Assembly (NCBI GenBank): GCA_036171455.1
Contig: JAVHRB010000091.1
Location: 2,977-66,976 of the forward strand
Length of the DNA: 64,000 nt
Source: Patescibacteria group bacterium
GTDB lineage: Bacteria > Patescibacteriota > Gracilibacteria > BD1-5 > UBA2023
Direction: 5' to 3'
Part shown: positions 1 through 64,000 of the stretch, in pieces
Numbering within the stretch: the first letter of the stretch is position 1
Layout: every line of letters begins with the position of its first letter
The notes under the pieces: generated by a model
What the model was told of the DNA's origin: nothing
The model's database searches: none
Seen by the model: the letters and a program-made list of their open reading frames with translations, nothing else
Translations under genes and position numbers: made by a program

Positions 1-400
1 CTCCGAAAATGCTTCAGCCTATTTCCATGACGGCCATTTCAGGCTCGTCGAAAATACGGAGAGACCTTTGGAGAATCGAGGAATCCCACAAGCCGTTCCA
101 CCTGTCGAAAAGCGCGCCTATTATAGCGAGAAGCGGCGGGAGACTGACGGAGTCCCCATTCCGTCATAACACGAATCAATCCAGCGGTATTCAAGCGACT
201 CAACACCGAGAATGCAGCCCCTTATAAAAAGCCTGGGCCTTGAATTCATTATCAAATTTGAGCGAACAGGTCGTATTAGCGAGGAATCATTCGAGATTCT
301 CCAAAACTTCCTTATTTTCCAAAAGTTCCTCGTATTTCGGAATGGAAGGATTGGATATCTTGAAATCCACACGGCTGGGATATTTCCATCATAGTGACAT
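1..400 (-). CDS. hypothetical protein (C-terminus beyond window edge)
   Basis: ATG at 400-398. Frame stays open to position 1 if the seven in-frame TGA are sense; no TAA/TAG. Same strand as hsdR and 91 nt downstream of it. No motif recognised. Confidence 0.4.
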
Positions 401-491
401 AATTTGTATAGATTAAAATAGTACCACCCTACTCAATTTCCTTTGTCGTAGCTGCACATTACCCCAGAAGTACATCTGTTCCAGTACTGAA

Positions 492-3491
492 TTACTTTCC
501 GGAGGCTTTCACCTGCCGATGTATGAACTCATACATCTTCCCGTTCACGAAATCCTTCAACTCGATGTTTTTGTCGATTTTTTGAAACAGGTCGAAATTG
601 CTCCGGAACATCGATACGAGCTCTTTCGTGAACAGTTCGTCGAATTTCACCCTCACTGCGTCCTCGCTCACGTTATTGTTCATGGCACCAACCAAGGCCT
701 CGTTTTTGAGAAGCCTGGCGCTCAGGGTATTGAGCATGATGCGGTCCTCTTCCGAGAACGTGGTCCCGAAGCGCTCGTTCACGTCCGAAAGGATTTTGGA
801 CAGCGATTCGGTGTCGTCCTCTTTTTCCCCGCGTCCGCCAGCTCCCATCGGGTCGAGCTTCCCGGTTTCGTTATCGAGAACGATTGACGTCTGCGAACGC
901 TTCGGGACTTTGATGCTCTCGAGGTTCACGAGGTCCAGGAGTTCGGTCGGAAGGGGGTTCGACGACATCGGCAACTTCTTTTTGTAAAACCTGAGGAACA
1001 TGTACATCGCTTCGAGGTCCGCGTCGGTGAAGTCGATGATTTGCGATACGAAGGCGTATTTCCGGACGTAATCGGAAATCTGGACCCGGCATTCGGCCTG
1101 TTCCTCGCTTTCGGTTTTTTCGTCTTCGTTGAGTTCTTTCCACCGCTTCATGAGGACGTCCAGGAACGAATTCAGTTCCGCCGGCGTTACCCCCCGGTGC
1201 CACATGTCCGCGAACTCGGCTATCTGCGGTTCTCCGAAAAGCTTGTGACCGAGGATGTCTCGCCGGAGGTCGTAGAGTATTCCCGGTTCGGTAGCTTCCG
1301 AAAGGACCGTGGTAGTGTAATACGGCTGGAACGCCTCCTTAATGTCCCCGGTTTCGTTCACGAAGTCCAGGACGAACGTCTCGCCCTTGTCCGGATGGGT
1401 CCGGTTGAGCCGGGAAAGCGTCTGTACCGCGTTCACACCGCCCAATTTTTTGTCCACCGCGGAAAATCCGAGGAGGGGTTGGTCAAATCAAGTCTGGTAC
1501 TTCTCTGCGACGATGAGAAATTTGCAATCGTCCTTCTTGAACTCTTCCTTGGTCTGGGATTCGGGTATGCCGTTCATGTTCGCTTCGGTGTATTCCATTC
1601 CACTGTCTTTCACCGTGCCAGAGAACGCCACGAGGGTCCTATGGGAGAGGCCCTGCTCCCGCAGGTATTTGTCGATGGCGATTTTGTACCGGACGGCATG
1701 GAGGCGGGATTTGGTAACCACCATGGCTTTCGCTTTGCCCCCGATTCCGCTTTTGACGTGCCTTTCGAAATAGTCGACGATGATTTGGGATTTCTTCCCG
1801 ATGGCGTGCTCACTCTTTTCCACGGCGTTGACCAGCACCCGGGTAGCGAGGCTCTTGGAATATTTCGGGTCGTTCTCCGCGGACTTGTGGAGGCTGAAGA
1901 ACATATCGTAGGTCGTATAGTTCTTGAGAACGTCAAGGATGAACCCCTCCTCGATGGCCTGCTTCATGGAATAGACCGAGAACGGCACGAAACTGCCGTC
2001 GGACCGCATTTGCCCGAAGAGTTCGAGGGTCTTCTGTTTCGGAGTGGCCGTGAATGCGAAATAGCTCACGTTGGGGTTTTTCCGGCTCCGGTTCTTCATC
2101 TGCTTCACGAGCCAGTCCTCCCCGTCCTCTTCGGGAAAGGCTGAGTCTGACCGGAAAGCGCGTTCGAGGACGGTCTCCTCGTCCTCCCCGCTTCCCGCCG
2201 ACAGCACGTCGTTGACCGCGCGACCGCTCTCGCCCGACTGGGAGGAATGGGCCTCATCGATAATTACGGCGAACTTCCGGCCCGGTATGGTTCCCATCTC
2301 GTCCGCGATGAACGGGAACTTCTGGAGGGTGGTAATTATGATTTTCTCGCCGTCCTGCAGGGCGGTCCTGAGTTCCGCGGAACCTTCGGTGATGGGCTTC
2401 ACCACGCCCCGGACCTGTTCGAACTGGGAAACCGTTTCCCGGAGCTGCTTGTCGAGCACCCGCCGGTCCGTAATGATGATAACGCTGTCGAACACCTTTC
2501 CGTTCGAGGCGTCGTGGAGGTCGGCGAGCCGGTGCGCCGTCCAAGCGATGGTGTTGGATTTTCCGGAGCCGGCGGAATGCTCTATGAGGTAGTTCCTTCC
2601 CGAGCCGTTTTCCTGCGCGTCGGCCACCAGCTTCCTCACCGCGTCGAGCTGGTGGTATCTGGGGAATACGAGCCGTTCCGTCTTTTCCTTCTTCCCTCCC
2701 TCGAGCGTTTTTTCCTCCTTCTGAAGGCATATGAAGCGTCCTATGAGCTCCAGAAGGGTGTCCGGCGTGAAAACGTCTTCCCACATGTAGGACGTCTTGT
2801 ATTTGCCCGCTATGGCGGAGTTACCAGCGGAGCCGTCGTTTCAGCGGTTGAACGGGAGGAAATAGGTTTTCTCCCCCTTGAGTTCGGTCGCCATGTACGC
2901 CTGTTCGGTGTCGATGGCGAAGTGGACGAGGCAGCGCTTGAAGGCGAGAAGCCGTTCCTTGGGGTCCCGGTCCGTTCGGTACTGCCGTATCCCGTGCTCG
3001 ACGGACTGCCCGGTTAGTTGGTTCTTGAGCTCCACCGTCGCGATGGGGAACCCGTTGAGGAACAGCACCATGTCGATGCTGTTCTCGTTCCTTCCGGAAT
3101 ATTTGAGCTGCCGGATAACGGAGAAAACGTTTCCGCGGTACAGTTCGAGATTCTCCGGGTTGAAATCCGTGTTCGGCTTGAAATGGGCGAACCGGAACAG
3201 GATGCCGTCCAGCGTGACGCCTTCCCTGAGGATTTCCAGGAGCCCGTACTTTTCGGTGACCCGGACGATTTCCGCGAGGAGTTTTTCCCTGGCCCGGTCG
3301 AGCCCGTGGAGCCCGATGAGCTTGTTCGACTGCTTCGGCTGGGTGGACGAAACGAAGCGCCAGAACATCTCCGGGTCCAGGCAGGTCTCCCGGTCGTAGT
3401 CCGAAGCGAGCCGCTTTAAGTAACCGGCTTGGGTCACGAGGAAATTTTCGATGAAGGCTTCGAATCCGATTTCTTTGGTATTGGTACTCAT
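492..3491 (-). CDS. hsdR: type I restriction enzyme R subunit, 999 aa
   Basis: ORF-track fragments 2841..3491, 1488..2786 and 492..1457 share one frame and are separated only by TGA (2841-2843, 1488-1490). Helicase motif I AGSGKS, motif II IIDEAHSSQ, KYQT-[TGA]-FDQPLL and VQTLSRLNR. TAA stop. Confidence 0.95.
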
Positions 3492-3500
3492 GGGAATTGG

Positions 3501-3674
3501 TTAACAGTAAAATGGAACGGGTTCTTGGGAGCAGATTTCGTAGGTGGCGATGAGCTCCGCGAGCGCAGCGACGATTTCCATGGCTTTTGGGTCGGCGGAG
3601 TGCTTCCGGAAGAATTTTCGGTCGGCACGCTGCCATTGGGCAAGCAGGGAGAGCGATTGGGGCGAGAGGTTCAT
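3501..3674 (-). CDS. small hypothetical protein, 57 aa, directly upstream of hsdR
   Basis: ATG 3674-3672 to TAA 3503-3501, below the 60-aa cut-off of the ORF track. Ends 9 nt before the hsdR start. Preceded by an AT-rich stretch at 3675-3849. Coding status unproven. Confidence 0.3.
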   Translation of the reverse strand: MNLSPQSLSLLAQWQRADRKFFRKHSADPKAMEIVAALAELIATYEICSQEPVPFYC

Positions 3675-3849
3675 AGTGGTGCGTTATTGGTTTGTAGGAT
3701 ATCGTTATTGCGGTATTGTAAACGAAATTTGATTTATAATACAGTTTTTATTATAATGATTCCAGCAGTTGGCAGAGGGTTTCCGTCAGGGAGCTCCGTC
3801 GCAAGACAAAGCCGATTGCTTTTTTGTGCCTTGGAGCGGGAACGAGCTG

Positions 3850-4605
3850 TTAGTGGGTGACATGCTTCGGCTCGATATCACAATAAAGGGTCTTGGCCGC
3901 AAACAGGGCATCCGTCCCTTCGAAGAGGCTTTTTTTGAAGAATCCGAGCGTATCCGCTTTTCCCATCCGTTTGGCGAGCACGTGGGAAGAATACACGTAC
4001 CCAATTACGTCGGAAAACTGCATCGAATAGGAATTGAAGCTTTCCGTGTAATATACGGAATCGACAAGGTGAACGATGTCTTTTTTCGCGTACCCGTAAG
4101 CGGTCCCGTTTCTCTTGTACGAATGGAAATCGTTGATAATCCCCTGCGCGCGGTCCTCGTTGTTATCCATGATTATCAAGCCCTTCTTCCCTTCGTTCTT
4201 GAGAAAGGTTTCCGCTTTTTCCACCAGGTACATGAACGCGACGTTGTGCGGGTGGATGGGATATTTATATTTTTGGGCATGTTTCAGCTTGTCGACGCCC
4301 TGCGAAATGAATCGCACGTTCTGTTCGGAAAAAACCTGGAGTATCCCTTTGAGGGCTTGTAAACGGACTTCCACCTTGAAATGCTTGAAATATCACTTTC
4401 CGGAAACCATATCCGTCGCATGGAATTCGAAATCGAAGTTTTGTGAATACGGCATGAACATGACTTCGATGGAGCGAAGCCGCTCTTCGATTTTCGGTAT
4501 TTCGTCCACGGGGATAATGAGACCGGATATGAAATGTACCGGCTGGTCGGCATCGTCCAATTTCGCTCCGGTGTTTCAGGACTCGTCTAGGTATATGAGG
4601 TACAT
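3850..4605 (-). CDS. DUF3800-family protein, 251 aa
   Basis: Fragment 3850..4374 extends in frame through TGA (4393-4395, 4576-4578) to ATG 4605-4603. N-terminus MYLIYLDESGNTG matches the DUF3800 Y-x-DESG signature. Confidence 0.8.
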
Positions 4606-4675
4606 GGCGTAAATTTAAGAATATGGGGTTTTATCTCAATCTGCAACGGGACTCGCAAATAAGGAAAGCGTATGC

Positions 4676-5953
4676 CTATTCAATCTTGGCAAAGTAATCC
4701 ATCATTTCCAGCGTTAGGTATTCAGGATTTTTCGTTTGGACCTCCCCAAGGAAAAATCGCATGCTTCAATCCGCTTGGCTGTCTCATTTGGTTTTTCTGA
4801 ATATCCTTTCCAAATCGTCGGCGTTGAGAACGTCATAGAGCACTACGAGCGTAATGAAGAAATCGTCGGAGTCGTTATAGCAATTAATCTCGAAATTATC
4901 TATCAGTTCGTTCACGAGCATCCTCTTGAGGAAAGCGTCCAAAGCTCAGAAAAATTCCTTATACCCAGGAATAGAGAGTATGTAATCCCTGTCGCGGAGT
5001 CATCTGCAGACAATCTTTCAATTTGCACCTTCTCAATACCGGATATATGGCAGTTTGGATTTCTTCGCCATGCAACGCTCAAGCCGGGTCTTCTGATATT
5101 CCAAGACGTCGTAAAGAAAATCGACTATGGTTTTGGTCGAATTGACCACCAGCTTCGCGTGATGCCTGCTCGGGGCGGTCTCGCGGGTATGGCTGTCGCT
5201 CATGGTATTCCGGACCGCGGCTATGCCGTTGACAATGGAAGTGATTCAGGAGGTGACCATTTTTAGGGCAGCGTCCGCCTTTGTGCCTTCCGACAGGTTC
5301 AACAAGGCCTTTATTTTTTTGTAATAATCCCCTAGGTCGCCGGGGGTCTCAATCTCCTTTCCCGTAATCTGCTTGTGCAAATCCTTGGCCAACACGTCTT
5401 CGAGCAGGGCTCGCGCGTTGGTAATGGCTCAGTCGTAATCTCACTCGGCAAGTTTCCTATCGCATTTTTCCAATTGCTCTTTGATGAAAGGGCGGGATAT
5501 TTTTCCGGAATTTTCGATTTCGATACGGTTTTCGTCGGTTTTTACCATCTTGAAACGCAGTTTCCTGCCCAAATTCTCCGGCATCATGGCAAAGCTGTCG
5601 TCTTTCAGGTAGTCGTTGACGAGTTCCAATAGGCCGTTTCGCTCCGTTTCGTTATCACGGACGAGGGGATGTAGCATCTCCGCGAGGAACTGGGCAAACG
5701 TTTCGTCGCTTCACTTCATCAAATCAAGCCGGGAATCGTCGAAAATCCAATGGTCAGGCCAATCGTTGTTATTGAACCTGTGCTGCCAGATATCCCCCTC
5801 CATGTCTTTGTAACGGCCATCGGTCGAAGGCAGGTCACCAAGGTTGAAAATGCGCTTCAGGAAAGAGGTCTCGTCAAGCCGTCAATGCCAGGCGATATTT
5901 TCGATGCGGAGCTCGTCGCAGATGTTCCTCCTCGTTTTTTCCGAAATCAGCAT
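4676..5953 (-). CDS. AbiJ-like protein with Abi_C (HEPN) domain, 425 aa
   Basis: ATG 5953-5951 (13 nt after the hsdS stop) to TAG 4678-4676. Includes fragment 5441..5677; eleven in-frame TGA. N-terminal AbiJ-NTD-like region (IAWH-G-RLDETSFLKRIF, DIWQH). Central helical domain with R-x6-H (AAVRNTMSDSH). Confidence 0.75.
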
Positions 5954-5966
5954 AAGCGTTTTATGG

Positions 5967-7187
5967 TTACGGTTTGATTTTCCCGCTCACCGCGTGCGAT
6001 ATGAGCGAAGTTTTGTATTCTTGGAGCAGTTCGATTGACTGTTCGATTTTAGATTTCATCGAATCGATGTAGGCGGTTTCCTTTTCGAGATAGTCGACGA
6101 TTTCCTTTTGTTCGGCAATCGGCGGTATGCCCATGGCGAGATTCCCGATAAATTCCCAATCAGCGCGAGGCATCTTGGTGCCAAGTGTCGAATTATTGAC
6201 CTGCGTGATGAAATCGGAAGATACGATTCTATAAAAAAGGTAATCCTGGGTTATCTCGCTGGAAGGACGCAGTACGAGGAACTCGCCGACGCACAATCCA
6301 CTGCATGCGGCTTTGTATGCTTTTGCGAGGTACGGGCGCAATTTTCCGAATAGAACATCCCCCTGCTCGAAAGAGTTCATATTGCTCTCGAAAGTCCTTT
6401 CCCCATCGATAGGAAGATATTTCCCTGTCCAGCTTTCGATATTTTCCATTGCCACGGAAAACAAGTCACCGGAAAATGTAGTTTTCTGGTTTGTATTCGG
6501 TGCGGCATATTTCAGCTTCTTCACTTCCCATTCTTTCGGAATCATGCCAATCCATTCAATCCCACTGTCTTTCATCTCTACATTCGGGTCTAACCCCTTG
6601 GTAATGGCGTTATTTATGAGTGCACTTCTGTGCTCCGAGAGAAGGTCGATTTGTTGCCTCTTTTTCGCAATTGACTCGTCCAGTAGAGCAGCTTTTTCGT
6701 CGAGATATGTAACAATCACAATTTGCTCTTCTAATTCTGGCGTCGGGAAAGAGATATTTGCTAGTATTCACTGGGTCATGCTCGGTATTGCCGACCCCGA
6801 CTGATGTTCACTGAAGTTAATTCCGAGACATAGGTAATAGAAAAATTTCGGATAAGTATTGCCGAATATCTTCGTGTAGAACATCGTGTCTACCGTCCAG
6901 AATGGTTCGGTAACGAAAAGCGGTTTGTCTATGGTCCCCTTCCTTCAAAGTAAAACCGAAGGTTTGTTGTAAACGAAAGCGTTTGCCCTCGCGAATTCGC
7001 CGCCCGAACCATAAACAGGATATTCGCCATCTTCGGCTTCGATATCCTTGTAATCGCTCCCATTGCACACCGAGGCCATGTATTTCAGTTTCTTAACTTC
7101 CCAACCATCGGGAATATTCCCAATCGCATTCGTGTTTGACGGCTTGTATTTCGGGTAACGGGGATGACATTTTTTAAACGTTATCAT
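5967..7187 (-). CDS. hsdS: type I R-M specificity subunit, 406 aa
   Basis: Fragments 6945..7316 and 5967..6719 are in one frame, joined across TGA 6945-6947 and 6768-6770. Start taken at ATG 7187-7185 (MITFKK). Two target-recognition halves, each followed by the conserved helix (PELEEQIVIVTYLDEK; IPPIAEQKEIVDYLEKE). Confidence 0.9.
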
Positions 7188-7312
7188 TGAATGTAAGAAA
7201 AAGTGCAGAAAACCAGAATCACATACGACAGCGTGAGGATTATCGGCCAGCCCCATGACGCGACCAGCTCGCCGCAGGCCTTTATCCATGCGGCTTTCGA
7301 TTGGAAAAAGGT

Positions 7313-8218
7313 TCACGAGCGTATGTCCATGGCGAGACGGATGAGCCGCCTCATGTTCTTGTGTTCCTTTTCCGTTGCCGGCTTGTCCTTTTTCCCCGAT
7401 ATTATTTTGAACGATTCGAGCAGGTGGGTAAGGTATTCGTCGTCGATACGCTCGGGGTTTTGAATCGGTTCGGCAATCGATGCCAGGAAATCCTTGAGGA
7501 AAGCCCGTTTCTGTTGCTGGTAGGCGTTCCTAGCGAACACCCAGGCGAACACGAGTACGACGTACAGGAAAAACGACGCTACGCCGAAATAAAAGCCCGA
7601 ATGGGGAATGCTCGCTATGAAACCGGGAATATCCTTATTGGGAGCCGCAACGGTAACGATGAGGGTTATTGAAACGCAGAGCAATACCACGGAATTGAAC
7701 GTGACGTCGTAGTTACGGTTGGTATACGTGTCCATTTCGTCGGAAAGCTCCCGCACGTACGGCCCGTAGAGCTTTTCCAGGGAGAATCCCGGTATGAAAG
7801 CGCTCCATTCGGCTGCGGTACGGAGTATTTCCACGATTTGCGACCGTCGCTTCGGGGAATCCAACAGGAATTCGCAAAACTCCACGCTCAGGAGCTTCGT
7901 GGCAATAAGTCAGGCATCTTTGACTGCTGACAGGAATTCCAGCTGGGAAACGTCCTTTTTCTTTAGCTTCGAAACGATGTCGGCAAGTTTTTCCCCTTGA
8001 CCCGAATATTTTTCGGTCTTGGTCTCCCTCGTGAAATCAAGAAGGATTTCAATCCCGTTCCTGATTGGGGAAATATCTACATTTTTGATTTTCGGTCATT
8101 CTTGCGACCTTGCCTGCGATACCGCTTGCTTCCTGAAAAGTCGGAACAGGTAAACCGCAACCCTCGATTCGTCGAGCTCGTTTCGTACTACCGGTCGGAA
8201 ATTTGATTGGTCTGCCAT
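7313..8218 (-). CDS. hypothetical 2-TM protein, 301 aa
   Basis: Fragment 7313..7885 extends through TGA 7910-7912 and 8096-8098 to ATG 8218-8216 (12 nt after the DUF262 gene stop). Two hydrophobic helices (FNSVVLLCVSITLIVTVAA; GFYFGVASFFLYVVLVFAWVFA). No domain recognised. Confidence 0.65.
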
Positions 8219-8230
8219 GGTGCCGTTATG

Positions 8231-10111
8231 TTATTCGACGTTGAAAATGGAGTCGTTCCAAATCCTTTCGCAAATCACCCGGACCAGTTCCGCTCTGGCG
8301 CGTATGGCGACCTTCCCATACGAACCGTAAGCCGTAAAGGCTAAATCCTCGGTATCGATAAGCTGCAGGAAAGCAGGATGCTTCTCATAACACTGGGAAT
8401 TGAGCGACCAAGCGAGGAGGTTCTGAGAGAGGTAGTGGCTAACTTTCGTCTCGTACGGGGCATCGCTGAAGCTCTGGTTATACCCCCGAGGGAGCAGCAG
8501 GAGGTCGCCCACGTTGTTCCTCCACTCCTGAAAGTCATGCTCGTCTTCGTATTCCGTCGCGTACCGCTCGTATTTGTCGGCGGTTATGTGCTCAATTTCA
8601 TACGGCTTTTTTATAGACAGTGACAAATACTGTTCCACGCTGCTCGGAATACCGGTTTTCTCTTCGATGTAATGGGTAATCCGGGCCAGGAGGAATTTCA
8701 TGGTATTGTAGTTCCTCCTTCCGTCCGAGAGCTTATATTGGATGATTCCGGTGAAATCCTCTCACATCTCGGCGATAAATTCCCGACACGCATCGGAAAG
8801 CTCCTCCAACGAGCAGTCCCGGACCCGTTTGGTGAGATTGAACATGGTATAGCTAATGGCGCTGCTTCAAAGGGAGCGGTTGTTCGTAAGGCGGAGCATG
8901 ATGAACATTTCCAGGAATTCGGAGATGAGCTTCAGCTTCTTATCGACGGTATCTTCATCATCCCCGTACTTTACCGCGGAAAGCATGATGACGTCCTGAT
9001 ACGGGAACGTATGGTAGTCGTTGTAGAACACGGACGGGTATTTTGTGTCGAGTACCGATTTCGCCCTTTGGATTTTCAGGTAGAGTCCCGAATAGAATCG
9101 GAACTGCTCGTCGATGAAGCGGAAATAGTCGTCGCTTCTCGCGAATCAGATATCGCTTTCCCCATTCTCTCTTACCCACTTGTGAAAAGCGGTCCCTATT
9201 CGTTCGTAGTCCTGGTTCATCGAACCTTGTTGCCGTTGGCGCAAGGTTTTCGCGTATTTAGCCCTGAGCCACTTCTTAAAAAATTCCTCGTCTTCCCTTT
9301 TCTCGATGGAAATGAGCTTTACTATTCGTTCCTTCCATAGGTCGTTCGCGGCTGCCCTTTTCTGTTCATCCCGTATGTTCGCCAACAGGTACCCCTTGAG
9401 CATGTCGGTCGCCGTCAGGCTTAGTCCACGGTCGTTCATAGTTTCGAATATGGTGTACGCGTCGTCGTCCGAATGGGTGGTAATCTCCACCATGTCGACG
9501 TTGCCGGTGAGCCAATCAACGAAAAACGGCAATATTTCTCACTTTTCTCAAATCAGGCTGTCCGGGAAGTTCTCGGCTATGTCATGGTACCGGTCGAGGA
9601 TGTTCGTTATCGATTGCGGCGCGTCGTCCGGCAAAACGACTTCCTCTTTTCCGGAAAACAGGCTTTCGATTACCGATTGCCGCTCCGGCGCGTCGATATT
9701 GAAAGATTTTTCGCCGTAGGCCTCCGAATATATCAGGGATTCTAGCGGGGTTATCGCGATGTCTCTTTTCGTGGCCAAATTCCTCAGGTAAATCAACAGG
9801 AGGGTTATCGAGGTAAGGCGTTGCTGGCCGTCTATGATGAATTTCTTGCCGTCTTTCACGCACACGATGAAAGAGCCGAGAAAATAGTGGGGGTAACTCT
9901 TGACGTGCGGGCGTCCGCGTTCGATGTCGACGACGTTCTCGAATTTTCCGGACAGGTCGCTCAGAAGGGCTTCTATGTCCACGGCACGCCACTTGTATTC
10001 CCGCTGGTAGAAGTCGATTCCGAACTTCTCGCCGGAGAGGATTTTCTTAATGGACAATGCACTGCCATCGATTGGCAGTACGCCGCCGTCCGTTCTGTTC
10101 GTTTCTCCCAT
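8231..10111 (-). CDS. DUF262 + DUF1524 (GmrSD-like) nuclease, 626 aa
   Basis: Fragments 9548..10111, 9146..9532 and 8231..8701 are in one frame, and the 8702-9145 gap is open apart from TGA. DUF262 motif IIDGQQRLTS. C-terminal His-Me/HNH-like region YEIEHITADK ... NVGDLLLLPRGYNQS. Confidence 0.9.
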
Positions 10112-10128
10112 ATGTGTGTTTGGTAAAA

Positions 10129-12261
10129 TTACAACCGCTTCATCAGTTCGAGGAGTTCGTTCTCCACCGTTTCGATATCCGTCTCTATCGCTTCCAGGCT
10201 CCGCGGCGGTTCGTATTGGTAGAAATACCGGGTAAGCGGGAACTCATAGCCGACCTTCCCAACCTTCCCGTCTTTCGCGTCGCGCTTCATCTCGTCTATC
10301 CAAGCGTCCGGCACGAACGGTTTAACTTCCCGCTCGAAGTACGCGTTCACGTCTTCGTGATACGGGACGTTCTCGGTATCGCGGAGTTCGGAATCGGGTT
10401 CCGGGTTTCATTTCCCGTCGACGCATATGTCCGCCGATTCGTCCCGTTTTCACAGGTACGCCAAGAGTCGGTTTTTCATCGGTTTTCCATAAATGGTTCC
10501 AAGCATGCTCAGCGTAAGCGCATCGAACGTTTTTTCGAATTCGCCACGGTTCAAAAACACCTTTCATTCCAATTTTCATGCAATCCGGGTCAACGCCTCG
10601 TTCATTGCTATCGCAGCATGTCGCTCCATTACAAATTTCGTAGACATCGATTCAAGAACCGTTCACTTGCATTCTATTTCCTGATTCATCGCTAACCGAA
10701 GGTCGTTTTCCAATTCACTCGAAGCGCGGATACCGAGTCCGCTGAACAACAGAGCCTTGCCTTCTTCGCTGCTGAAATCGTATTTCAGCCTCAGCGGACG
10801 CTCTATAGTGATTTGCCGGTAGGCGAAGTCGGTCGTCTTGAAAATCTTGGAACAGTCGCTATCGCGGAAACCGCGGTACAGCGACAAAATGGTTTCGATG
10901 TCATTCCCGCCAATCTCGTGCCGCTTGTTTCCGAGGCTCTTCCGCATCTTCACGAAGGACTTACGGGCGTCGATGAGCTGGACGGTATTTTTCCGCTCCT
11001 CGGTTTTCCGGTTCGAGAGAATCCAGATATAGGTCGAAATCCCCGTATTGTAGAACAGCTGGTCTGGCAGGGCGATGATGGCTTCCAAATAATCGTTCTC
11101 GCATACCCACCGGCGTATCTCGCTCTCGCCGTCGCCCGCGTCCCCGGTGAACAGGGGAGAGCCGTTGAAGACGATTCCGATACGCGCTCCCCCCTCCTCC
11201 CGGTCGCGCATCTTGGAAACCATGTGCTGGAGGAACAGGAGCTGTCCGTCGGAACTCCGCGGCAACCCAGCTCAGAAACGCCCGGCATAGCCCCGCTCCG
11301 CTTCCGCTTCCACGGCTTCCTTGTCCTTCTTCCAATCCACTCAATAAGGGGGATTGGCAAGGATATAATCGAACTTGAGGTCAAGGAATTGGTCGGTCGA
11401 AAGCGTGCTGGCCACCGTGTGGTCTTTGTCTCCGCCCTTGATACGGTCTGCGTCTTCTCCCTTCATCAGCATGTCGGCCTTACAGATGGCATAGGTGACG
11501 GGGTTGAGTTCCTGTCCGTAGACGAATATGCTGGCCTTAGGGTTGATGTCCGAAAGTATGTGTTCCTTTCCTGCGGACAGCATACCGCCAGTTCACGCAC
11601 AACAGTCGTACATGGTCTTTATAACGTGTTCCCGCTTGAGCTCCTTGGCATCGGGCTCGAAAAGGACTTCCACTATGAGTTGGATTACTTCCCTCGGGGT
11701 GTAATGTTCCCCGGCGGTCTCGTTGGACTGCTCGGAAAACCGGCGGATGAGTTCCTCGAACACGTACCCCATCTCGTGGTTGGACACGGCGTCGGGATGG
11801 AGGTTTACCTTGTTGAACTCCTTGATTATGAGATAAAGCATGTTTCCGCCTTCCATCCGGGCGAGCTGTTTCTCGAATTCGAACTTCTCGAAAATCTGTT
11901 TCACGTTGTCGGAAAAACCGCCGATGAGGTTCCTGAGGTTCTTCGCCATGTCGCGCTGGTCGTCCAGGAGCTTGTGGAAATCGTAGGGCGAAACGTTGTA
12001 GAACCCGGTTCCGGCGATATCCTTGAGTATCATGCCCATGTCGGAAATCTGGCCGTCGTACTGGTTGAACGTGGAAAGTACTTCCTCCTTGGTGTCGGAA
12101 AGGACGCTGTCGAGGCGTTTCAGGAGCGTGAGCGGTAGGATTACGTCCTGGTATTCGTGCTGTTTCCAGCTTCAGCGGAGGAGTTCGGCGATGTTCCAAA
12201 TAAGCCCTGCTTTGGAAGCGGAGCCGGTATTGGTCGATGGGGTATTTTCTTTTGGTGCCAT
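10129..12261 (-). CDS. hsdM: type I R-M N6-adenine DNA methyltransferase subunit, 710 aa
   Basis: Fragments 11593..12039, 11341..11583, 10663..11265 and 10129..10350 are all in one frame. ATG 12261-12259. N-terminal LIWNIAELLR-[TGA]-SWKQHEYQDVILPLTLLKRLD, motif I DCCA-[TGA]-TGGML, motif IV NPPY-[TGA], C-terminal YFEREVKPFVPDAWID. Confidence 0.95.
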
Positions 12262-12365
12262 ACGGAGCGGGTTTGTTATCTAAACGAGCGAAGTATACGC
12301 GAAGGCAGGGGGAAATCAACATGGGCAGGCTTATTGTTCCGTCAGGGGTATTTCCAGATGCCAGA

Positions 12366-12632
12366 CTAGTAGAAGTATCAACCCGTCGTATCTCACTCGT
12401 TATCACGCATTATTGCCAAAAGGAGCTCCAAATCGCTCAAAACGCAGAACTGATAGCAAGACATCATTCCCAAAATATATGGCTCTACTGTCCCATGCAA
12501 AAAATTCTCCAGGCTTCCGCCTGTATGGTAGGCTAATATTCCCGTTACCATTCCGTTTGCCATGGTACATCGCGCATAGCCGCAACCGTGATATTGGTCC
12601 TTCGCTTCCTCCGTGAGTGCGTAAGCTTTCAT
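12366..12632 (-). CDS. hypothetical protein, 88 aa
   Basis: Fragment 12393..12632 plus an 8-codon tail past TGA 12393-12395 to TAG. No motif recognised. Weak support. Confidence 0.3.
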
Positions 12633-12700
12633 GCGTCGTAAATATTAAAAAATAACTTGTGACTATACTTTTGAACGTGCTTCCAGTATTCCGGAACGTG

Positions 12701-13438
12701 CTAATCAAATTGCGCCGATTCCCGTATTAGGGCCTTATTCTTCGAGGCTCTCTCCAGATAAATTTTCCATAGCAAGAACCGGACTATCGCTTCTTTGCCG
12801 TTGCCGCGGATGGGTTCGGATTGTAGATACCTCTTCGTCTGAAGGATTTCCTTCTCGGCCTCGCCGGTTCCGAGCCCGCGGGACAAACTATCCAAACGGG
12901 TTTGAATGACCTCCCGAACGTAATCCTCGCCATCCTCGGGCCATATCGGTTCCGCCACGAAGGGAAAGTTTTTCGAGATGAGTTCCTCGGTATACGTCAG
13001 CTTATTGTACGCTTGTGACAATGCACGGGAGTCGCTGCCGGTCGGAGCCGTACGCATTGCCGCGCGAATTCGAATTATCAGCTCGAATTTCTCCCGGTAC
13101 TCGAGCGCCAGTTCCATTCTCGGAAGTGCGGACGCGTGGAATTTCCGGTCGGAAAGGGCCGCGAATAGCCCGGCAATCAGTATGCTGGGGCGTTCGAACA
13201 CGGATTCTTCCACGGAATACGGGAAAACGCCGTATAACCCCTCAAATCCGCTTGATTGTTCTTTACCCTTGCTTTTTGTCGTCGAGACGTTTGAAACACT
13301 GCCATTCGAGGAATTTTGGGTATTCTCACTGGTATCTGCTAGCATTCGCGCGATAACGCCGGCGGTATTTGCGCGACGAGCAAAATAGAGGCTCGCGGCG
13401 GTTCCTCAAAGGATGAGGGATTTCAATAAGGTGTTCAT
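12701..13438 (-). CDS. hypothetical protein with N-terminal hydrophobic segment, 245 aa
   Basis: Fragment 12701..13345 extends through TGA 13406-13408 to ATG 13438-13436. N-terminus MNTLLKSLILGGTAASLYF. Confidence 0.6.
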
Positions 13439-13507
13439 GTGGTTTGGATGGTTGGAAATGATACGATGCGTTTACTTCTATCTTCTCATAAGGCTTGTTC
13501 AATCCTG

Positions 13508-14956
13508 TTATTCCAAGAGAACTCAGGCACGATGGAGGAATTCCCAGAATTTACTCCGGCCATGGGTTACGAGGTAATCGTTCAGGTCGCTGACGGTGCC
13601 GCCCCATTCATCATCGTTCCCGCTGCCGAACCGAATGCGTTCGATGGGAACTTCCCGCGAGAGCTTCTCGAACAGGCTCTCTCCTGCCGTATCGGAATGC
13701 GGTACCATGGCGAACGTACAGCCGAGCCGGTTGAACTCCCCGAAGTCCTCGCAGGAGGAGCTCGCGGAAGCGACGCCGATAACGTACGGGGTGAACTGCC
13801 GGACGGAAAGGTAGTCCGTGAATCATTCGACGACCAATACTTTGCGCTGCACGGCACCGACTGCCCCTATTCCTGACGGGAAGTCGTGGAAGTACCCGTG
13901 CTGCGTGCCTCAGACAACAATCCTGTACCGATAGCCCTTGTCGACGCTGCCCGCCGCGCGGGTTTGGATACCCATGACTTCGTTCGACGACGAGTTCTTG
14001 ATGGCGAGTGCCAATCGGTCTTCCCCTGCGAACCGGAGTATGCCCCCGAGCGCATCTGGCGAGAGTTGCCGTTCCGCCGCGTACTCCGTCTGTGAGCTGG
14101 TCGGCATCGCCGGTTCGAGCGCATCCCATTTCTTCGCCTGCTCGGGATTTTTGGTTGGTCGTGCTTCTGCAAGCAGCGGTAGTGCTTGCACGGTAACCGC
14201 ATGCGCTGACGGGCCGGACGACCGGAAGTCATCGATGCGGAACCCGAATTCCCGCGAGGCGACCCCGATTATTTCAGCTCAGGTGGAAGCCTTGTACAAT
14301 CTCTTTATGAGGGCGACCGGCTGGCCGCAGAACCTTCGCTTCTCGGTGAAATCCCGGACGTAGTTGTCACGGACGTTTACAATGTGACCACGGGTCTTCT
14401 TACCGTTCTCATAGATGCCCAACACCCCTTTGTTCCCCGTTCTGAACGTCTGATATCCAAAGCGATTGAGTATGTCCATCACGGGAATCCTGTTGATTTC
14501 TTCAAACGCTTCCCTGTAATCTATAGTATAACTATAGTTCTTACTACTATTTAATTCCTTACTTGTATTGCTCACTTTTCCAGATTCGAGTTCCTCCCAT
14601 GTTTGGTCCGAACCGACGGTTTCCCGTTTATGGCAAACGGAATCCATCTCCTCCATTATTTCGGTTTTCATTCCCCCCTCTTTTTGCGCTTCCCGGCGGA
14701 GCGTGACGAGGGTCCCATCTTTCGACGTGGAGTAGTCGAGCCATCATTTTTCCTTCATTTTTCCGAAGAATCCCCGTATCCATTTTTCGGAACGTTTCCA
14801 GCGCAATTCAAAGAATCTCACGCTCCTGAGAAGCTGAGACTCCGAAAGGCGGATTTTCTTTCCTCGCTTTGTTATAACATAGGTCTTCCACGTGGCGAGG
14901 CAGTGGAGGTCAACCATTGCCTCGAGTTGACTGAACCTTACGGAATGTTCAAGCAT
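13508..14956 (-). CDS. TOPRIM-domain primase-like protein (mobile-element type), 482 aa
   Basis: Fragments 14744..14956, 14279..14671, 13910..14191 and 13523..13708 are in one frame. TOPRIM Glu motif KVLVVE-[TGA]-FTDYLS, acidic motif PHSDTAGE, SDLNDYL near the C-terminus. Alternative in-frame starts at 15025 and 14671. Confidence 0.8.
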
Positions 14957-15351
14957 GCTGAAACCTTTGCTGATGGTTACGAATCATCATGTAACTTGAT
15001 TGTCTTCTGGTAGAATCTGAAGCATTGCGAAAATTTATTGGTACGAGGGCATATTATTCGCTATAAATACAGCCGTCAAAAAATTGGAAGCCAGACAAAT
15101 CGGTATTTTTTTTGAAAAAAGTGAAAAGTATTACCGGAAAGTAAAAAACCCATATGAAAAGGGTATGTTTTCGTAGTCCGAAAAAATCGTTGTACAATTC
15201 GGATATTTATTTTCTATTTTTCTCCCAGAGACGAAGCCTGAAATCACAATCCAAACAGGAATGTTGAAAACTTGGAACTATTTTATTCGCTTGTCATTAT
15301 ACCGAACCGAAAATCGTTTTTGGATAGACGAGCATGCAAGGTGAAAAAACA

Positions 15352-15375
15352 GAAACCCCTCAGATGAGGGGTTTC
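15352..15375 (-). terminator. perfect 10-bp stem hairpin with T-run on the minus strand
   Basis: gaaacccctc-agat-gaggggtttc. On the minus strand it is followed by tgtttttt. Lies upstream of the primase-like gene start. Confidence 0.6.
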
Positions 15376-15440
15376 TTAAAGTTGAAGAGCTGACAATGAA
15401 TTTATGCATTGTAAATTATTGGTCAGCCTCTCTTGGAGCG

Positions 15441-15634
15441 TGTCGCGTCAATACTACCATAGTTTAGTCAAATGTCTTTTTCTCCGGCGGCTTCGGCTTT
15501 GCGGATGGTTTCAATGCAATTCTAGGCTAGTTAAGTCAAAGGTTTTTCCGGCAGCTTCGGCTTCACGGAGGGTTTCGCGTCAATGCTATGCTAGTTAAGT
15601 CAAATGTCTTGAGAACCGTTGGCCTCGAAAGGAG
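15441..15634. repeat. three tandem ~63-69 bp iteron-like direct repeats
   Basis: Each unit contains (g)tcaat..N13..tagtt[at]agtcaaa[tg]gt, followed by a GC-rich ccggc.gcttcggctt-like segment. agtcaaa recurs at 15466, 15534 and 15598. Confidence 0.75.
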
Positions 15635-15866
15635 AATACCCCTATGCGTGCTTTTGTAAAGGGGAAAATGCTTGCTGTGCCATAAAACCGTGGTATAAAA
15701 AGTTTTTCATTTTCGGGTATTCGATTTACCCATGCGGGAAAAACCCGAATGCCGATATTTTCTCGAAAATCCGTGTTTTTCCAGGAAACCCCCATGCCGC
15801 TCGCCGGTTCTTTGCATTTCCCTCGCGGATATGATATCCTGCTACCGGTTTCCCGTACCCCGCCAT

Positions 15867-16217
15867 ATGCCGACAGAAGTAGACCTCGTCCGCGAACCCG
15901 AAGGGCTGGACGGACTCCTCGCGGAATCCGTCCTTTTGGGCGCCGCGACCAAGGAAGTCCTCATGGCACGGGCAAGGACATGAGGCGCCGAGACGCTTTC
16001 CGCTATCCGTCGGACGCTCTCGGAACAGAAAACGTTCGTCGTTTCGTACCTCAAGTCCCGCCTCCGGGCGGATTCGCTCGGAACCGACGCCGCGACGCTC
16101 GCGCGCGAGATGCGGCTCGAATACCTGGCGTATCTCCGGTCCGAAGAGGAACGGTTCCGGAAATCGGAAACGCTGACCGCTACGGAACGTCTCGAATCCG
16201 CGAATTTCCGCGCATAG
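15867..16217 (+). CDS. hypothetical protein, 116 aa
   Basis: Frame of fragment 15732..15983 continues through TGA 15981-15983 to TAG 16215-16217. ATG 15867 chosen; 15732 is also possible. The competing Arg/Pro-rich frames look like GC-driven shadows. Confidence 0.5.
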
Positions 16218-16258
16218 CCGACAAAAATCGTACAACTACCTAACCATTGACTACCTCC

Positions 16259-19200
16259 ATGGCCAACCCGAACGAATCGACCGCGACGCAGGACATTCCC
16301 GACATGCCCGAACGGGCCAAGGCCATGGAATTGTCGCGTGCCGAAAGCGAACGGAAGGCCCGCGAGCGCGACCTCGCCTCGATGGATGCCATGCTCGACG
16401 CGAACCCGAGCAAGACGACGTTGGAACTCGTCCTCCGCCGCATCGTGGAAAAAATGCCCGAAGAGCGCGCGACCCTCGAACTGATGTCGGTCGGCGCCGA
16501 TATCCAGGTCCTGGAATTCCTCGCGAAATCGTCTCCGTCCGACACCGAGGCTTCCGCGCTCCTCGAACGCCGGAAGAAACGCCGCGACGAGCTTTCCAGA
16601 GCGGCCGCCGGAGCTCCCGGAACGGAATCCCGGGCACCGACGGCCGAACGGCACGCCGCAGTAACGGCTGGCGGCAATGCCCCAGCGAAAGAGAAGCCCG
16701 CGGCTCACGACAAACCGAACGGAACCGCCGAACGGCCGGAATACCCTCCGGGAACAAAAGTGCTCTCGGTCGAGGAAATGCGGAAACTGGAACAAACCGG
16801 AAAAGCCCTTTTGGAAAGAAAACCCGGCGATATCCGGGAATCGTCCCCGGAGCGCGAACTCCTCGAAACGAAAATCGGGCAGGCGAATCTCCTCCTTTCG
16901 GCCTGAGAAGCCTACCGGGACTATCTCGCGAGCATCGAGGCGAACATCCGTTTCAAGAACGTTTCCGACAAGCCGAAACGGTACCAGGACCAGGTCCGCG
17001 CCATCGACTCGGCGCTTTCCGAGCTCGGCTCCGTGGCCTCCTTGCCGGAATCCGCGCGCGCGGAAGCCCTGAAAAGGCTCGACGTGAAAGCGCTCGCCGA
17101 CCGGGTCTTCGTACCCGAAACGAAGCTCTCCACGCTTTGAAGCGGCCTCATGAACCAGCCGATGCTCGAGGTCGACGCCGAGACCGGAGAGAAGCGGTTC
17201 CTGCCGAATATCGCGTCCACGCTCGCCGAAACCGAGGGTAGGTACGCGAGGATGCGGGCCATCGTCGCCGAAGGGAACGATTTCGGTCCGGCGTCGGCTT
17301 ACGCGAAGAAATACGAAATCCTCGGGCTCCTGCGTTCGAACGACTCCCGGGACGACGATGGTCTCCGCCTGAACTCCGGCGAAGCCATAGCGAAACAGGC
17401 GGAGGGCGACGTCCTCGGGAATGCGAAGCTCCGGGAGAACGACTCAATCCGCCGGGCGTTCGACATTGCCATCTCCATGGAAAAAAACCCGAAAGCGGCC
17501 GCTGCCGTCCGGTCCCTCGCGTTCGGGAATTCCATGCCGAACGCCCAGTCTTTCGGGCTCCTCTTCCAATCCTACGGGGTGGATTTCCCGAAAGGCGTAC
17601 TTTCGGCGCTGGGAAAGAAAGCCGCGGAATACCGGAGCGCCCGGAAGGACATGGTGGAAAGCCGGAAGGACGAGCTTTCCAAACTGGTAGACCGCCCCGG
17701 GACTTTCCCGGAAGGCTTCGTCCGCGAGTTCAAAAAAGACCCCGTAAAAACGGTAACGGAAGCCTTCGAGAACGATGCCGCGCGCAAAATCCTCTCCCTC
17801 TCCAAGCATGAAATCATCGCACAAGCGCTCAAGTCCGACGCGGCAAGGGTCCGCGAGCTCCGTAAGGACGACCCGGCGCTGGCGCTCTATACGAATATCG
17901 AGGGAATAACCCATACGCCCGACAGTACGGTAAACGGACGGGTGGACACTTCGCAATTCTATCTGGAGCAGCTTCTCATGTTCTACGTTTCGTGAACCAT
18001 TGGCAACGCCATTGCCCGCGCACCGATTTTGGAAAAGCCCGTCGAATATTTCGCGAAGGGCGCGAAGCTCAAAACCGAAGCCCTCGTCTGAGCGGGGCGA
18101 ACGGCGAACCTCGCCGGGAAATCCGCAGAACTCGTGGGAACCACCGTTACGGAGTGAGTGCCATTCGCGCTGTTCTACCAAACCCTCAACGGGCTCGCGA
18201 ACCAGGGATACGTCCACGCCGACACGCTCGGCACCGCCATCGAGGTATTTTCGGCCTCGCACAACGTCAAGGACGATTCCCGCATCATCGCTTTCCTCGC
18301 GGTCATCAAGCTGATGCTCCCGGTCGTCTCGAAGCTGCCGAATCCCCAGGCGGCCGTCGAAGGGATGCTCGCGAGGGAATTCCCGGAACTCGCCCTGAAA
18401 ATCGCGGGGAACCCCGCCGCTTCGAGGGGGTTGGAACTGTCCCGGACCGCGGTCCAAACCGGACAGAACGTCATTCTGGATACCGCCGCCCTCGTCTGAG
18501 CGGACACCGTCATCCGCGGGCTGTACGGCGAAGACCTCCCGAAGGATTCGGGCGAGATACCGAACTACCTCACGCAGGAATTCAAGGTCGTCATCGGATA
18601 CGTTATCTGACTCAGGACCCTTACGGACAAGCTTTCGCACGGTCCGAAGCCCGCAAGCATGTCCGATATCGCGAAACGGCAAATCGAGGTGAATTATCAG
18701 GAGAACGGGGATATCGCCATCCGCATGGCCGAGGGGCGGGTATTCGTCATCAGGCGGGAGCTCAGGAACCTCGGTCAGGCCCACGACCGCTTGAAAAACG
18801 GCGGAACGGACAAGCTCGACAGCCGCGCCATCGCCGCCGGAAAGCGAGAGAAGAAAACGGAGCTCAGGGGCGCTATGTCGGACGTGGAATTCGTTCGCCG
18901 GGAACTTGCCACCCATGAGTCCGGCATCGCCGCGTCCCAGCCGAACGGAACGAGGCCGGGCGAAGGGGTATATGCCGACGCGGCAGCCGGGGTCGGCGCG
19001 CCGAAGGGCTACGTGCAGCGGGCGCTTCCGGACGAGAACTTCACCCGAACGGGTACGAACCACACGGCGAACAACCTGAAAAGCCTTGAAATCGACCCGA
19101 AATCGATTAAGCTCAGCGATACCCTGTCCGGATTTTCGCCTTCCCTCGACGCGGAGGCAATCGGGGGGACGTTCCGGTCCCTCCGCAAGGGCATGGGGAA

Positions 19201-19555
19201 CGTCGAAAGCCCGGAGCTTCTCAGAAAACAAGCCGAAACGGCGATACGGCAGGAACTCCAAACGAAGTACGACGCCATGATGAAGGAATACGATAAGCTC
19301 ACCCCCGAAGCGCAACGGGCCATGGAAGCGTGGAGGGAGTCGATGGAACGGCAGGCGAAGGAGCTCGCGGAAGATTTTCAAAACGCGCTCGGAACGAAGC
19401 TCGAGCGGGGGAAGATGGACGGGAAATGGGGGAATCCCGAGTATATGGACAGGATAATGGGGACATTCGCAGAGAAAGCTCCAGAATCCCTAAAGAGCGC
19501 ATTATTGCAGAAAATCCCAGGCGTGAGACGAAAGGAGAATCTTGTTTCAGAATAG
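16259..19555 (+). CDS. large hypothetical protein, 1098 aa
   Basis: Fragments 16247..16906, 17150..17995, 18158..18499 and 18659..19555 are in one frame. The gaps are open apart from seven TGA. ATG 16259, TAG 19553-19555. Ala/Glu/Arg-rich, no domain recognised. Confidence 0.8.
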
Positions 19556-19573
19556 CAGTTACTCAAAAATTTT

Positions 19574-20452
19574 ATGGATATAAACATAGCTCAGGCACCA
19601 ATTCGTATGGAAGTAATGCAATCAAATGAGCAGGCTGAAAAACAGTTGCGCGCGATTCTCATTCCGCGTCTCCGTTCAAAGGGGAATACTAAAGAATTCC
19701 TAAAGAATAAACTCGTCGTAAAGCAAGTAGACAGGGAAGTATTTATCGTCGGAAGCGAGCGAATCGCAAGCATGTTCTATAATGGGAAGTGAGAAGTTAT
19801 CTTGAATCTGAACGAGTTGCGAGAAATGCATTTTTTCCAAAAGGCCGGTTATCTCGCCGGTTATCGGGAAATCCCATCTGAAACTGGTCCGGTGAGTCTG
19901 TATCGTATCAAAGATATCGATAGCAAGGGCAATCCAGTTTCAGAAGCAAGGCCAATAGAGAAATTCTCTCGAGAATACTATCAGGCGTTCATGGACATAG
20001 CTTTTTACGACGATAAACTGATAATCGAGACTTTCAAAAAGGAATCGTCGGATACTGGCACCTACACGCCCATGGATGGGAAACCGCTATTCGCACTGAT
20101 GTCCGGTTGAGCTATGCGCATTCGTGACGTTCAGCAGTTCAGAAAGCGAAATCAGATATCCGAAACCGATTACAGGACGTCGTTAGGAATACTGTGCGAC
20201 CCAAAAACATTTCTTACCGCTATCGGCGACTACCGTTTCGAACGCATTGGACAAGGAGTGACTCGTGAAGAGCTCGACTCGTATCTGAAGGACAGCCTCA
20301 TTAGCAAGGAATTGCATGCCCGGGCAATACAGAAGCTCGAACGGGTAGAAAAAATAAAAAAGGCCGTAGGTGAGAAACATTCTTCCATTGCCAGTCAGAC
20401 TCGGGAACAGGTCGCGAGGCTTGTGGAAGAAAACGACGCAAAGCTTGCGTAG
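19574..20452 (+). CDS. hypothetical protein, 292 aa
   Basis: Fragments 19574..19792, 19802..20110 and 20114..20452 are in one frame, joined by two TGA. Confidence 0.7.
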
Positions 20453-20501
20453 CGGAACCAACGATAGCAAACAGGCTTTACCTTCATAATCTTCTGAATA
20501 A

Positions 20502-21518
20502 ATGAAAAATAAGCCAATTCTCCCTCCAAGGTATGATTCAGAGGCATCTTTGGAGAAAAAAGAATCGAAGCCCCTTTCCGTAAAACAGAAGGCGGTTCGA
20601 TGAGTACTTGTGGCACTGGGAGTGTATTTCGCGGGTGAAATTGTAGCGTCGAAACTAAATGGCGACGGTACCCAGTTTGAAATAACCAAGGATGGAACCA
20701 TGTGCCATCTCGACAGGAAACAGTATGTCGGCAGTCGTATAGTTTGAACGCATCTGAAGGTGAACGAACGCTATTCGTGGAAACTGTGAATCCAGGACGG
20801 AGACCCTATCACATTGGCAAAACATAGCGAATTCCATGAGGTAACAAAGAAATCAAATTTCAATCCCATTACTGGACAACGCTACGGGGGAAACCGTTTC
20901 CGTTCTTCGGATACCGTTACCGATAACGCTAGTACCGGGGCCGTGGTTAATCCAAACAATGCCGTCCTTGAAAAATGCGATATCGAACGCGTGGTAAATT
21001 TTCCTTGGTGCGACAGCGGCATAAACCCTTGGAACCTTTGCATTCTCACGGGGAAGACAAAGACGGAAATGCACAATATTCTTAGGTTGGATAACCTCGA
21101 TATCGATAAGCCTTCCGTATGATGGTGACCAAACCTGGCATGGGTTTTCTCAAAAAACCGAACCTGGGATAAGGAAGTATTGAAAAAGCGCTGAGAATTC
21201 GTATACGAGGCTACCGTACGAGGGGAGTTGTCCCTTGCCGACGTCAAGAACCTGCCTGCCGAATATCAAGATTTGGGCAAGGTCAAATCGTCCATCGTTT
21301 TTTTGAAGAACCAATTCTGGGAACATGCGAACGGTGGCGATATCGGAGACTGGGAGAAAGAGAGGATTGAATTTTACAAGCAGGTGAAGATTCTGACTCC
21401 CGAAGAAGCCGACGGGATGCTCAAGAAGAACGAAGAAGTGCTTCGTAATAAAGTGCATGTCCCCATCCCCAAGGCGTTGCAGGAAGAAATAACGAGGATG
21501 CTCGGAGATACGTTTTAG
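20502..21518 (+). CDS. hypothetical membrane-anchored protein, 338 aa
   Basis: ATG 20502. Same frame as fragments 20814..21122 and 21228..21518. N-terminal TM segment VLVALGVYFAGEIVA. Confidence 0.7.
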
Positions 21519-21574
21519 CCTATAAGTAGGGAACAGTGTCATATTTTGAGAATTTTTTGAAAATTCACGAAACT

Positions 21575-21692
21575 GGGGTTGGACTTGATACAACCCCTCT
21601 ACGCCAAGATAATTCAATCATACCTTCAATAAGGGCAGAGTGGAACTATCGATTTCCCTTTCCATCGTGTGGGTTGCGTCAAGTCCAACCCC
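21575..21692. repeat. 22-bp inverted repeat pair, each arm itself a hairpin
   Basis: ggggttggacttgatacaacccc (21575-21597) against gggttgcgtcaagtccaacccc (21671-21692). The arms are reverse complements apart from 2 nt, with a 73-nt spacer. Lies in a convergent intergenic region. Confidence 0.7.
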
Positions 21693-21931
21693 ATATAACG
21701 AAATATGCACGCTAGCAACAAAAAAAGCCTCAAAGGAAGCCTTGGGTTAATATCTGAAGAATGGACTTTTAGCAAGGAACTTCATGCTCAGGCGATAGAA
21801 AAACTTGAATGAATTGAACAGATAAAGCGAGAAGTCTGTTCTTTAAAAATCTTGAGTAAAAAATCATTCTTACGAAAACCGAGTCCTAAATGAGACTCAG
21901 TTTATTGTCATGTATTCCACACTTTCTGCTA

Positions 21932-23920
21932 TTACGGCGTTACTTGAACCACATCGAATCCACCGGTAGTGAGAGTATACATTTCGTTAGGCGTGTGTAT
22001 AAGTGCTTGTAAGCCAATATCACCATAATGCGGATTTCATGACATAAAGTCATTGAAGCTTGGCGTTAGGGTTCCGCCTCTCTCTACGATACGATATATT
22101 TTCCCGTTCTCCGAAAAAGTGAATTTACCATCTGTTGCCTCGACGTACTTCGTTACCACCATTTTGAGCTTGGTAGTAAATTCGTCGTCGGATAGTACAG
22201 TTTCCGGGGTAATTCCAAGACTATTCATGAGTTCATACGGCACTAGAAGGACATATCCTTGTCACTGGTATTTTTTTGCCAGACTCAGGAGTTGTGCGCG
22301 GTAGTACGTATCATACTGGTTTTCGGAAAGGCTTTTCGGATAAGTGTCGGTATTTCGTGCATCTATAAAATCCTTCGGCAGTCCGTACCATACAAAGCCG
22401 TCAGTTTTCCCGACATCCCAAGTGGTATCGTAATATGAATCGGATATTCGAACCCACGCATGTCCATTGTTAATCGTTCCGCCTTTGGAACTTCATACAT
22501 GTCCGCTCATTATGTGCACGTTCTGTATATTTGCATACTCGAGCATGATGGCCAAGAGATGGGCGAATCACCCGCAGACTCCAGAACGCGCCTTGTACGT
22601 CCCGACTCATGCCTCTGCCGAAGAGTTAAAATTGGACAGATAGCTGTAGTCGTAGGAGATGTTGGTAGTAATCCACTTGTAGATTTTTCTCGTCTTTTCG
22701 TCATCGGATGAGGCTCATTGTATCAAGCCGTTCGTCAATGACTTGATTTCCAAAAGCGTTTTTTCGTAGTCTCACAGGGTACCCTGTTGCTTCGATTGCA
22801 CGTAGTAATCGTGGTCTATGCCTTCAGCGTAGTCCAGAATGGAGTATGCGTCTGCGACCGCATAGTAAGGACTTCCGTCTTTCTGGTATTGTGCCACGGC
22901 AATTTTAGCGACGCTTTCGCCCCTAAGGAGCTTGTAGTTAATGAATTTCAACAGGTCGTCCTGCGTCATAGAGTGGGAAAAACTTCCGTCAGCCGAGAGG
23001 ACCTTCCTAATTCCGTTTTCCGTGAACCACCATGGGTCGCGGTTCGAGCTGTCGAAGATATCGAATCCGAGCTCCGCGTACTTTCATACGAGCGTCTTGA
23101 TATCGGATAGCGACGAGACGGTTCATGGATTCCCGCCGGAGGCTGGAGTTTCTCCGCCCACGTCCGTAATGCTGTACCGGTTCGCGTAAAAGTACTTCCC
23201 GCCCGTTTTGTAGATGATGTTCGGCTTGTAGTCCAAATGGTCGAAAATACGGCTCTTTCCGGTTTCGGATATCGCCGAAACGTACTGCGGAAGAAGCTGT
23301 TTCCTCGTCCCGTTCTCCGTGAATCGGAGGGAATCGTCGACCTCTACGTACTTCCCGACAATGGTTTTCAATTCCTCGAATCAAACTTCCCTGCCGGGCA
23401 GTCACACGGTTTGTCCGTTACCCGAAGGGGGTTGTAGTATCGTCTGACTGCCTGTTTGTCCGGCACCCGAAGCGGTTTGCGGCATAGTCTGGCTACCCGT
23501 GGCACTTACTGCCGAAGGCGCCGGTGCTTTGGCCGCAACTTTCCCCTTGGGGACGTTCGCGTCCACGATTACGCCCTGGAATCCCGGAACGGCAGTAACG
23601 GCCGAAGGGGAAACCGCCGTCTTTGCCACGTTCGTTCCCGTTTTGCCATACGAGCTGGCAGATTCGCGCAATCTCGCGTATACGCGCTTGTTTTGGGCGT
23701 TCTTCGCCCTGATTTCGAGCTTCCGATACTTCTCCGCGAGGGATTTGGCTTTGGTGGGATTCCTATCGAGCGTTTTTTTGAGTTGTTTCAACAGGGTTTC
23801 CGTGCGAATCCTCTCCTGTTTGGAAATGTTCGGAACGGCGCTTCAGGCGTATGCGTATCCGGTGATTCCAAGGCTCATGCCGGCGAGCAGTACGAACAGT
23901 ATGATTTTTTTGTAGGTCAT
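21932..23920 (-). CDS. secreted transglutaminase-like cysteine protease-fold protein, 662 aa
   Basis: Fragments 23402..23791, 23123..23371, 22772..22969 and 22037..22243 are in one frame. Signal peptide MTYKKIILFVLLAGMSLGITGYAYA. Cys-His-Asp core: GVCG-[TGA]-FAHL, NNGHAWVRI, YYDTTWD. Three FTENG-type repeats. Confidence 0.85.
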
Positions 23921-23940
23921 GGTAGTAAAGATAGAAAATA

Positions 23941-25014
23941 TTATTTCCCGGCCTTTGCCGGTTTGGCAGTGTCGCTTTCGATGGCTTTCTGTGGCGAAAA
24001 GTCGTTCAGGAACACGATGCGATTCCGGAATATCGTGGCATCCGCTTCCTTGTCGTAGCCCGTAGCGCATTGGACTTCCCTTACGCCGGATTCCCGGAAC
24101 AAATCCTGGTTGTCCACGGGAACGGCCATGTTTTTCTCGTCCTGCCGGTTAAGGTAGCATTTTTTCAGGAATTCCGCAACGTCCGCTTCCTTCACCGATT
24201 CGCCCGGATAATACCAGCGGTATTCGATGGCGTTTTTCGAATACGCAATGCCGTACCCGTTCCTGGCGCGGCCACCGAACAGGTCGGGGTCGAAGTATTG
24301 TTTCACGGAATTGTCCTCCGCTTTCGAGTAGTAATCGGATTTCGCTCACAGCAACCGCTTCGTTTCCGGCGGCACGCGCGTCCCGCTTCAGTATCCGGCG
24401 GAAACGCTCGTGCGGAATCTCGCGAGCAGGTCGAAAGTGCTTTTCGGCCACGTGCCGGGAATTTCTTTTCCGGTCGGTGCATCGTACCCGTATCAGAAAA
24501 CGCCGTTGCCGTCCCGGGACATGGCGCCGTACAGCCGTTCCATCGTCACGTCGGGCGTTTTCGCGGCTTCGGCGTTCCTGTCCCCGGATTCTTTCGGCAG
24601 CTCTCATTCGTTGAAAAAGTACATGACGGTATATCCGGCATCTTCCAACCGGTAATCCGATTCCTTTTGGTTCAGGTATTTTTTGGAATAGGCCGTTATG
24701 GAATCCCGTATGGAAGCGTCTTGGCTTCCGTACGCTATAGCAATGGCTCAGGACCCTCCGGAATAGTACAGGTCGATTCATTTCAGCTTTTCTCCGATGC
24801 CGTCCGCTTCGGTAATCGCCGCCTGGTCCAATCATGCGGAATAAGGGTCGGCGATGCCCCGGAAGAAATTCCCCTTCAGGTCGTCCGACCGTATGACGGC
24901 AAAATTTCACAGACGGTACGCGACTCCTTGGATACCCGAATCCAAGCCCTTGCCACAAGAAGCGAGTACGAGAGGCAATGCGAGCATCAGTGGCAAGAAA
25001 AAATATTTTCGCAT
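23941..25014 (-). CDS. putative lipoprotein, 357 aa
   Basis: ATG 25014-25012. Same frame as fragment 23941..24306, with multiple TGA. Lipobox MRKYFFLPLMLALPLVLASC. Confidence 0.75.
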
Positions 25015-25026
25015 GGTATTTTTCGG

Positions 25027-26598
25027 TTATTTAACTTGGTAGGTGACATTCGTTTTTATCGCAGGCTTGCCGTCTATCATGTAAACGAGTCCGGAATAAA
25101 TATTAGAAGGAAGAATTATCCTGTCGCTCCGGTTTCTGATTTTCAATCCTTTGAACGGGGAAAATTCGACGATGTCAGGGTCGGTGAAGTACGTTACTAT
25201 GTTGTTTTCGTCCGTGCTTCCGGTTGAGTAAAGGATGTTGTTCCGAATGAGGAATTCCCCCCTCTTCGGGCTTAATGGACGATAATCGCTATTGCAGGTA
25301 CCGTTGAAATTCACATACATAGGTGGACATCATCTTTGCACGGGGCCTATGACTATCGTATCAAACGGTTTCTTGTCTTCTTGCAACGTGGAAAAAACGA
25401 TGCGCATCTCTTTTTTATCAGTTTCGTGTTCCAGCAAGTAAAAATCCCCATTTCCCTGTTTTTCCGTTTTCGCGATAGTAAGCAGTTTTTTTCAAATGGC
25501 CTGTCTATTCTTATTGACGTAGTCGGAAACGAGAAGGATATTGTTCATCGAATAAAAGTCGGAGTAGTTGCCGACGGCATAATCATAATCACCACCCAAG
25601 GTGTCTGTTTCATCATATTGTGGTGATATGCTGCTTACTTTGAGCAGGCTTAAAAAAGCCCCCGATGAGTATTTTGGTTTCCCGGGTTTTGGCGTACCAT
25701 ATAGGTTTAGTGCCTTCAAGATTTCGTTGTCGTCATATTCATTTTCCACCGACGGGATGGTACTACGAGAAAATACTCATGCCGAGCCGTTCAGGATGCC
25801 ATACGGCAATAGCCCGTACAATACGACACTGTCGATGCCCCTGCCCGAGAGCGTGAGCGATTCGCTTTTCAATTCCCTCAAATCTATATCCACCGTAGTA
25901 ATTTCGGCATCGGTGATTCCCGTTCCAGTTTTCATGGCGTAGTCGTCCTTTACTGTCGAAAGGAGCTTGTCGTCGTCGTACGAGTATCCGCCGATGCCGA
26001 TTGCGTAATTCGTGGCCTCTTTCACCGTGGTGGCATTTTTTACGGTTCCGAGCGGTACCGTATAGGATTTCCCGTTTTTGCGAATAGTCTTCACCTGCGT
26101 GTCGACGGAGATTCTTTTTACCCCGTCCACTCATTCCCGCTCGATTTTCGAATATCATTTGAACCGGTCTTCCAATACGGTGATGGAAGGTTCGGAAAAA
26201 AACGGCTGTTCGAACTGCGTGTGGACGGTACTGGTAGTGGAATCCTCGTAGGTAACGATTCCGTAAGCCAATCAACACATGGCAACCGCAATGGTTCAGA
26301 ACAGGTACTTCTTGTATTTGGCGTACACGCGATGGGCAGCCATGCCGTTTTCCTTCGTGAAAACCCGGTCCAATACCTTGCTTTTGACGAGGATGGAGAA
26401 TTTCGCGAGCGCTTCCTTCGCGAGGCTTTTGTTCTGCTCGGACAAAACGAATTCAACGGCATATTTGAAACCCCCGAAGGATACCGAGAATGCTTTTTTT
26501 ATCATTCTCGATACCGCCCGGAAAAGCTTGTCGAGAAAATCGTCGTCGTACGGATTGTAGGAATCCAGCGGTTCCTCCCGATTGTTGTTGAGACTCAT
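25027..26598 (-). CDS. hypothetical single-pass membrane protein, 523 aa
   Basis: Fragments 26296..26598, 25777..26130, 25492..25749 and 25027..25320 are in one frame. TM segment F-[TGA]-TIAVAMC-[TGA]-LAYGIV. Confidence 0.75.
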
Positions 26599-26607
26599 AA
26601 GTTGAAA

Positions 26608-27192
26608 TTATTCGGTTATTGCCACATTGACCGCGTTCCTGAGGCTTTCGATGTACTCCCTGTTCTTCGATGCGACTGCTTCTGACTCCGACGCGTTCGT
26701 CGTTACCACCAAGCTGTAGGTTTTGGAGCGTTTGTAGAGGTATCAGAAAACGAGAGCGAATACGACCAGCGCTATGACGACGGTTGAATCCTTTCATTTC
26801 GGCGCAAAATTTCAGCCGAACGGAGCTGCGAGGATGAAAATTACCATGAGGAACCGGAGGAACCTGTTAGAGGTTTTTCTGGCTTCTACCGACGATATAT
26901 TGCTGACCACGAACGTTTTCCTATCGACTATGAGCCGCTTGTTCGTAACGATGATTCTTTCGAGGTTTTTTACCGTGTACTCTTCCGCGCCCTTGGTGAC
27001 GTTGAAGAATTGCTGGTTGAGATTCTCAACGTTGGTAATGTTTTCGGCGTTCTGCGTTTCGATATTCGTGCCGCCGTTTTGGAGCGGTTCGTTTTTTACG
27101 GCCTGCGGGACAGGGGATATTCCACCGGCGACATCCCGATTATCGGGCATCTGTCCTTCTCCCGGGGCGTTCGGATTGATTTGCGTGTCCAT
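26608..27192 (-). CDS. hypothetical 2-TM protein, 194 aa
   Basis: Fragment 26812..27192 extends through three TGA to TAA 26610-26608. Hydrophobic segments FLRFLMVIFILAAPF and VVIALVVFALVF. Confidence 0.7.
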
Positions 27193-27216
27193 TGGTTGGT
27201 ATTGTTATGGGATAAT

Positions 27217-27597
27217 TTACATCAGCAGTACTGCGAGGCTTCCGACTCAGCTTCCTATTTTCACGAGCGACGAAACGCAGGTTCCGAGTCACTCCATCTG
27301 ACCGGTAAACGATTTGAGAAGCTTTCCGTAACTCTGGAACTTGTCCAAAATGGTTCCGCCGGCCGAAACCTCCGTTTTGAGTTCCGTTTCGGCTATTTTC
27401 ATTTGCCGAACTTGTTCGGGAGACAAGCTTCCGCTTTTTACGATATCCCCAGACAGGGTATCTATGGCTGAAATTATCTCTTTCCGTATTCGTTCCGTTT
27501 CCATAGTGAGGTTGAACGTGTTGCCAGAAACTACGTAATTCCCGTTCAGGGTTTCGATATTGCTTATTTGGGAAGCGTTTAATGTGTTGAATTGCAT
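27217..27597 (-). CDS. hypothetical protein with C-terminal hydrophobic tail, 126 aa
   Basis: Fragment 27289..27597 extends through TGA 27289-27291 and 27247-27249 to TAA 27219-27217. Confidence 0.6.
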
Positions 27598-27689
27598 GGG
27601 TTTGATATTTATATGATTTTTTTGCTTTGGTTTAGTTCCGGGCAGGCGATTCCCCGGACTTCACGTCAACCGCCACGGCCGCATCCGTA

Positions 27690-28265
27690 CTATCTCGCTT
27701 TCGCGGCAGAATTATACGCTTCCGCCAACCGCTTCCCGCTTCCGACGGGGTCCTCTGGAGACAGTAGTACGCCCGAAAGGTCGTAACTTCCTCTCCTTTC
27801 CGAATCTCCGGGCGCCATGAACAGGCGGTAGAACTCGTTCACGTCGAACCCGGGAACCCGTTTCCTGAATTCCCCCACGGCCGCGGATACCGCTTTTGCC
27901 AAGGGTTCTGGAACTTCCCGACATGGCCTTTCCGGGGTTTCCACGGTGCCGTCGCCGCAGCCCCGGATTTCGAAAACTCAGAAGCGTTCCTCGAAAAAGT
28001 ACGCTTCTACGGGCGGTGCCGAATTCAACCGCATCCTTTCGGGTTCTGTCGGAGCGGGTTTTTCCCGCATGGCGTCCGAACCCGTGTCCGTTCGCCCGTC
28101 CGTTCCGCCCCGGCTTGTTGAGAAAGGGTTGGGAGAATGTTCCATTACGCTCGCTTTCGGCATCGGCAGTCCCGATTGGGAAAACGAAAGCCAGGCCGCG
28201 ACGGCGAATGACGAGGCTGCCGCCGTGGCGACGAGGCTTTTTTTCGCGAGGTCTTTCCGTTCCAT
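27690..28265 (-). CDS. hypothetical secreted protein, 191 aa
   Basis: Fragments 27978..28265 and 27690..27944 are in one frame. Signal-like N-terminus KKSLVATAAASSFAVAAWLSFS. Confidence 0.65.
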
Positions 28266-28276
28266 GGGACGTTGGG

Positions 28277-29503
28277 TTATTTCAGTTTCCGCACCTTCTC
28301 CGTCTTCTTCGAAAACACGGCGTTCCCATCCTTATCAAGGGACGCTATCGCGTAAAATTCCCTTAAAGCCGGCAAGTTGCTTATGGAATGGAACGAAATG
28401 TACCCGTTCAACATCCCAAGAATCAGTTCCATTTTCTTCATCGCGTAAAAGGATTCATAATCCTTGAAAGTTTTCCGGTACTTCATGTCGTATCCCTTCC
28501 TCTCCGCCTCGTACCCTTCCCGTAAAACGATTACCTTCTTCAGGAACGCGTTCTCGTCCGTGCATCCCGCCCGCATCCCGTCGACGGTCGCCGAGACGTC
28601 CTCAAGGGCCTTCTCGAATCCCTTCCCAGGGAATTTGTCCACCCGCTCTCCCCCGAAGTACCGCATCAGGTAAATCGGCGTGTATTTTTCGTACACGTTT
28701 CTCCCATCGAACGTCAGATTGTCCCCGAAGTCAGTGAACGTGCCGGGGAACCAGTACTTTATCTCCTCGTCGATGTCCCGATATCCCTTCCCGTAGTATT
28801 TCTGCTTGAAGAGCGAGAGGAATATCCCGCGGGCGAGCTCCATCTGGTTCACGAGTATGTCGTATTCGTGGGTTATCCCGGTCGTGGCAAAGGCCTGCGG
28901 CGACTGGTACAGCATCATCGTGTCCCTCACCTTCAGGTAGTCCTTCACGAAATTCAGGTCCCGGGTCCCGTCGGCCTTGCGGTAGCCGGAGAAATCCGAG
29001 TAGGCGAACGTCTCGATGGCCTCGGGGCTGGAACTCTTCTTGAAGAAGCCCTTCGGCGGGTTCTTCGCGTATTCGAGCTTCCAGGAATTCACCGCCGACT
29101 GCCAGTTCCACCCTTTGCTGTACGGTCAAACGAGCCCGTTCTTGTCGTAGAGGAAATCCCCGTTGGCATCCATGGAGAATGCCCCTTTCGGGTTGTACAC
29201 CTTCCATATTTGGTCCTGGACTTCCTTCTGGGCGCGGAGGACGCGGTCGAAGGAGCCATCCTTGATTTCGTCGTTCCGGTACCAGCTCCCGTTCGGGTAT
29301 CCGAAATATACGGACTGGTCGAGTCAGAAGTTGGCGATGAGCCAGTCCACGGCCTTTTTCTGTTCCTTCCCCTTTTTGAACACCGGGGCGTCGTAGAGGT
29401 ATTTCGGGTATTCGGATTTTCGGACGAAGGGGGCGGCGGAAGCCGGTGCCGCGGATAGGCAGAGGAGCGAGAGCACGAGCAGGGCGGAAGCGGTTTTTCT
29501 CAT
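28277..29503 (-). CDS. hypothetical secreted protein, 408 aa
   Basis: Fragment 28277..29092 extends through TGA to ATG 29503-29501. Signal peptide MRKTASALLVLSLLCLSAAPASA. Confidence 0.8.
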
Positions 29504-29542
29504 ATTGAATGGATGATAAATTTATACGATTCTTTAGTATGG

Positions 29543-31006
29543 CTACCGTTTCGGATACGTGATTTTTCCGGTCAGAGCGTCAATGTATACGAGTTCTTTC
29601 GGAATCCTATGTCCCACCATCGGGAAACGTATGGTAAAATTGCCATACCACACGCAATTCTGTTCGTTACATGAGTTAACCTTTGTACTATCCCACTGCC
29701 CGTGATATAGGATGTAGAGGCTTTCAACCTTTTCCGTATCGTTTTTCGACAGTCAGTACAGTTCGAAGTTTTTTGTAATAAACAGCGGTTGTATGTATCT
29801 TGCATCCTTGTCCGTACACGAATCTCCAACATACACCGTCGCGTAATCTCACATTTCGCCTTTGCCGGGAACGAGATTTCGGCACGTGAGAAGGTAATCT
29901 TTTTTTATCGGGGATACTATGGACAGCAAAGTGCCGCCCGATACCGTCCTGGTGGTAAAATCCACCTTGTCCTGGTCATAAAGGGTCCTGAACGCGTAGC
30001 TTCCGCTTTGGGTTTTCGAAATATGCGCGATTTCGTTGAGCGTCGCAGTAGGACTGTTCTTGAGTCGACCTATGACTTTCTCTACCGTTTCGTTGAGCGC
30101 ATCGATTCGTTTCTCCTGTTCGGCTGTAATCTCCGGGCTTTTTTTAAGCTCGGCGACCGCGTCCTTGATTTCGAATGCCGTATCCCGTACCTGCCTTTCC
30201 ATCGTTACGTCCGCTTCCGCGGCGTCCGCGTTCGGTATGGCCGTATTTTTTTGCATAAAGGCGTAAATGGCTTCCAAGCTGTTCTCGAACTTATCAAGCC
30301 GTCCATCTATGGACGAGAGTTCTTTCTGTCCGACCCCATTCGATACGATATGGTTGTTGGAAACGGTAAACGACTGGGTAATGTTTCCCGAGGCGCTCTG
30401 GCCTTGAATGGAAACGCTCCCCTCCATCACTTCCGCTACGGGCTTTTTCGATTCCTGAATACTCCCCTTGGTGACCGAAGCCGCTTCGGGATGCTTGTCG
30501 AAAAACGCATATCAAGCTCACAGCCCAAGGACCAATACTAGCGCCGTGAGAATGTACCGAACGTAGGCGAGCCGGTCCTTGGAATCGTCCGGAAACATAT
30601 CCCTGCCTCACAATATCAGCTTTTCTATGGTTTGCAGTCATGATTTCCATATGGAATCCTTGGTCGGCTCGGAATCTTTCCGTTCCTGATGCCCCGGTTC
30701 GGTTTTCGGGATTTTCCCGTTCGTCTCAACCGGATTAATTTTCGGAAACAGGATTTCGTATTTTTCCTCGCCGACAAAGGATTTGAACCATGTTTCGAGC
30801 ATTTCGGGCGGATGGACCTTCCTTGCTGTCTCCATGATTTCCAGGGTTTCTTTTGGGGTCAATATCCCCGAAGACATGACCCGTTCTTCGAATTTGGACA
30901 GAAGGGATTGTTCGACTGCTTCGGGAACATTCGTTTCCACCAGGCTCGTTTCATCTTGTTCGGTTTCCCCGGTACGTTCCGGGGATTCGGTTATTTGTTG
31001 AGTCAT
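29543..31006 (-). CDS. hypothetical single-pass membrane protein, 487 aa
   Basis: Fragments 30638..31006 and 29849..30430 are in one frame, and the tail continues past TGA 29849-29851 to TAG 29545-29543. Acidic N-terminus, TM segment YILTALVLVLGLGAGYAFF. Confidence 0.75.
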
Positions 31007-31052
31007 ATTCTTTTTTTAAATGGATATGTGTTTTTGTATTTGGCTTCATAAA

Positions 31053-31337
31053 TTAAATGCCCTTCCTTTCGAAAAAGTACTTTTCGAAGGTTATCTTCTG
31101 AACTGTCCGTCAGCGGTCGGGATATACGTAGGCGACCCGCGACCTGAAATCCTGGAATACGGCGTCGCTTTTCCCCAGCAAGGTAGGGTCGACATCGTAC
31201 AGGAATACCGTTTTTGCGTTCCGGACGCTCGGTTTGTCCTTGGATTTGAACAGTTGTGCCAGAATTTGGAATTCGTTGGCATCGCGGTTATCTTCCAAAG
31301 GGCCATTCGATAGAATGACAAGTATGTTGTTAAACAT
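31053..31337 (-). CDS. hypothetical protein, 94 aa
   Basis: ATG 31337-31335 (MFNNILVILSNGPLED) within fragment 31110..31388. A 19-codon tail follows TGA 31110-31112, ending at TAA 31055-31053. Confidence 0.5.
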
Positions 31338-31428
31338 GGTATCGTTATGAATAATGGATAGCTCGCATGGGAAATGGTTTTCTCCCAAGCGGAAATTTCT
31401 AATCGGGCTCCCTTAGGCCGCCCCCTTC

Positions 31429-32103
31429 CTACTTCATGGCGGAAAGGCGTTCCTTTGCGCTCCAATACGAGAAAAAGAGCGGGGCGTATTTCTTGTTCGC
31501 CATCTTCTTCTTCCCCTTGAGCTGTTTCTCGAGGGAAGCCGCCAACGCTTCCAACTTTTTCCTATCGGTCACTTTCGAGACCTTGGCGATGGCTTTCTGG
31601 ACGGAAACGCGGTACGCGGTCATTGCCGGGTATACTTCGAGCGGCCGGAGTTCCCGATTGTCCATGCAACCGTCGATGCAGTTTACGAGCGATTCCCCGC
31701 CGTAGAAACTGCCGTTCGCCGGAGCGAGCCATTCCTTCTTGAGCTTCTTCAATACCACGTCGCCCCCGTGGAGCGAGGTGAAGCTCTTTTCCCACCGGAG
31801 TTCCGGGGAAACGGTCCGAATCGCCATGAAATCCTCCATGATTGCGGAATAGGCAACGAATTTGGAATCGTTCGGAACGCTGTTCTTGATGGCGAGCGTG
31901 AAGACCTCCCGGCCTTCCTCAATAAAATCGTTGGTGAGCATGTCCTTAGTACCAAGCGACCAGGGAGTGGTACCGCTCACGAACTGCGAGAAAGTCTTGG
32001 CGGGAGCCGTTCCCGCGTCCGCGAAAGCGAAGGATGGGGCAAGGCTGGCCGCGAGCATCGCGGCGGATACGAGGCTTCCCAGCAGGTGTTTTTTCTGCGT
32101 CAT
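31429..32103 (-). CDS. hypothetical secreted protein, 224 aa
   Basis: Internal ATG 32103-32101 of ORF 31429..32235 gives signal peptide MTQKKHLLGSLVSAAMLAASLAPSFAFA. No TGA needed. Confidence 0.75.
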   Translation of the reverse strand: MTQKKHLLGSLVSAAMLAASLAPSFAFADAGTAPAKTFSQFVSGTTPWSLGTKDMLTNDFIEEGREVFTLAIKNSVPNDSKFVAYSAIMEDFMAIRTVSPELRWEKSFTSLHGGDVVLKKLKKEWLAPANGSFYGGESLVNCIDGCMDNRELRPLEVYPAMTAYRVSVQKAIAKVSKVTDRKKLEALAASLEKQLKGKKKMANKKYAPLFFSYWSAKERLSAMK

Positions 32104-32173
32104 ACGAAAAAGAAAGGAAATAAAAAAAGCGACTTTTCGGAAGCCGCCGTTATTGAAGTTTTGCAAAACAATA

Positions 32174-32253
32174 CAGGCAGACATCCTCGTTGCCAAACGA
32201 TTAGAAAAGCCGTAGTTCGCATAGAACCCAGACATTCAATGGATGTCTGCCTG
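32174..32253. repeat. 13-bp perfect inverted repeat with 54-nt spacer
   Basis: caggcagacatcc (32174-32186) and ggatgtctgcctg (32241-32253), in the leader/promoter region of the 31429..32103 gene. Confidence 0.6.
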
Positions 32254-32360
32254 GTTTTGTTTCCTATGCGAAATGACCGCGGACGAAAAATCCGCGCATC
32301 GTAAATATTCCCTTCCAATCGTTTGGCTCTGTCAGTATATGCATGTTCCTTGGAAAAAGC

Positions 32361-32393
32361 AAAAATCCGCATCGAACCGAGGATGCGGATTTA
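32361..32393 (-). terminator. rho-independent terminator after the 32416..33141 gene
   Basis: Stem aatccgcatc / gatgcggatt with a 7-8 nt loop. T-run on the minus strand, A-run on the plus strand. Confidence 0.75.
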
Positions 32394-32415
32394 TCAAAGT
32401 ACCCTCCCGTGGCTT

Positions 32416-33141
32416 CTATTGGGGTTCGCAAGAAGGCACTTCGCAAACGAATTTCTGAGCCGCATCGACTCGTTCCAAGTATATCTCCCTTACGATGAAC
32501 ATAGCGACGGCTTCCCGGGCGTTCCGGAATTTTCCAGCCACGAGGTTCGCGTCTATTCCCTCAATCGTCGCCATCACTTCGTCGCTGGTCAATTCGAAGA
32601 ATATCTCTTCGAGCATGGGTCGAACGTATTCCCGGACTTCGTTCTCGGCTTCCCGGGTTCCCACTAGATTGCGAACGAACGGGTATCCCGATTCGAGAAT
32701 GCGTTTGTCCCGAGAGAGCGACTTGTCTTTCCTCTCCAATTTTCGGGAGTATTTTCAAACGGGAGTAAACCTCTGTTCCGATGCGACGTACGCCCGCAGG
32801 ACCAGCGTCTTCTCATATTGGAGGGCGAGCTCCATGCGGTACGGGATATCGTCGTTCCCCCCGGGTCAGGAGAACGAGCCCAGGAGCCGGGCAACGAGAG
32901 TGTTCGGCCGTTCCGACAGGGCATTTTCGACGGAGTAATTGGAAATCCCGTATAACCCCTGGGATTCGCTCACGTACGCGCCCGGCGCATATTCAGTCCC
33001 GGGAGGTTGCAAAACGCTGCCACGGGCCGGATTTCGGTCGTTCCATGGGGTTTCCGGAACAGAATATGCTTCCGCGCGGTACGCATACAGCACGGCGGCA
33101 ATAAAGGCCCATACGAGGACTGCGTTCAAAAATGTTTTCAT
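32416..33141 (-). CDS. hypothetical membrane-anchored/secreted protein, 241 aa
   Basis: Fragments 32866..33141 and 32416..32739 are in one frame, joined across two TGA. N-terminus MKTFLNAVLVWAFIAAVLYAYRAEA. Confidence 0.7.
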
Positions 33142-33208
33142 GTTGGCTTATGGTTAAAGGCTTTCTTCCGCAATCGTCTCTGTCAGGTGTCAATTTCCTC
33201 TACCGTAT

Positions 33209-33994
33209 CTACATCGCCCGTGCACCGTTCGGTTTGCCGAGATTCCCATCAATGCCTTCCGCCGGTTCCTTTTCCGCTTTCCTGACCCCGAACCCTTTCA
33301 GCGCCTTCCTGATACCCGGGTCCTTCACAGATAGCGGCGGGAAGAGCTTGCGGAGGTTCTTCCCGAGTTCCTCGTTTTCTTCCGCGGCACGCTCGTCGAG
33401 GAGTCTCATTTCCCGGGATACCCTCCCTTCTTCCGGTTCCGAAAGAACTTTTCAAAACCCGTCGGACAGGCGCAACATTATGACGTGTCATTTGAACGAG
33501 TAAACCTTCGCGTGTCACGGTTCACATTCCCTTTCCGGAAAAAGGTACTTGAAGCTGAAGTTCCCAAAGATTTTCCCGTCCGTGCCGCAAAGCACGTGAG
33601 CAATCCTCCTCCCTTCACCCGGGATTTTCTCCTTGTGTTCTCGAACTATGACCTTCGCGAAACCGTTCCTGAACGGATGTACGAAAACGACCGCTACCCG
33701 GTTCAACTGCTCTTCGCAAAACCGGAACCGGATGGGGTACCCTCCGTCCGGAGAGAGCCGGAACCCGAACCAATTGCCTTCGCTCCGGACGCGGACGATA
33801 CCGCATGAGTCGACGCAGAAGGTGCCTTCGTCCGCGAAGGGCGCGAGGATGTCCGACCAGGGCTCGTCGTCGTCCAGGAGGGCAAGGTAGAACGGCTCAT
33901 GCCCTTTCTTGTCGAGCTTCCGGACGTGCCAGAGGTAACCGTGTCGCCCGTCCTGGTCGGTCACGGAGACGATGCCTCGTCCGGAGTCGGCCAT
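33209..33994 (-). CDS. hypothetical protein, 261 aa (first gene of the cluster)
   Basis: Fragments 33515..33994 and 33209..33409 are in one frame, joined across TGA 33515-33517, 33488-33490 and 33452-33454. No signal peptide. Confidence 0.7.
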
Positions 33995-34089
33995 GCACCA
34001 GCTTTTGATGTAGTGTCATTTTATCATCCTGTCTGGAATTCAGGAATAGAATCGTTCGTATGCCATGGAATATGAAATTAGGAAATGAG

Positions 34090-34107
34090 CTAGGGAACGT
34101 TCCTTAG
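34090..34107. promoter_or_regulatory. 18-bp near-perfect palindrome (candidate operator)
   Basis: ctagggaac|gttccttag, 8 of 9 arm positions complementary. About 95 nt upstream of the 33994 start codon. Confidence 0.35.
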
Positions 34108-34462
34108 CGGTCATATTATATCCATACTCGTCCGTTTCAGTGCGGACGACCCCATTTTCTTCTATTACACCAACTTGTTTCTACCAACCCGATTTCCGTG
34201 AAAAAAATTCCGCGTGTCTGTGGAAAAGGTTGGGGTATTTTAAAAATTCCATTGTGGCAAAGGGAATCCGCAATTCCGCAATTCCGCCCCTCCGGTTTTT
34301 TCGGGCTCCGTGAGGATTTCACGGGACAGGCGGCTTTTCGGTAAAATAACCTCGCAATCCATTGCCGGTGCCGAAATCCGGGAAAATGCCGTGAAAGCCC
34401 GCGGGGAGCTCGGGAATCCGCCGGTATGAAAAATTATTGTCAATGACCCGGAATATCGTTTT

Positions 34463-34814
34463 TATGACCTTTTCGATACCAATTGACGCAATTATGGCGT
34501 TTTAGGTCATACGTATTAACGATAAATTAACTGTTTTACAATGTACGTTACGAAATGGCTCGATTTCGCATGTTTTCTCATTGGCAAGGCAACCAAACGG
34601 GATTTTTGGCTGGTTTGGCCGGGCGGGTCCGGAAATTTGACAATCCGGGGGTGGGACACGGGGATAGAAGCCATGGGAATCCGACCAGAACGAGCCCATA
34701 ATTTCCCGCGAAAGTGTATTTTTGAAAAAACAAGACCAGTACTGGAACAGTGGGGTTTTAGCGTATGACCTAAAACGACATAATTGCGGTAATTATGATG
34801 GTTTAGGTCATACG
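34463..34814. repeat. two ~50-bp palindromic modules built on CGTATGACCTAAAAC
   Basis: The 15-mer occurs at 34762-34776 (+) and 34499-34513 (-, perfect). A 14-nt copy is at 34801-14 (-), 13 nt of it a perfect inverted match, and a partial copy tatgacct is at 34463-34470 (+). Both modules contain an aattatg core. Confidence 0.8.
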
Positions 34815-34883
34815 TTTTTTCATCGCCCGACATCCCATCGGACCGGGAACCCGAACTCCCGCTTTCCCGTTTCTCCGGACCCC

Positions 34884-34912
34884 CGGAAGGCACGAAAAAT
34901 CCGGGCGGGATA
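34884..34912 (-). terminator. rho-independent terminator after the 35030..35260 gene
   Basis: Stem aatccggg / cccggatt, followed on the minus strand by ttttt. Confidence 0.6.
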
Positions 34913-35029
34913 CCCGGATTCGAGGAGCTTCCCAGCGGTTCGGGACGGGAAGTCCCAATGTCGGAACGCGTGGGAATGCCCGATGGCGGGGAGCGTGACC
35001 GATATCCTCCGCCATCCGATTCCCATTCG

Positions 35030-35260
35030 CTATTTCTTCTTGAAGGTCTCGAAAAACTCCCCGATGTCCATCCCGTCGTAATGGAGGATTTCCCCGCTCT
35101 TCAGGTATACCGCGAGGCTGGACCTCCCGAAAAGCGGGCTTTTGCTTTCGTAACGTATGATATTCTGGTATATGAGCCGGTCTTCTCAGACTTTGAAGGT
35201 CCGGCCCGACGGGGACGGTCCGTTCGAACGGTCGAACATGATTTGGGAAAACTGTGCCAT
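35030..35260 (-). CDS. hypothetical small protein, 76 aa
   Basis: ATG 35260-35258 to TAG 35032-35030 with one TGA (MAQFSQIMFDRSNG...GEFFETFKKK). Not in the ORF track because TGA splits it. Confidence 0.5.
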
Positions 35261-35390
35261 GCTGGGGTTTGATAAAAAAGTATGCCTTTAAGGGATTCGA
35301 AACGGAATCACTTCTACGTTGCATTATATGCGAATTCAACATTCGGGAATAAAATTTCCTCAAGCACACTGGAACGCTGGCTTTTCTCGC

Positions 35391-35418
35391 TTGACAAATA
35401 TTTATTTGTACATATGAT
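35391..35418 (+). promoter_or_regulatory. sigma70-like promoter
   Basis: TTGACA (35391-35396), 16-nt spacer, TATGAT (35413-35418). About 38 nt upstream of ATG 35456. Confidence 0.5.
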
Positions 35419-35455
35419 AGTATGTATTGTATACATACGAACAAACCTAAAAGCT

Positions 35456-35680
35456 ATGCCAGACCCGGTTCCGTCGATTTCCCCAGAAACATTGATGACC
35501 CTCAAGTTAGTGCTCTATCCCATAGCGGTTATGGTAATCTCTTTGATGTTGCAAAGGGGTACTTGCGTCGTGGTAGATTTAGCAAAGAAATTTTACGAAT
35601 TCTTGCTGATTTTGAACAAAGCAGGAACAGTAATCATCATAGGGTACTATATAGGGCTCGCCTATTTCAAGCTCACATAG
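35456..35680 (+). CDS. small 2-TM protein, 74 aa
   Basis: Internal ATG of ORF 35282..35680. Hydrophobic segments LKLVLYPIAVMVISLML and GTVIIIGYYIGLAYF. Confidence 0.5.
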   Translation: MPDPVPSISPETLMTLKLVLYPIAVMVISLMLQRGTCVVVDLAKKFYEFLLILNKAGTVIIIGYYIGLAYFKLT

Positions 35681-35746
35681 GGCTCTTCTCCGTACCGCGA
35701 CGCCTATACGGATAAAAAAATACAAATACCGATAACTCCTCAAAAT

Positions 35747-36508
35747 ATGCCAGTATCAATCCCTGTCAGGTTCGACCAGGACTTCCCACGCAAGGCTGAC
35801 ACCATAGACCTCTCGAGCTACGACTTTTCTTCCAATAGCGGTACGCCGAAACGCATACCCCGGGATACCGTACGGGAAGACGTGCCCATAGCGGATTCAA
35901 ATGGCATGGCATTTCCAGGTTGGGTACCCGCGATACCGGAAACCATTCCTGAAATGGACGGAGAGACGGAATGGGACTGCGCTCGGGACGGCGGACGGGA
36001 AGCGGAACATACCCCTGGAGAAAACGAATCGTTCGCTCCGGAAGCCGGGATGGTCCCGGACGAACTCTGGGAAAGCCTGCTCTACGGCGACGAATCCGGC
36101 ATACCGCCGGTCGAAGTCACTGTTTCGAGTCCAGTCATCGCGAACGAGCGGGCCAGGAAGGAACGCCTGGAGCGCGAGCGGGAACGTCAGAGAGAATCCA
36201 GAGAGCGGAAATACCTTCTTCTCGATATTCTCCTTTCGGTATTCCGGGCGATTGTCCTCTCCCTTGCTGGATTATACCAGCGTTCCGAGCGGAAAGTACA
36301 GGCGATGAAACGGAACGGGTTCCCGGACGCGGAACTCTACAACCCGAAGCAACTCTTCTATATAGCGCTGTCCCTCCCGAATACTGCCGACACTTTCGCG
36401 AAGGTCCGGCTCCTGTTGCCATTGATGCCGGAAAAATTTATTTACAAAATTTTGAAAACCAAAAAAGACACGGTCGCCAGTTACCAAAAAGTCTTCGCGA
36501 AACGGTAG
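35747..36508 (+). CDS. hypothetical protein with acidic N-terminus, charged coil and one TM, 253 aa
   Basis: Intact ORF in the track. ERARKERLERERERQRESRERK followed by LLLDILLSVFRAIVLSLAGL. Confidence 0.6.
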   Translation: MPVSIPVRFDQDFPRKADTIDLSSYDFSSNSGTPKRIPRDTVREDVPIADSNGMAFPGWVPAIPETIPEMDGETEWDCARDGGREAEHTPGENESFAPEAGMVPDELWESLLYGDESGIPPVEVTVSSPVIANERARKERLERERERQRESRERKYLLLDILLSVFRAIVLSLAGLYQRSERKVQAMKRNGFPDAELYNPKQLFYIALSLPNTADTFAKVRLLLPLMPEKFIYKILKTKKDTVASYQKVFAKR

Positions 36509-36618
36509 ATTTTTCGCGGGAGTCCGAGTTTCCCATTTCTCGGTACCGCGCACTGGGAAGCCATTCCTGCCACTTGGCGAACGTTGTCGAACGTGGAGAC
36601 CATAACCAAATCCAAACC

Positions 36619-37068
36619 GTGAGAATATTCCAACCTACCGAACTCCTCATTCATACGGTCGCACTGGGCGAGAAATCCGGCATAACGTACCGCCAGTACT
36701 GGGCGTTCCGGCACGGAGGAAACCCGTACCCGGAGAAGGTACTCGAGACGGTATCCATAGGAAGGAGAGTAGGCGAGACTTTCCCGCTGAAGTACCCGTT
36801 GCTGCCGGTCCGCCTCCCGCGGGTACGGGGCATGGGGAAGCGGGAACTTTGAGCATTCCTCGCGGAGGAGACCGAAAGGAACCGCCCGTACCTCGACCGA
36901 GTGGGAACGGTGCTCGCCAAGGGCATCGAGTCGTACCTGCGGGACGAAACCACGGGAACGGCCGAAACCGCCTTCGTCTGGGTAAGGCTCCCGCGACGGT
37001 ACGCATTTCTCGGTACCCTGCTCGGTCCGGGGGACGCTGACGTGGACGATGGGGAAAAGCCGCCGTAA
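36619..37068 (+). CDS. putative HTH DNA-binding protein, 149 aa
   Basis: Distal part of the frame of ORF 35971..36852, continued through TGA 36850-36852 to TAA 37066-37068. HTH-like ALGEKSGITYRQYWAFRHG. Start uncertain (GTG 36619 or TTG 36574). Confidence 0.45.
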
Positions 37069-37336
37069 CCGGGACTCCCGACCGGGCGCGGAGCTCCGGA
37101 AACCTCATCTCGGAACCGAGTTTGCCGCGTGGACGGCGCGGTTACGGCGCGTCATTTCCCCTCGTGTGCCACGCATCGGGCTTAGAAAATCGGGGTTTCC
37201 GGAAAATCCGGGAACTGAGGGTCTTCCCCGGGGGAAGTGGTCCCGGGAAACGAGACCAACGGAATACGGCGGAATCCAAGGGGGAAGCCCCCTTCCAAAA
37301 TAGACACGGCTTTTCAAAATATATACCAATATTCCA

Positions 37337-37495
37337 ATGAAAAAAACTTTCAAAAAACGCACGATGAATATTCGAAAAGGAACGGGACCCGGTACAAAGA
37401 CCGTCAGGACCGCCCGAGCTGCCGGACATGGCGGCACGGCCGGAACGGTGGTGGTCGCGGTCATCCTCGTGGCAATCCGGATTTTCCTCCGATAG
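37337..37495 (+). CDS. possible small membrane peptide, 52 aa
   Basis: ATG 37337 to TAG 37493-37495. Basic N-terminus then TAGTVVVAVILVAIRIFL. Below the ORF-track cut-off. Confidence 0.3.
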   Translation: MKKTFKKRTMNIRKGTGPGTKTVRTARAAGHGGTAGTVVVAVILVAIRIFLR

Positions 37496-37534
37496 GGACG
37501 GGACTCGACTGATTATTTCCAAACCAATACCAAT

Positions 37535-38125
37535 ATGAATTTTGTAGAACCGATTCGCGACGTGAAAAAGATATCGCAAATCAAGAACATGCTTTCCGGG
37601 TCTGGCGACATCCGGACACTATTGATGTTCGAACTCGGTATAAACAGCGCCCTCCGGGCCAGTGACCTTCTCCGGGTCGCGGTCGGCGACGTGTTCGACC
37701 GCGATGGGACCGTTCGGGATTTCTTCGAGATACGGGAGAAGAAAACGGGAAAGCGGGGCAGGATTTCCATTACCCCGAAGGTTCGGGAAACCCTGGGGCT
37801 GTATTGGAAGACATATCCGCATGTGACCGACGTTCCGTCGAATTTCCTGTTCTTCGCGAAAAAGACCTTCCCGCTCGGGAGCAAAGCCATTTGACGGGGT
37901 CGCGCATGGGAAATAATAAGCGATATTTGCGAAGACGTCGGGCTTCAGGGAAAATTCGGCGTACATACGCTAAGGAAATGTTTTGGGTTCCATGCGCGAA
38001 AGAATTCCATTCCGATGGAGCTGATTATGGCCAGATTGAACCATGCGAATTCCGAAGTCACGAAAAGGTACATCTGAATCACAGACGACGAAATCGACGA
38101 GGCATGCCAGAAACTCGATTTGTAG
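37535..38125 (+). CDS. short tyrosine recombinase/integrase (catalytic domain only), 196 aa
   Basis: Fragment 37535..37894 continues through TGA 37892-37894 and one more to TAG 38123-38125. Catalytic residues in order: ALRASDLL (Arg), HTLRK (H-x-x-R), RLNHANSEVTKRYI (His...Tyr). Confidence 0.9.
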
Positions 38126-38145
38126 AAAACCGGGGAAGATTCCCA

Positions 38146-38182
38146 AAAATCCCACCGTATCGTTTACCGGTGGGATTTTTTT
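38146..38182 (+). terminator. rho-independent terminator after the integrase gene
   Basis: Stem atcccaccg / cggtgggat followed by ttttttt. Confidence 0.8.
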
Positions 38183-38453
38183 ATGATTCGGTACCGGAGA
38201 TTGCCGAACCGCGTGGATAGCAGACATAACCAGCGAAATCGAATGTTGTGTCCACCATGAGGGAAGCGGCTTATGGCGATGAAATTTCACTTTCAATACA
38301 GTAATGGATTACCGGGTTAAACCGTACATAAGAGGGATTATGTTTGGTATCGCATTGGTCCGGGAATGCACATGGAATGAAAACTGGATTCCTGGTATTT
38401 TTTTTCGCATACAATTATCGCGAGCATGCTCGCTATTTCCTATTTTCAGCCAC

Positions 38454-38852
38454 ATGGACACAGATTTTCCAATTTCTTGTACCGGGGATGCCGTTACCGG
38501 TGACGCAATCCGGTTTGAAGAAGCTATTTTTGAAGGGAGTTTCCGGAATCCGAAATTCCGGTGAACGAGATTTGTCGAGGGTATTATCAGGAAGGACAGC
38601 TACGGGGCGCTAAAACAGCAGCACACCTTCAGCATCGAGGTAACGTTTTCGGAAGGAATCGAACCCTTGGTTCCCTGAAGCCTCGTGAAGCGAAAATGAC
38701 GAAACGTTTACAGAAACGGGACGTCTCGGAAACCATGGGACAACGAAAACGCGCGAATCCTGGCATGCGGTGAAAAACACATGCGCGGCGTGGAAGCCAG
38801 GGAAATACGCGACTTCCGGAGGTCAGAAGAAGCGGGTGGCTTCACGGATTAA
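38454..38852 (+). CDS. small protein, paralog A of a three-member family, 132 aa
   Basis: ATG 38454, three in-frame TGA, TAA 38850-38852. Shares C-x9-D-x-[IV]-RFEE, E[IV]..S.G.E, P/S-G-[ST], and W[DE]NE with the genes at 39184 and 39910. Confidence 0.7.
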
Positions 38853-38939
38853 ATTCGAAAGCGAAGAAAACAATAAAGTCGGTTTTTCTCTACGGAAAAT
38901 TCCAAATACAGACAATCGTTCCATTAACCAAACTGCCAC

Positions 38940-39167
38940 ATGTCAAAACTTCTCTGCCTCTACGGCATCCGAAATACCGGTTTCTACGTTCCTGGAGGTA
39001 TCGGAAACAAATACATCAAGGAAAAGGTTTCCAATAGCAAGACCGTTTACCGCATCGCTTCGACCCTCGAAGAATTAGTCCCTTCTCGAAATTCCTACTG
39101 AGAAAGGTGAAACTCTACGGGTGGACGGTTTTTCAGAATCAAGTCCCAGCTTTGAAAACCGGGATAA
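38940..39167 (+). CDS. possible small protein, 75 aa
   Basis: ATG 38940 to TAA 39165-39167 with three TGA (MSKLLCLYGIRNTGFYVPGG...). No homolog recognised. Confidence 0.25.
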
Positions 39168-39183
39168 GGGGAACCTATTCTCA

Positions 39184-39516
39184 ATGTTTATGCCCATGTA
39201 CAAGAACACGTATATTCGGTGCTTCCCCGATAATCTGGTTATTGGCGACATCGTTCGTTTCGAGGAAAAAGTCACCGGAGACCGAGGCACTCCCCATTTT
39301 CAATGGCGTTCGATAGAAGCGAAAATCGTCGGGGAGTTCTACACGCGGGCCAGGAAACAGTATTTTGAGTTTGAGATAATACACTCCAAGGGATACGAGC
39401 CCATAAAATCCTGAACCGTTGTTAAGCGTACAGCTTCAATCCTCTACCATAGTGTACTGTCGAGATTGGAATGGGAGAACGAATGGGTCAGAATACTTGG
39501 CCTCAGCAATTGGTAA
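39184..39516 (+). CDS. small protein, paralog B, 110 aa
   Basis: Within the frame of ORF 39121..39414, continued through TGA 39412-39414 to TAA 39514-39516. GDIVRFEE, FEFEIIHSKGYEPIKS-[TGA]-TVVKR, EWENE. Confidence 0.7.
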
Positions 39517-39519
39517 ATC

Positions 39520-39685
39520 GAGTGATATAAAATAGAAATGCTTCCCAGTATTCACCAATCCTCTTTGGTTCTAGTGATAGCATGGCTACTGCAGTCAAGG
39601 ACTCTCAAATCGTGGCTCCTAAAAGCATGCTGCTATATTCTTACTTCTCCATACCATTTGAGAACTGCCGGCAACTTCCCTTTAT
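39520..39685 (+). repeat. copy 1 of a ~170-bp imperfect direct repeat
   Basis: Aligns with 41636-41812 (gagtgata...ctctttggttctagtgatag...ataccatttgagaactgc...cttccct) with a 13-nt and a 2-nt indel. Starts 4 nt after the stop of paralog B. Confidence 0.8.
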
Positions 39686-39909
39686 TTCTCCTAAAAAACT
39701 GCTCCATACACAAGGCCATCTTGAGTTTTGGGCATAAGTACGGGAAGAACTAAGGTATGACCTTGTAGTCAAATCAACATAACTCCGAAATTTACCTTGA
39801 AATTTGATTCCATATTCACTCTACCGAAAAACTCATTCGATTATTTATGCCAGAAAGTGAAATTGTAAGTATAATCCTTCTTAGTATTCTTTTTTATAAC
39901 CGCTCTCGT

Positions 39910-40230
39910 ATGTGTTGACGTGACTTCGTCTGGTGCTTTCATATAGACCTCGTAGCGAACGACATTGTCCGCTTTGAAGAATCAGTTGTTAAGGATAGGA
40001 AGCTCGCTTCTGCCAATACGCGCATGATAGAGGCGAGAGTTGTGCGAATATACCTTACAAAAGCCGGAAAGGTACGCTATGAGCTTGAAATAATAGCATC
40101 AAAAGGAGTGGAAGCAATAGTACCGGGTACTCACATCCTAAGGAGTGATTTTGATTTTAATCGGAATCGACTTCACAGGATGATTTGGGATAATGAATTG
40201 CAGAGAGCGATTGCGGGATGTGAGACATAG
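39910..40230 (+). CDS. small protein, paralog C, 106 aa
   Basis: ORF 40024..40230 extended upstream through TGA 39916-39918 to ATG 39910. NDIVRFEE, YELEIIASKGVEAIVPGT, IWDNE. Confidence 0.65.
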
Positions 40231-40508
40231 ATACCCAGTCTCGGGAATATAATCCAGTTTGTGTAAACACAATCTAAATTCAGAAATTTCTCAAATGCTT
40301 CCTTACTGGTCTGAGGGTTTATTCTGAAGAACTCCTCATCCACTTCAAAAACGCTTGGGTCTGCAATAATTTTGGTCCGCGTGAATTCAGCAAACCACAA
40401 CCATCGTTCAAATTTCAAGAAAATAATCCTTCTAATCCTAGCTTCGGTTGTATTTGGAGGGTTTTTTCATGGATTAAAAGTATGTTCAAAGAGAGAATCG
40501 GAATCGGA

Positions 40509-41090
40509 CTATGTTTGCGTTGTTGCAATTATGTCCCCTGCCCTTTCCGATGCGTCAGGCAGGCATATCTGAACCTCCCCTTTCCCGAACTCTTCACGGA
40601 GTTCCATGAGCATTCCCGAGAAAACGGTTCCGGGTATCGTAGTGGAATCCGGATATGGGGTACCGTCGGCACGCTTCGGCTCATGGATGATTTTCGCATC
40701 CCCCGTAGCAAGAAGCAACGCTAGGATTTCCGGATTAAACTCGAGTTTCGCTCTGATGGCTCGTTTCATGAGACCTTGGTGTTCCGGAGAACCAACAACA
40801 TACGTATCGCTCAGGTACGTGAACGTATCCGTAGGAACGGCTCAATTTCCTACCTTCTTTGAAGCGATACCGTGCATCGCGGCTATACCCTCCCGTACGA
40901 CATCGTCTGGAAATTTGAGCCCCTGCCAGAAGCCCTCTACCGATTCGTAGCATCGTCCGTCCAGTTCGAACGGGGAACGAGCGAGGTTCGAAAGGGCCGC
41001 TTCGGTTGGATTGAAAGAATTCGAAGCGACGTTAAAGACTCTCTCCAGTTTCTCGGGAAGCGTTTCGGGGTATGGACTTGATATATTCAT
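40509..41090 (-). CDS. NADAR (YbiA/DUF1768) family protein, 193 aa
   Basis: Fragments 40842..41168 and 40509..40769 are in one frame across TGA 40842-40844. ATG 41090. Signature ALSNLARSPFELDGRCYESVEGFWQGLKF. Confidence 0.85.
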
Positions 41091-41272
41091 ATTATGGGGA
41101 TTGTACCTCTTTTCTATATTTTTCAATGCCCCACCGCCAGTACGCCTTCGAGCAAGATTGGGAAGCACAAAGGCAGGATGCGATTGTTAAACTGTAGATA
41201 TAAAAATAAGATTCTGAAAAAATATGGATATAATGCGTGTACAAACTATTACTTCTAACCAAATGGAACGAC

Positions 41273-41608
41273 ATGGAAAATAAAGAACTTAAACGGCGCG
41301 TAAGCATAATGTTCACAGCATTGCGAGGCAAGGGCTTCTTCGCGAGACAAAATCTCTTGTTTGGAGACACGGATGGATGGAGCGTAGTTCCCGATTGTTG
41401 CGAGAATGTCGTATTCTACAATGGACAATCCTATGATTCGACTTTCAAATATGGATATGATTCCGTTCTATGGCTCGCATGGGGCTGAGATGTCCAAAAA
41501 ATCATCGTGGCAGCTACAAAAGCAGGCCTCGAAACCGAATGGGAATGACTAGAAGACCGGAAGGTTTGTGTATTCCTTCCGGGAAACAAACCATCGGCTT
41601 CCATTTAA
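41273..41608 (+). CDS. hypothetical small protein, 111 aa
   Basis: ATG 41273 inside ORF 41237..41488, continued through two TGA to TAA 41606-41608 (ALRGKGFFARQN...VLWLAWG-[TGA]-D...EWE-[TGA]). Confidence 0.6.
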
Positions 41609-41635
41609 GAATCCAAATCAGATACCTGCTATATT

Positions 41636-41812
41636 GAGTGATACAATAGCAATGCTTCTCAGTATTCACCAACCCTCATTAATACTCTTTGGTTCTAGTG
41701 ATAGTACGGCTACTGTAATCAAAGACTCTGAAATCGTTGCTCCAAAAGGCATTCTGCTATTTTTACTCGCTTCCCTATACCATTTGAGAACTGCTGATAA
41801 CTTCCCTTCTTT
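41636..41812 (+). repeat. copy 2 of the ~170-bp direct repeat
   Basis: See 39520-39685. Starts 27 nt after the stop of the 41273..41608 gene and ends about 120 nt before the stop of the first serine recombinase gene. Confidence 0.8.
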
Positions 41813-41932
41813 GTGCCTTTACTTCCTCCCTCCATGGCTTTAAATGGCGATTAAGCCCGATAAGCGGCGATACTCCGCTACAAGCGTTTAGTATGGTTCG
41901 AGCGATAAATTGTTCGGGGAGCCATAGCATAA

Positions 41933-43390
41933 TCAACATATTTTCGCCCTCTTCAAGAGCTCGTTCTCCTGAATAGTAAGCGACAAATCATCCTTCGCAA
42001 AAAGTTCAACCTGAATTCCCTTCAGAACCTTGAATTTCCGCGAAGGATTTTTTGTAGCGTAGGCTGGGAGCAGGTTATCGAGGAGTTTAACCCATTTTAT
42101 GATTAGCCCCCTGGTGCTACGGGTATCGTCAGCAATGGTTGTTATTCGTTCTTCAAGATACTTCTTCCTTCGAAGCAATGAGAGCGAAGTCTCCTTATAA
42201 TCTTCGTCCGTAATGATTTCCGCAAGGAGCTTTTTCATAAGGGACTGTCGCTTTCATTCTATTCCTTCAAGTTCTTCCAATAATATATTCCTTTCGGAAA
42301 TCGTTCAGCTATCGGTCTTGAACTCCGTATTCAGGGCCATTTCCATATCTGAAATGAAGCCGTCGGGAAAAGAAAACCCCTTCATATAGTCATTCATTTT
42401 CTCAAAAAGGAACTTTTGTGAATAGTTCAACCTCCTTACGATGCGGTTTTGTCATCGATAGTAGATATAGGGGTTTCCGTATCGGTTGCGTGTTTCGTAA
42501 GAAATAAGTGGGTGTCCGTTGTAGTCATAAATCATTCCACGAAAATGTGCGTCATATGCCATATCTGGCTTTGACCTCAATTGCCTACGAATAGCATTCA
42601 CCTTCTCAAACGTGGCGCAACTGATAATAGGCTTGTATCAGGGCATTCGTATTTCGGCTTCTCATAGTTTCCCCCGCTGTATTCCTATATAGAATGGGTT
42701 TTTCAGCATTTGTTCGATGGTCGATACGTTTTTCTTGTATCAACATTCAAGGAAATACGCCGAAATCGACTTGAATTGTTCTCACTTTAATCTCATTTCA
42801 AAGGCCTTTTTCATAATTTCCGCTTCTTTCTCGACCACCAACACGTCGTGTCATATTCTTCCGAACTCATCGAAGAACTGATGGTTCTTGTATCAAAAAG
42901 GCGTAGGAGACATAACTCTGCCAGCTTGGAATAATGTTTCCATTTTTCTTCTGGTATTGCTCGACCTCATTTGATTGTCCGCCTTTGACATGAGGAATGA
43001 TATTCAGAGTATGAGCGCACTGAAAATATCGGTTCCATTAAAAAACTGCTTACTTTCGGAGGCATAAAAACCTTTGATATGGTTTTTATTTATTAGCTCC
43101 GTGAAGTAAGCAGCATCTATGGTGTTTCTTGATATTCTCGTTGGGTCGTAGGCGATGACGTAATCGTATCAACCCTTTTTACAAATAGAGAGTAATTGTT
43201 TGAAACCTGGTCGTTTTCCTTCATCTTTGGCACTTTTATGGTCTTCTATAATGATGGTCTCAAGGTCATAATCAGCAGCGAGTTTTTCGCAGTGTTGCCT
43301 TTGAGTTTCGATAGTAATCTGTTGTCGGTCATCTCTGTCGGTAGATTTCCGCAAATAGATTACGGCTCGCTGTCTTTTCATTCGTTTCAT
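41933..43390 (-). CDS. large serine recombinase, 485 aa
   Basis: I translated the full frame: fragments 43169..43390 and 41933..42238 are joined by an open frame containing only TGA. Resolvase motifs AVIYLRKSTD, YDYVIAYDPTRISRN. Recombinase domain PF-[TGA]-YK. C-terminal coiled region. Confidence 0.9.
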
Positions 43391-44883
43391 TGATTAAGAT
43401 TAAAAAGATTTTGGAAAGCTCACTCAAATAGGGTGATATGTGCGTCAGGTCAAACAATGAAAGAAACGCCCAAGCCTCGAAGAATGTCAGCTTTTTCTGT
43501 TTTCGATACTTTTTTATACGTGCCAGGCAAATCTTTGAAAAGGTTGGCATACATTTTCGCCGTGCCAGCAATGTCTTTTTTGTTTGACTTCATTTCTTCT
43601 AAAAGAAGTGTTTTTCTCTCTATGAGCTCGGTATTTTCAATTATGGACTTTTCATACTTTTCCACCAAAAGCTTCGAACTCGTTTCTCAAAGACGTTCCA
43701 TATAAGCATCAATAGCTTTTTTAAGTGTTTCAATTTCGCCTTGGAGCAAGTTCGTGGCTCTATCTTGCTCTTTTATAGTAAGGGCTAACTTATTTTTTAA
43801 TTGAGCCTCAATTAAAATCGAAAACGATGGTGGTGGTGAAAACTTGTGTATCTGCTTTCAGGCCTCCCTGAAAAGTTTGCTTTCAGCAACATTGATTTTG
43901 TAGGTATAGTCCTTGTTTCGTTGTCGGTAATATACCTTATCTTTGGTAATAGCTCACTGGAGCATCTGTCCTGCTACGTCAAAAACCATTTTATCAAGAA
44001 GTTTTTTTGAGTTTTTTGACGATACTGGGTTTGTTTTTCAGTGTTTTCTTGCGTGAAGCCTTTCATATTCAACAAGCCTATCGAATTTTGGCTTGTCTAT
44101 TATAGGCATATATCACGGGTTTCTAACGGGAAGCATTTCCCCTTTGTGCTTAAACTCTCAATACTGAATGGGGTGGAGGAGCGCCGTTTTGATATTTCAA
44201 CCAGTTTTTTTGTAGCCTCGCTCATCAAACATTTTTGCTATTTGCGTCCATTGACAACCATTTAATCGCCATTCATAAGCTAATCTTACAAGATTGGCCT
44301 TATCTGTATTGACAACCACTGCGGCATCTTTTCCTGTTTGGTCGTATCAAAATGGAAACTTACTGGTAAAGTGCCCTTTATCACTCTTTAAGAAATCATG
44401 ATAATCAGTAGAGGTAATAGATAAATGGCTATTTTCCTGTTTTGCCTTAAAAAGCTCGCCTTCCAAGTCAATCAAATCATTCGGGGACGACACTAAATAT
44501 GTTCTCCCCTGTGTCATGACACCGCACCTGATTTTTTGATTTTTAGCGTCCAAAGCACTCATAAAACTTGTTGTGTCCGTAGTATTTCTGGAAATACGAC
44601 TGACGTAATATGAAAGAACGTAATCAACTCAATGTTCCTTGATAGCAATCATCATATTTTGAAACCCCGAACGCCTCTTTGAACTTTCTTCTTTTGCCGA
44701 AACACTTTCAATAATAAAACCATTTTGTGGAAAGTCGCAAATTCGACCATCAAGACCTATAACTTCCAAATCAGGAGAATTTTTCAAAATCTTTTCAACC
44801 CAATGAGTTTGGAACTCAATCGAGTTTTTCTGTTTATCAGGACAATCAGTTGATTTGCGAATATATACGAAACACGTTTTCAT
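43360..44883 (-). CDS. large serine recombinase (second copy), 507 aa
   Basis: Fragments 44629..44883, 44347..44562 and 43450..43668 are in one frame. CFVYIRKSTD, VDYVLSYYVSRISRN, FPF-[TGA]-YD. TAA at 43362-43360 lies 31 nt inside the next recombinase gene. Confidence 0.85.
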
Positions 44884-44889
44884 AGTCGA

Positions 44890-45777
44890 TTACTTAAGAA
44901 TATGAGACAAAAAATCACTTATGAAACTCATTTGAGCTTCGAGCTCCCCATCGGTTAAAAGACTATCATCAATTCCATTCTCTCGAAGAAACTGACGTGT
45001 TTTTTCGATATTGAGTTTTTCAGGGTTTAATGAAGTTGAAGTGAAGTATTCAAAAATCTCTCATGTTTTAAGCGAGAGCTTCGAATTACCATCTTCCGAT
45101 ATGGCATAGTCATTATTGAGTGCCCCTCAAAAAAGCTTCCTTTTTATTCGTTCAATCGCTCAACCATCGTTCTGATAAAATACTACGGGCTCTATGGTCG
45201 CAGTCGTATCTCAAATAGAATATCGTTCTCATTTTACGTTTTTCCATCTACGAAGAAATCTTCCCATATTAAAATTATCAACGCCGCTGGCAATTCCGAA
45301 TTGGCCTGATTTATTCGTTCCAAACTCATCAACAATGCTTTTTGATATCAAATAGTCATACTCAAAATCTTTCTCGTGCTCCTTTTTGAAATCGTGAAAA
45401 GAAAAATCATTCATTAAATACGCAATCTTCTCTCACTTACACTCTTCCACGCAGATAAAAGTCTTGGTATTAAAAACGAAGTGATAAAAAACATACAGTG
45501 AAACCCAGAACTTTTCCGATTTTCCCATTCTCTCAAAAATATCGGTAAATCTGAAAGCGGAAATCTCCAAAGTTATGGCGTCGCTTTTTACCGTAAGACT
45601 TGGAAATCTGATATGACTTCATCAAAGAAAATCACCTGTCCTATCTATGTCTTTCAGGTTATCGGCAAGCAATGGCTTCATCTTTCATATGAACTCATCG
45701 AATGACTGTAGTCATTTCGTATCAATCTGAAAACCGCTCGTTAGAACGGTGTTTTGAATGTGATTTTCTTGTTTCAT
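44890..45777 (-). CDS. hypothetical protein, 295 aa
   Basis: ATG 45777-45775. Same frame as fragment 45229..45414, with multiple TGA. TAA 44892-44890, 6 nt before the recombinase start. Confidence 0.6.
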
Positions 45778-46497
45778 ACGAACTTTGTGAAAAAGCAATT
45801 TTGTTTAGTATATGAAAATCACTTAAAATCTCAAGTTTTCATCTATACATAGAGGAAGTCAGTCATTGGTAATGCTGATTGAAATTGCGTTTCTTTATGA
45901 AAAAGAATGTATTAATATTCTTATATTATGATATGTGGTATTTCTATGAGAAACATATAAGAACTGAAACATATTTTCAATGAGTTCTTATTGTTTCGAT
46001 TAGGAATTGACTGGGTGGCATACCCGTTCTTCAAAACCCCCTACCCAAAAAGAAGAACCGATATGCTTGTCGTTAGCCACTACCACTCAACCCTATTTCA
46101 GGTCTATCGTTCGTTTGACTCAAAAAGCCAAAACATCGATTTTTCAAACGTTTCCTATGTTGGAATTGTCTGTTCCAGGAAATACCTCGCATTAAGGCAT
46201 ATTGCGACCCAATTATTGTGGTTTTATGTTCCTGGCAATGAGCCCACCACTTTGGGACGACCGTTTATACTCGGCCAACCTATGATGACCTAATAGGAGG
46301 TTCAGTGAAAAAACTCAAGCGATTTTTTCAAAAAGTCGTTTTTTATGTTTTTTTGAATTTTTCAAACCCTCGTTTTTCCCTTTGGTGTGCCGTTCCGTGT
46401 CAAAACACAAAAAACGCTGAAAACTTTTTTCAAAAATCACTTGAAAAAACGCAAGATATTTTGAATTAAAGATTATTACTTCCTAACCCATACCCAT

Positions 46498-46971
46498 ATG
46501 GAAAAGCAAAAAACCCAATTGCGAACCGAAACTTTGGTTCCAAAAGACGATGGAAATATCAAGAAAAAAGATGACCTGACTGATAATGGCTCGTTCTTCA
46601 TTTTTCTTTTCGTCTGAATAGCCTTGTTCCTTTTCTTTCAATCACCTTCAAAAAACGCTGAAAAAAGGAACTGACACCAAAACAACCGTTCCATTGCTAA
46701 TTCGGAAGAAAAGAAACTTCAAGACAAGGTCAAAAACTTGGAGTATTCCATTAAAACCATTTCACTCAAAAAGAGAGAATTAGAAAATGAGATACGCAAA
46801 ATCGAAATGGAGAGCCTTATGGACGACAAATCGAACCCTTACGATACCGAACTCAAACTTGATAAACTCAAAATGAGACTGGAAGAACTCGCTATGAACG
46901 AGGAAAAGAAGTTCGACGAGCTTGAAGAAGCGAACCGTTCTTTGAACGAATACCTATCACCTAACCAATAA
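46498..46971 (+). CDS. hypothetical TM + coiled-coil protein, 157 aa
   Basis: ATG 46498, same frame as ORF 46738..46971 across two TGA. TM segment SFFIFLFV-[TGA]-IALFLFF. Confidence 0.6.
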
Positions 46972-46976
46972 AACCT

Positions 46977-47693
46977 ATGACAAACATAAAAGACCCGTTC
47001 TATCACGATGAAATCACCTGTGAAGACCTCGTGGAAGCCTCAAAGATACCGTTATTTTTAGACTTCCAACAAGACGAAAAAAGATGAAGCCTCATCAAAT
47101 GAATGCTCGCACACCCCCAGCTTATGGCTATTGCTCTTGATTTAAGGCTCCCAGAACTTGAGCTTATCTACAAAGAGGAACTCTTACTATGGAAAGTCGT
47201 GCTCGAAAAACTGCTTTTCATTCACAATCACAAGTCCAACTACCAATTCAATAATATTACTTTGACGACGCTTCTGATAAATGGCAGCAAGAGAATTGGA
47301 AATTGTATCGTGCTATTTAATGCCCGACCAAAAAGAGACGGAACGAACCCGGCTGGGTATCGCAAGGTCAAGAACCTTTGATATGTTGTTCCAACAAAAA
47401 CATTGGAACCGAACCTGAATGACGGCATCGTTCCAGATATTTCAAACATTGAAGAAAGAATATTCAAATGAATAACCAACTTGCTGAACGAAAAGAACTT
47501 CTCGGTTCGCAGGGTGAATGCCTTATGAACGAAACAATGGCAAGCACGTCTTATTTATTCCAAAGCATACGAACTTGGACTTTTTGAAATACATCCCAAG
47601 AACCAAAACGAAAAAATCTATCACGAAGAAAAGTTTGAGCTTCTAACCAAAGATATGGTGCTTGATATACTCGCGATGGAAAATGTGGTCTAA
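46977..47693 (+). CDS. hypothetical protein, 238 aa
   Basis: ATG 46977, same frame as ORF 47103..47381, several TGA, TAA 47691-47693. Confidence 0.6.
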
Positions 47694-47710
47694 TTCGTGA
47701 AAAAATAGCG

Positions 47711-47740
47711 GAAAACCACCGAGCGGGTTTCGGTGGTTTT
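47711..47740 (+). terminator. rho-independent terminator
   Basis: Stem ccaccga / tcggtgg followed by a T-run. Confidence 0.7.
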
Positions 47741-47865
47741 TGCGTTTTGTTATGTGTCGAAACGCAAAACAAGAAAATATCACTTTCCGCTTAAAATAGC
47801 GGAAAGGAGCAGACAAAAAATGAAAAATACATATAATGCGTATGTATTTTTTAAGAACGTTTCAT

Positions 47866-48564
47866 ATGGGTCAATTTTTTGAAGCGGGAACATACACCAA
47901 AAACGAGCTTATGTGGCTCTCAAAGCAAAAAAAAGAATTCGCACTCAAACACCACCCAGATAGAGGTTGAAGCCAATGGTGTTTTGTTGCGATGATGAAA
48001 GAATATGAAACTATCAAAGAAGCCATTAAAAATCTCTGACAATACGAGCAAGTTTTACCAGCAAAGAATGGGAATTGAAGGTCTCGTTTTTATAGCGGAA
48101 CAAAAACCATTGAAGAAGAGATACGAGCTCAAAAGGAATACCTCAAAGAAAAAAGGCAAAGGGAACGTGCTGAAAGATACTCGGCAAAAAGGCTCATATC
48201 TTATATTTTAGACATTCTTTCAGGTTCAAAAGTCCAAACGATGCTCTTGGTGGCTTCTTTTCCATTCATATTCCGCTGGGGTCTTCCATATGGAATAGAG
48301 GGTATTTTGGTGCTTTTCAGTATTCATTTGATTGTTGCCTGCGTGCTTGGGAAAAATCTTTTGGCGTTTCTTTCCATAGTTATCTTTTCACTCATAGCGA
48401 AAAGCTACGAGCCAATTATTCCATTTGAAGTTTGGAACACCGTTTGAAACACGGTCAATTTTTTGATTTTCACACTCATCATCTCAACGATTGCCCGAGT
48501 GAAACCAAGAGAAGAACCTATGGACTGGGACGACTTATGAAACAGGGCAAAACAGTTCGTATAA
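47866..48564 (+). CDS. J-domain (DnaJ-like) membrane protein, 232 aa
   Basis: ATG 47866. Same frame as ORF 48241..48447. J-domain KHHPDRG-[TGA]. C-terminal half has about 4 hydrophobic helices. Confidence 0.7.
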
Positions 48565-48712
48565 TCAGTGTTGGCTTTCCCATTGGGTTGCTTACCATAA
48601 GGCAAGACCGATTTGATTTTTTTACGGTTTTCCATATATTTAAGAGCGTTTTTTCCTACTACAATTTCCAACAAAGAAATTCACACACCATAAAATCTAA
48701 CCCTTCGCTCAT

Positions 48713-50701
48713 ATGTCTCATCATGACTTCAAAAAATCACTTTTGGAATTACTAAAGGCAGATGAGCGACTTTGGCAAGATGGCGAATTCAATCAAACAC
48801 GCCTATTTGATTTGGTAGATAAACACGATGGTGTGTTATTAGGACTATTGCTTGGCAACGAAGAGCTCAAAGCGAAATTTTTTGTAAATGTAAATGAAAT
48901 TTACGTCTTCAAGGGGCAGGAATTCAAGTTCTTTTTGGACGAAAACAAACTTGATAACAGCTATACGCAATTTGAAAACGTCATAGGTCTGAAAATTGGC
49001 AAGAAAATGCTGAAAGACCGTGATGAGGTCGTATTAAATTTCCCATTCAAGGACTGTATTCTTCAATGAGGACAGAGCCGTGATGATGGTTTAGATATTT
49101 GATTTGAATACGACGAAGCGTCCAATGATTTCCAAGAAGTGGAAGCCAAACGGAAAGAAGTGTTCTTCAATGAGATACTTGCCAAAGACGAAATAGACCG
49201 ATTGGAGGCTAAAAAAGTGCTGAAAAATTGGAAACGATATTCAAAAGATGGTGAAGTCGCGGTATGAAAATTGAAGCGAGATAGCGATGGAACGATACAA
49301 GAAAACCTAATTATCAAGGGGAATAATCTTTTGGCACTCCATAGCCTCAAAAATGAGTTCGCAGGCAAGGTGAAACTCATCTACATAGACCCACCATACA
49401 ATACTGGTTCTGACAGCTTCAAGTATAATGATAACTTCAATCATAGCACTTGGCTGACTTTTATGAAAAATCGGCTGGAAGTGGCAAAAGAGTTATTGAG
49501 AGACGATGGAGTGATTTTCGTTCAGTGTGATGATAACGAGCAGGCTTATTTGAAAGTTCTAATGGACGAGGTCTTTTGAAGCTGAAATTTCATAGATACT
49601 TTCATATGGAAAAATACAGACAATGCCCCAACACTATCAAAAAAGGTAAGATGAGGGTGGGAATTTATTCATTGTTTTGAAAAAAGAATAGATTTATCTA
49701 AAGCTTATATTTGAAGGCAGAGCAATAATGACGATGCGCCACTATTAAATACCTGAAATTCACCGTCCATATTACGGTTCCCAGAATGAACCATTCACTT
49801 CAACATTAGTGATTGAGTTTATAAAAAATGAACTTATGACCGCATTGAATTATTAAATGACCTTATCGTTGTTAATAGTCTTAATAAAAATGCTATAGAA
49901 ATAAGATGAGAATTTAAGTGGAATAAAAAAATGCTGGACGCTGAAATTTCCAAAGAAACTTATTTTTTAGTAAAGACAGGAAAGTTTTCCATTAGATATC
50001 AAAGAAAGGACGCGTCAAACATTGCGCCAGAAAAATTTATTGACGTCCCCTATCTCAATAAGGCTGTCTGAATTGATACAAATGAAGACTCAAAGAAGGA
50101 AATAAGTGCTTTGGGAATTGATTTTCCATCTTTTCCGAAACCAGAAAGCCTCATTTTATTCCTGATAAGAACAATAACTACACAAGGAGATATTGTTCTT
50201 GATTATCATTTATGAAGTGGCACGACTGCCGCAGTAGCTCATAAAATGGGCCGACAATACATAGGAGTAGAGCAAATGGGGTATATTGAAACTATTGCCG
50301 TTGAAAGAATGAAAAAAGTGATTGAATGAGAGCAGGGCGGTATTAGTAAGACTGTAAATTGGCAAGGTGGCGGAGATTTTGTTTATTTTGAGCTTGCCGA
50401 ATGGAATGAAGAAGCAAAAAAGCACATTCAAAAAGCTGAAAGTATCGAAGAATTGGAGAATTTTTTTGAAGTTATGTATGAGCGATATTTCTTGAACTAC
50501 AACGTAAGGGTAAAGGACTTTAAGGAAAAAGTTCTTACAGATAACAAGTTCAGAGGGCTTCCATTGGAAAGACAGAAGGAAATGTTTGCGAGAATGCTGG
50601 ACCTGAACCAAATGTATGTGAATTTTACTGAACGCAATGATAAAAAGTTCGGTATTTCAAGTACTGATATCACTTTGAGTGAGGAATTTTATAAAAACTA
50701 A
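48713..50701 (+). CDS. mod: type III R-M DNA methyltransferase (Mod), 662 aa
   Basis: Fragments 48713..49069, 49271..49579 and 50453..50701 are in one frame. Motif IV IYIDPPYNTG, C-terminal AdoMet motif VLDYHL-[TGA]-SGTTAAVA. About 15 TGA. Confidence 0.92.
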
Positions 50702-50710
50702 TCTTTTCTA

Positions 50711-52543
50711 ATGAGCGAGATACGAATTAATAGCATCAAGATTAAAAATTATCGTTCATTTTGAAATGAAGAGCAGATTATTGAGTTCCCAGATAAAGAC
50801 TATAAAAGACCCGTTGCGATTGTTTGATACAACAATGCGTGAAAGAGTAATTTAATGAATGCTATCTTGTATGGTATCGGTCAAGAATACGTATGAGATA
50901 AGGAATTTACTAAAACCGATTTATTCAAATTAGATTATCAAAACCTTCTTCGAATAACTACCAAATTAGAAGGTTCATTTTATGATTGCGAACCTTATTA
51001 CGACAAACAAACAAGAGGCACTCTTAATAAGAAATCGATTACTGGCGAGTATCAAATCAATACAAAACTTGAAGACGGAGAGCTTCAATGAAAAATGTCG
51101 CCTTCAATGTTTTGAATGAATAAGCACTATCAGATTTTTTATGTCAATTTTCATCAAATCAAAGACCAGATATCTACTCAAAAAACAAGTTGGGGAAACA
51201 TGAAGTCCTTTTTGGGGAAACATATAAATAAATTAATCGAAGATGATGCTATTATTAACGGGAGAAAACAGAGATTTAAGGAAGAAATCGGGGCAGCAAC
51301 AAAGAACGTCATTGAGTGAAATGCTGATGAAGACGAAGCCAAATCGAAATTGTTTCAGTTCATAGAAACGATTAAGAAGAACTACGAAACAAACTTGCGG
51401 AACAGCGCCTGCGTAGTCGATTTTTGATTGCCCGATTATGAAGATATTTTTCTTCAAATGTTTTTTAAGATTTGATTGAATTGAAACACGGACAACCTTG
51501 TTCCTATAAGCAATTTTTGAGACGGCTTTATATCAATGTTTGTCATGTCCGTAATTCAGGCCATTGCCGAAAGCAATAGCACTGACAAATGCTTGTTTTT
51601 ATTCGAAGAACCCGAGAGCTTCTTACACGAAAACCATCAAGAATATTTTTATAAGACGGTATTATGCTGATTGGCAGAGAAATGACACCAAGTGATATAC
51701 ACGACGCATTCGGACAAAATGATTGATATCTTTGATACCAAAGGTTTGATTAGGCTTGAAAATGACGATAGCACCTGAACGATTGTAAAATATAACAACA
51801 CCGAAGATTTCTCACCAATTTTGAGTATTCCACCAGACAGTGATGAAGATGCTGTTTCCGATGCGGAAAACGAAGTCTATAATCAATATATAAAAAGCAT
51901 TGAACCAAACCTGAATAAAATCTTATTCAGCAAAAAAGTCATATTGGTTGAATGACCTAATGACCTTATGGCGTATTCTTTCGCCATAAAGCAAAGAATT
52001 GAAAAACTCGAAGCGGAGAACACCAAGATTTCCGACAAGAAGAAGTATGCGGAAACCTTCCTGAATTTTCACAATATCGTCATTATTCCGCATCACTGAA
52101 AAGCAACGGCACTCTTGCTTATTCAATTGTGTAAGCATATAAAAGTCGATTATTTCGTTATTAACGATTTTGATTTCGAACCCAGCGAATTAAGCGTATC
52201 AACATTATCTTGAATTGACACGCCCGAAGCACTGAAGGAGCAAAACGCCTATATAAGTGCTGAAACGGGCAAAAAATGAATGATGACAGTGAATTTCAAC
52301 CTGATACGAGCGGCTTCATCTGAAAAAATTCATTTTAACGTTCCGAGATTTGAGGAAGCTATTTGATACTGAAGGAATGATAAAAATGCCGTGAGAATAT
52401 GGAAGCACCTTAACGGCATGTCTTCATTCGGCGAAGGCTTCTTTCCAAGAAAATTGGAAGATTTTCTACTCAATAGAATTTCGGAAGTTCAAACAATTTC
52501 AGAAAGCACAGATGAAATACAAATGACGAATACTCCTTTCTAA
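50711..52543 (+). CDS. OLD-family ATP-dependent endonuclease (ABC-type ATPase + TOPRIM), 610 aa
   Basis: ATG 50711, 9 nt after the mod stop. Walker A IV-[TGA]-YNNA-[TGA]-KSN, Walker B LFLFEEPESFLH, TOPRIM VILVE-[TGA]-PNDL and FVINDFD. TAA 52541-52543. Confidence 0.85.
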
Positions 52544-52549
52544 AAAATT

Positions 52550-55273
52550 ATGACAAAAGCGCCTCTACACCAACAAATCAAAGAGCAAATCGGTAGCAAG
52601 ACCGTTGCCAAGATTGGAATACCTCCCTATATTACAGACAACCTGAAATATAGTCTTTTTGATTGGCAGAAGGACGCTATTCGTCATTTTTTGGCTTTTA
52701 ACGAAAGTGAATACGAATTCGAAAAACCGGAGCAATCTCCATTTCATTTGCTCTTCAATATGGCGACTGGAACCGGTAAGACCCTCCTTATGGCAAGTTT
52801 GATACTGTATTATTACAAGAAGTGATACAGGAGCTTTGTCTTTTTCGTAAATCAAAACAATATCGTCGACAAAACGGAAAACAACTTTATCGATAAGAAC
52901 CACGCGAAATATCTATTCAATCAGAATATCGTCATAGACGAGAAAAACGTCAAAATCAAAAAGGTCGAAACCTTTTCTAACGATAGTGAAAACATAGAAA
53001 TAAAATTCACTTCGATACACAAACTCCACAACGATATCTACAAGGTTCGGGAAAACGCCATATATCTCGAAGACTTACAAAAACGAGATATCGTAATGCT
53101 TGGTGACGAGGCCCATCATTTGAATGCTGATACCAAGAAGAAGAAAAGCAACCAAATGGAAGTTTCGCTCGAATTCACGGAAGAGCTCACTGAAAAAGCA
53201 GGACAGGACGCCATAGAAAAGAGTTGGGAAAATACCGTCATCAACAAGATACTCCACAAAGACCATAAAAATCAGTTCGAAAACAAGAACGTTCTTTTGG
53301 AATTCACAGCCACCGTTCCAGATGACGAAGAAGTTCAAAAGAAATATCAGAACAGAATTATCTTTTCATTCGACCTCAAAGAATTCTTAAAAGCCTGATA
53401 TACCAAAGAAATCAACCTGATTTCGTCCAGTTTCGAAAGAAAAGAACGAATACTCCAGGCCTTGCTTTTGAACTGGTATCGCCAGAAAATTGCCACGGAA
53501 CATGGTATAGCTAATTTCAAAGGCGTGGTTTTGTTCCGCAGTAAGGACATTGCTTCTTCCAAAGAAGATTTCGAAGTGTTTCACAACATCATCGAAAATC
53601 TCTCCATATCAGACTTCGATTTCTTGAAACGCATAGGTTCCGAACTCACGGAGTGAAACGCCAGCTACGAAAAGTGAGTAAGTCGCATCAAGGAAATGGC
53701 AAAAACCATTCAAGGCGAATGAGTACTTGGCGAGGCAATACAATACATTCAATATGGTTTCAAAAAAGAAAACTGTATCATCACGAACTCCGAAAACAAC
53801 AAAACACAAAAAGAAAAGACGAGCGAATGACAGGAAAAATTGTTAAATAGCCTCGAAAATCACAACAACCACATTCGTGCCATATTCACGGTTCAAAGAC
53901 TAACCGAATGATGGGACGTATTGAACCTTTTTGATATCGTTCGATTATATGAAAAACAAAACACGGGGTGAAGCTCCATAAAATGAAAAACGCCAACGAC
54001 TTCCGAAGTCCAACTCATAGGCCGAGGCGTTCGTTATTACCCATTTGATTATGGCGATAAGCTGAAAATCAAAAGAAAATTCGATGACGATTTGGAACAC
54101 CCGCTTCGAATACTCGAAGAACTTTTCTATCATAGCGATAACGATAGCAAATACGTTTCCGACTTGAAGAACGAGTTAAAGAAGGAATGATACATTCAGG
54201 ACAATAGGACTATAAAGACATTCAAGCTAAAACAGGAATTCAAAGGGACTGATTTTTACAAGAACCTGTATATCGCACTGAATAATCAGGTCGATAACCC
54301 AAACCGTAGAAAGATTACACTCGACGAAATACGTGAAGAATTTTCATTCGAATACGAATTATCAGCATACTCGATAACAGAAGAAGAAATAGTCCTTCAG
54401 GAAAAAAGTGATATTACGAAATATCAGAAAAAGGAATGAGTCAAAACAACGTTCTCAAAAGCACTGAAAGATTTCGACTATCATATTTTCAGAAAAGCAA
54501 TTGCGATAAAATCGAAATACGACAATTCAATTTTTCAATTCGAAAAATTGAAGGACGAATTGAATATCGAAAGCGTCGATGACTTGCTGAAAGATGAGTT
54601 CCTTGGTTCGTTTTCCATCAATGTGGTGATAGAAAAATGAATGAGCTTCGAAGATATTTCAACTGACACGCAATTGGCTATCTTATCAAAGTTCTTCGAT
54701 GAAGTATCAGTGAAACTGAAACAATTCTCGAACCCATACAATGGCGACGAATTCAAGCTCGTGAAATTTTCTGACAATTTCTACGATAAGGAAAAGATGG
54801 TCGATATCACTGCGAATGCCTCATCGTTGGAACAAGACTTAATCAATACGGAATGGTATGTATTGAATGGTTTTAATGGTAGCTCGGAAGAAGAAAATCT
54901 CATTCGTGTTATAACGAAGACCATTTGAAACTTACAGGACGAATACGACCAAGTATATTTGCTTCGAAATGAAGAAGTATTGAAAATCTATGACTTTCAG
55001 ACTGGTATGGGGTTTCAGCCAGATTTCCTATTGTTCCTGAAAGAAAAGTGAAAAAACAATTACTATCAGATATTCATTGAACCAAAGGGGGCTCACTTGC
55101 TTGAAAAAGACGAGTGGAAGAATGTATTCTTAAAAGAGATAACAGCTCGCTATGGCGTAGAAAATACCCTTCAATTCGCAAACGATGATTACATCATCAT
55201 AGGACTGCCGCTTTATAACAAAGACTACTCGAAAGAATTTGATGAAAACTTCCAGCCGTTGCTTGGAAAATAA
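52550..55273 (+). CDS. res: type III restriction enzyme Res subunit (SF2 helicase-nuclease), 907 aa
   Basis: Fragments 52550..52825, 53096..53398, 53462..53656 and 54641..54928 are in one frame. Motif I MATGTGKT, motif II MLGDEAHH, TE-[TGA]-WDV. C-terminal nuclease-like QPDFLLFLKEK ... IFIEPKG. Confidence 0.92.
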
Positions 55274-55277
55274 TATA

Positions 55278-55304
55278 AACGCCCCCAATTTTGGGGGCGT
55301 TTTA
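55278..55304 (+). terminator. rho-independent terminator after res
   Basis: aaacgccccc-aatt-ttgggggcgtttt. Confidence 0.85.
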
Positions 55305-55674
55305 CTTACCGTTAATCTTACAAGTATAGTCGAATGAATAAATCACTTTTAGTTTCTTACTCGTCGTCATCTTCTTCGTCCTCACATCTTTCCACGACCA
55401 CTTTGTAGGCGTTTTCTACGAATTCATAGGCTTCGGAGAAGTGTTCCCGTATGTATTCCACGAGCGGCAAAAACGTTTCAATATGTTTAATCTTTCTTTG
55501 ATTGGGGGAGCCATTCAACAATTCAAGCAGAAATCTCAGACTTGCTCTGGGATTTTTGTTTTGTCATTATCAAAGTAAACAAGCCTGTATTTCACTTACC
55601 TAGGAATTTATGGTGCAGTTGTTGTATTTTTTGCAACAACTGCTTTTTATACAATTACCTTATAAAATAAAGTC

Positions 55675-56523
55675 CTATTTTAAAGATTTCAATTTTTGCT
55701 TTCCCTGCTTCGGCGGTAGATAATTCTCACCGCTCACTACCCTTTTTCCCGTCTTAGATTCAAGCTCCAAACGAGCCTTTTTCGCAATATTTCCACCAGT
55801 TTTGCCCGCCTCTTTGTTTTCGTCCATACCATCAGCCAAAATGGTTTCAGCAATTTGCCTCGTCGAGAGTTCGGCAAGTGCCGTGAAGATAAGTTCCGCC
55901 TCGCTCATGTGATCACGAAGATTCTGCGATTTCAGACCTTTTAAGCTCTTATGATCACGTACGGAGAGTCCAGTCCACTCCTCGTGGATAATATTCGTGA
56001 GAATCGCAAATTCTTGCCCCTCCTGTATGCTGTGTTCTTTCCAGTAATCCGTAAGGTTATTTCGGGTTTCTTGTCCCATCATGCGTTGTGCAATCCATTT
56101 TTCGCTCCGGCCGTGCTTTTTCCAGTTATCCCGCGCTCGGTCGAGGGATTTTTCCGGATCCGAAATTTCTTGAATTCGTTCGTATCCGACCTTGGCAAGC
56201 CAAAGCTTGATTGGTTCGGCTTTTTTGGATGGCACCGATTGAATGAGGCGCAAAAGGACTTCTACAGTAGCTACGTCGGTCAGATATTTCTTTCCATCCG
56301 CAGCCTCCAATTTCAGTCGGTCACAATTTGTGACCACCTCGCTTCACTCCTTCTTTAAGCGGTTTTTCAGGGTAGACCAATACGATTTTGCTTTACTGTA
56401 ATCCCCTTGATCTGTAAGTGCCGCAACGATATCGATCACGGAAAAATACCAAGTCTCCGTTTTTTCGTCGTATTGGCGGCGAATGTTGAAATTTTCGAAT
56501 ATGGCGAGGGTTTGGTCGGTCAT
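55675..56523 (-). CDS. Bro-N / DNA-damage-inducible protein D-like (phage antirepressor family), 282 aa
   Basis: Fragments 56344..56646 and 55675..56337 are in one frame across TGA 56344-56346. ATG 56523 (MTDQTLAIFENFNIRRQYDEKTETWYFSVIDIVAALT). Confidence 0.85.
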
Positions 56524-56611
56524 ACGATGGCGGTTAGAAAGTAAAAAAATGTGATTTCTCATGGTGATTCCTCCAATTTTCCTGCCTATATGATTTGGAT
56601 TAAAAATTTGA

Positions 56612-56632
56612 AATATGCATTTTTTGCATATT
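56612..56632. promoter_or_regulatory. 8-bp-arm perfect palindrome (candidate operator) upstream of the Bro-N gene
   Basis: aatatgca-ttttt-tgcatatt, about 90 nt upstream of ATG 56523. Confidence 0.4.
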
Positions 56633-56878
56633 GCCTGTATTATCAATAATTGTTTCTTGGTCTATGAAATAGTAGGGATAAAGTTCGAATTTGCATCAGA
56701 AAAATACAAGAAAAAAGGTATCCAAGCCTAAATGTTAAAATACTTATACCAAATTTCCACTTATGATGAGATGCTGTTAATCTCATTTCTCATCTCCTCC
56801 AAAGTTCGGATCCATTCACCGCCAAACAAAACCGCCTGGTTTGCCAGAAGATTCTATAGACCGAAAATTCCAAAATTA

Positions 56879-58771
56879 TTACATCTGATGAACCAATTCA
56901 ATACCGATCAGATTTGCTCCTTTTTTCATAATGTTTTGAACTTCCTTTAAAATGGATATACGCAAATTTTTCATTGCGGGTTCTGATTTTAAAATGTTCA
57001 CTCTTCCGTAGTAAGTATTGAAAGATTGCGACAATTCAAAAAGGTATTTGGCCAAAGTATTAGGTGACAAGTTTTTATAGGCATCTTCCACTGCCTGATA
57101 ATACTCCGCAGCTTTTTTAATGAGCATATAATCTTCATTATCCAGTTCGGAACTGACTTCTGATTCCTTAACAGATTCATTCTTCAAAAGCACCCCACAA
57201 AGCCTCGCATAAGAGTACATGAGATAGGCCCCAGTTTCTCACTCCATGTCGAGTACCGTATTGATATCAAAGACGATATCCTTGTTGATATCGAATTTCG
57301 TCAGAAAGTACCTGAAAGAACCAATTGCGAGTTTTTCAGATACTTCTTCTACCCATGTTTCATCAGTTTCGGGATTCCTATCTCTTGTTTCCTTCATAGC
57401 CTTTTTTTTCATGATATCCAAGGTCTCATCTATAGTTACAAACCAACCTTTTCGACTAGAAAACGGAAGTCTGGTTTTCGATTTCTCGTCATCATTCAGT
57501 TTGAATCCGAAATCCTCAAGTGTTGAGGGGCTAATATAGACGACTCCGTATGCCAAATGTCGATATTTTCTTTCCCCTTGGGTCTTTTCAATGATTTCAA
57601 GAGCTGCTGAAACTACTGATTGCGGGGTGGATTGGCGATTATCGATAACTGAAATTGCCTGGTCATAGTGGGAAAATTCCTTTTGCAATCGGATTTCTTC
57701 TTCATTTGAATGAAGCGTTCCCATAGTAGTGTACACCACCCCCTCTCCGGGCTGATCACAAAATTTTTCAAATCCAAAACTTTTTTCCAGAAGACCGAGC
57801 TTCCACATCGCATAGGCAATATCCTTGCCGACATAGGTAGCAACTCCATCGCTCTTTATGAGTATTTGGTATTGTTTTTCAACATTCTGAAACTCTTTTA
57901 CTTGACTCAGATCAATTACCCAGCAATTTTTTGCCTCTCCTTCGGTAGCATAAGAAATAACCCCCAGTTTTTTCAGTTTTTCGATGGCTTCTGCAAAAAA
58001 ATCAAGATGAAGAATATCCGTTTCCCAATTGATAAGATTAAAGTGAGCATTCATTCTCCAACAACTCTCGAACTGAGCAATGGTACATTTTCTCGTGTAT
58101 TCTTTGAGGAGTGCATGGATTTTTTCATCTGATCCCTCTTCTATGGTTTTCAAGGTTTTTGAAAGTATGCTTTTAAATTCTGGTTCCTCGTCCTTGGCTC
58201 GCATTTCTGTATATATTTCTCAGCAGTAGTGATCGAATTTCTTGTCGGTCTCCAGTTTATACCCATAGTGAGTATGCCCCACCATATTATAGCCGACGTT
58301 CACTCCACTGTCATCACCGTAATTGACCGCATGTACTTTATCTCCGTGCTCCCGAATGATTCTGATAAGCGAATCTCCAATACAGACATTTCTCGCCTGT
58401 CAGATATGAAGTGGTTTGTTCGGATTGGCGTTCATGTATTCTACGAGCACTTTTTTTCAGGAAGATTCCCCCACCCTCTTTCATTCCTCAAAAAGCATGC
58501 CCATAAAGGCATTACGATTTACAAATGCGTTCAAATACGCTCCTACGCTCTCGAATCTCGAAAATACGTTAGAGCTCAGAGTTTTTGCCAATTTTTCCGC
58601 TATTTCAGAAGGATTTTTCCCGAGTTTTTTCGACAAATGGAAACATGGGAGAGAGTAATCTCAAAGCTCTGGTTTTTTTGGTATTTCGATAAAACTACTC
58701 AGGTCCATTTCCAATCAAAGCTCCGTCTCTATGAGATCAGACAACACTTCTTTGTACTGATTTAAACGCAT
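56879..58771 (-). CDS. argS: arginine--tRNA ligase, 630 aa
   Basis: Fragments 57239..58204 and 56879..57220 are in one frame, with the N-terminal part open through TGA to ATG 58771. HIGH-type motif NPNKPLHI-[TGA]-QARN. DALR anticodon-binding C-terminus ending ...ELVHQM. Confidence 0.95.
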
Positions 58772-59106
58772 ACGTATTTTCAGGGTGACATCGGATAAAC
58801 TATAACTTATATGTACTCATTTTTAGCATTACGTCAAAATAGACTTCATTTCGGATATCCCATTTGGGAGTAAAATTCTTCAATTTGAAAAAAGATCACG
58901 TAATTCTCTCTTATTTACACTGGAAATATTCTACCAATCAGTGAGGTTTTATAAAAAAATATGCCTCACATGAAAAATATACTTCATTTGCCTCGTTTTT
59001 GAGCTTTTTAGCCTATCTTGATGTTTTGATACATCTCGCACTATACCCGCCAAAACATTCCCAGATATTACAAAAGATGGGTATTTATTACAAAAATTTA
59101 TGACAA

Positions 59107-59520
59107 TTATTTCATATCGGAAATGGCCATTTTCGCAACATCGACTATATGTTTGTACCTATCGTTTTCTAGTTTGATTCCTCAAAAATGACGAGAAACC
59201 ACCAAACAGCACTGTTCGATTTCTCCTCGTCGGAGTTCTCTCAAAATACATAATCCAGCACCCGTTTCACCATCGTCTCATTTCCCCTCTATCAGGATTC
59301 ACTCGGGTGAACGAACACGAAATGAATAACTATTATGATCCGCACAAGAAAAAGGTTTGGTTTTCCCTACAAGTTTGAGAAAATTCTGGATATCGTCCTT
59401 TCCAGACACTTTGACATAGGCAAAACCGTATCGAGATCAGCGGTCGATTCTCACATCCGTCTGAAAAACTGGATGGGAATCTGGAACGGTTTTTTCAAAT
59501 ATATCGAGAGATACTTGCAT
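59107..59520 (-). CDS. IMPACT/YigZ-family N-terminal domain protein, 137 aa
   Basis: ATG 59520-59518 to TAA 59109-59107 with four TGA. Signature DDGETGAGLCIL...VVSRHF-[TGA]-GIKL. Confidence 0.8.
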
Positions 59521-59530
59521 AGAGCAAAAA

Positions 59531-60265
59531 CTAACGGAGGAGTTCGGCGATTTTCCGAGCGCCGCGGGGTTCCAAAAAACTAAAATGGCCAAAATCATCC
59601 CATGTTTCGTGCCGTTGTGGAATTTTTGAAGATATAGGAATACGGTGTCCGTGCTGAGAATCCGAGGGTACAACGATATCTTTACCCGCTGCTACGGTCG
59701 TAAGAGATTTTAATTTTTTGAACTCAATTTTCGGACGGTTTCGGTATACATTTTCTTCCATTTCTCGCAATGCCGGAATCCCAGGAATTAATCCAGAAAG
59801 CGGAACTTTGTCATGGGGAGTCGCAATGGTCACCATCCGATTCATTTGGATGTTTGGGGTATCCGTCAGCATAACCACTCCGAGAATCCCTCCAAAACTG
59901 TGCCCAAGTACCGAAATATCCTGGTTTTTTTCGGTTTTTTCTATGAAACGATATTTCTCCAAAATATGGTTGGTAAGAGTTTTTATATTGGCCGTATACC
60001 AAGGGAGTCATCGGACATATACCACGTTATATTTTTCGGAAAGTTGGTCTCCGATATTTTCCATCGAAGCACTTCCCTGAGTGAATCCAGGTATGAGCAT
60101 GATAGTACCTGCATTGTTGCCATGATCCATTTGATCTTGCGGAGCAGGCAGGAGATTCATAGCCGTTAGACGAAAATATTGAATCGTATTTTCGATAACG
60201 GCAAAAGGTGAAAGGACTAATTTTCAAATGGCCATCCCCATGGAGTCATTCACTGAAATCGACAT
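59531..60265 (-). CDS. alpha/beta-hydrolase fold protein (lipase/esterase-like), 244 aa
   Basis: Fragment 59531..59962 extended through TGA to ATG 60265-60263. Nucleophile elbow GHSFGG. Confidence 0.8.
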
Positions 60266-60506
60266 ATTTTGAAATTTAGGACTGACAAAACTGAGTATAC
60301 GAAAAAACAATCCGATAGAAAGACAATCAATTCATAAATCGAAATTTACCAATAAAAATTTAAAGAAATAGGGTCATTCTTTATCATACCGCTATCAATG
60401 GAATAACAACAAATACATCAGATTAAATATAAACTATTTATAAAAATTGATATTATGTCAATAATAATGTAAAACTTTTATTTGTTAAAATCGCAATGCC
60501 AGTAAT

Positions 60507-63500
60507 ATGACATTGAAACATTACCTCGAAAAAGCCATGGTCGAAACGGTAAACCTACCAACATCGTCGTTTGAAAACCCAGATATAGAAATCGATGCCT
60601 CAAACATTATACAGGCGCTGGAAATGGAGAGTCCATCGAGTCCTCTTTTTACGAAAGCGGTAGAATATATCAAATCAAAGGCTTTTTGAAACAACCAGAT
60701 TATTCCATTGCGGGAAATCATCATCCTGAGTACCACGCTCGATCGCAAGATTATCGATTGGCTATCGCAGCAGACGTTTTTGTCACGGGCTCGAAATGCG
60801 AGTACTGACAGTCGAGCTCGAATCGCACTGACAGCCTGGCTGCTTGGAAGTCCCAAAGGCACTCTTTTTACCAAAAACCAGGAAGGAAAATACAGCTTTG
60901 TGGAGTATATTGAATCACTTTTAGTAGATTGGAAATCTAAAAATATCAAAGAACAGGAATTAGGAGTATTGAAAATAAAAATGATACTCAACCTGATTAT
61001 CAATAATATGGAAATCCGGTTACCAAACCCTTCCGCCTATGATGAACTCCGAGAAATATACTATGCAGCCCTTGAACTCATAGAAAAAACTCAGCAAAAC
61101 CATTCCTGAACATCAAAAAACAATGATTCGAGGGAGCATGATAGTATCGGGGAATCAGCCATTGCTACCTATGAGAAAGAAGACCTCCTTGGAAGAGAAA
61201 TGATATTTTTTAAGGCGAGTTTCCTGAGTATCTATCTCATACAGTTCCATGGGTGGTCACCCAGGAATGAGGTTCAATGCATTAAAGCTATAATATCAAT
61301 CCAAACCCATCTCATTGCCAAGCAGAGCAGCGAAGAACTCATTGCAGTCTATAAAACTACCCATAACTTTCGACTCAACCGGGGAAAAGCTTTGGCGAAA
61401 TCAGGAATCTTTTCAAATACCACCAAGGAAAAATCACTGAACAAAATGATAGAAATATTTTACAATTTCTATTATAAACGACTGTATCACACTATGCTGA
61501 ACGAGAGAAACGACAAAAATGGTCAAAAGGAATTAGAAAAAGCTATTACCGATTCCATCGGAGGCTTCAGTGCAAAACAATTCATCAAGGATCTCATTTC
61601 GTACTATCCTCATAAAATTACCGATTACATGGTAGACATTTCCGCCCACCAAGCCGAACTCGACACATTTACTCATACTCTGAAAATTCTCCCGGACGAT
61701 GCGTTAGACAGTATTAAACTCAGCAAATTTCTCAGAAATATTCTCGGAAGCCCCAATGAACCAATCACATACCATCCAATGGACAACTGCCAAGGGTATG
61801 TTCTTGCAATTATCGATGAAATTCTTCGCCGGCTCGGAATCACTCGTGTCGATCTGAATGGTCTCAATCCTAAAGAAATCGAAAAATTCAAGTTATCGAT
61901 CAGTCATTTGGAGACATACCTCATGGGACTTCCCCATCATCCAATGCACGTAAGCCTCTCCGGAAGTATTCGAATACGGCTCGCAAATCTATTCATGAGA
62001 TTCGAGGAACTCGAAAAAACAATAGCCGATGCAGAAGCATATTTTATCAAAGGTTACAAGCTTTTCTATTCCCAAGGAAATCTACGACAACAAAATGAAT
62101 GTATTGGTATGTCTGTTATTTTCCTCAAAAAATATCTGGAAACCAAAGATGCAGAACAAACTTTACTGAGCGGCAGCACCTTGATTCGAGAACCGGCATT
62201 CCTTCCTCCTCATCCACATTGGAAAGCTCGGATTGGCTTGGCGGTATTACTAGAAAATTACAACTACAAAAACTACGAGAACGTCATTGCAAAAAAAATA
62301 GCCGATGGTATTGATGAAATCATCATCAAAATGGAACTGAAACAAAGAAACCGGTTGGAAAAACAAAGGAGGGAGGGGGCTAGTGCAGAATTTTCCGAAT
62401 CAAACCACCAAGGTACGACAAAATTTCTCCGGTATATATCGGAAATCATCATGAATTCCTACGATGGTATTTTTGACGTCAGTATCGCACGAGCTAATCA
62501 GCATAAACCGAGAATGGGAGACTTCACTATTTCCGAAGAAGTACCTATCGGATATGGTTATACCGCCTTGATTGAATACCCACTGGAAAATTCTGGTATG
62601 ATCGAATATCAATTTCATCCGGGAACTCACTGTCCAGAAGATATATATCGACTATTTACGGGAATCGTCACTCGGCATCTCCGTGATTTCATTATCCGAA
62701 TTTCCAATCCGAAAGTCCTTTCCCAATTTCTTTCCCCCGCAGAAAGAAAATTGCAGGAAGAGCAACAAAAAGACACTCATGGGTATATCGATCTCGAAAA
62801 ATATGCCCTCTTCCACGAAATTTTCGTCGAATGATCGGAAGCGGTGAAACCACTCATCTACCATCAAAAAAAATACAAAAACGAAATTCTCGTAGGCTCC
62901 GAAGTCCTCGTCCGATTTCAAAATCCTGATACACTAACGGAACAATTACTCCCTATTGATCAGGTATTTGCATTTTTGGACTTGTTCGAGCAGTACAAAC
63001 CAGTATCACGTAGAATTCTTTCCAATGCTATTACCGAAGCTACAACGCTTGATCACCCATTTTCACTCAACATCAAATGTGAAGAACTTATGGATCCTGA
63101 TTTCTCCGAGTTTCTCATCGGTAACATATCTCGAATCTGACGCTCTAACGGTCACGGTATTACTCTAGAAATCCTCGAATCCAGCGCATTAGATTCGGAA
63201 GACGCAAACATATTAGGAAACCTGAAAAAACTCAAAATGTACGGGTTTCATTTTGCTCTAGACGATTTTCGTGGAACCGACGAGGACTATGACAAATTTA
63301 ACAAACTCCGAATGATTCATATACCGAAAAATTCTGTCAATGAATTCGGTACTCAGAGTTTGGAATACTTTGAAATAGAAGATATCAACAACCTCGGTTT
63401 CGTCGACAGCAACATTGCCTCCGTAGAAATGCCAGAAGTTTCAAAAAACCTACCAATTTTTGGCATCGACGACGAGATCAAATTTGACTATACCAACAAA

Positions 63501-63836
63501 GAAACCCTGCAGATTATCCATGATATGACAAAAAGCTGGCCAAGCGAGCAAATTACCCTCAAAAACATTAGTGTCCAATGCAACGGGGATGTTACTTCAC
63601 CAGTACTGCGTTTGGTAAATATCGTTTCCTATTGCAAACGACACCATATAAAATATACGATAGAACAAATCCGGGATCGGGGAGACGATCATCTCCTGCG
63701 AATTGCTAACCTGTTAGGATTTATTATTCAGGGGTACATATATCACAAACCAAGTCCCGTTACGGTTGACGATACGGGGGTGGCGTTGTGAATTGCAAAG
63801 AAAACCCTATTCCATGTCGATATTCTACTGAGTTAA
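60507..63836 (+). CDS. large protein with C-terminal degenerate EAL domain, 1109 aa
   Basis: Fragments 60507..60689, 60708..61109, 61200..62834, 62844..63140 and 63237..63791 are in one frame, joined by five TGA. EAL-like blocks EILES, ALDDFRGT, IKFD, TIEQIRD, IIQGYIYHKP. Confidence 0.85.
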
Positions 63837-63872
63837 TCGAGAACTGGATGAAATGTCCACGAGGATTCTCGT

Positions 63873-64000
63873 ATGGTTTTTAACCTCACGGAAGAGAATT
63901 TCTTGATAGAATCCCGGGACCCGGATACAGCCATGCGAAAGCTGGGAACCATTCACCCGGCCATGATGGAGAAAGATATCTCCATCGACCTGGATAGCAT
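63873..64000 (+). CDS. possible 5-prime partial CDS
   Basis: ATG 63873, open to the window end (MVFNLTEENFLIESRDPDTAMRKLGTIHPAMMEKD...). The DNA becomes visibly GC-rich again here. Confidence 0.3.
   Translation, partial: MVFNLTEENFLIESRDPDTAMRKLGTIHPAMMEKDISIDLDS

What the first reader, a model, noticed from the sequence alone, without database searches (positions are those of the whole stretch)
48713..55273. Type III R-M operon with an OLD-family ATPase-TOPRIM nuclease inserted between mod and res
mod, the OLD-family gene and res are separated by only 9 and 6 nt, and a single strong terminator follows res. The OLD protein has an intact Walker A (both glycines TGA-encoded), Walker B and TOPRIM Glu and DxD motifs. 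OLD nucleases are known as stand-alone defence genes, or they pair with helicases, as in Gabija GajA with the helicase GajB. Here the partner is the SF2 helicase-nuclease Res. This suggests a hybrid three-component system rather than a classical two-gene type III enzyme.
Basis: partly seen in the sequence, partly recalled or inferred. Interest (0 to 1): 0.7.

Follow-up and report, generated by a model that had tools for sequence, protein, structure and literature searches.

The report
OLD nuclease nested in type III operon
A complete type III restriction-modification operon in a bacterium that reads TGA as glycine carries a stand-alone-type OLD defence nuclease between its two genes; this looks like another case of the known habit of nesting one defence gene inside another system, not a new three-part enzyme.

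Summary
With TGA read as glycine, 48713-55273 holds three intact co-oriented genes. They are mod (662 aa), an OLD-family ATPase-TOPRIM nuclease (610 aa) and res (907 aa), separated by 9 and 6 nt and followed by a -20 kcal/mol hairpin. All catalytic motifs are intact.

The arrangement is not unique. Six deeply diverged versions exist, all on TGA-recoded contigs. Their OLD genes form one clade under strong purifying selection.

The "hybrid three-component enzyme" reading is not supported:
- The same OLD subfamily (38-60% identical) has no type III neighbour in 69 of 70 species. Its best structural match is the Class 1 OLD of Thermus scotoductus, not Gabija GajA.
- In about 80 of 84 related type III operons, mod directly abuts res.
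- In the sister operons the same slot holds an unrelated ABC ATPase (PADLOC PDC-S06). Elsewhere it holds Bro-N or RhuM genes.
- The same window has a type I operon with nested GmrSD and AbiJ genes.

Best reading: a self-sufficient Class 1-type OLD defence gene embedded in, co-transcribed with and co-inherited with a classical type III system. This matches the published "embedded defence" pattern (PrrC/RloC; Payne et al. 2024). A guardian role for OLD remains possible but untested.

The parts
48611..48712 (+). Conserved upstream leader of the cassette, with a candidate promoter (TTGATT-16 nt-TATATT at 48613-48640).
   Evidence: DNA homology with the related cassette in L010 starts at 48611. A promoter-like site lies at 48613-48640. 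Promoter function is inferred.
48713..50701 (+). mod: type III N6-adenine methyltransferase and specificity subunit (662 aa). DPPY is at 49388-49399 and the SAM motif LGSGTT at 50210-50227. The central variable target-recognition region is about 49510-50188.
   Evidence: Family matches are (MTase_III 6e-209) and motif positions. The central region is not conserved among related cassettes, and Mod identities are out of step with OLD and Res.
50711..52543 (+). [quoted passage not shown] Walker A is at 50825-50848, Walker B at 51593-51616, TOPRIM Glu at 51944-51964 and DxD at 52160-52177. The protein ends in a degenerate tail, ...MTNTPF.
   Evidence: Family matches are (Old 4e-34), conserved columns, and the best PDB sequence match (6P74). 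The fold of a 60%-identical homologue matches 6P74 best.
52550..55273 (+). res: type III restriction subunit (907 aa). SF2 motifs are I at 52760-52783, II (DEAHH) at 53105-53119 and VI at 54011-54034. The PD...ExK nuclease motif spans 55019-55090.
   Evidence: Family matches are (REase_III 5e-114). Homologues carry the HI_1054 domains. The motifs fall on invariant columns, with positions.
55277..55302 (.). Intrinsic terminator hairpin that closes the operon. It looks bidirectional and lies between res and the convergent downstream genes.
   Evidence: The scan finds it. Folding gives -20 kcal/mol, z -3.8. Homology with L010 ends at 55280.

Best explanation
This is a classical type III restriction-modification operon with a self-sufficient Class 1-type OLD defence nuclease nested between mod and res.

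One transcript runs from a promoter in the conserved 100-nt leader through mod, OLD and res to the hairpin at 55277-55302. That is inferred from the 9- and 6-nt gaps and the absence of an internal terminator.

Mod and Res would form the usual type III enzyme. Mod recognises and hemimethylates an asymmetric site through its variable central region. Res uses ATP and its PD-ExK nuclease to cut unmodified DNA. This is inferred from intact motifs and family membership.

OLD is a separate second layer. By analogy with characterised Class 1 OLDs, its ABC-ATPase part senses a feature of infection. Candidates are aberrant or replicating phage DNA, or a phage counter-defence protein. Its TOPRIM nuclease then nicks DNA or cuts tRNA to stop the phage.

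Nesting gives co-expression and, above all, co-inheritance. The three genes move and persist as one cassette inside a lineage that reads TGA as glycine. The slot between mod and res is a recurrent landing site for such accessory defence genes.
For: Anatomy and motifs are established.

The OLD subfamily works without type III partners:
- 69 of 70 species-representative loci show no type III mod or res match within the fetched flanks, which are up to 10 kb but shorter on short contigs.
- In Flavobacterium psychrophilum the gene sits among housekeeping genes.
- The best PDB sequence match is the Class 1 Thermus scotoductus OLD 6P74.
- The best fold match is also 6P74 (E 9e-26), ahead of GajA.

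The type III family is normally two genes. Mod abuts res in about 72 of 76 metagenome loci and 8 of 8 viral-collection loci.

The slot is polymorphic:
- Sister operons (Res 70-71% identical) carry a 788-aa AAA_13 protein, PADLOC PDC-S06 at 3e-196.
- Four distant operons carry Bro-N or RhuM genes.

The same window has a type I operon with nested genes: hsdM-GmrSD-hsdS-AbiJ-unknown ORF-hsdR at 492-12261.

Nesting is stable. There are six distinct versions. The five tested in a tree form one clade. In the four relatives analysed, synonymous sites are saturated (pS 0.65-0.8) while OLD pN is 0.12-0.21, and the gaps stay at 9-11 and 5-7 nt. OLD and Res identities are broadly congruent.

Homology between versions is confined to 48611-55280, with unrelated flanks.

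The published frame fits. Embedded defence genes, mostly ABC ATPases with TOPRIM or other nucleases, are reported in Hma, BREX, DISARM and type I RM (bioRxiv 10.1101/2024.01.29.577857). RloC is linked to type I or III loci (PMC2610378).
Against: Within the recoded clade (Res at least 70% identical), every operon whose upstream side is visible has an embedded gene, and that gene is an ABC ATPase in all but L162. This could mean more than hitch-hiking, that is, a functional dependence.

No expression, interaction or phenotype data exist. Co-transcription, activity of any of the three proteins, and the OLD trigger and substrate are all inferred.

The survey covers one Res family and one OLD subfamily. 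It does not cover all type III systems.
Confidence: 0.7

Rival explanations
1. OLD acts as a guardian of the RM system. It is held inactive by, or monitors, the Mod-Res complex. It fires when a phage anti-restriction protein disables the enzyme or when restriction fails. This is how PrrC works with EcoprrI, and how PARIS AriA responds to Ocr.
For: OLD is embedded in the operon in the same orientation with tight gaps, and this has been kept through deep divergence. Nearly every operon of the recoded clade carries an ABC-ATPase gene in the slot, either OLD or PDC-S06, and PDC-S06 has a weak PrrC match. OLD and Res identities are broadly congruent. The literature reports ABC ATPases of this superfamily being triggered by anti-restriction proteins.
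Against: The same OLD subfamily is found without any type III system nearby in 69 of 70 species. No clade-specific domain or motif distinguishes embedded from free copies. Characterised Class 1 OLDs sense DNA structures or replication, not RM enzymes.
Confidence: 0.17
2. This is a true hybrid three-component restriction enzyme. OLD would be a structural or catalytic subunit that works with the Res motor on the same DNA, as GajA works with GajB.
For: The operon structure, and the fact that some OLD classes need a helicase partner, are compatible with it. GajA is the second-best fold match.
Against: Res keeps its own complete PD-ExK nuclease and helicase motifs, so no activity is missing. Res is an SF2 ResIII protein, not a UvrD-like SF1 helicase. 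The best matches for OLD are Class 1 OLD. Related type III enzymes work as two genes. In sister operons the slot holds an unrelated protein.
Confidence: 0.06
3. OLD is a passenger with no present function. It would be a selfish or decaying insertion that persists only because the addictive RM cassette around it is hard to lose.
For: RM cassettes are mobile and the flanks differ between genomes.
Against: All the embedded OLD genes seen complete are full-length with intact catalytic residues. They are under strong purifying selection despite saturated synonymous divergence.
Confidence: 0.04

Closest known systems
Class 1 OLD family nucleases (phage P2 Old, Thermus scotoductus OLD PDB 6P74, Vibrio cholerae Vc OLD, E. 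coli YbjD)
   Same: [quoted passage not shown] The subfamily has no dedicated partner gene. 6P74 is the best sequence and fold match, and Old is the best PADLOC model.
   Different: Identity to 6P74 is only about 16%. Here the gene sits inside a type III operon. About half of this subfamily carries an acidic ...[DE][DE][LI]PF C-terminal tip, which I did not find mentioned for OLD proteins in the one literature search I ran. The trigger and substrate are unknown.
Defence genes embedded in multi-gene defence systems (Payne et al. 2024 preprint, 10.1101/2024.01.29.577857: Hma, BREX, DISARM, type I RM; for example HEC-04 ATPase-TOPRIM, BrxU)
   Same: A defence gene is nested between the genes of another system in the same orientation. 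ABC ATPase-nuclease genes are the commonest embedded cargo. Different cargo occupies the same slot in related hosts.
   Different: The host system here is a type III RM, which that survey did not cover as far as the text read shows. The organism uses genetic code 25.
PrrC / RloC anticodon nucleases linked to type I (and, for RloC, type III) R-M loci
   Same: An ABC-ATPase-plus-nuclease abortive-infection protein is encoded inside an R-M locus. The sister operons carry a PDC-S06/AAA_13 protein with a weak PrrC match in the same slot.
   Different: OLD has a TOPRIM nuclease, not the PrrC/RloC anticodon-nuclease domain. Silencing by the R-M enzyme is shown for PrrC but is untested here.
Gabija (GajA-GajB; Class 2 OLD)
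   Same: The ATPase-TOPRIM architecture is shared, and GajA is the second-best fold match. There are weaker PADLOC GajA hits.
   Different: There is no UvrD-like SF1 helicase gene. The neighbour is an SF2 ResIII restriction subunit with its own nuclease. PADLOC Old scores far better than any GajA model.
Classical type III R-M systems (EcoP15I type; HI_1054-type Res family)
   Same: Mod has a TypeIII_RM_meth N-domain, DPPY and SAM motifs. Res has SF2 motifs and a C-terminal PD-ExK. mod lies upstream of res in one operon.
   Different: A 1.8-kb gene separates mod and res. In about 95% of relatives the two genes abut.

Membership tests
Type III restriction-modification system | The Mod subunit is a beta-class N6-adenine/N4-cytosine methyltransferase with DPPY and FxGxG-type motifs and a type III N-terminal domain. 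| tested here: met
   It matches Pfam N6_N4_Mtase at 2e-42 and TypeIII_RM_meth at 4e-15, and PADLOC MTase_III at 6e-209 over the full length. DPPY is at aa 226-229 and LGSGTT at aa 500-505.
Type III restriction-modification system | The Res subunit has SF2 helicase-like ATPase motifs and a C-terminal PD-(D/E)xK nuclease. | tested here: met
   It matches ResIII at 6e-24 and PADLOC REase_III at 5e-114 over aa 21-899. GTGKT, DEAHH, TAT, QxxGRxxR and PD...EPK all fall on invariant columns.
Type III restriction-modification system | It is a two-gene mod-res operon with the genes adjacent. | tested here: not met
   OLD (1833 nt) lies between them. Relatives have mod abutting res in about 80 of 84 loci. 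The order mod then res, the shared strand and the single terminator are all kept.
Type III restriction-modification system | It cleaves DNA ATP-dependently, needs two inversely oriented unmodified sites, and hemimethylates its own site. | not testable with these tools
   This needs biochemistry or methylome data.
OLD family nuclease | It has an N-terminal ABC ATPase with Walker A, Walker B and an H-loop. | tested here: met
   It matches AAA_15 at 1e-20. GYNNAGKS, LFLFEEPE and TTHS lie on invariant or near-invariant columns.
OLD family nuclease | It has a C-terminal TOPRIM domain with a catalytic Glu and DxD. | tested here: met
   It matches Pfam OLD-like_TOPRIM at 3e-9 over aa 405-488. E414, D486 and D488 are invariant. 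The fold of a close homologue matches 6P74 at E 9e-26 with TM 0.65. That model is of homologue P0009, not the window protein.
Class 1 OLD (stand-alone) | It has no conserved partner gene and variable neighbourhoods. | tested here: met
   This holds for the subfamily. 69 of 70 species loci have no type III genes, and neighbourhoods differ. In this clade the gene is nested in an RM operon.
Class 2 OLD / Gabija | It has an adjacent UvrD/PcrA/Rep-like SF1 helicase (GajB). | tested here: not met
   The neighbours are Mod and an SF2 ResIII protein. GajA models score 1e-17 or worse against 4e-34 for Old.
PARIS (Class 4 OLD) | The ATPase (AriA) and TOPRIM (AriB) are separate genes. | tested here: not met
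   Both domains are in one 610-aa protein. The AriA hits cover only the ATPase part.
PrrC/RloC-type R-M-linked abortive nuclease | It is encoded inside an R-M locus, has an ABC ATPase, and has an anticodon-nuclease C-domain silenced by the R-M enzyme. | tested here: inconclusive
   The location and the ABC ATPase are met. The nuclease domain is TOPRIM, not the PrrC type, so homology is not met. Silencing by Mod-Res cannot be tested here.
Embedded defence gene (sense of Payne et al. 2024) | The gene is nested between genes of a multi-gene defence system, on the same strand, and is itself a known or candidate defence gene. | tested here: met
   The slot also holds PDC-S06 in sister operons. The definition is read from the paper.

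The most novel reading that the evidence does not exclude
In this TGA-recoded lineage the type III enzyme and the nested ABC-ATPase nuclease (OLD, or PDC-S06 in the sister operons) form an obligate guard pair. The nested protein would read the state of Mod-Res, or of DNA being tracked by Res, and trigger abortive nuclease activity when restriction is blocked. This would be a type III counterpart of PrrC-EcoprrI with exchangeable guards. The SSB-tip-like C-terminal tail of the OLD subfamily might be part of the sensing mechanism.
Probability: 0.15. Interest if true: 0.7.

Novelty: new member of a known kind. Interest (0 to 1): 0.38.

Why it matters
This extends the "guilt-by-embedding" pattern to type III restriction systems and to candidate-phyla bacteria that read TGA as glycine.

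One slot, between mod and res, is shown being filled by different single-gene defence modules in sister operons. That makes a compact natural test of whether nested genes guard their host system or merely travel with it.

More than half of the OLD glycine codons are TGA (20 of 36). A standard-code host would therefore read this copy as fragments, which fits the observation that every version found is on a TGA-recoded contig.

If OLD does respond to the state of the restriction enzyme, it would be the first such guard described for a type III system.

Tried and rejected
- Gabija-like pairing was rejected. There is no SF1 helicase, the GajA models are weak, and Class 1 OLD is the best match by sequence and fold.
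- Hma (helicase-methylase-ATPase) membership was considered. Res matched only REase_III, and no Hma model was among the listed matches for Mod or OLD, where only the best 25 of 47 and 64 are shown.
- A recent or unique insertion was rejected. Six diverged versions exist, the five tested form one clade, and they are under purifying selection.
- Phase-variable repeats in mod were looked for. None of note were found.
- Shared flanks between cassette copies were looked for. None were found at the DNA or protein level.
A 60%-identical homologue was modelled instead.
- The look-up of P0031 found no contig.
- One literature query was badly chosen and returned nothing useful.
- No paper was found that describes OLD between mod and res, or an SSB-like tip on OLD proteins. 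This is absence in the searched library only.
- OLD subfamilies other than this one, and type III Res families other than the HI_1054 type, were not surveyed.
Full report
**1. The observation**

The window uses TGA as a sense codon. Allowing only TAA and TAG as stops more than doubles the coding capacity of long ORFs. Three contiguous + strand ORFs then appear at 48713-50701, 50711-52543 and 52550-55273. Their gaps are 9 and 6 nt, and they contain 15, 20 and 14 in-frame TGA codons. Frames of this length free of TAA/TAG have probabilities of 1e-16 to 1e-23 at the local base composition.

That TGA means glycine is shown directly. Database homologues P0002-P0006 were translated with TGA = Trp. 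They carry W exactly where all other homologues have conserved G, for example VWYNNAWKS against VGYNNSGKT in the Walker A loop.

**2. Gene identities**

- Mod matches Pfam N6_N4_Mtase and TypeIII_RM_meth, and PADLOC MTase_III at 6e-209 over its whole length.
- The middle protein matches AAA_15 and OLD-like_TOPRIM. Its best PADLOC model is Old (4e-34), well ahead of the AriA and GajA models.
- Res matches ResIII, and PADLOC REase_III at 5e-114.
- NCBIfam adds nothing specific.

- In OLD: Walker A with both glycines TGA-encoded, the LFLFEEPE Walker B region, the TOPRIM Glu in LVEGPND, and DxD in INDFDF.
- In Mod: DPPY and LGSGTT.
- In Res: GTGKT, DEAHH, QLIGRGVR and a complete PD...EPK nuclease motif.

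An 11-bp hairpin with 7 G-C pairs follows res at 55277-55302 (-20 kcal/mol, z -3.8). Nothing comparable lies inside the operon.

**3. Is the arrangement unique?**

No. The closest OLD homologues (63-79% identical) all sit between a type III mod and res, in the same order and with similarly tight gaps:
- metagenome contigs L005/L006, L007/L008, L009 and L179/L180;
- one genome-collection MAG, L010, labelled as a Patescibacteria group bacterium.

All of these contigs are recoded: the called proteins do not translate under table 11, and the genes hold 12-24 in-frame TGA codons.

Five embedded OLDs were placed in a neighbour-joining tree of 119 subfamily members, and they form a single clade. Between the window and four relatives, synonymous sites are saturated (pS 0.65-0.8) while OLD pN is only 0.12-0.21. 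The intergenic gaps stay at 9-11 and 5-7 nt. OLD and Res identity matrices are broadly congruent. Mod is out of step because its central target-recognition region is swapped between versions.

Nucleotide homology between versions is confined to 48611-55280. That is the leader, the three genes and the terminator. The flanks are unrelated. The cassette is therefore old, selected and inherited or moved as a unit.

**4. Is OLD a subunit of the restriction enzyme?**

Comparative evidence says this is unlikely.

(a) The same OLD subfamily is widespread at 38-60% identity in Bacteroidota, Paenibacillus and other Bacillales, several candidate phyla and an archaeal MAG. In 69 of 70 species-representative loci there is no type III mod or res in the fetched flanks of up to 10 kb. 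In Flavobacterium psychrophilum it sits among housekeeping genes. In a Parcubacteria MAG it lies beside a type II system.

(b) A profile of the subfamily finds the Class 1 OLD of Thermus scotoductus (6P74) as the only strong PDB sequence match. An AlphaFold model of the 60%-identical homologue P0009 (mean pLDDT 81) matches 6P74 best (E 9e-26, TM 0.65), ahead of GajA.

(c) The Res family is normally a two-gene system. Among 80 metagenome loci with Res 46-56% identical, about 72 of the 76 with a detectable mod have mod abutting res. All 8 loci from the viral collection do too.

(d) The slot is polymorphic.
- The next-closest Res proteins (70-71% identical, L080-L083, also recoded) have a 788-aa AAA_13 protein between mod and res. 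It matches PADLOC candidate PDC-S06 at 3e-196, with a weak PrrC hit.
- Four distant operons carry an insert of about 300 aa. Three are Bro-N proteins and one is a RhuM protein.
- One contig with an 84%-identical Res has yet another, unidentifiable ORF upstream.

(e) Res keeps its own nuclease, so no activity is missing. Neither OLD, Mod nor Res shows an added domain in the embedded clade.

(f) The same window holds a type I operon on the minus strand with nested genes:
- hsdM at 10129-12261
- a GmrSD-type enzyme at 8231-10111
- hsdS at 5967-7289
- an AbiJ-like protein at 4676-5953
- an unidentified ORF at 3850-4605
- hsdR at 492-3491

**5. Comparison with what is known**

Nesting of defence genes inside multi-gene defence systems has been described for Hma, BREX, DISARM and type I RM. 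ABC ATPases joined to TOPRIM and other nucleases are the commonest cargo, and 96.7% of embedded genes are co-oriented with their host (bioRxiv 10.1101/2024.01.29.577857).

PrrC is embedded in a type Ic locus and is switched on when the restriction enzyme is inhibited. RloC is linked to type I or III loci in 8 of 73 cases (PMC2610378; PMC12707154).

Class 1 OLDs are described as stand-alone genes in variable neighbourhoods (PMC12796447). P2 Old is reported as a tRNA-cleaving sentinel activated by aberrant or replicating DNA (10.64898/2026.07.10.737580). Vc OLD is reported as a DNA nickase that blocks phage replication (PMC12392090).

The locus here is a further case of this pattern, with a type III host system and a code-25 organism. 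I found no paper describing OLD between mod and res, but the library searched is partial.

**6. Most likely mechanism**

- Shown: three intact, co-oriented, tightly spaced genes with one terminator; conservation of that unit; and the independence of the OLD subfamily elsewhere.
- Inferred: one transcript from a promoter in the conserved leader (candidate at 48613-48640).
- Inferred: Mod-Res acts as an ordinary type III enzyme whose specificity varies by exchange of the Mod central region.
- Inferred: OLD acts separately as a second layer that senses an infection cue with its ATPase part and cuts DNA or tRNA with its TOPRIM part.
- Inferred: nesting provides co-expression and co-inheritance.

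I put about 0.7 on this model. About 0.17 goes on a guardian relationship in which OLD reads the state of the restriction enzyme. In favour of the guardian model, every operon in the recoded clade whose upstream side is visible has the slot filled, in all but one case by an ABC-ATPase gene. About 0.06 goes on a true three-subunit enzyme, and about 0.04 on a functionless passenger.

**7. Verdict**

Novelty is a new member of a known kind. Interest is moderate.

The useful points are the exchangeable occupants of one slot in sister operons, the confinement of the cassette to a recoded gene pool, and a side observation on the OLD C-terminal tip (see below).

**8. Context and side observations**

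The window changes composition at about 41 kb: GC is about 50% to the left and 35-41% to the right. TGA is used as a sense codon on both sides, but much more heavily in the cassette. In OLD, 20 of 36 glycine codons are TGA.

Two large serine recombinases lie at 41888-44883, and a Bro-N gene lies just beyond the terminator. Homologues of that Bro-N gene occupy the mod-res slot elsewhere.

Contigs from the same sample series join window 55566 to window position 1. The join runs through 2.85 kb that encodes another serine recombinase. This suggests a circular form or an indel variant of an element of about 58 kb with the cassette at its edge.

About half of the OLD subfamily ends in [DE][DE][LI]PF after a disordered stretch. 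This resembles the tip of bacterial SSB. The SSB comparison rests on my own knowledge.

Noticed in passing
window 492-12261 (minus strand): This is a type I R-M operon with nested defence genes. The order is hsdM (10129-12261), a GmrSD-type enzyme (8231-10111), hsdS (5967-7289), an AbiJ-like protein (4676-5953), an unknown 251-aa ORF (3850-4605) and hsdR (492-3491). It is a second example of embedding in the same window.
   Followed up: partly
window 52469-52543 (OLD C-terminus); alignment A1; 119 homologues: About 64 of 119 members of this OLD subfamily end in [DE][DE][LI]PF (DDLPF, DELPF, EDIPF) after a stretch predicted to be disordered. This resembles the acidic tip of bacterial SSB (...DDDIPF, from my own knowledge). 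The window copy is degenerate (MTNTPF). No paper was found linking OLD proteins to such a tip.
   Followed up: partly
L080 6620-8986 (also L081-L083): Sister type III operons (Res 70-71% identical, also TGA-recoded) carry a 788-aa AAA_13 protein in the same slot between mod and res. It matches PADLOC candidate PDC-S06 at 3e-196, with a weak PrrC match.
   Followed up: yes
window 55566 and window 1; L085 6123-8977, L086: Contigs from the same sample series join window 55566 to window position 1, through 2.85 kb that encodes a 586-aa serine recombinase and a 410-aa ORF. Several contigs end at about 55513. This may be a circular form or an indel variant of an element of about 58 kb with the type III cassette at its right edge.
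   Followed up: partly
window 1-41000 versus 41000-64000: There is a sharp composition change: GC is about 45-61% on the left and 35-41% on the right. TGA is a sense codon on both sides but supplies very different shares of glycine codons. For example, hsdR has 2 TGA against 63 GGN, while OLD has 20 TGA against 16 GGN.
   Followed up: no
window 55675-56562 (minus strand); L112 3879-4772, L147 2610-3530: The Bro-N domain gene just downstream of the terminator has close homologues that sit between mod and res in two distant type III operons. A third operon (L114) holds another Bro-N protein and a fourth (L148) holds a RhuM-family gene.
   Followed up: partly
window 41888-44883 (minus strand): Two adjacent large serine recombinase genes (500 and 507 aa; Resolvase and Recombinase domains) lie 4 kb upstream of the cassette.
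   Followed up: no
window 49445 (inside mod); L084-L087 start: Four independent assemblies of the same cassette all break at the same point inside mod, next to the non-conserved central region (about 49510-50188). This is consistent with co-existing mod specificity alleles in the population.
   Followed up: no
L162 103-489: A contig whose Res is 84% identical to the window's has an unrelated ORF end of 128 aa directly upstream of res, with no Pfam match. This may be a third kind of occupant of the slot in this clade.
   Followed up: no
window 50951-51130 and 51251-51370 (OLD aa 81-140 and 181-220): The embedded OLD copies are most variable in two stretches of the ATPase domain. L007 carries a different, longer version of the first stretch, shared with a separate branch of free-standing homologues. 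This suggests segment exchange in a possible sensor region.
   Followed up: no
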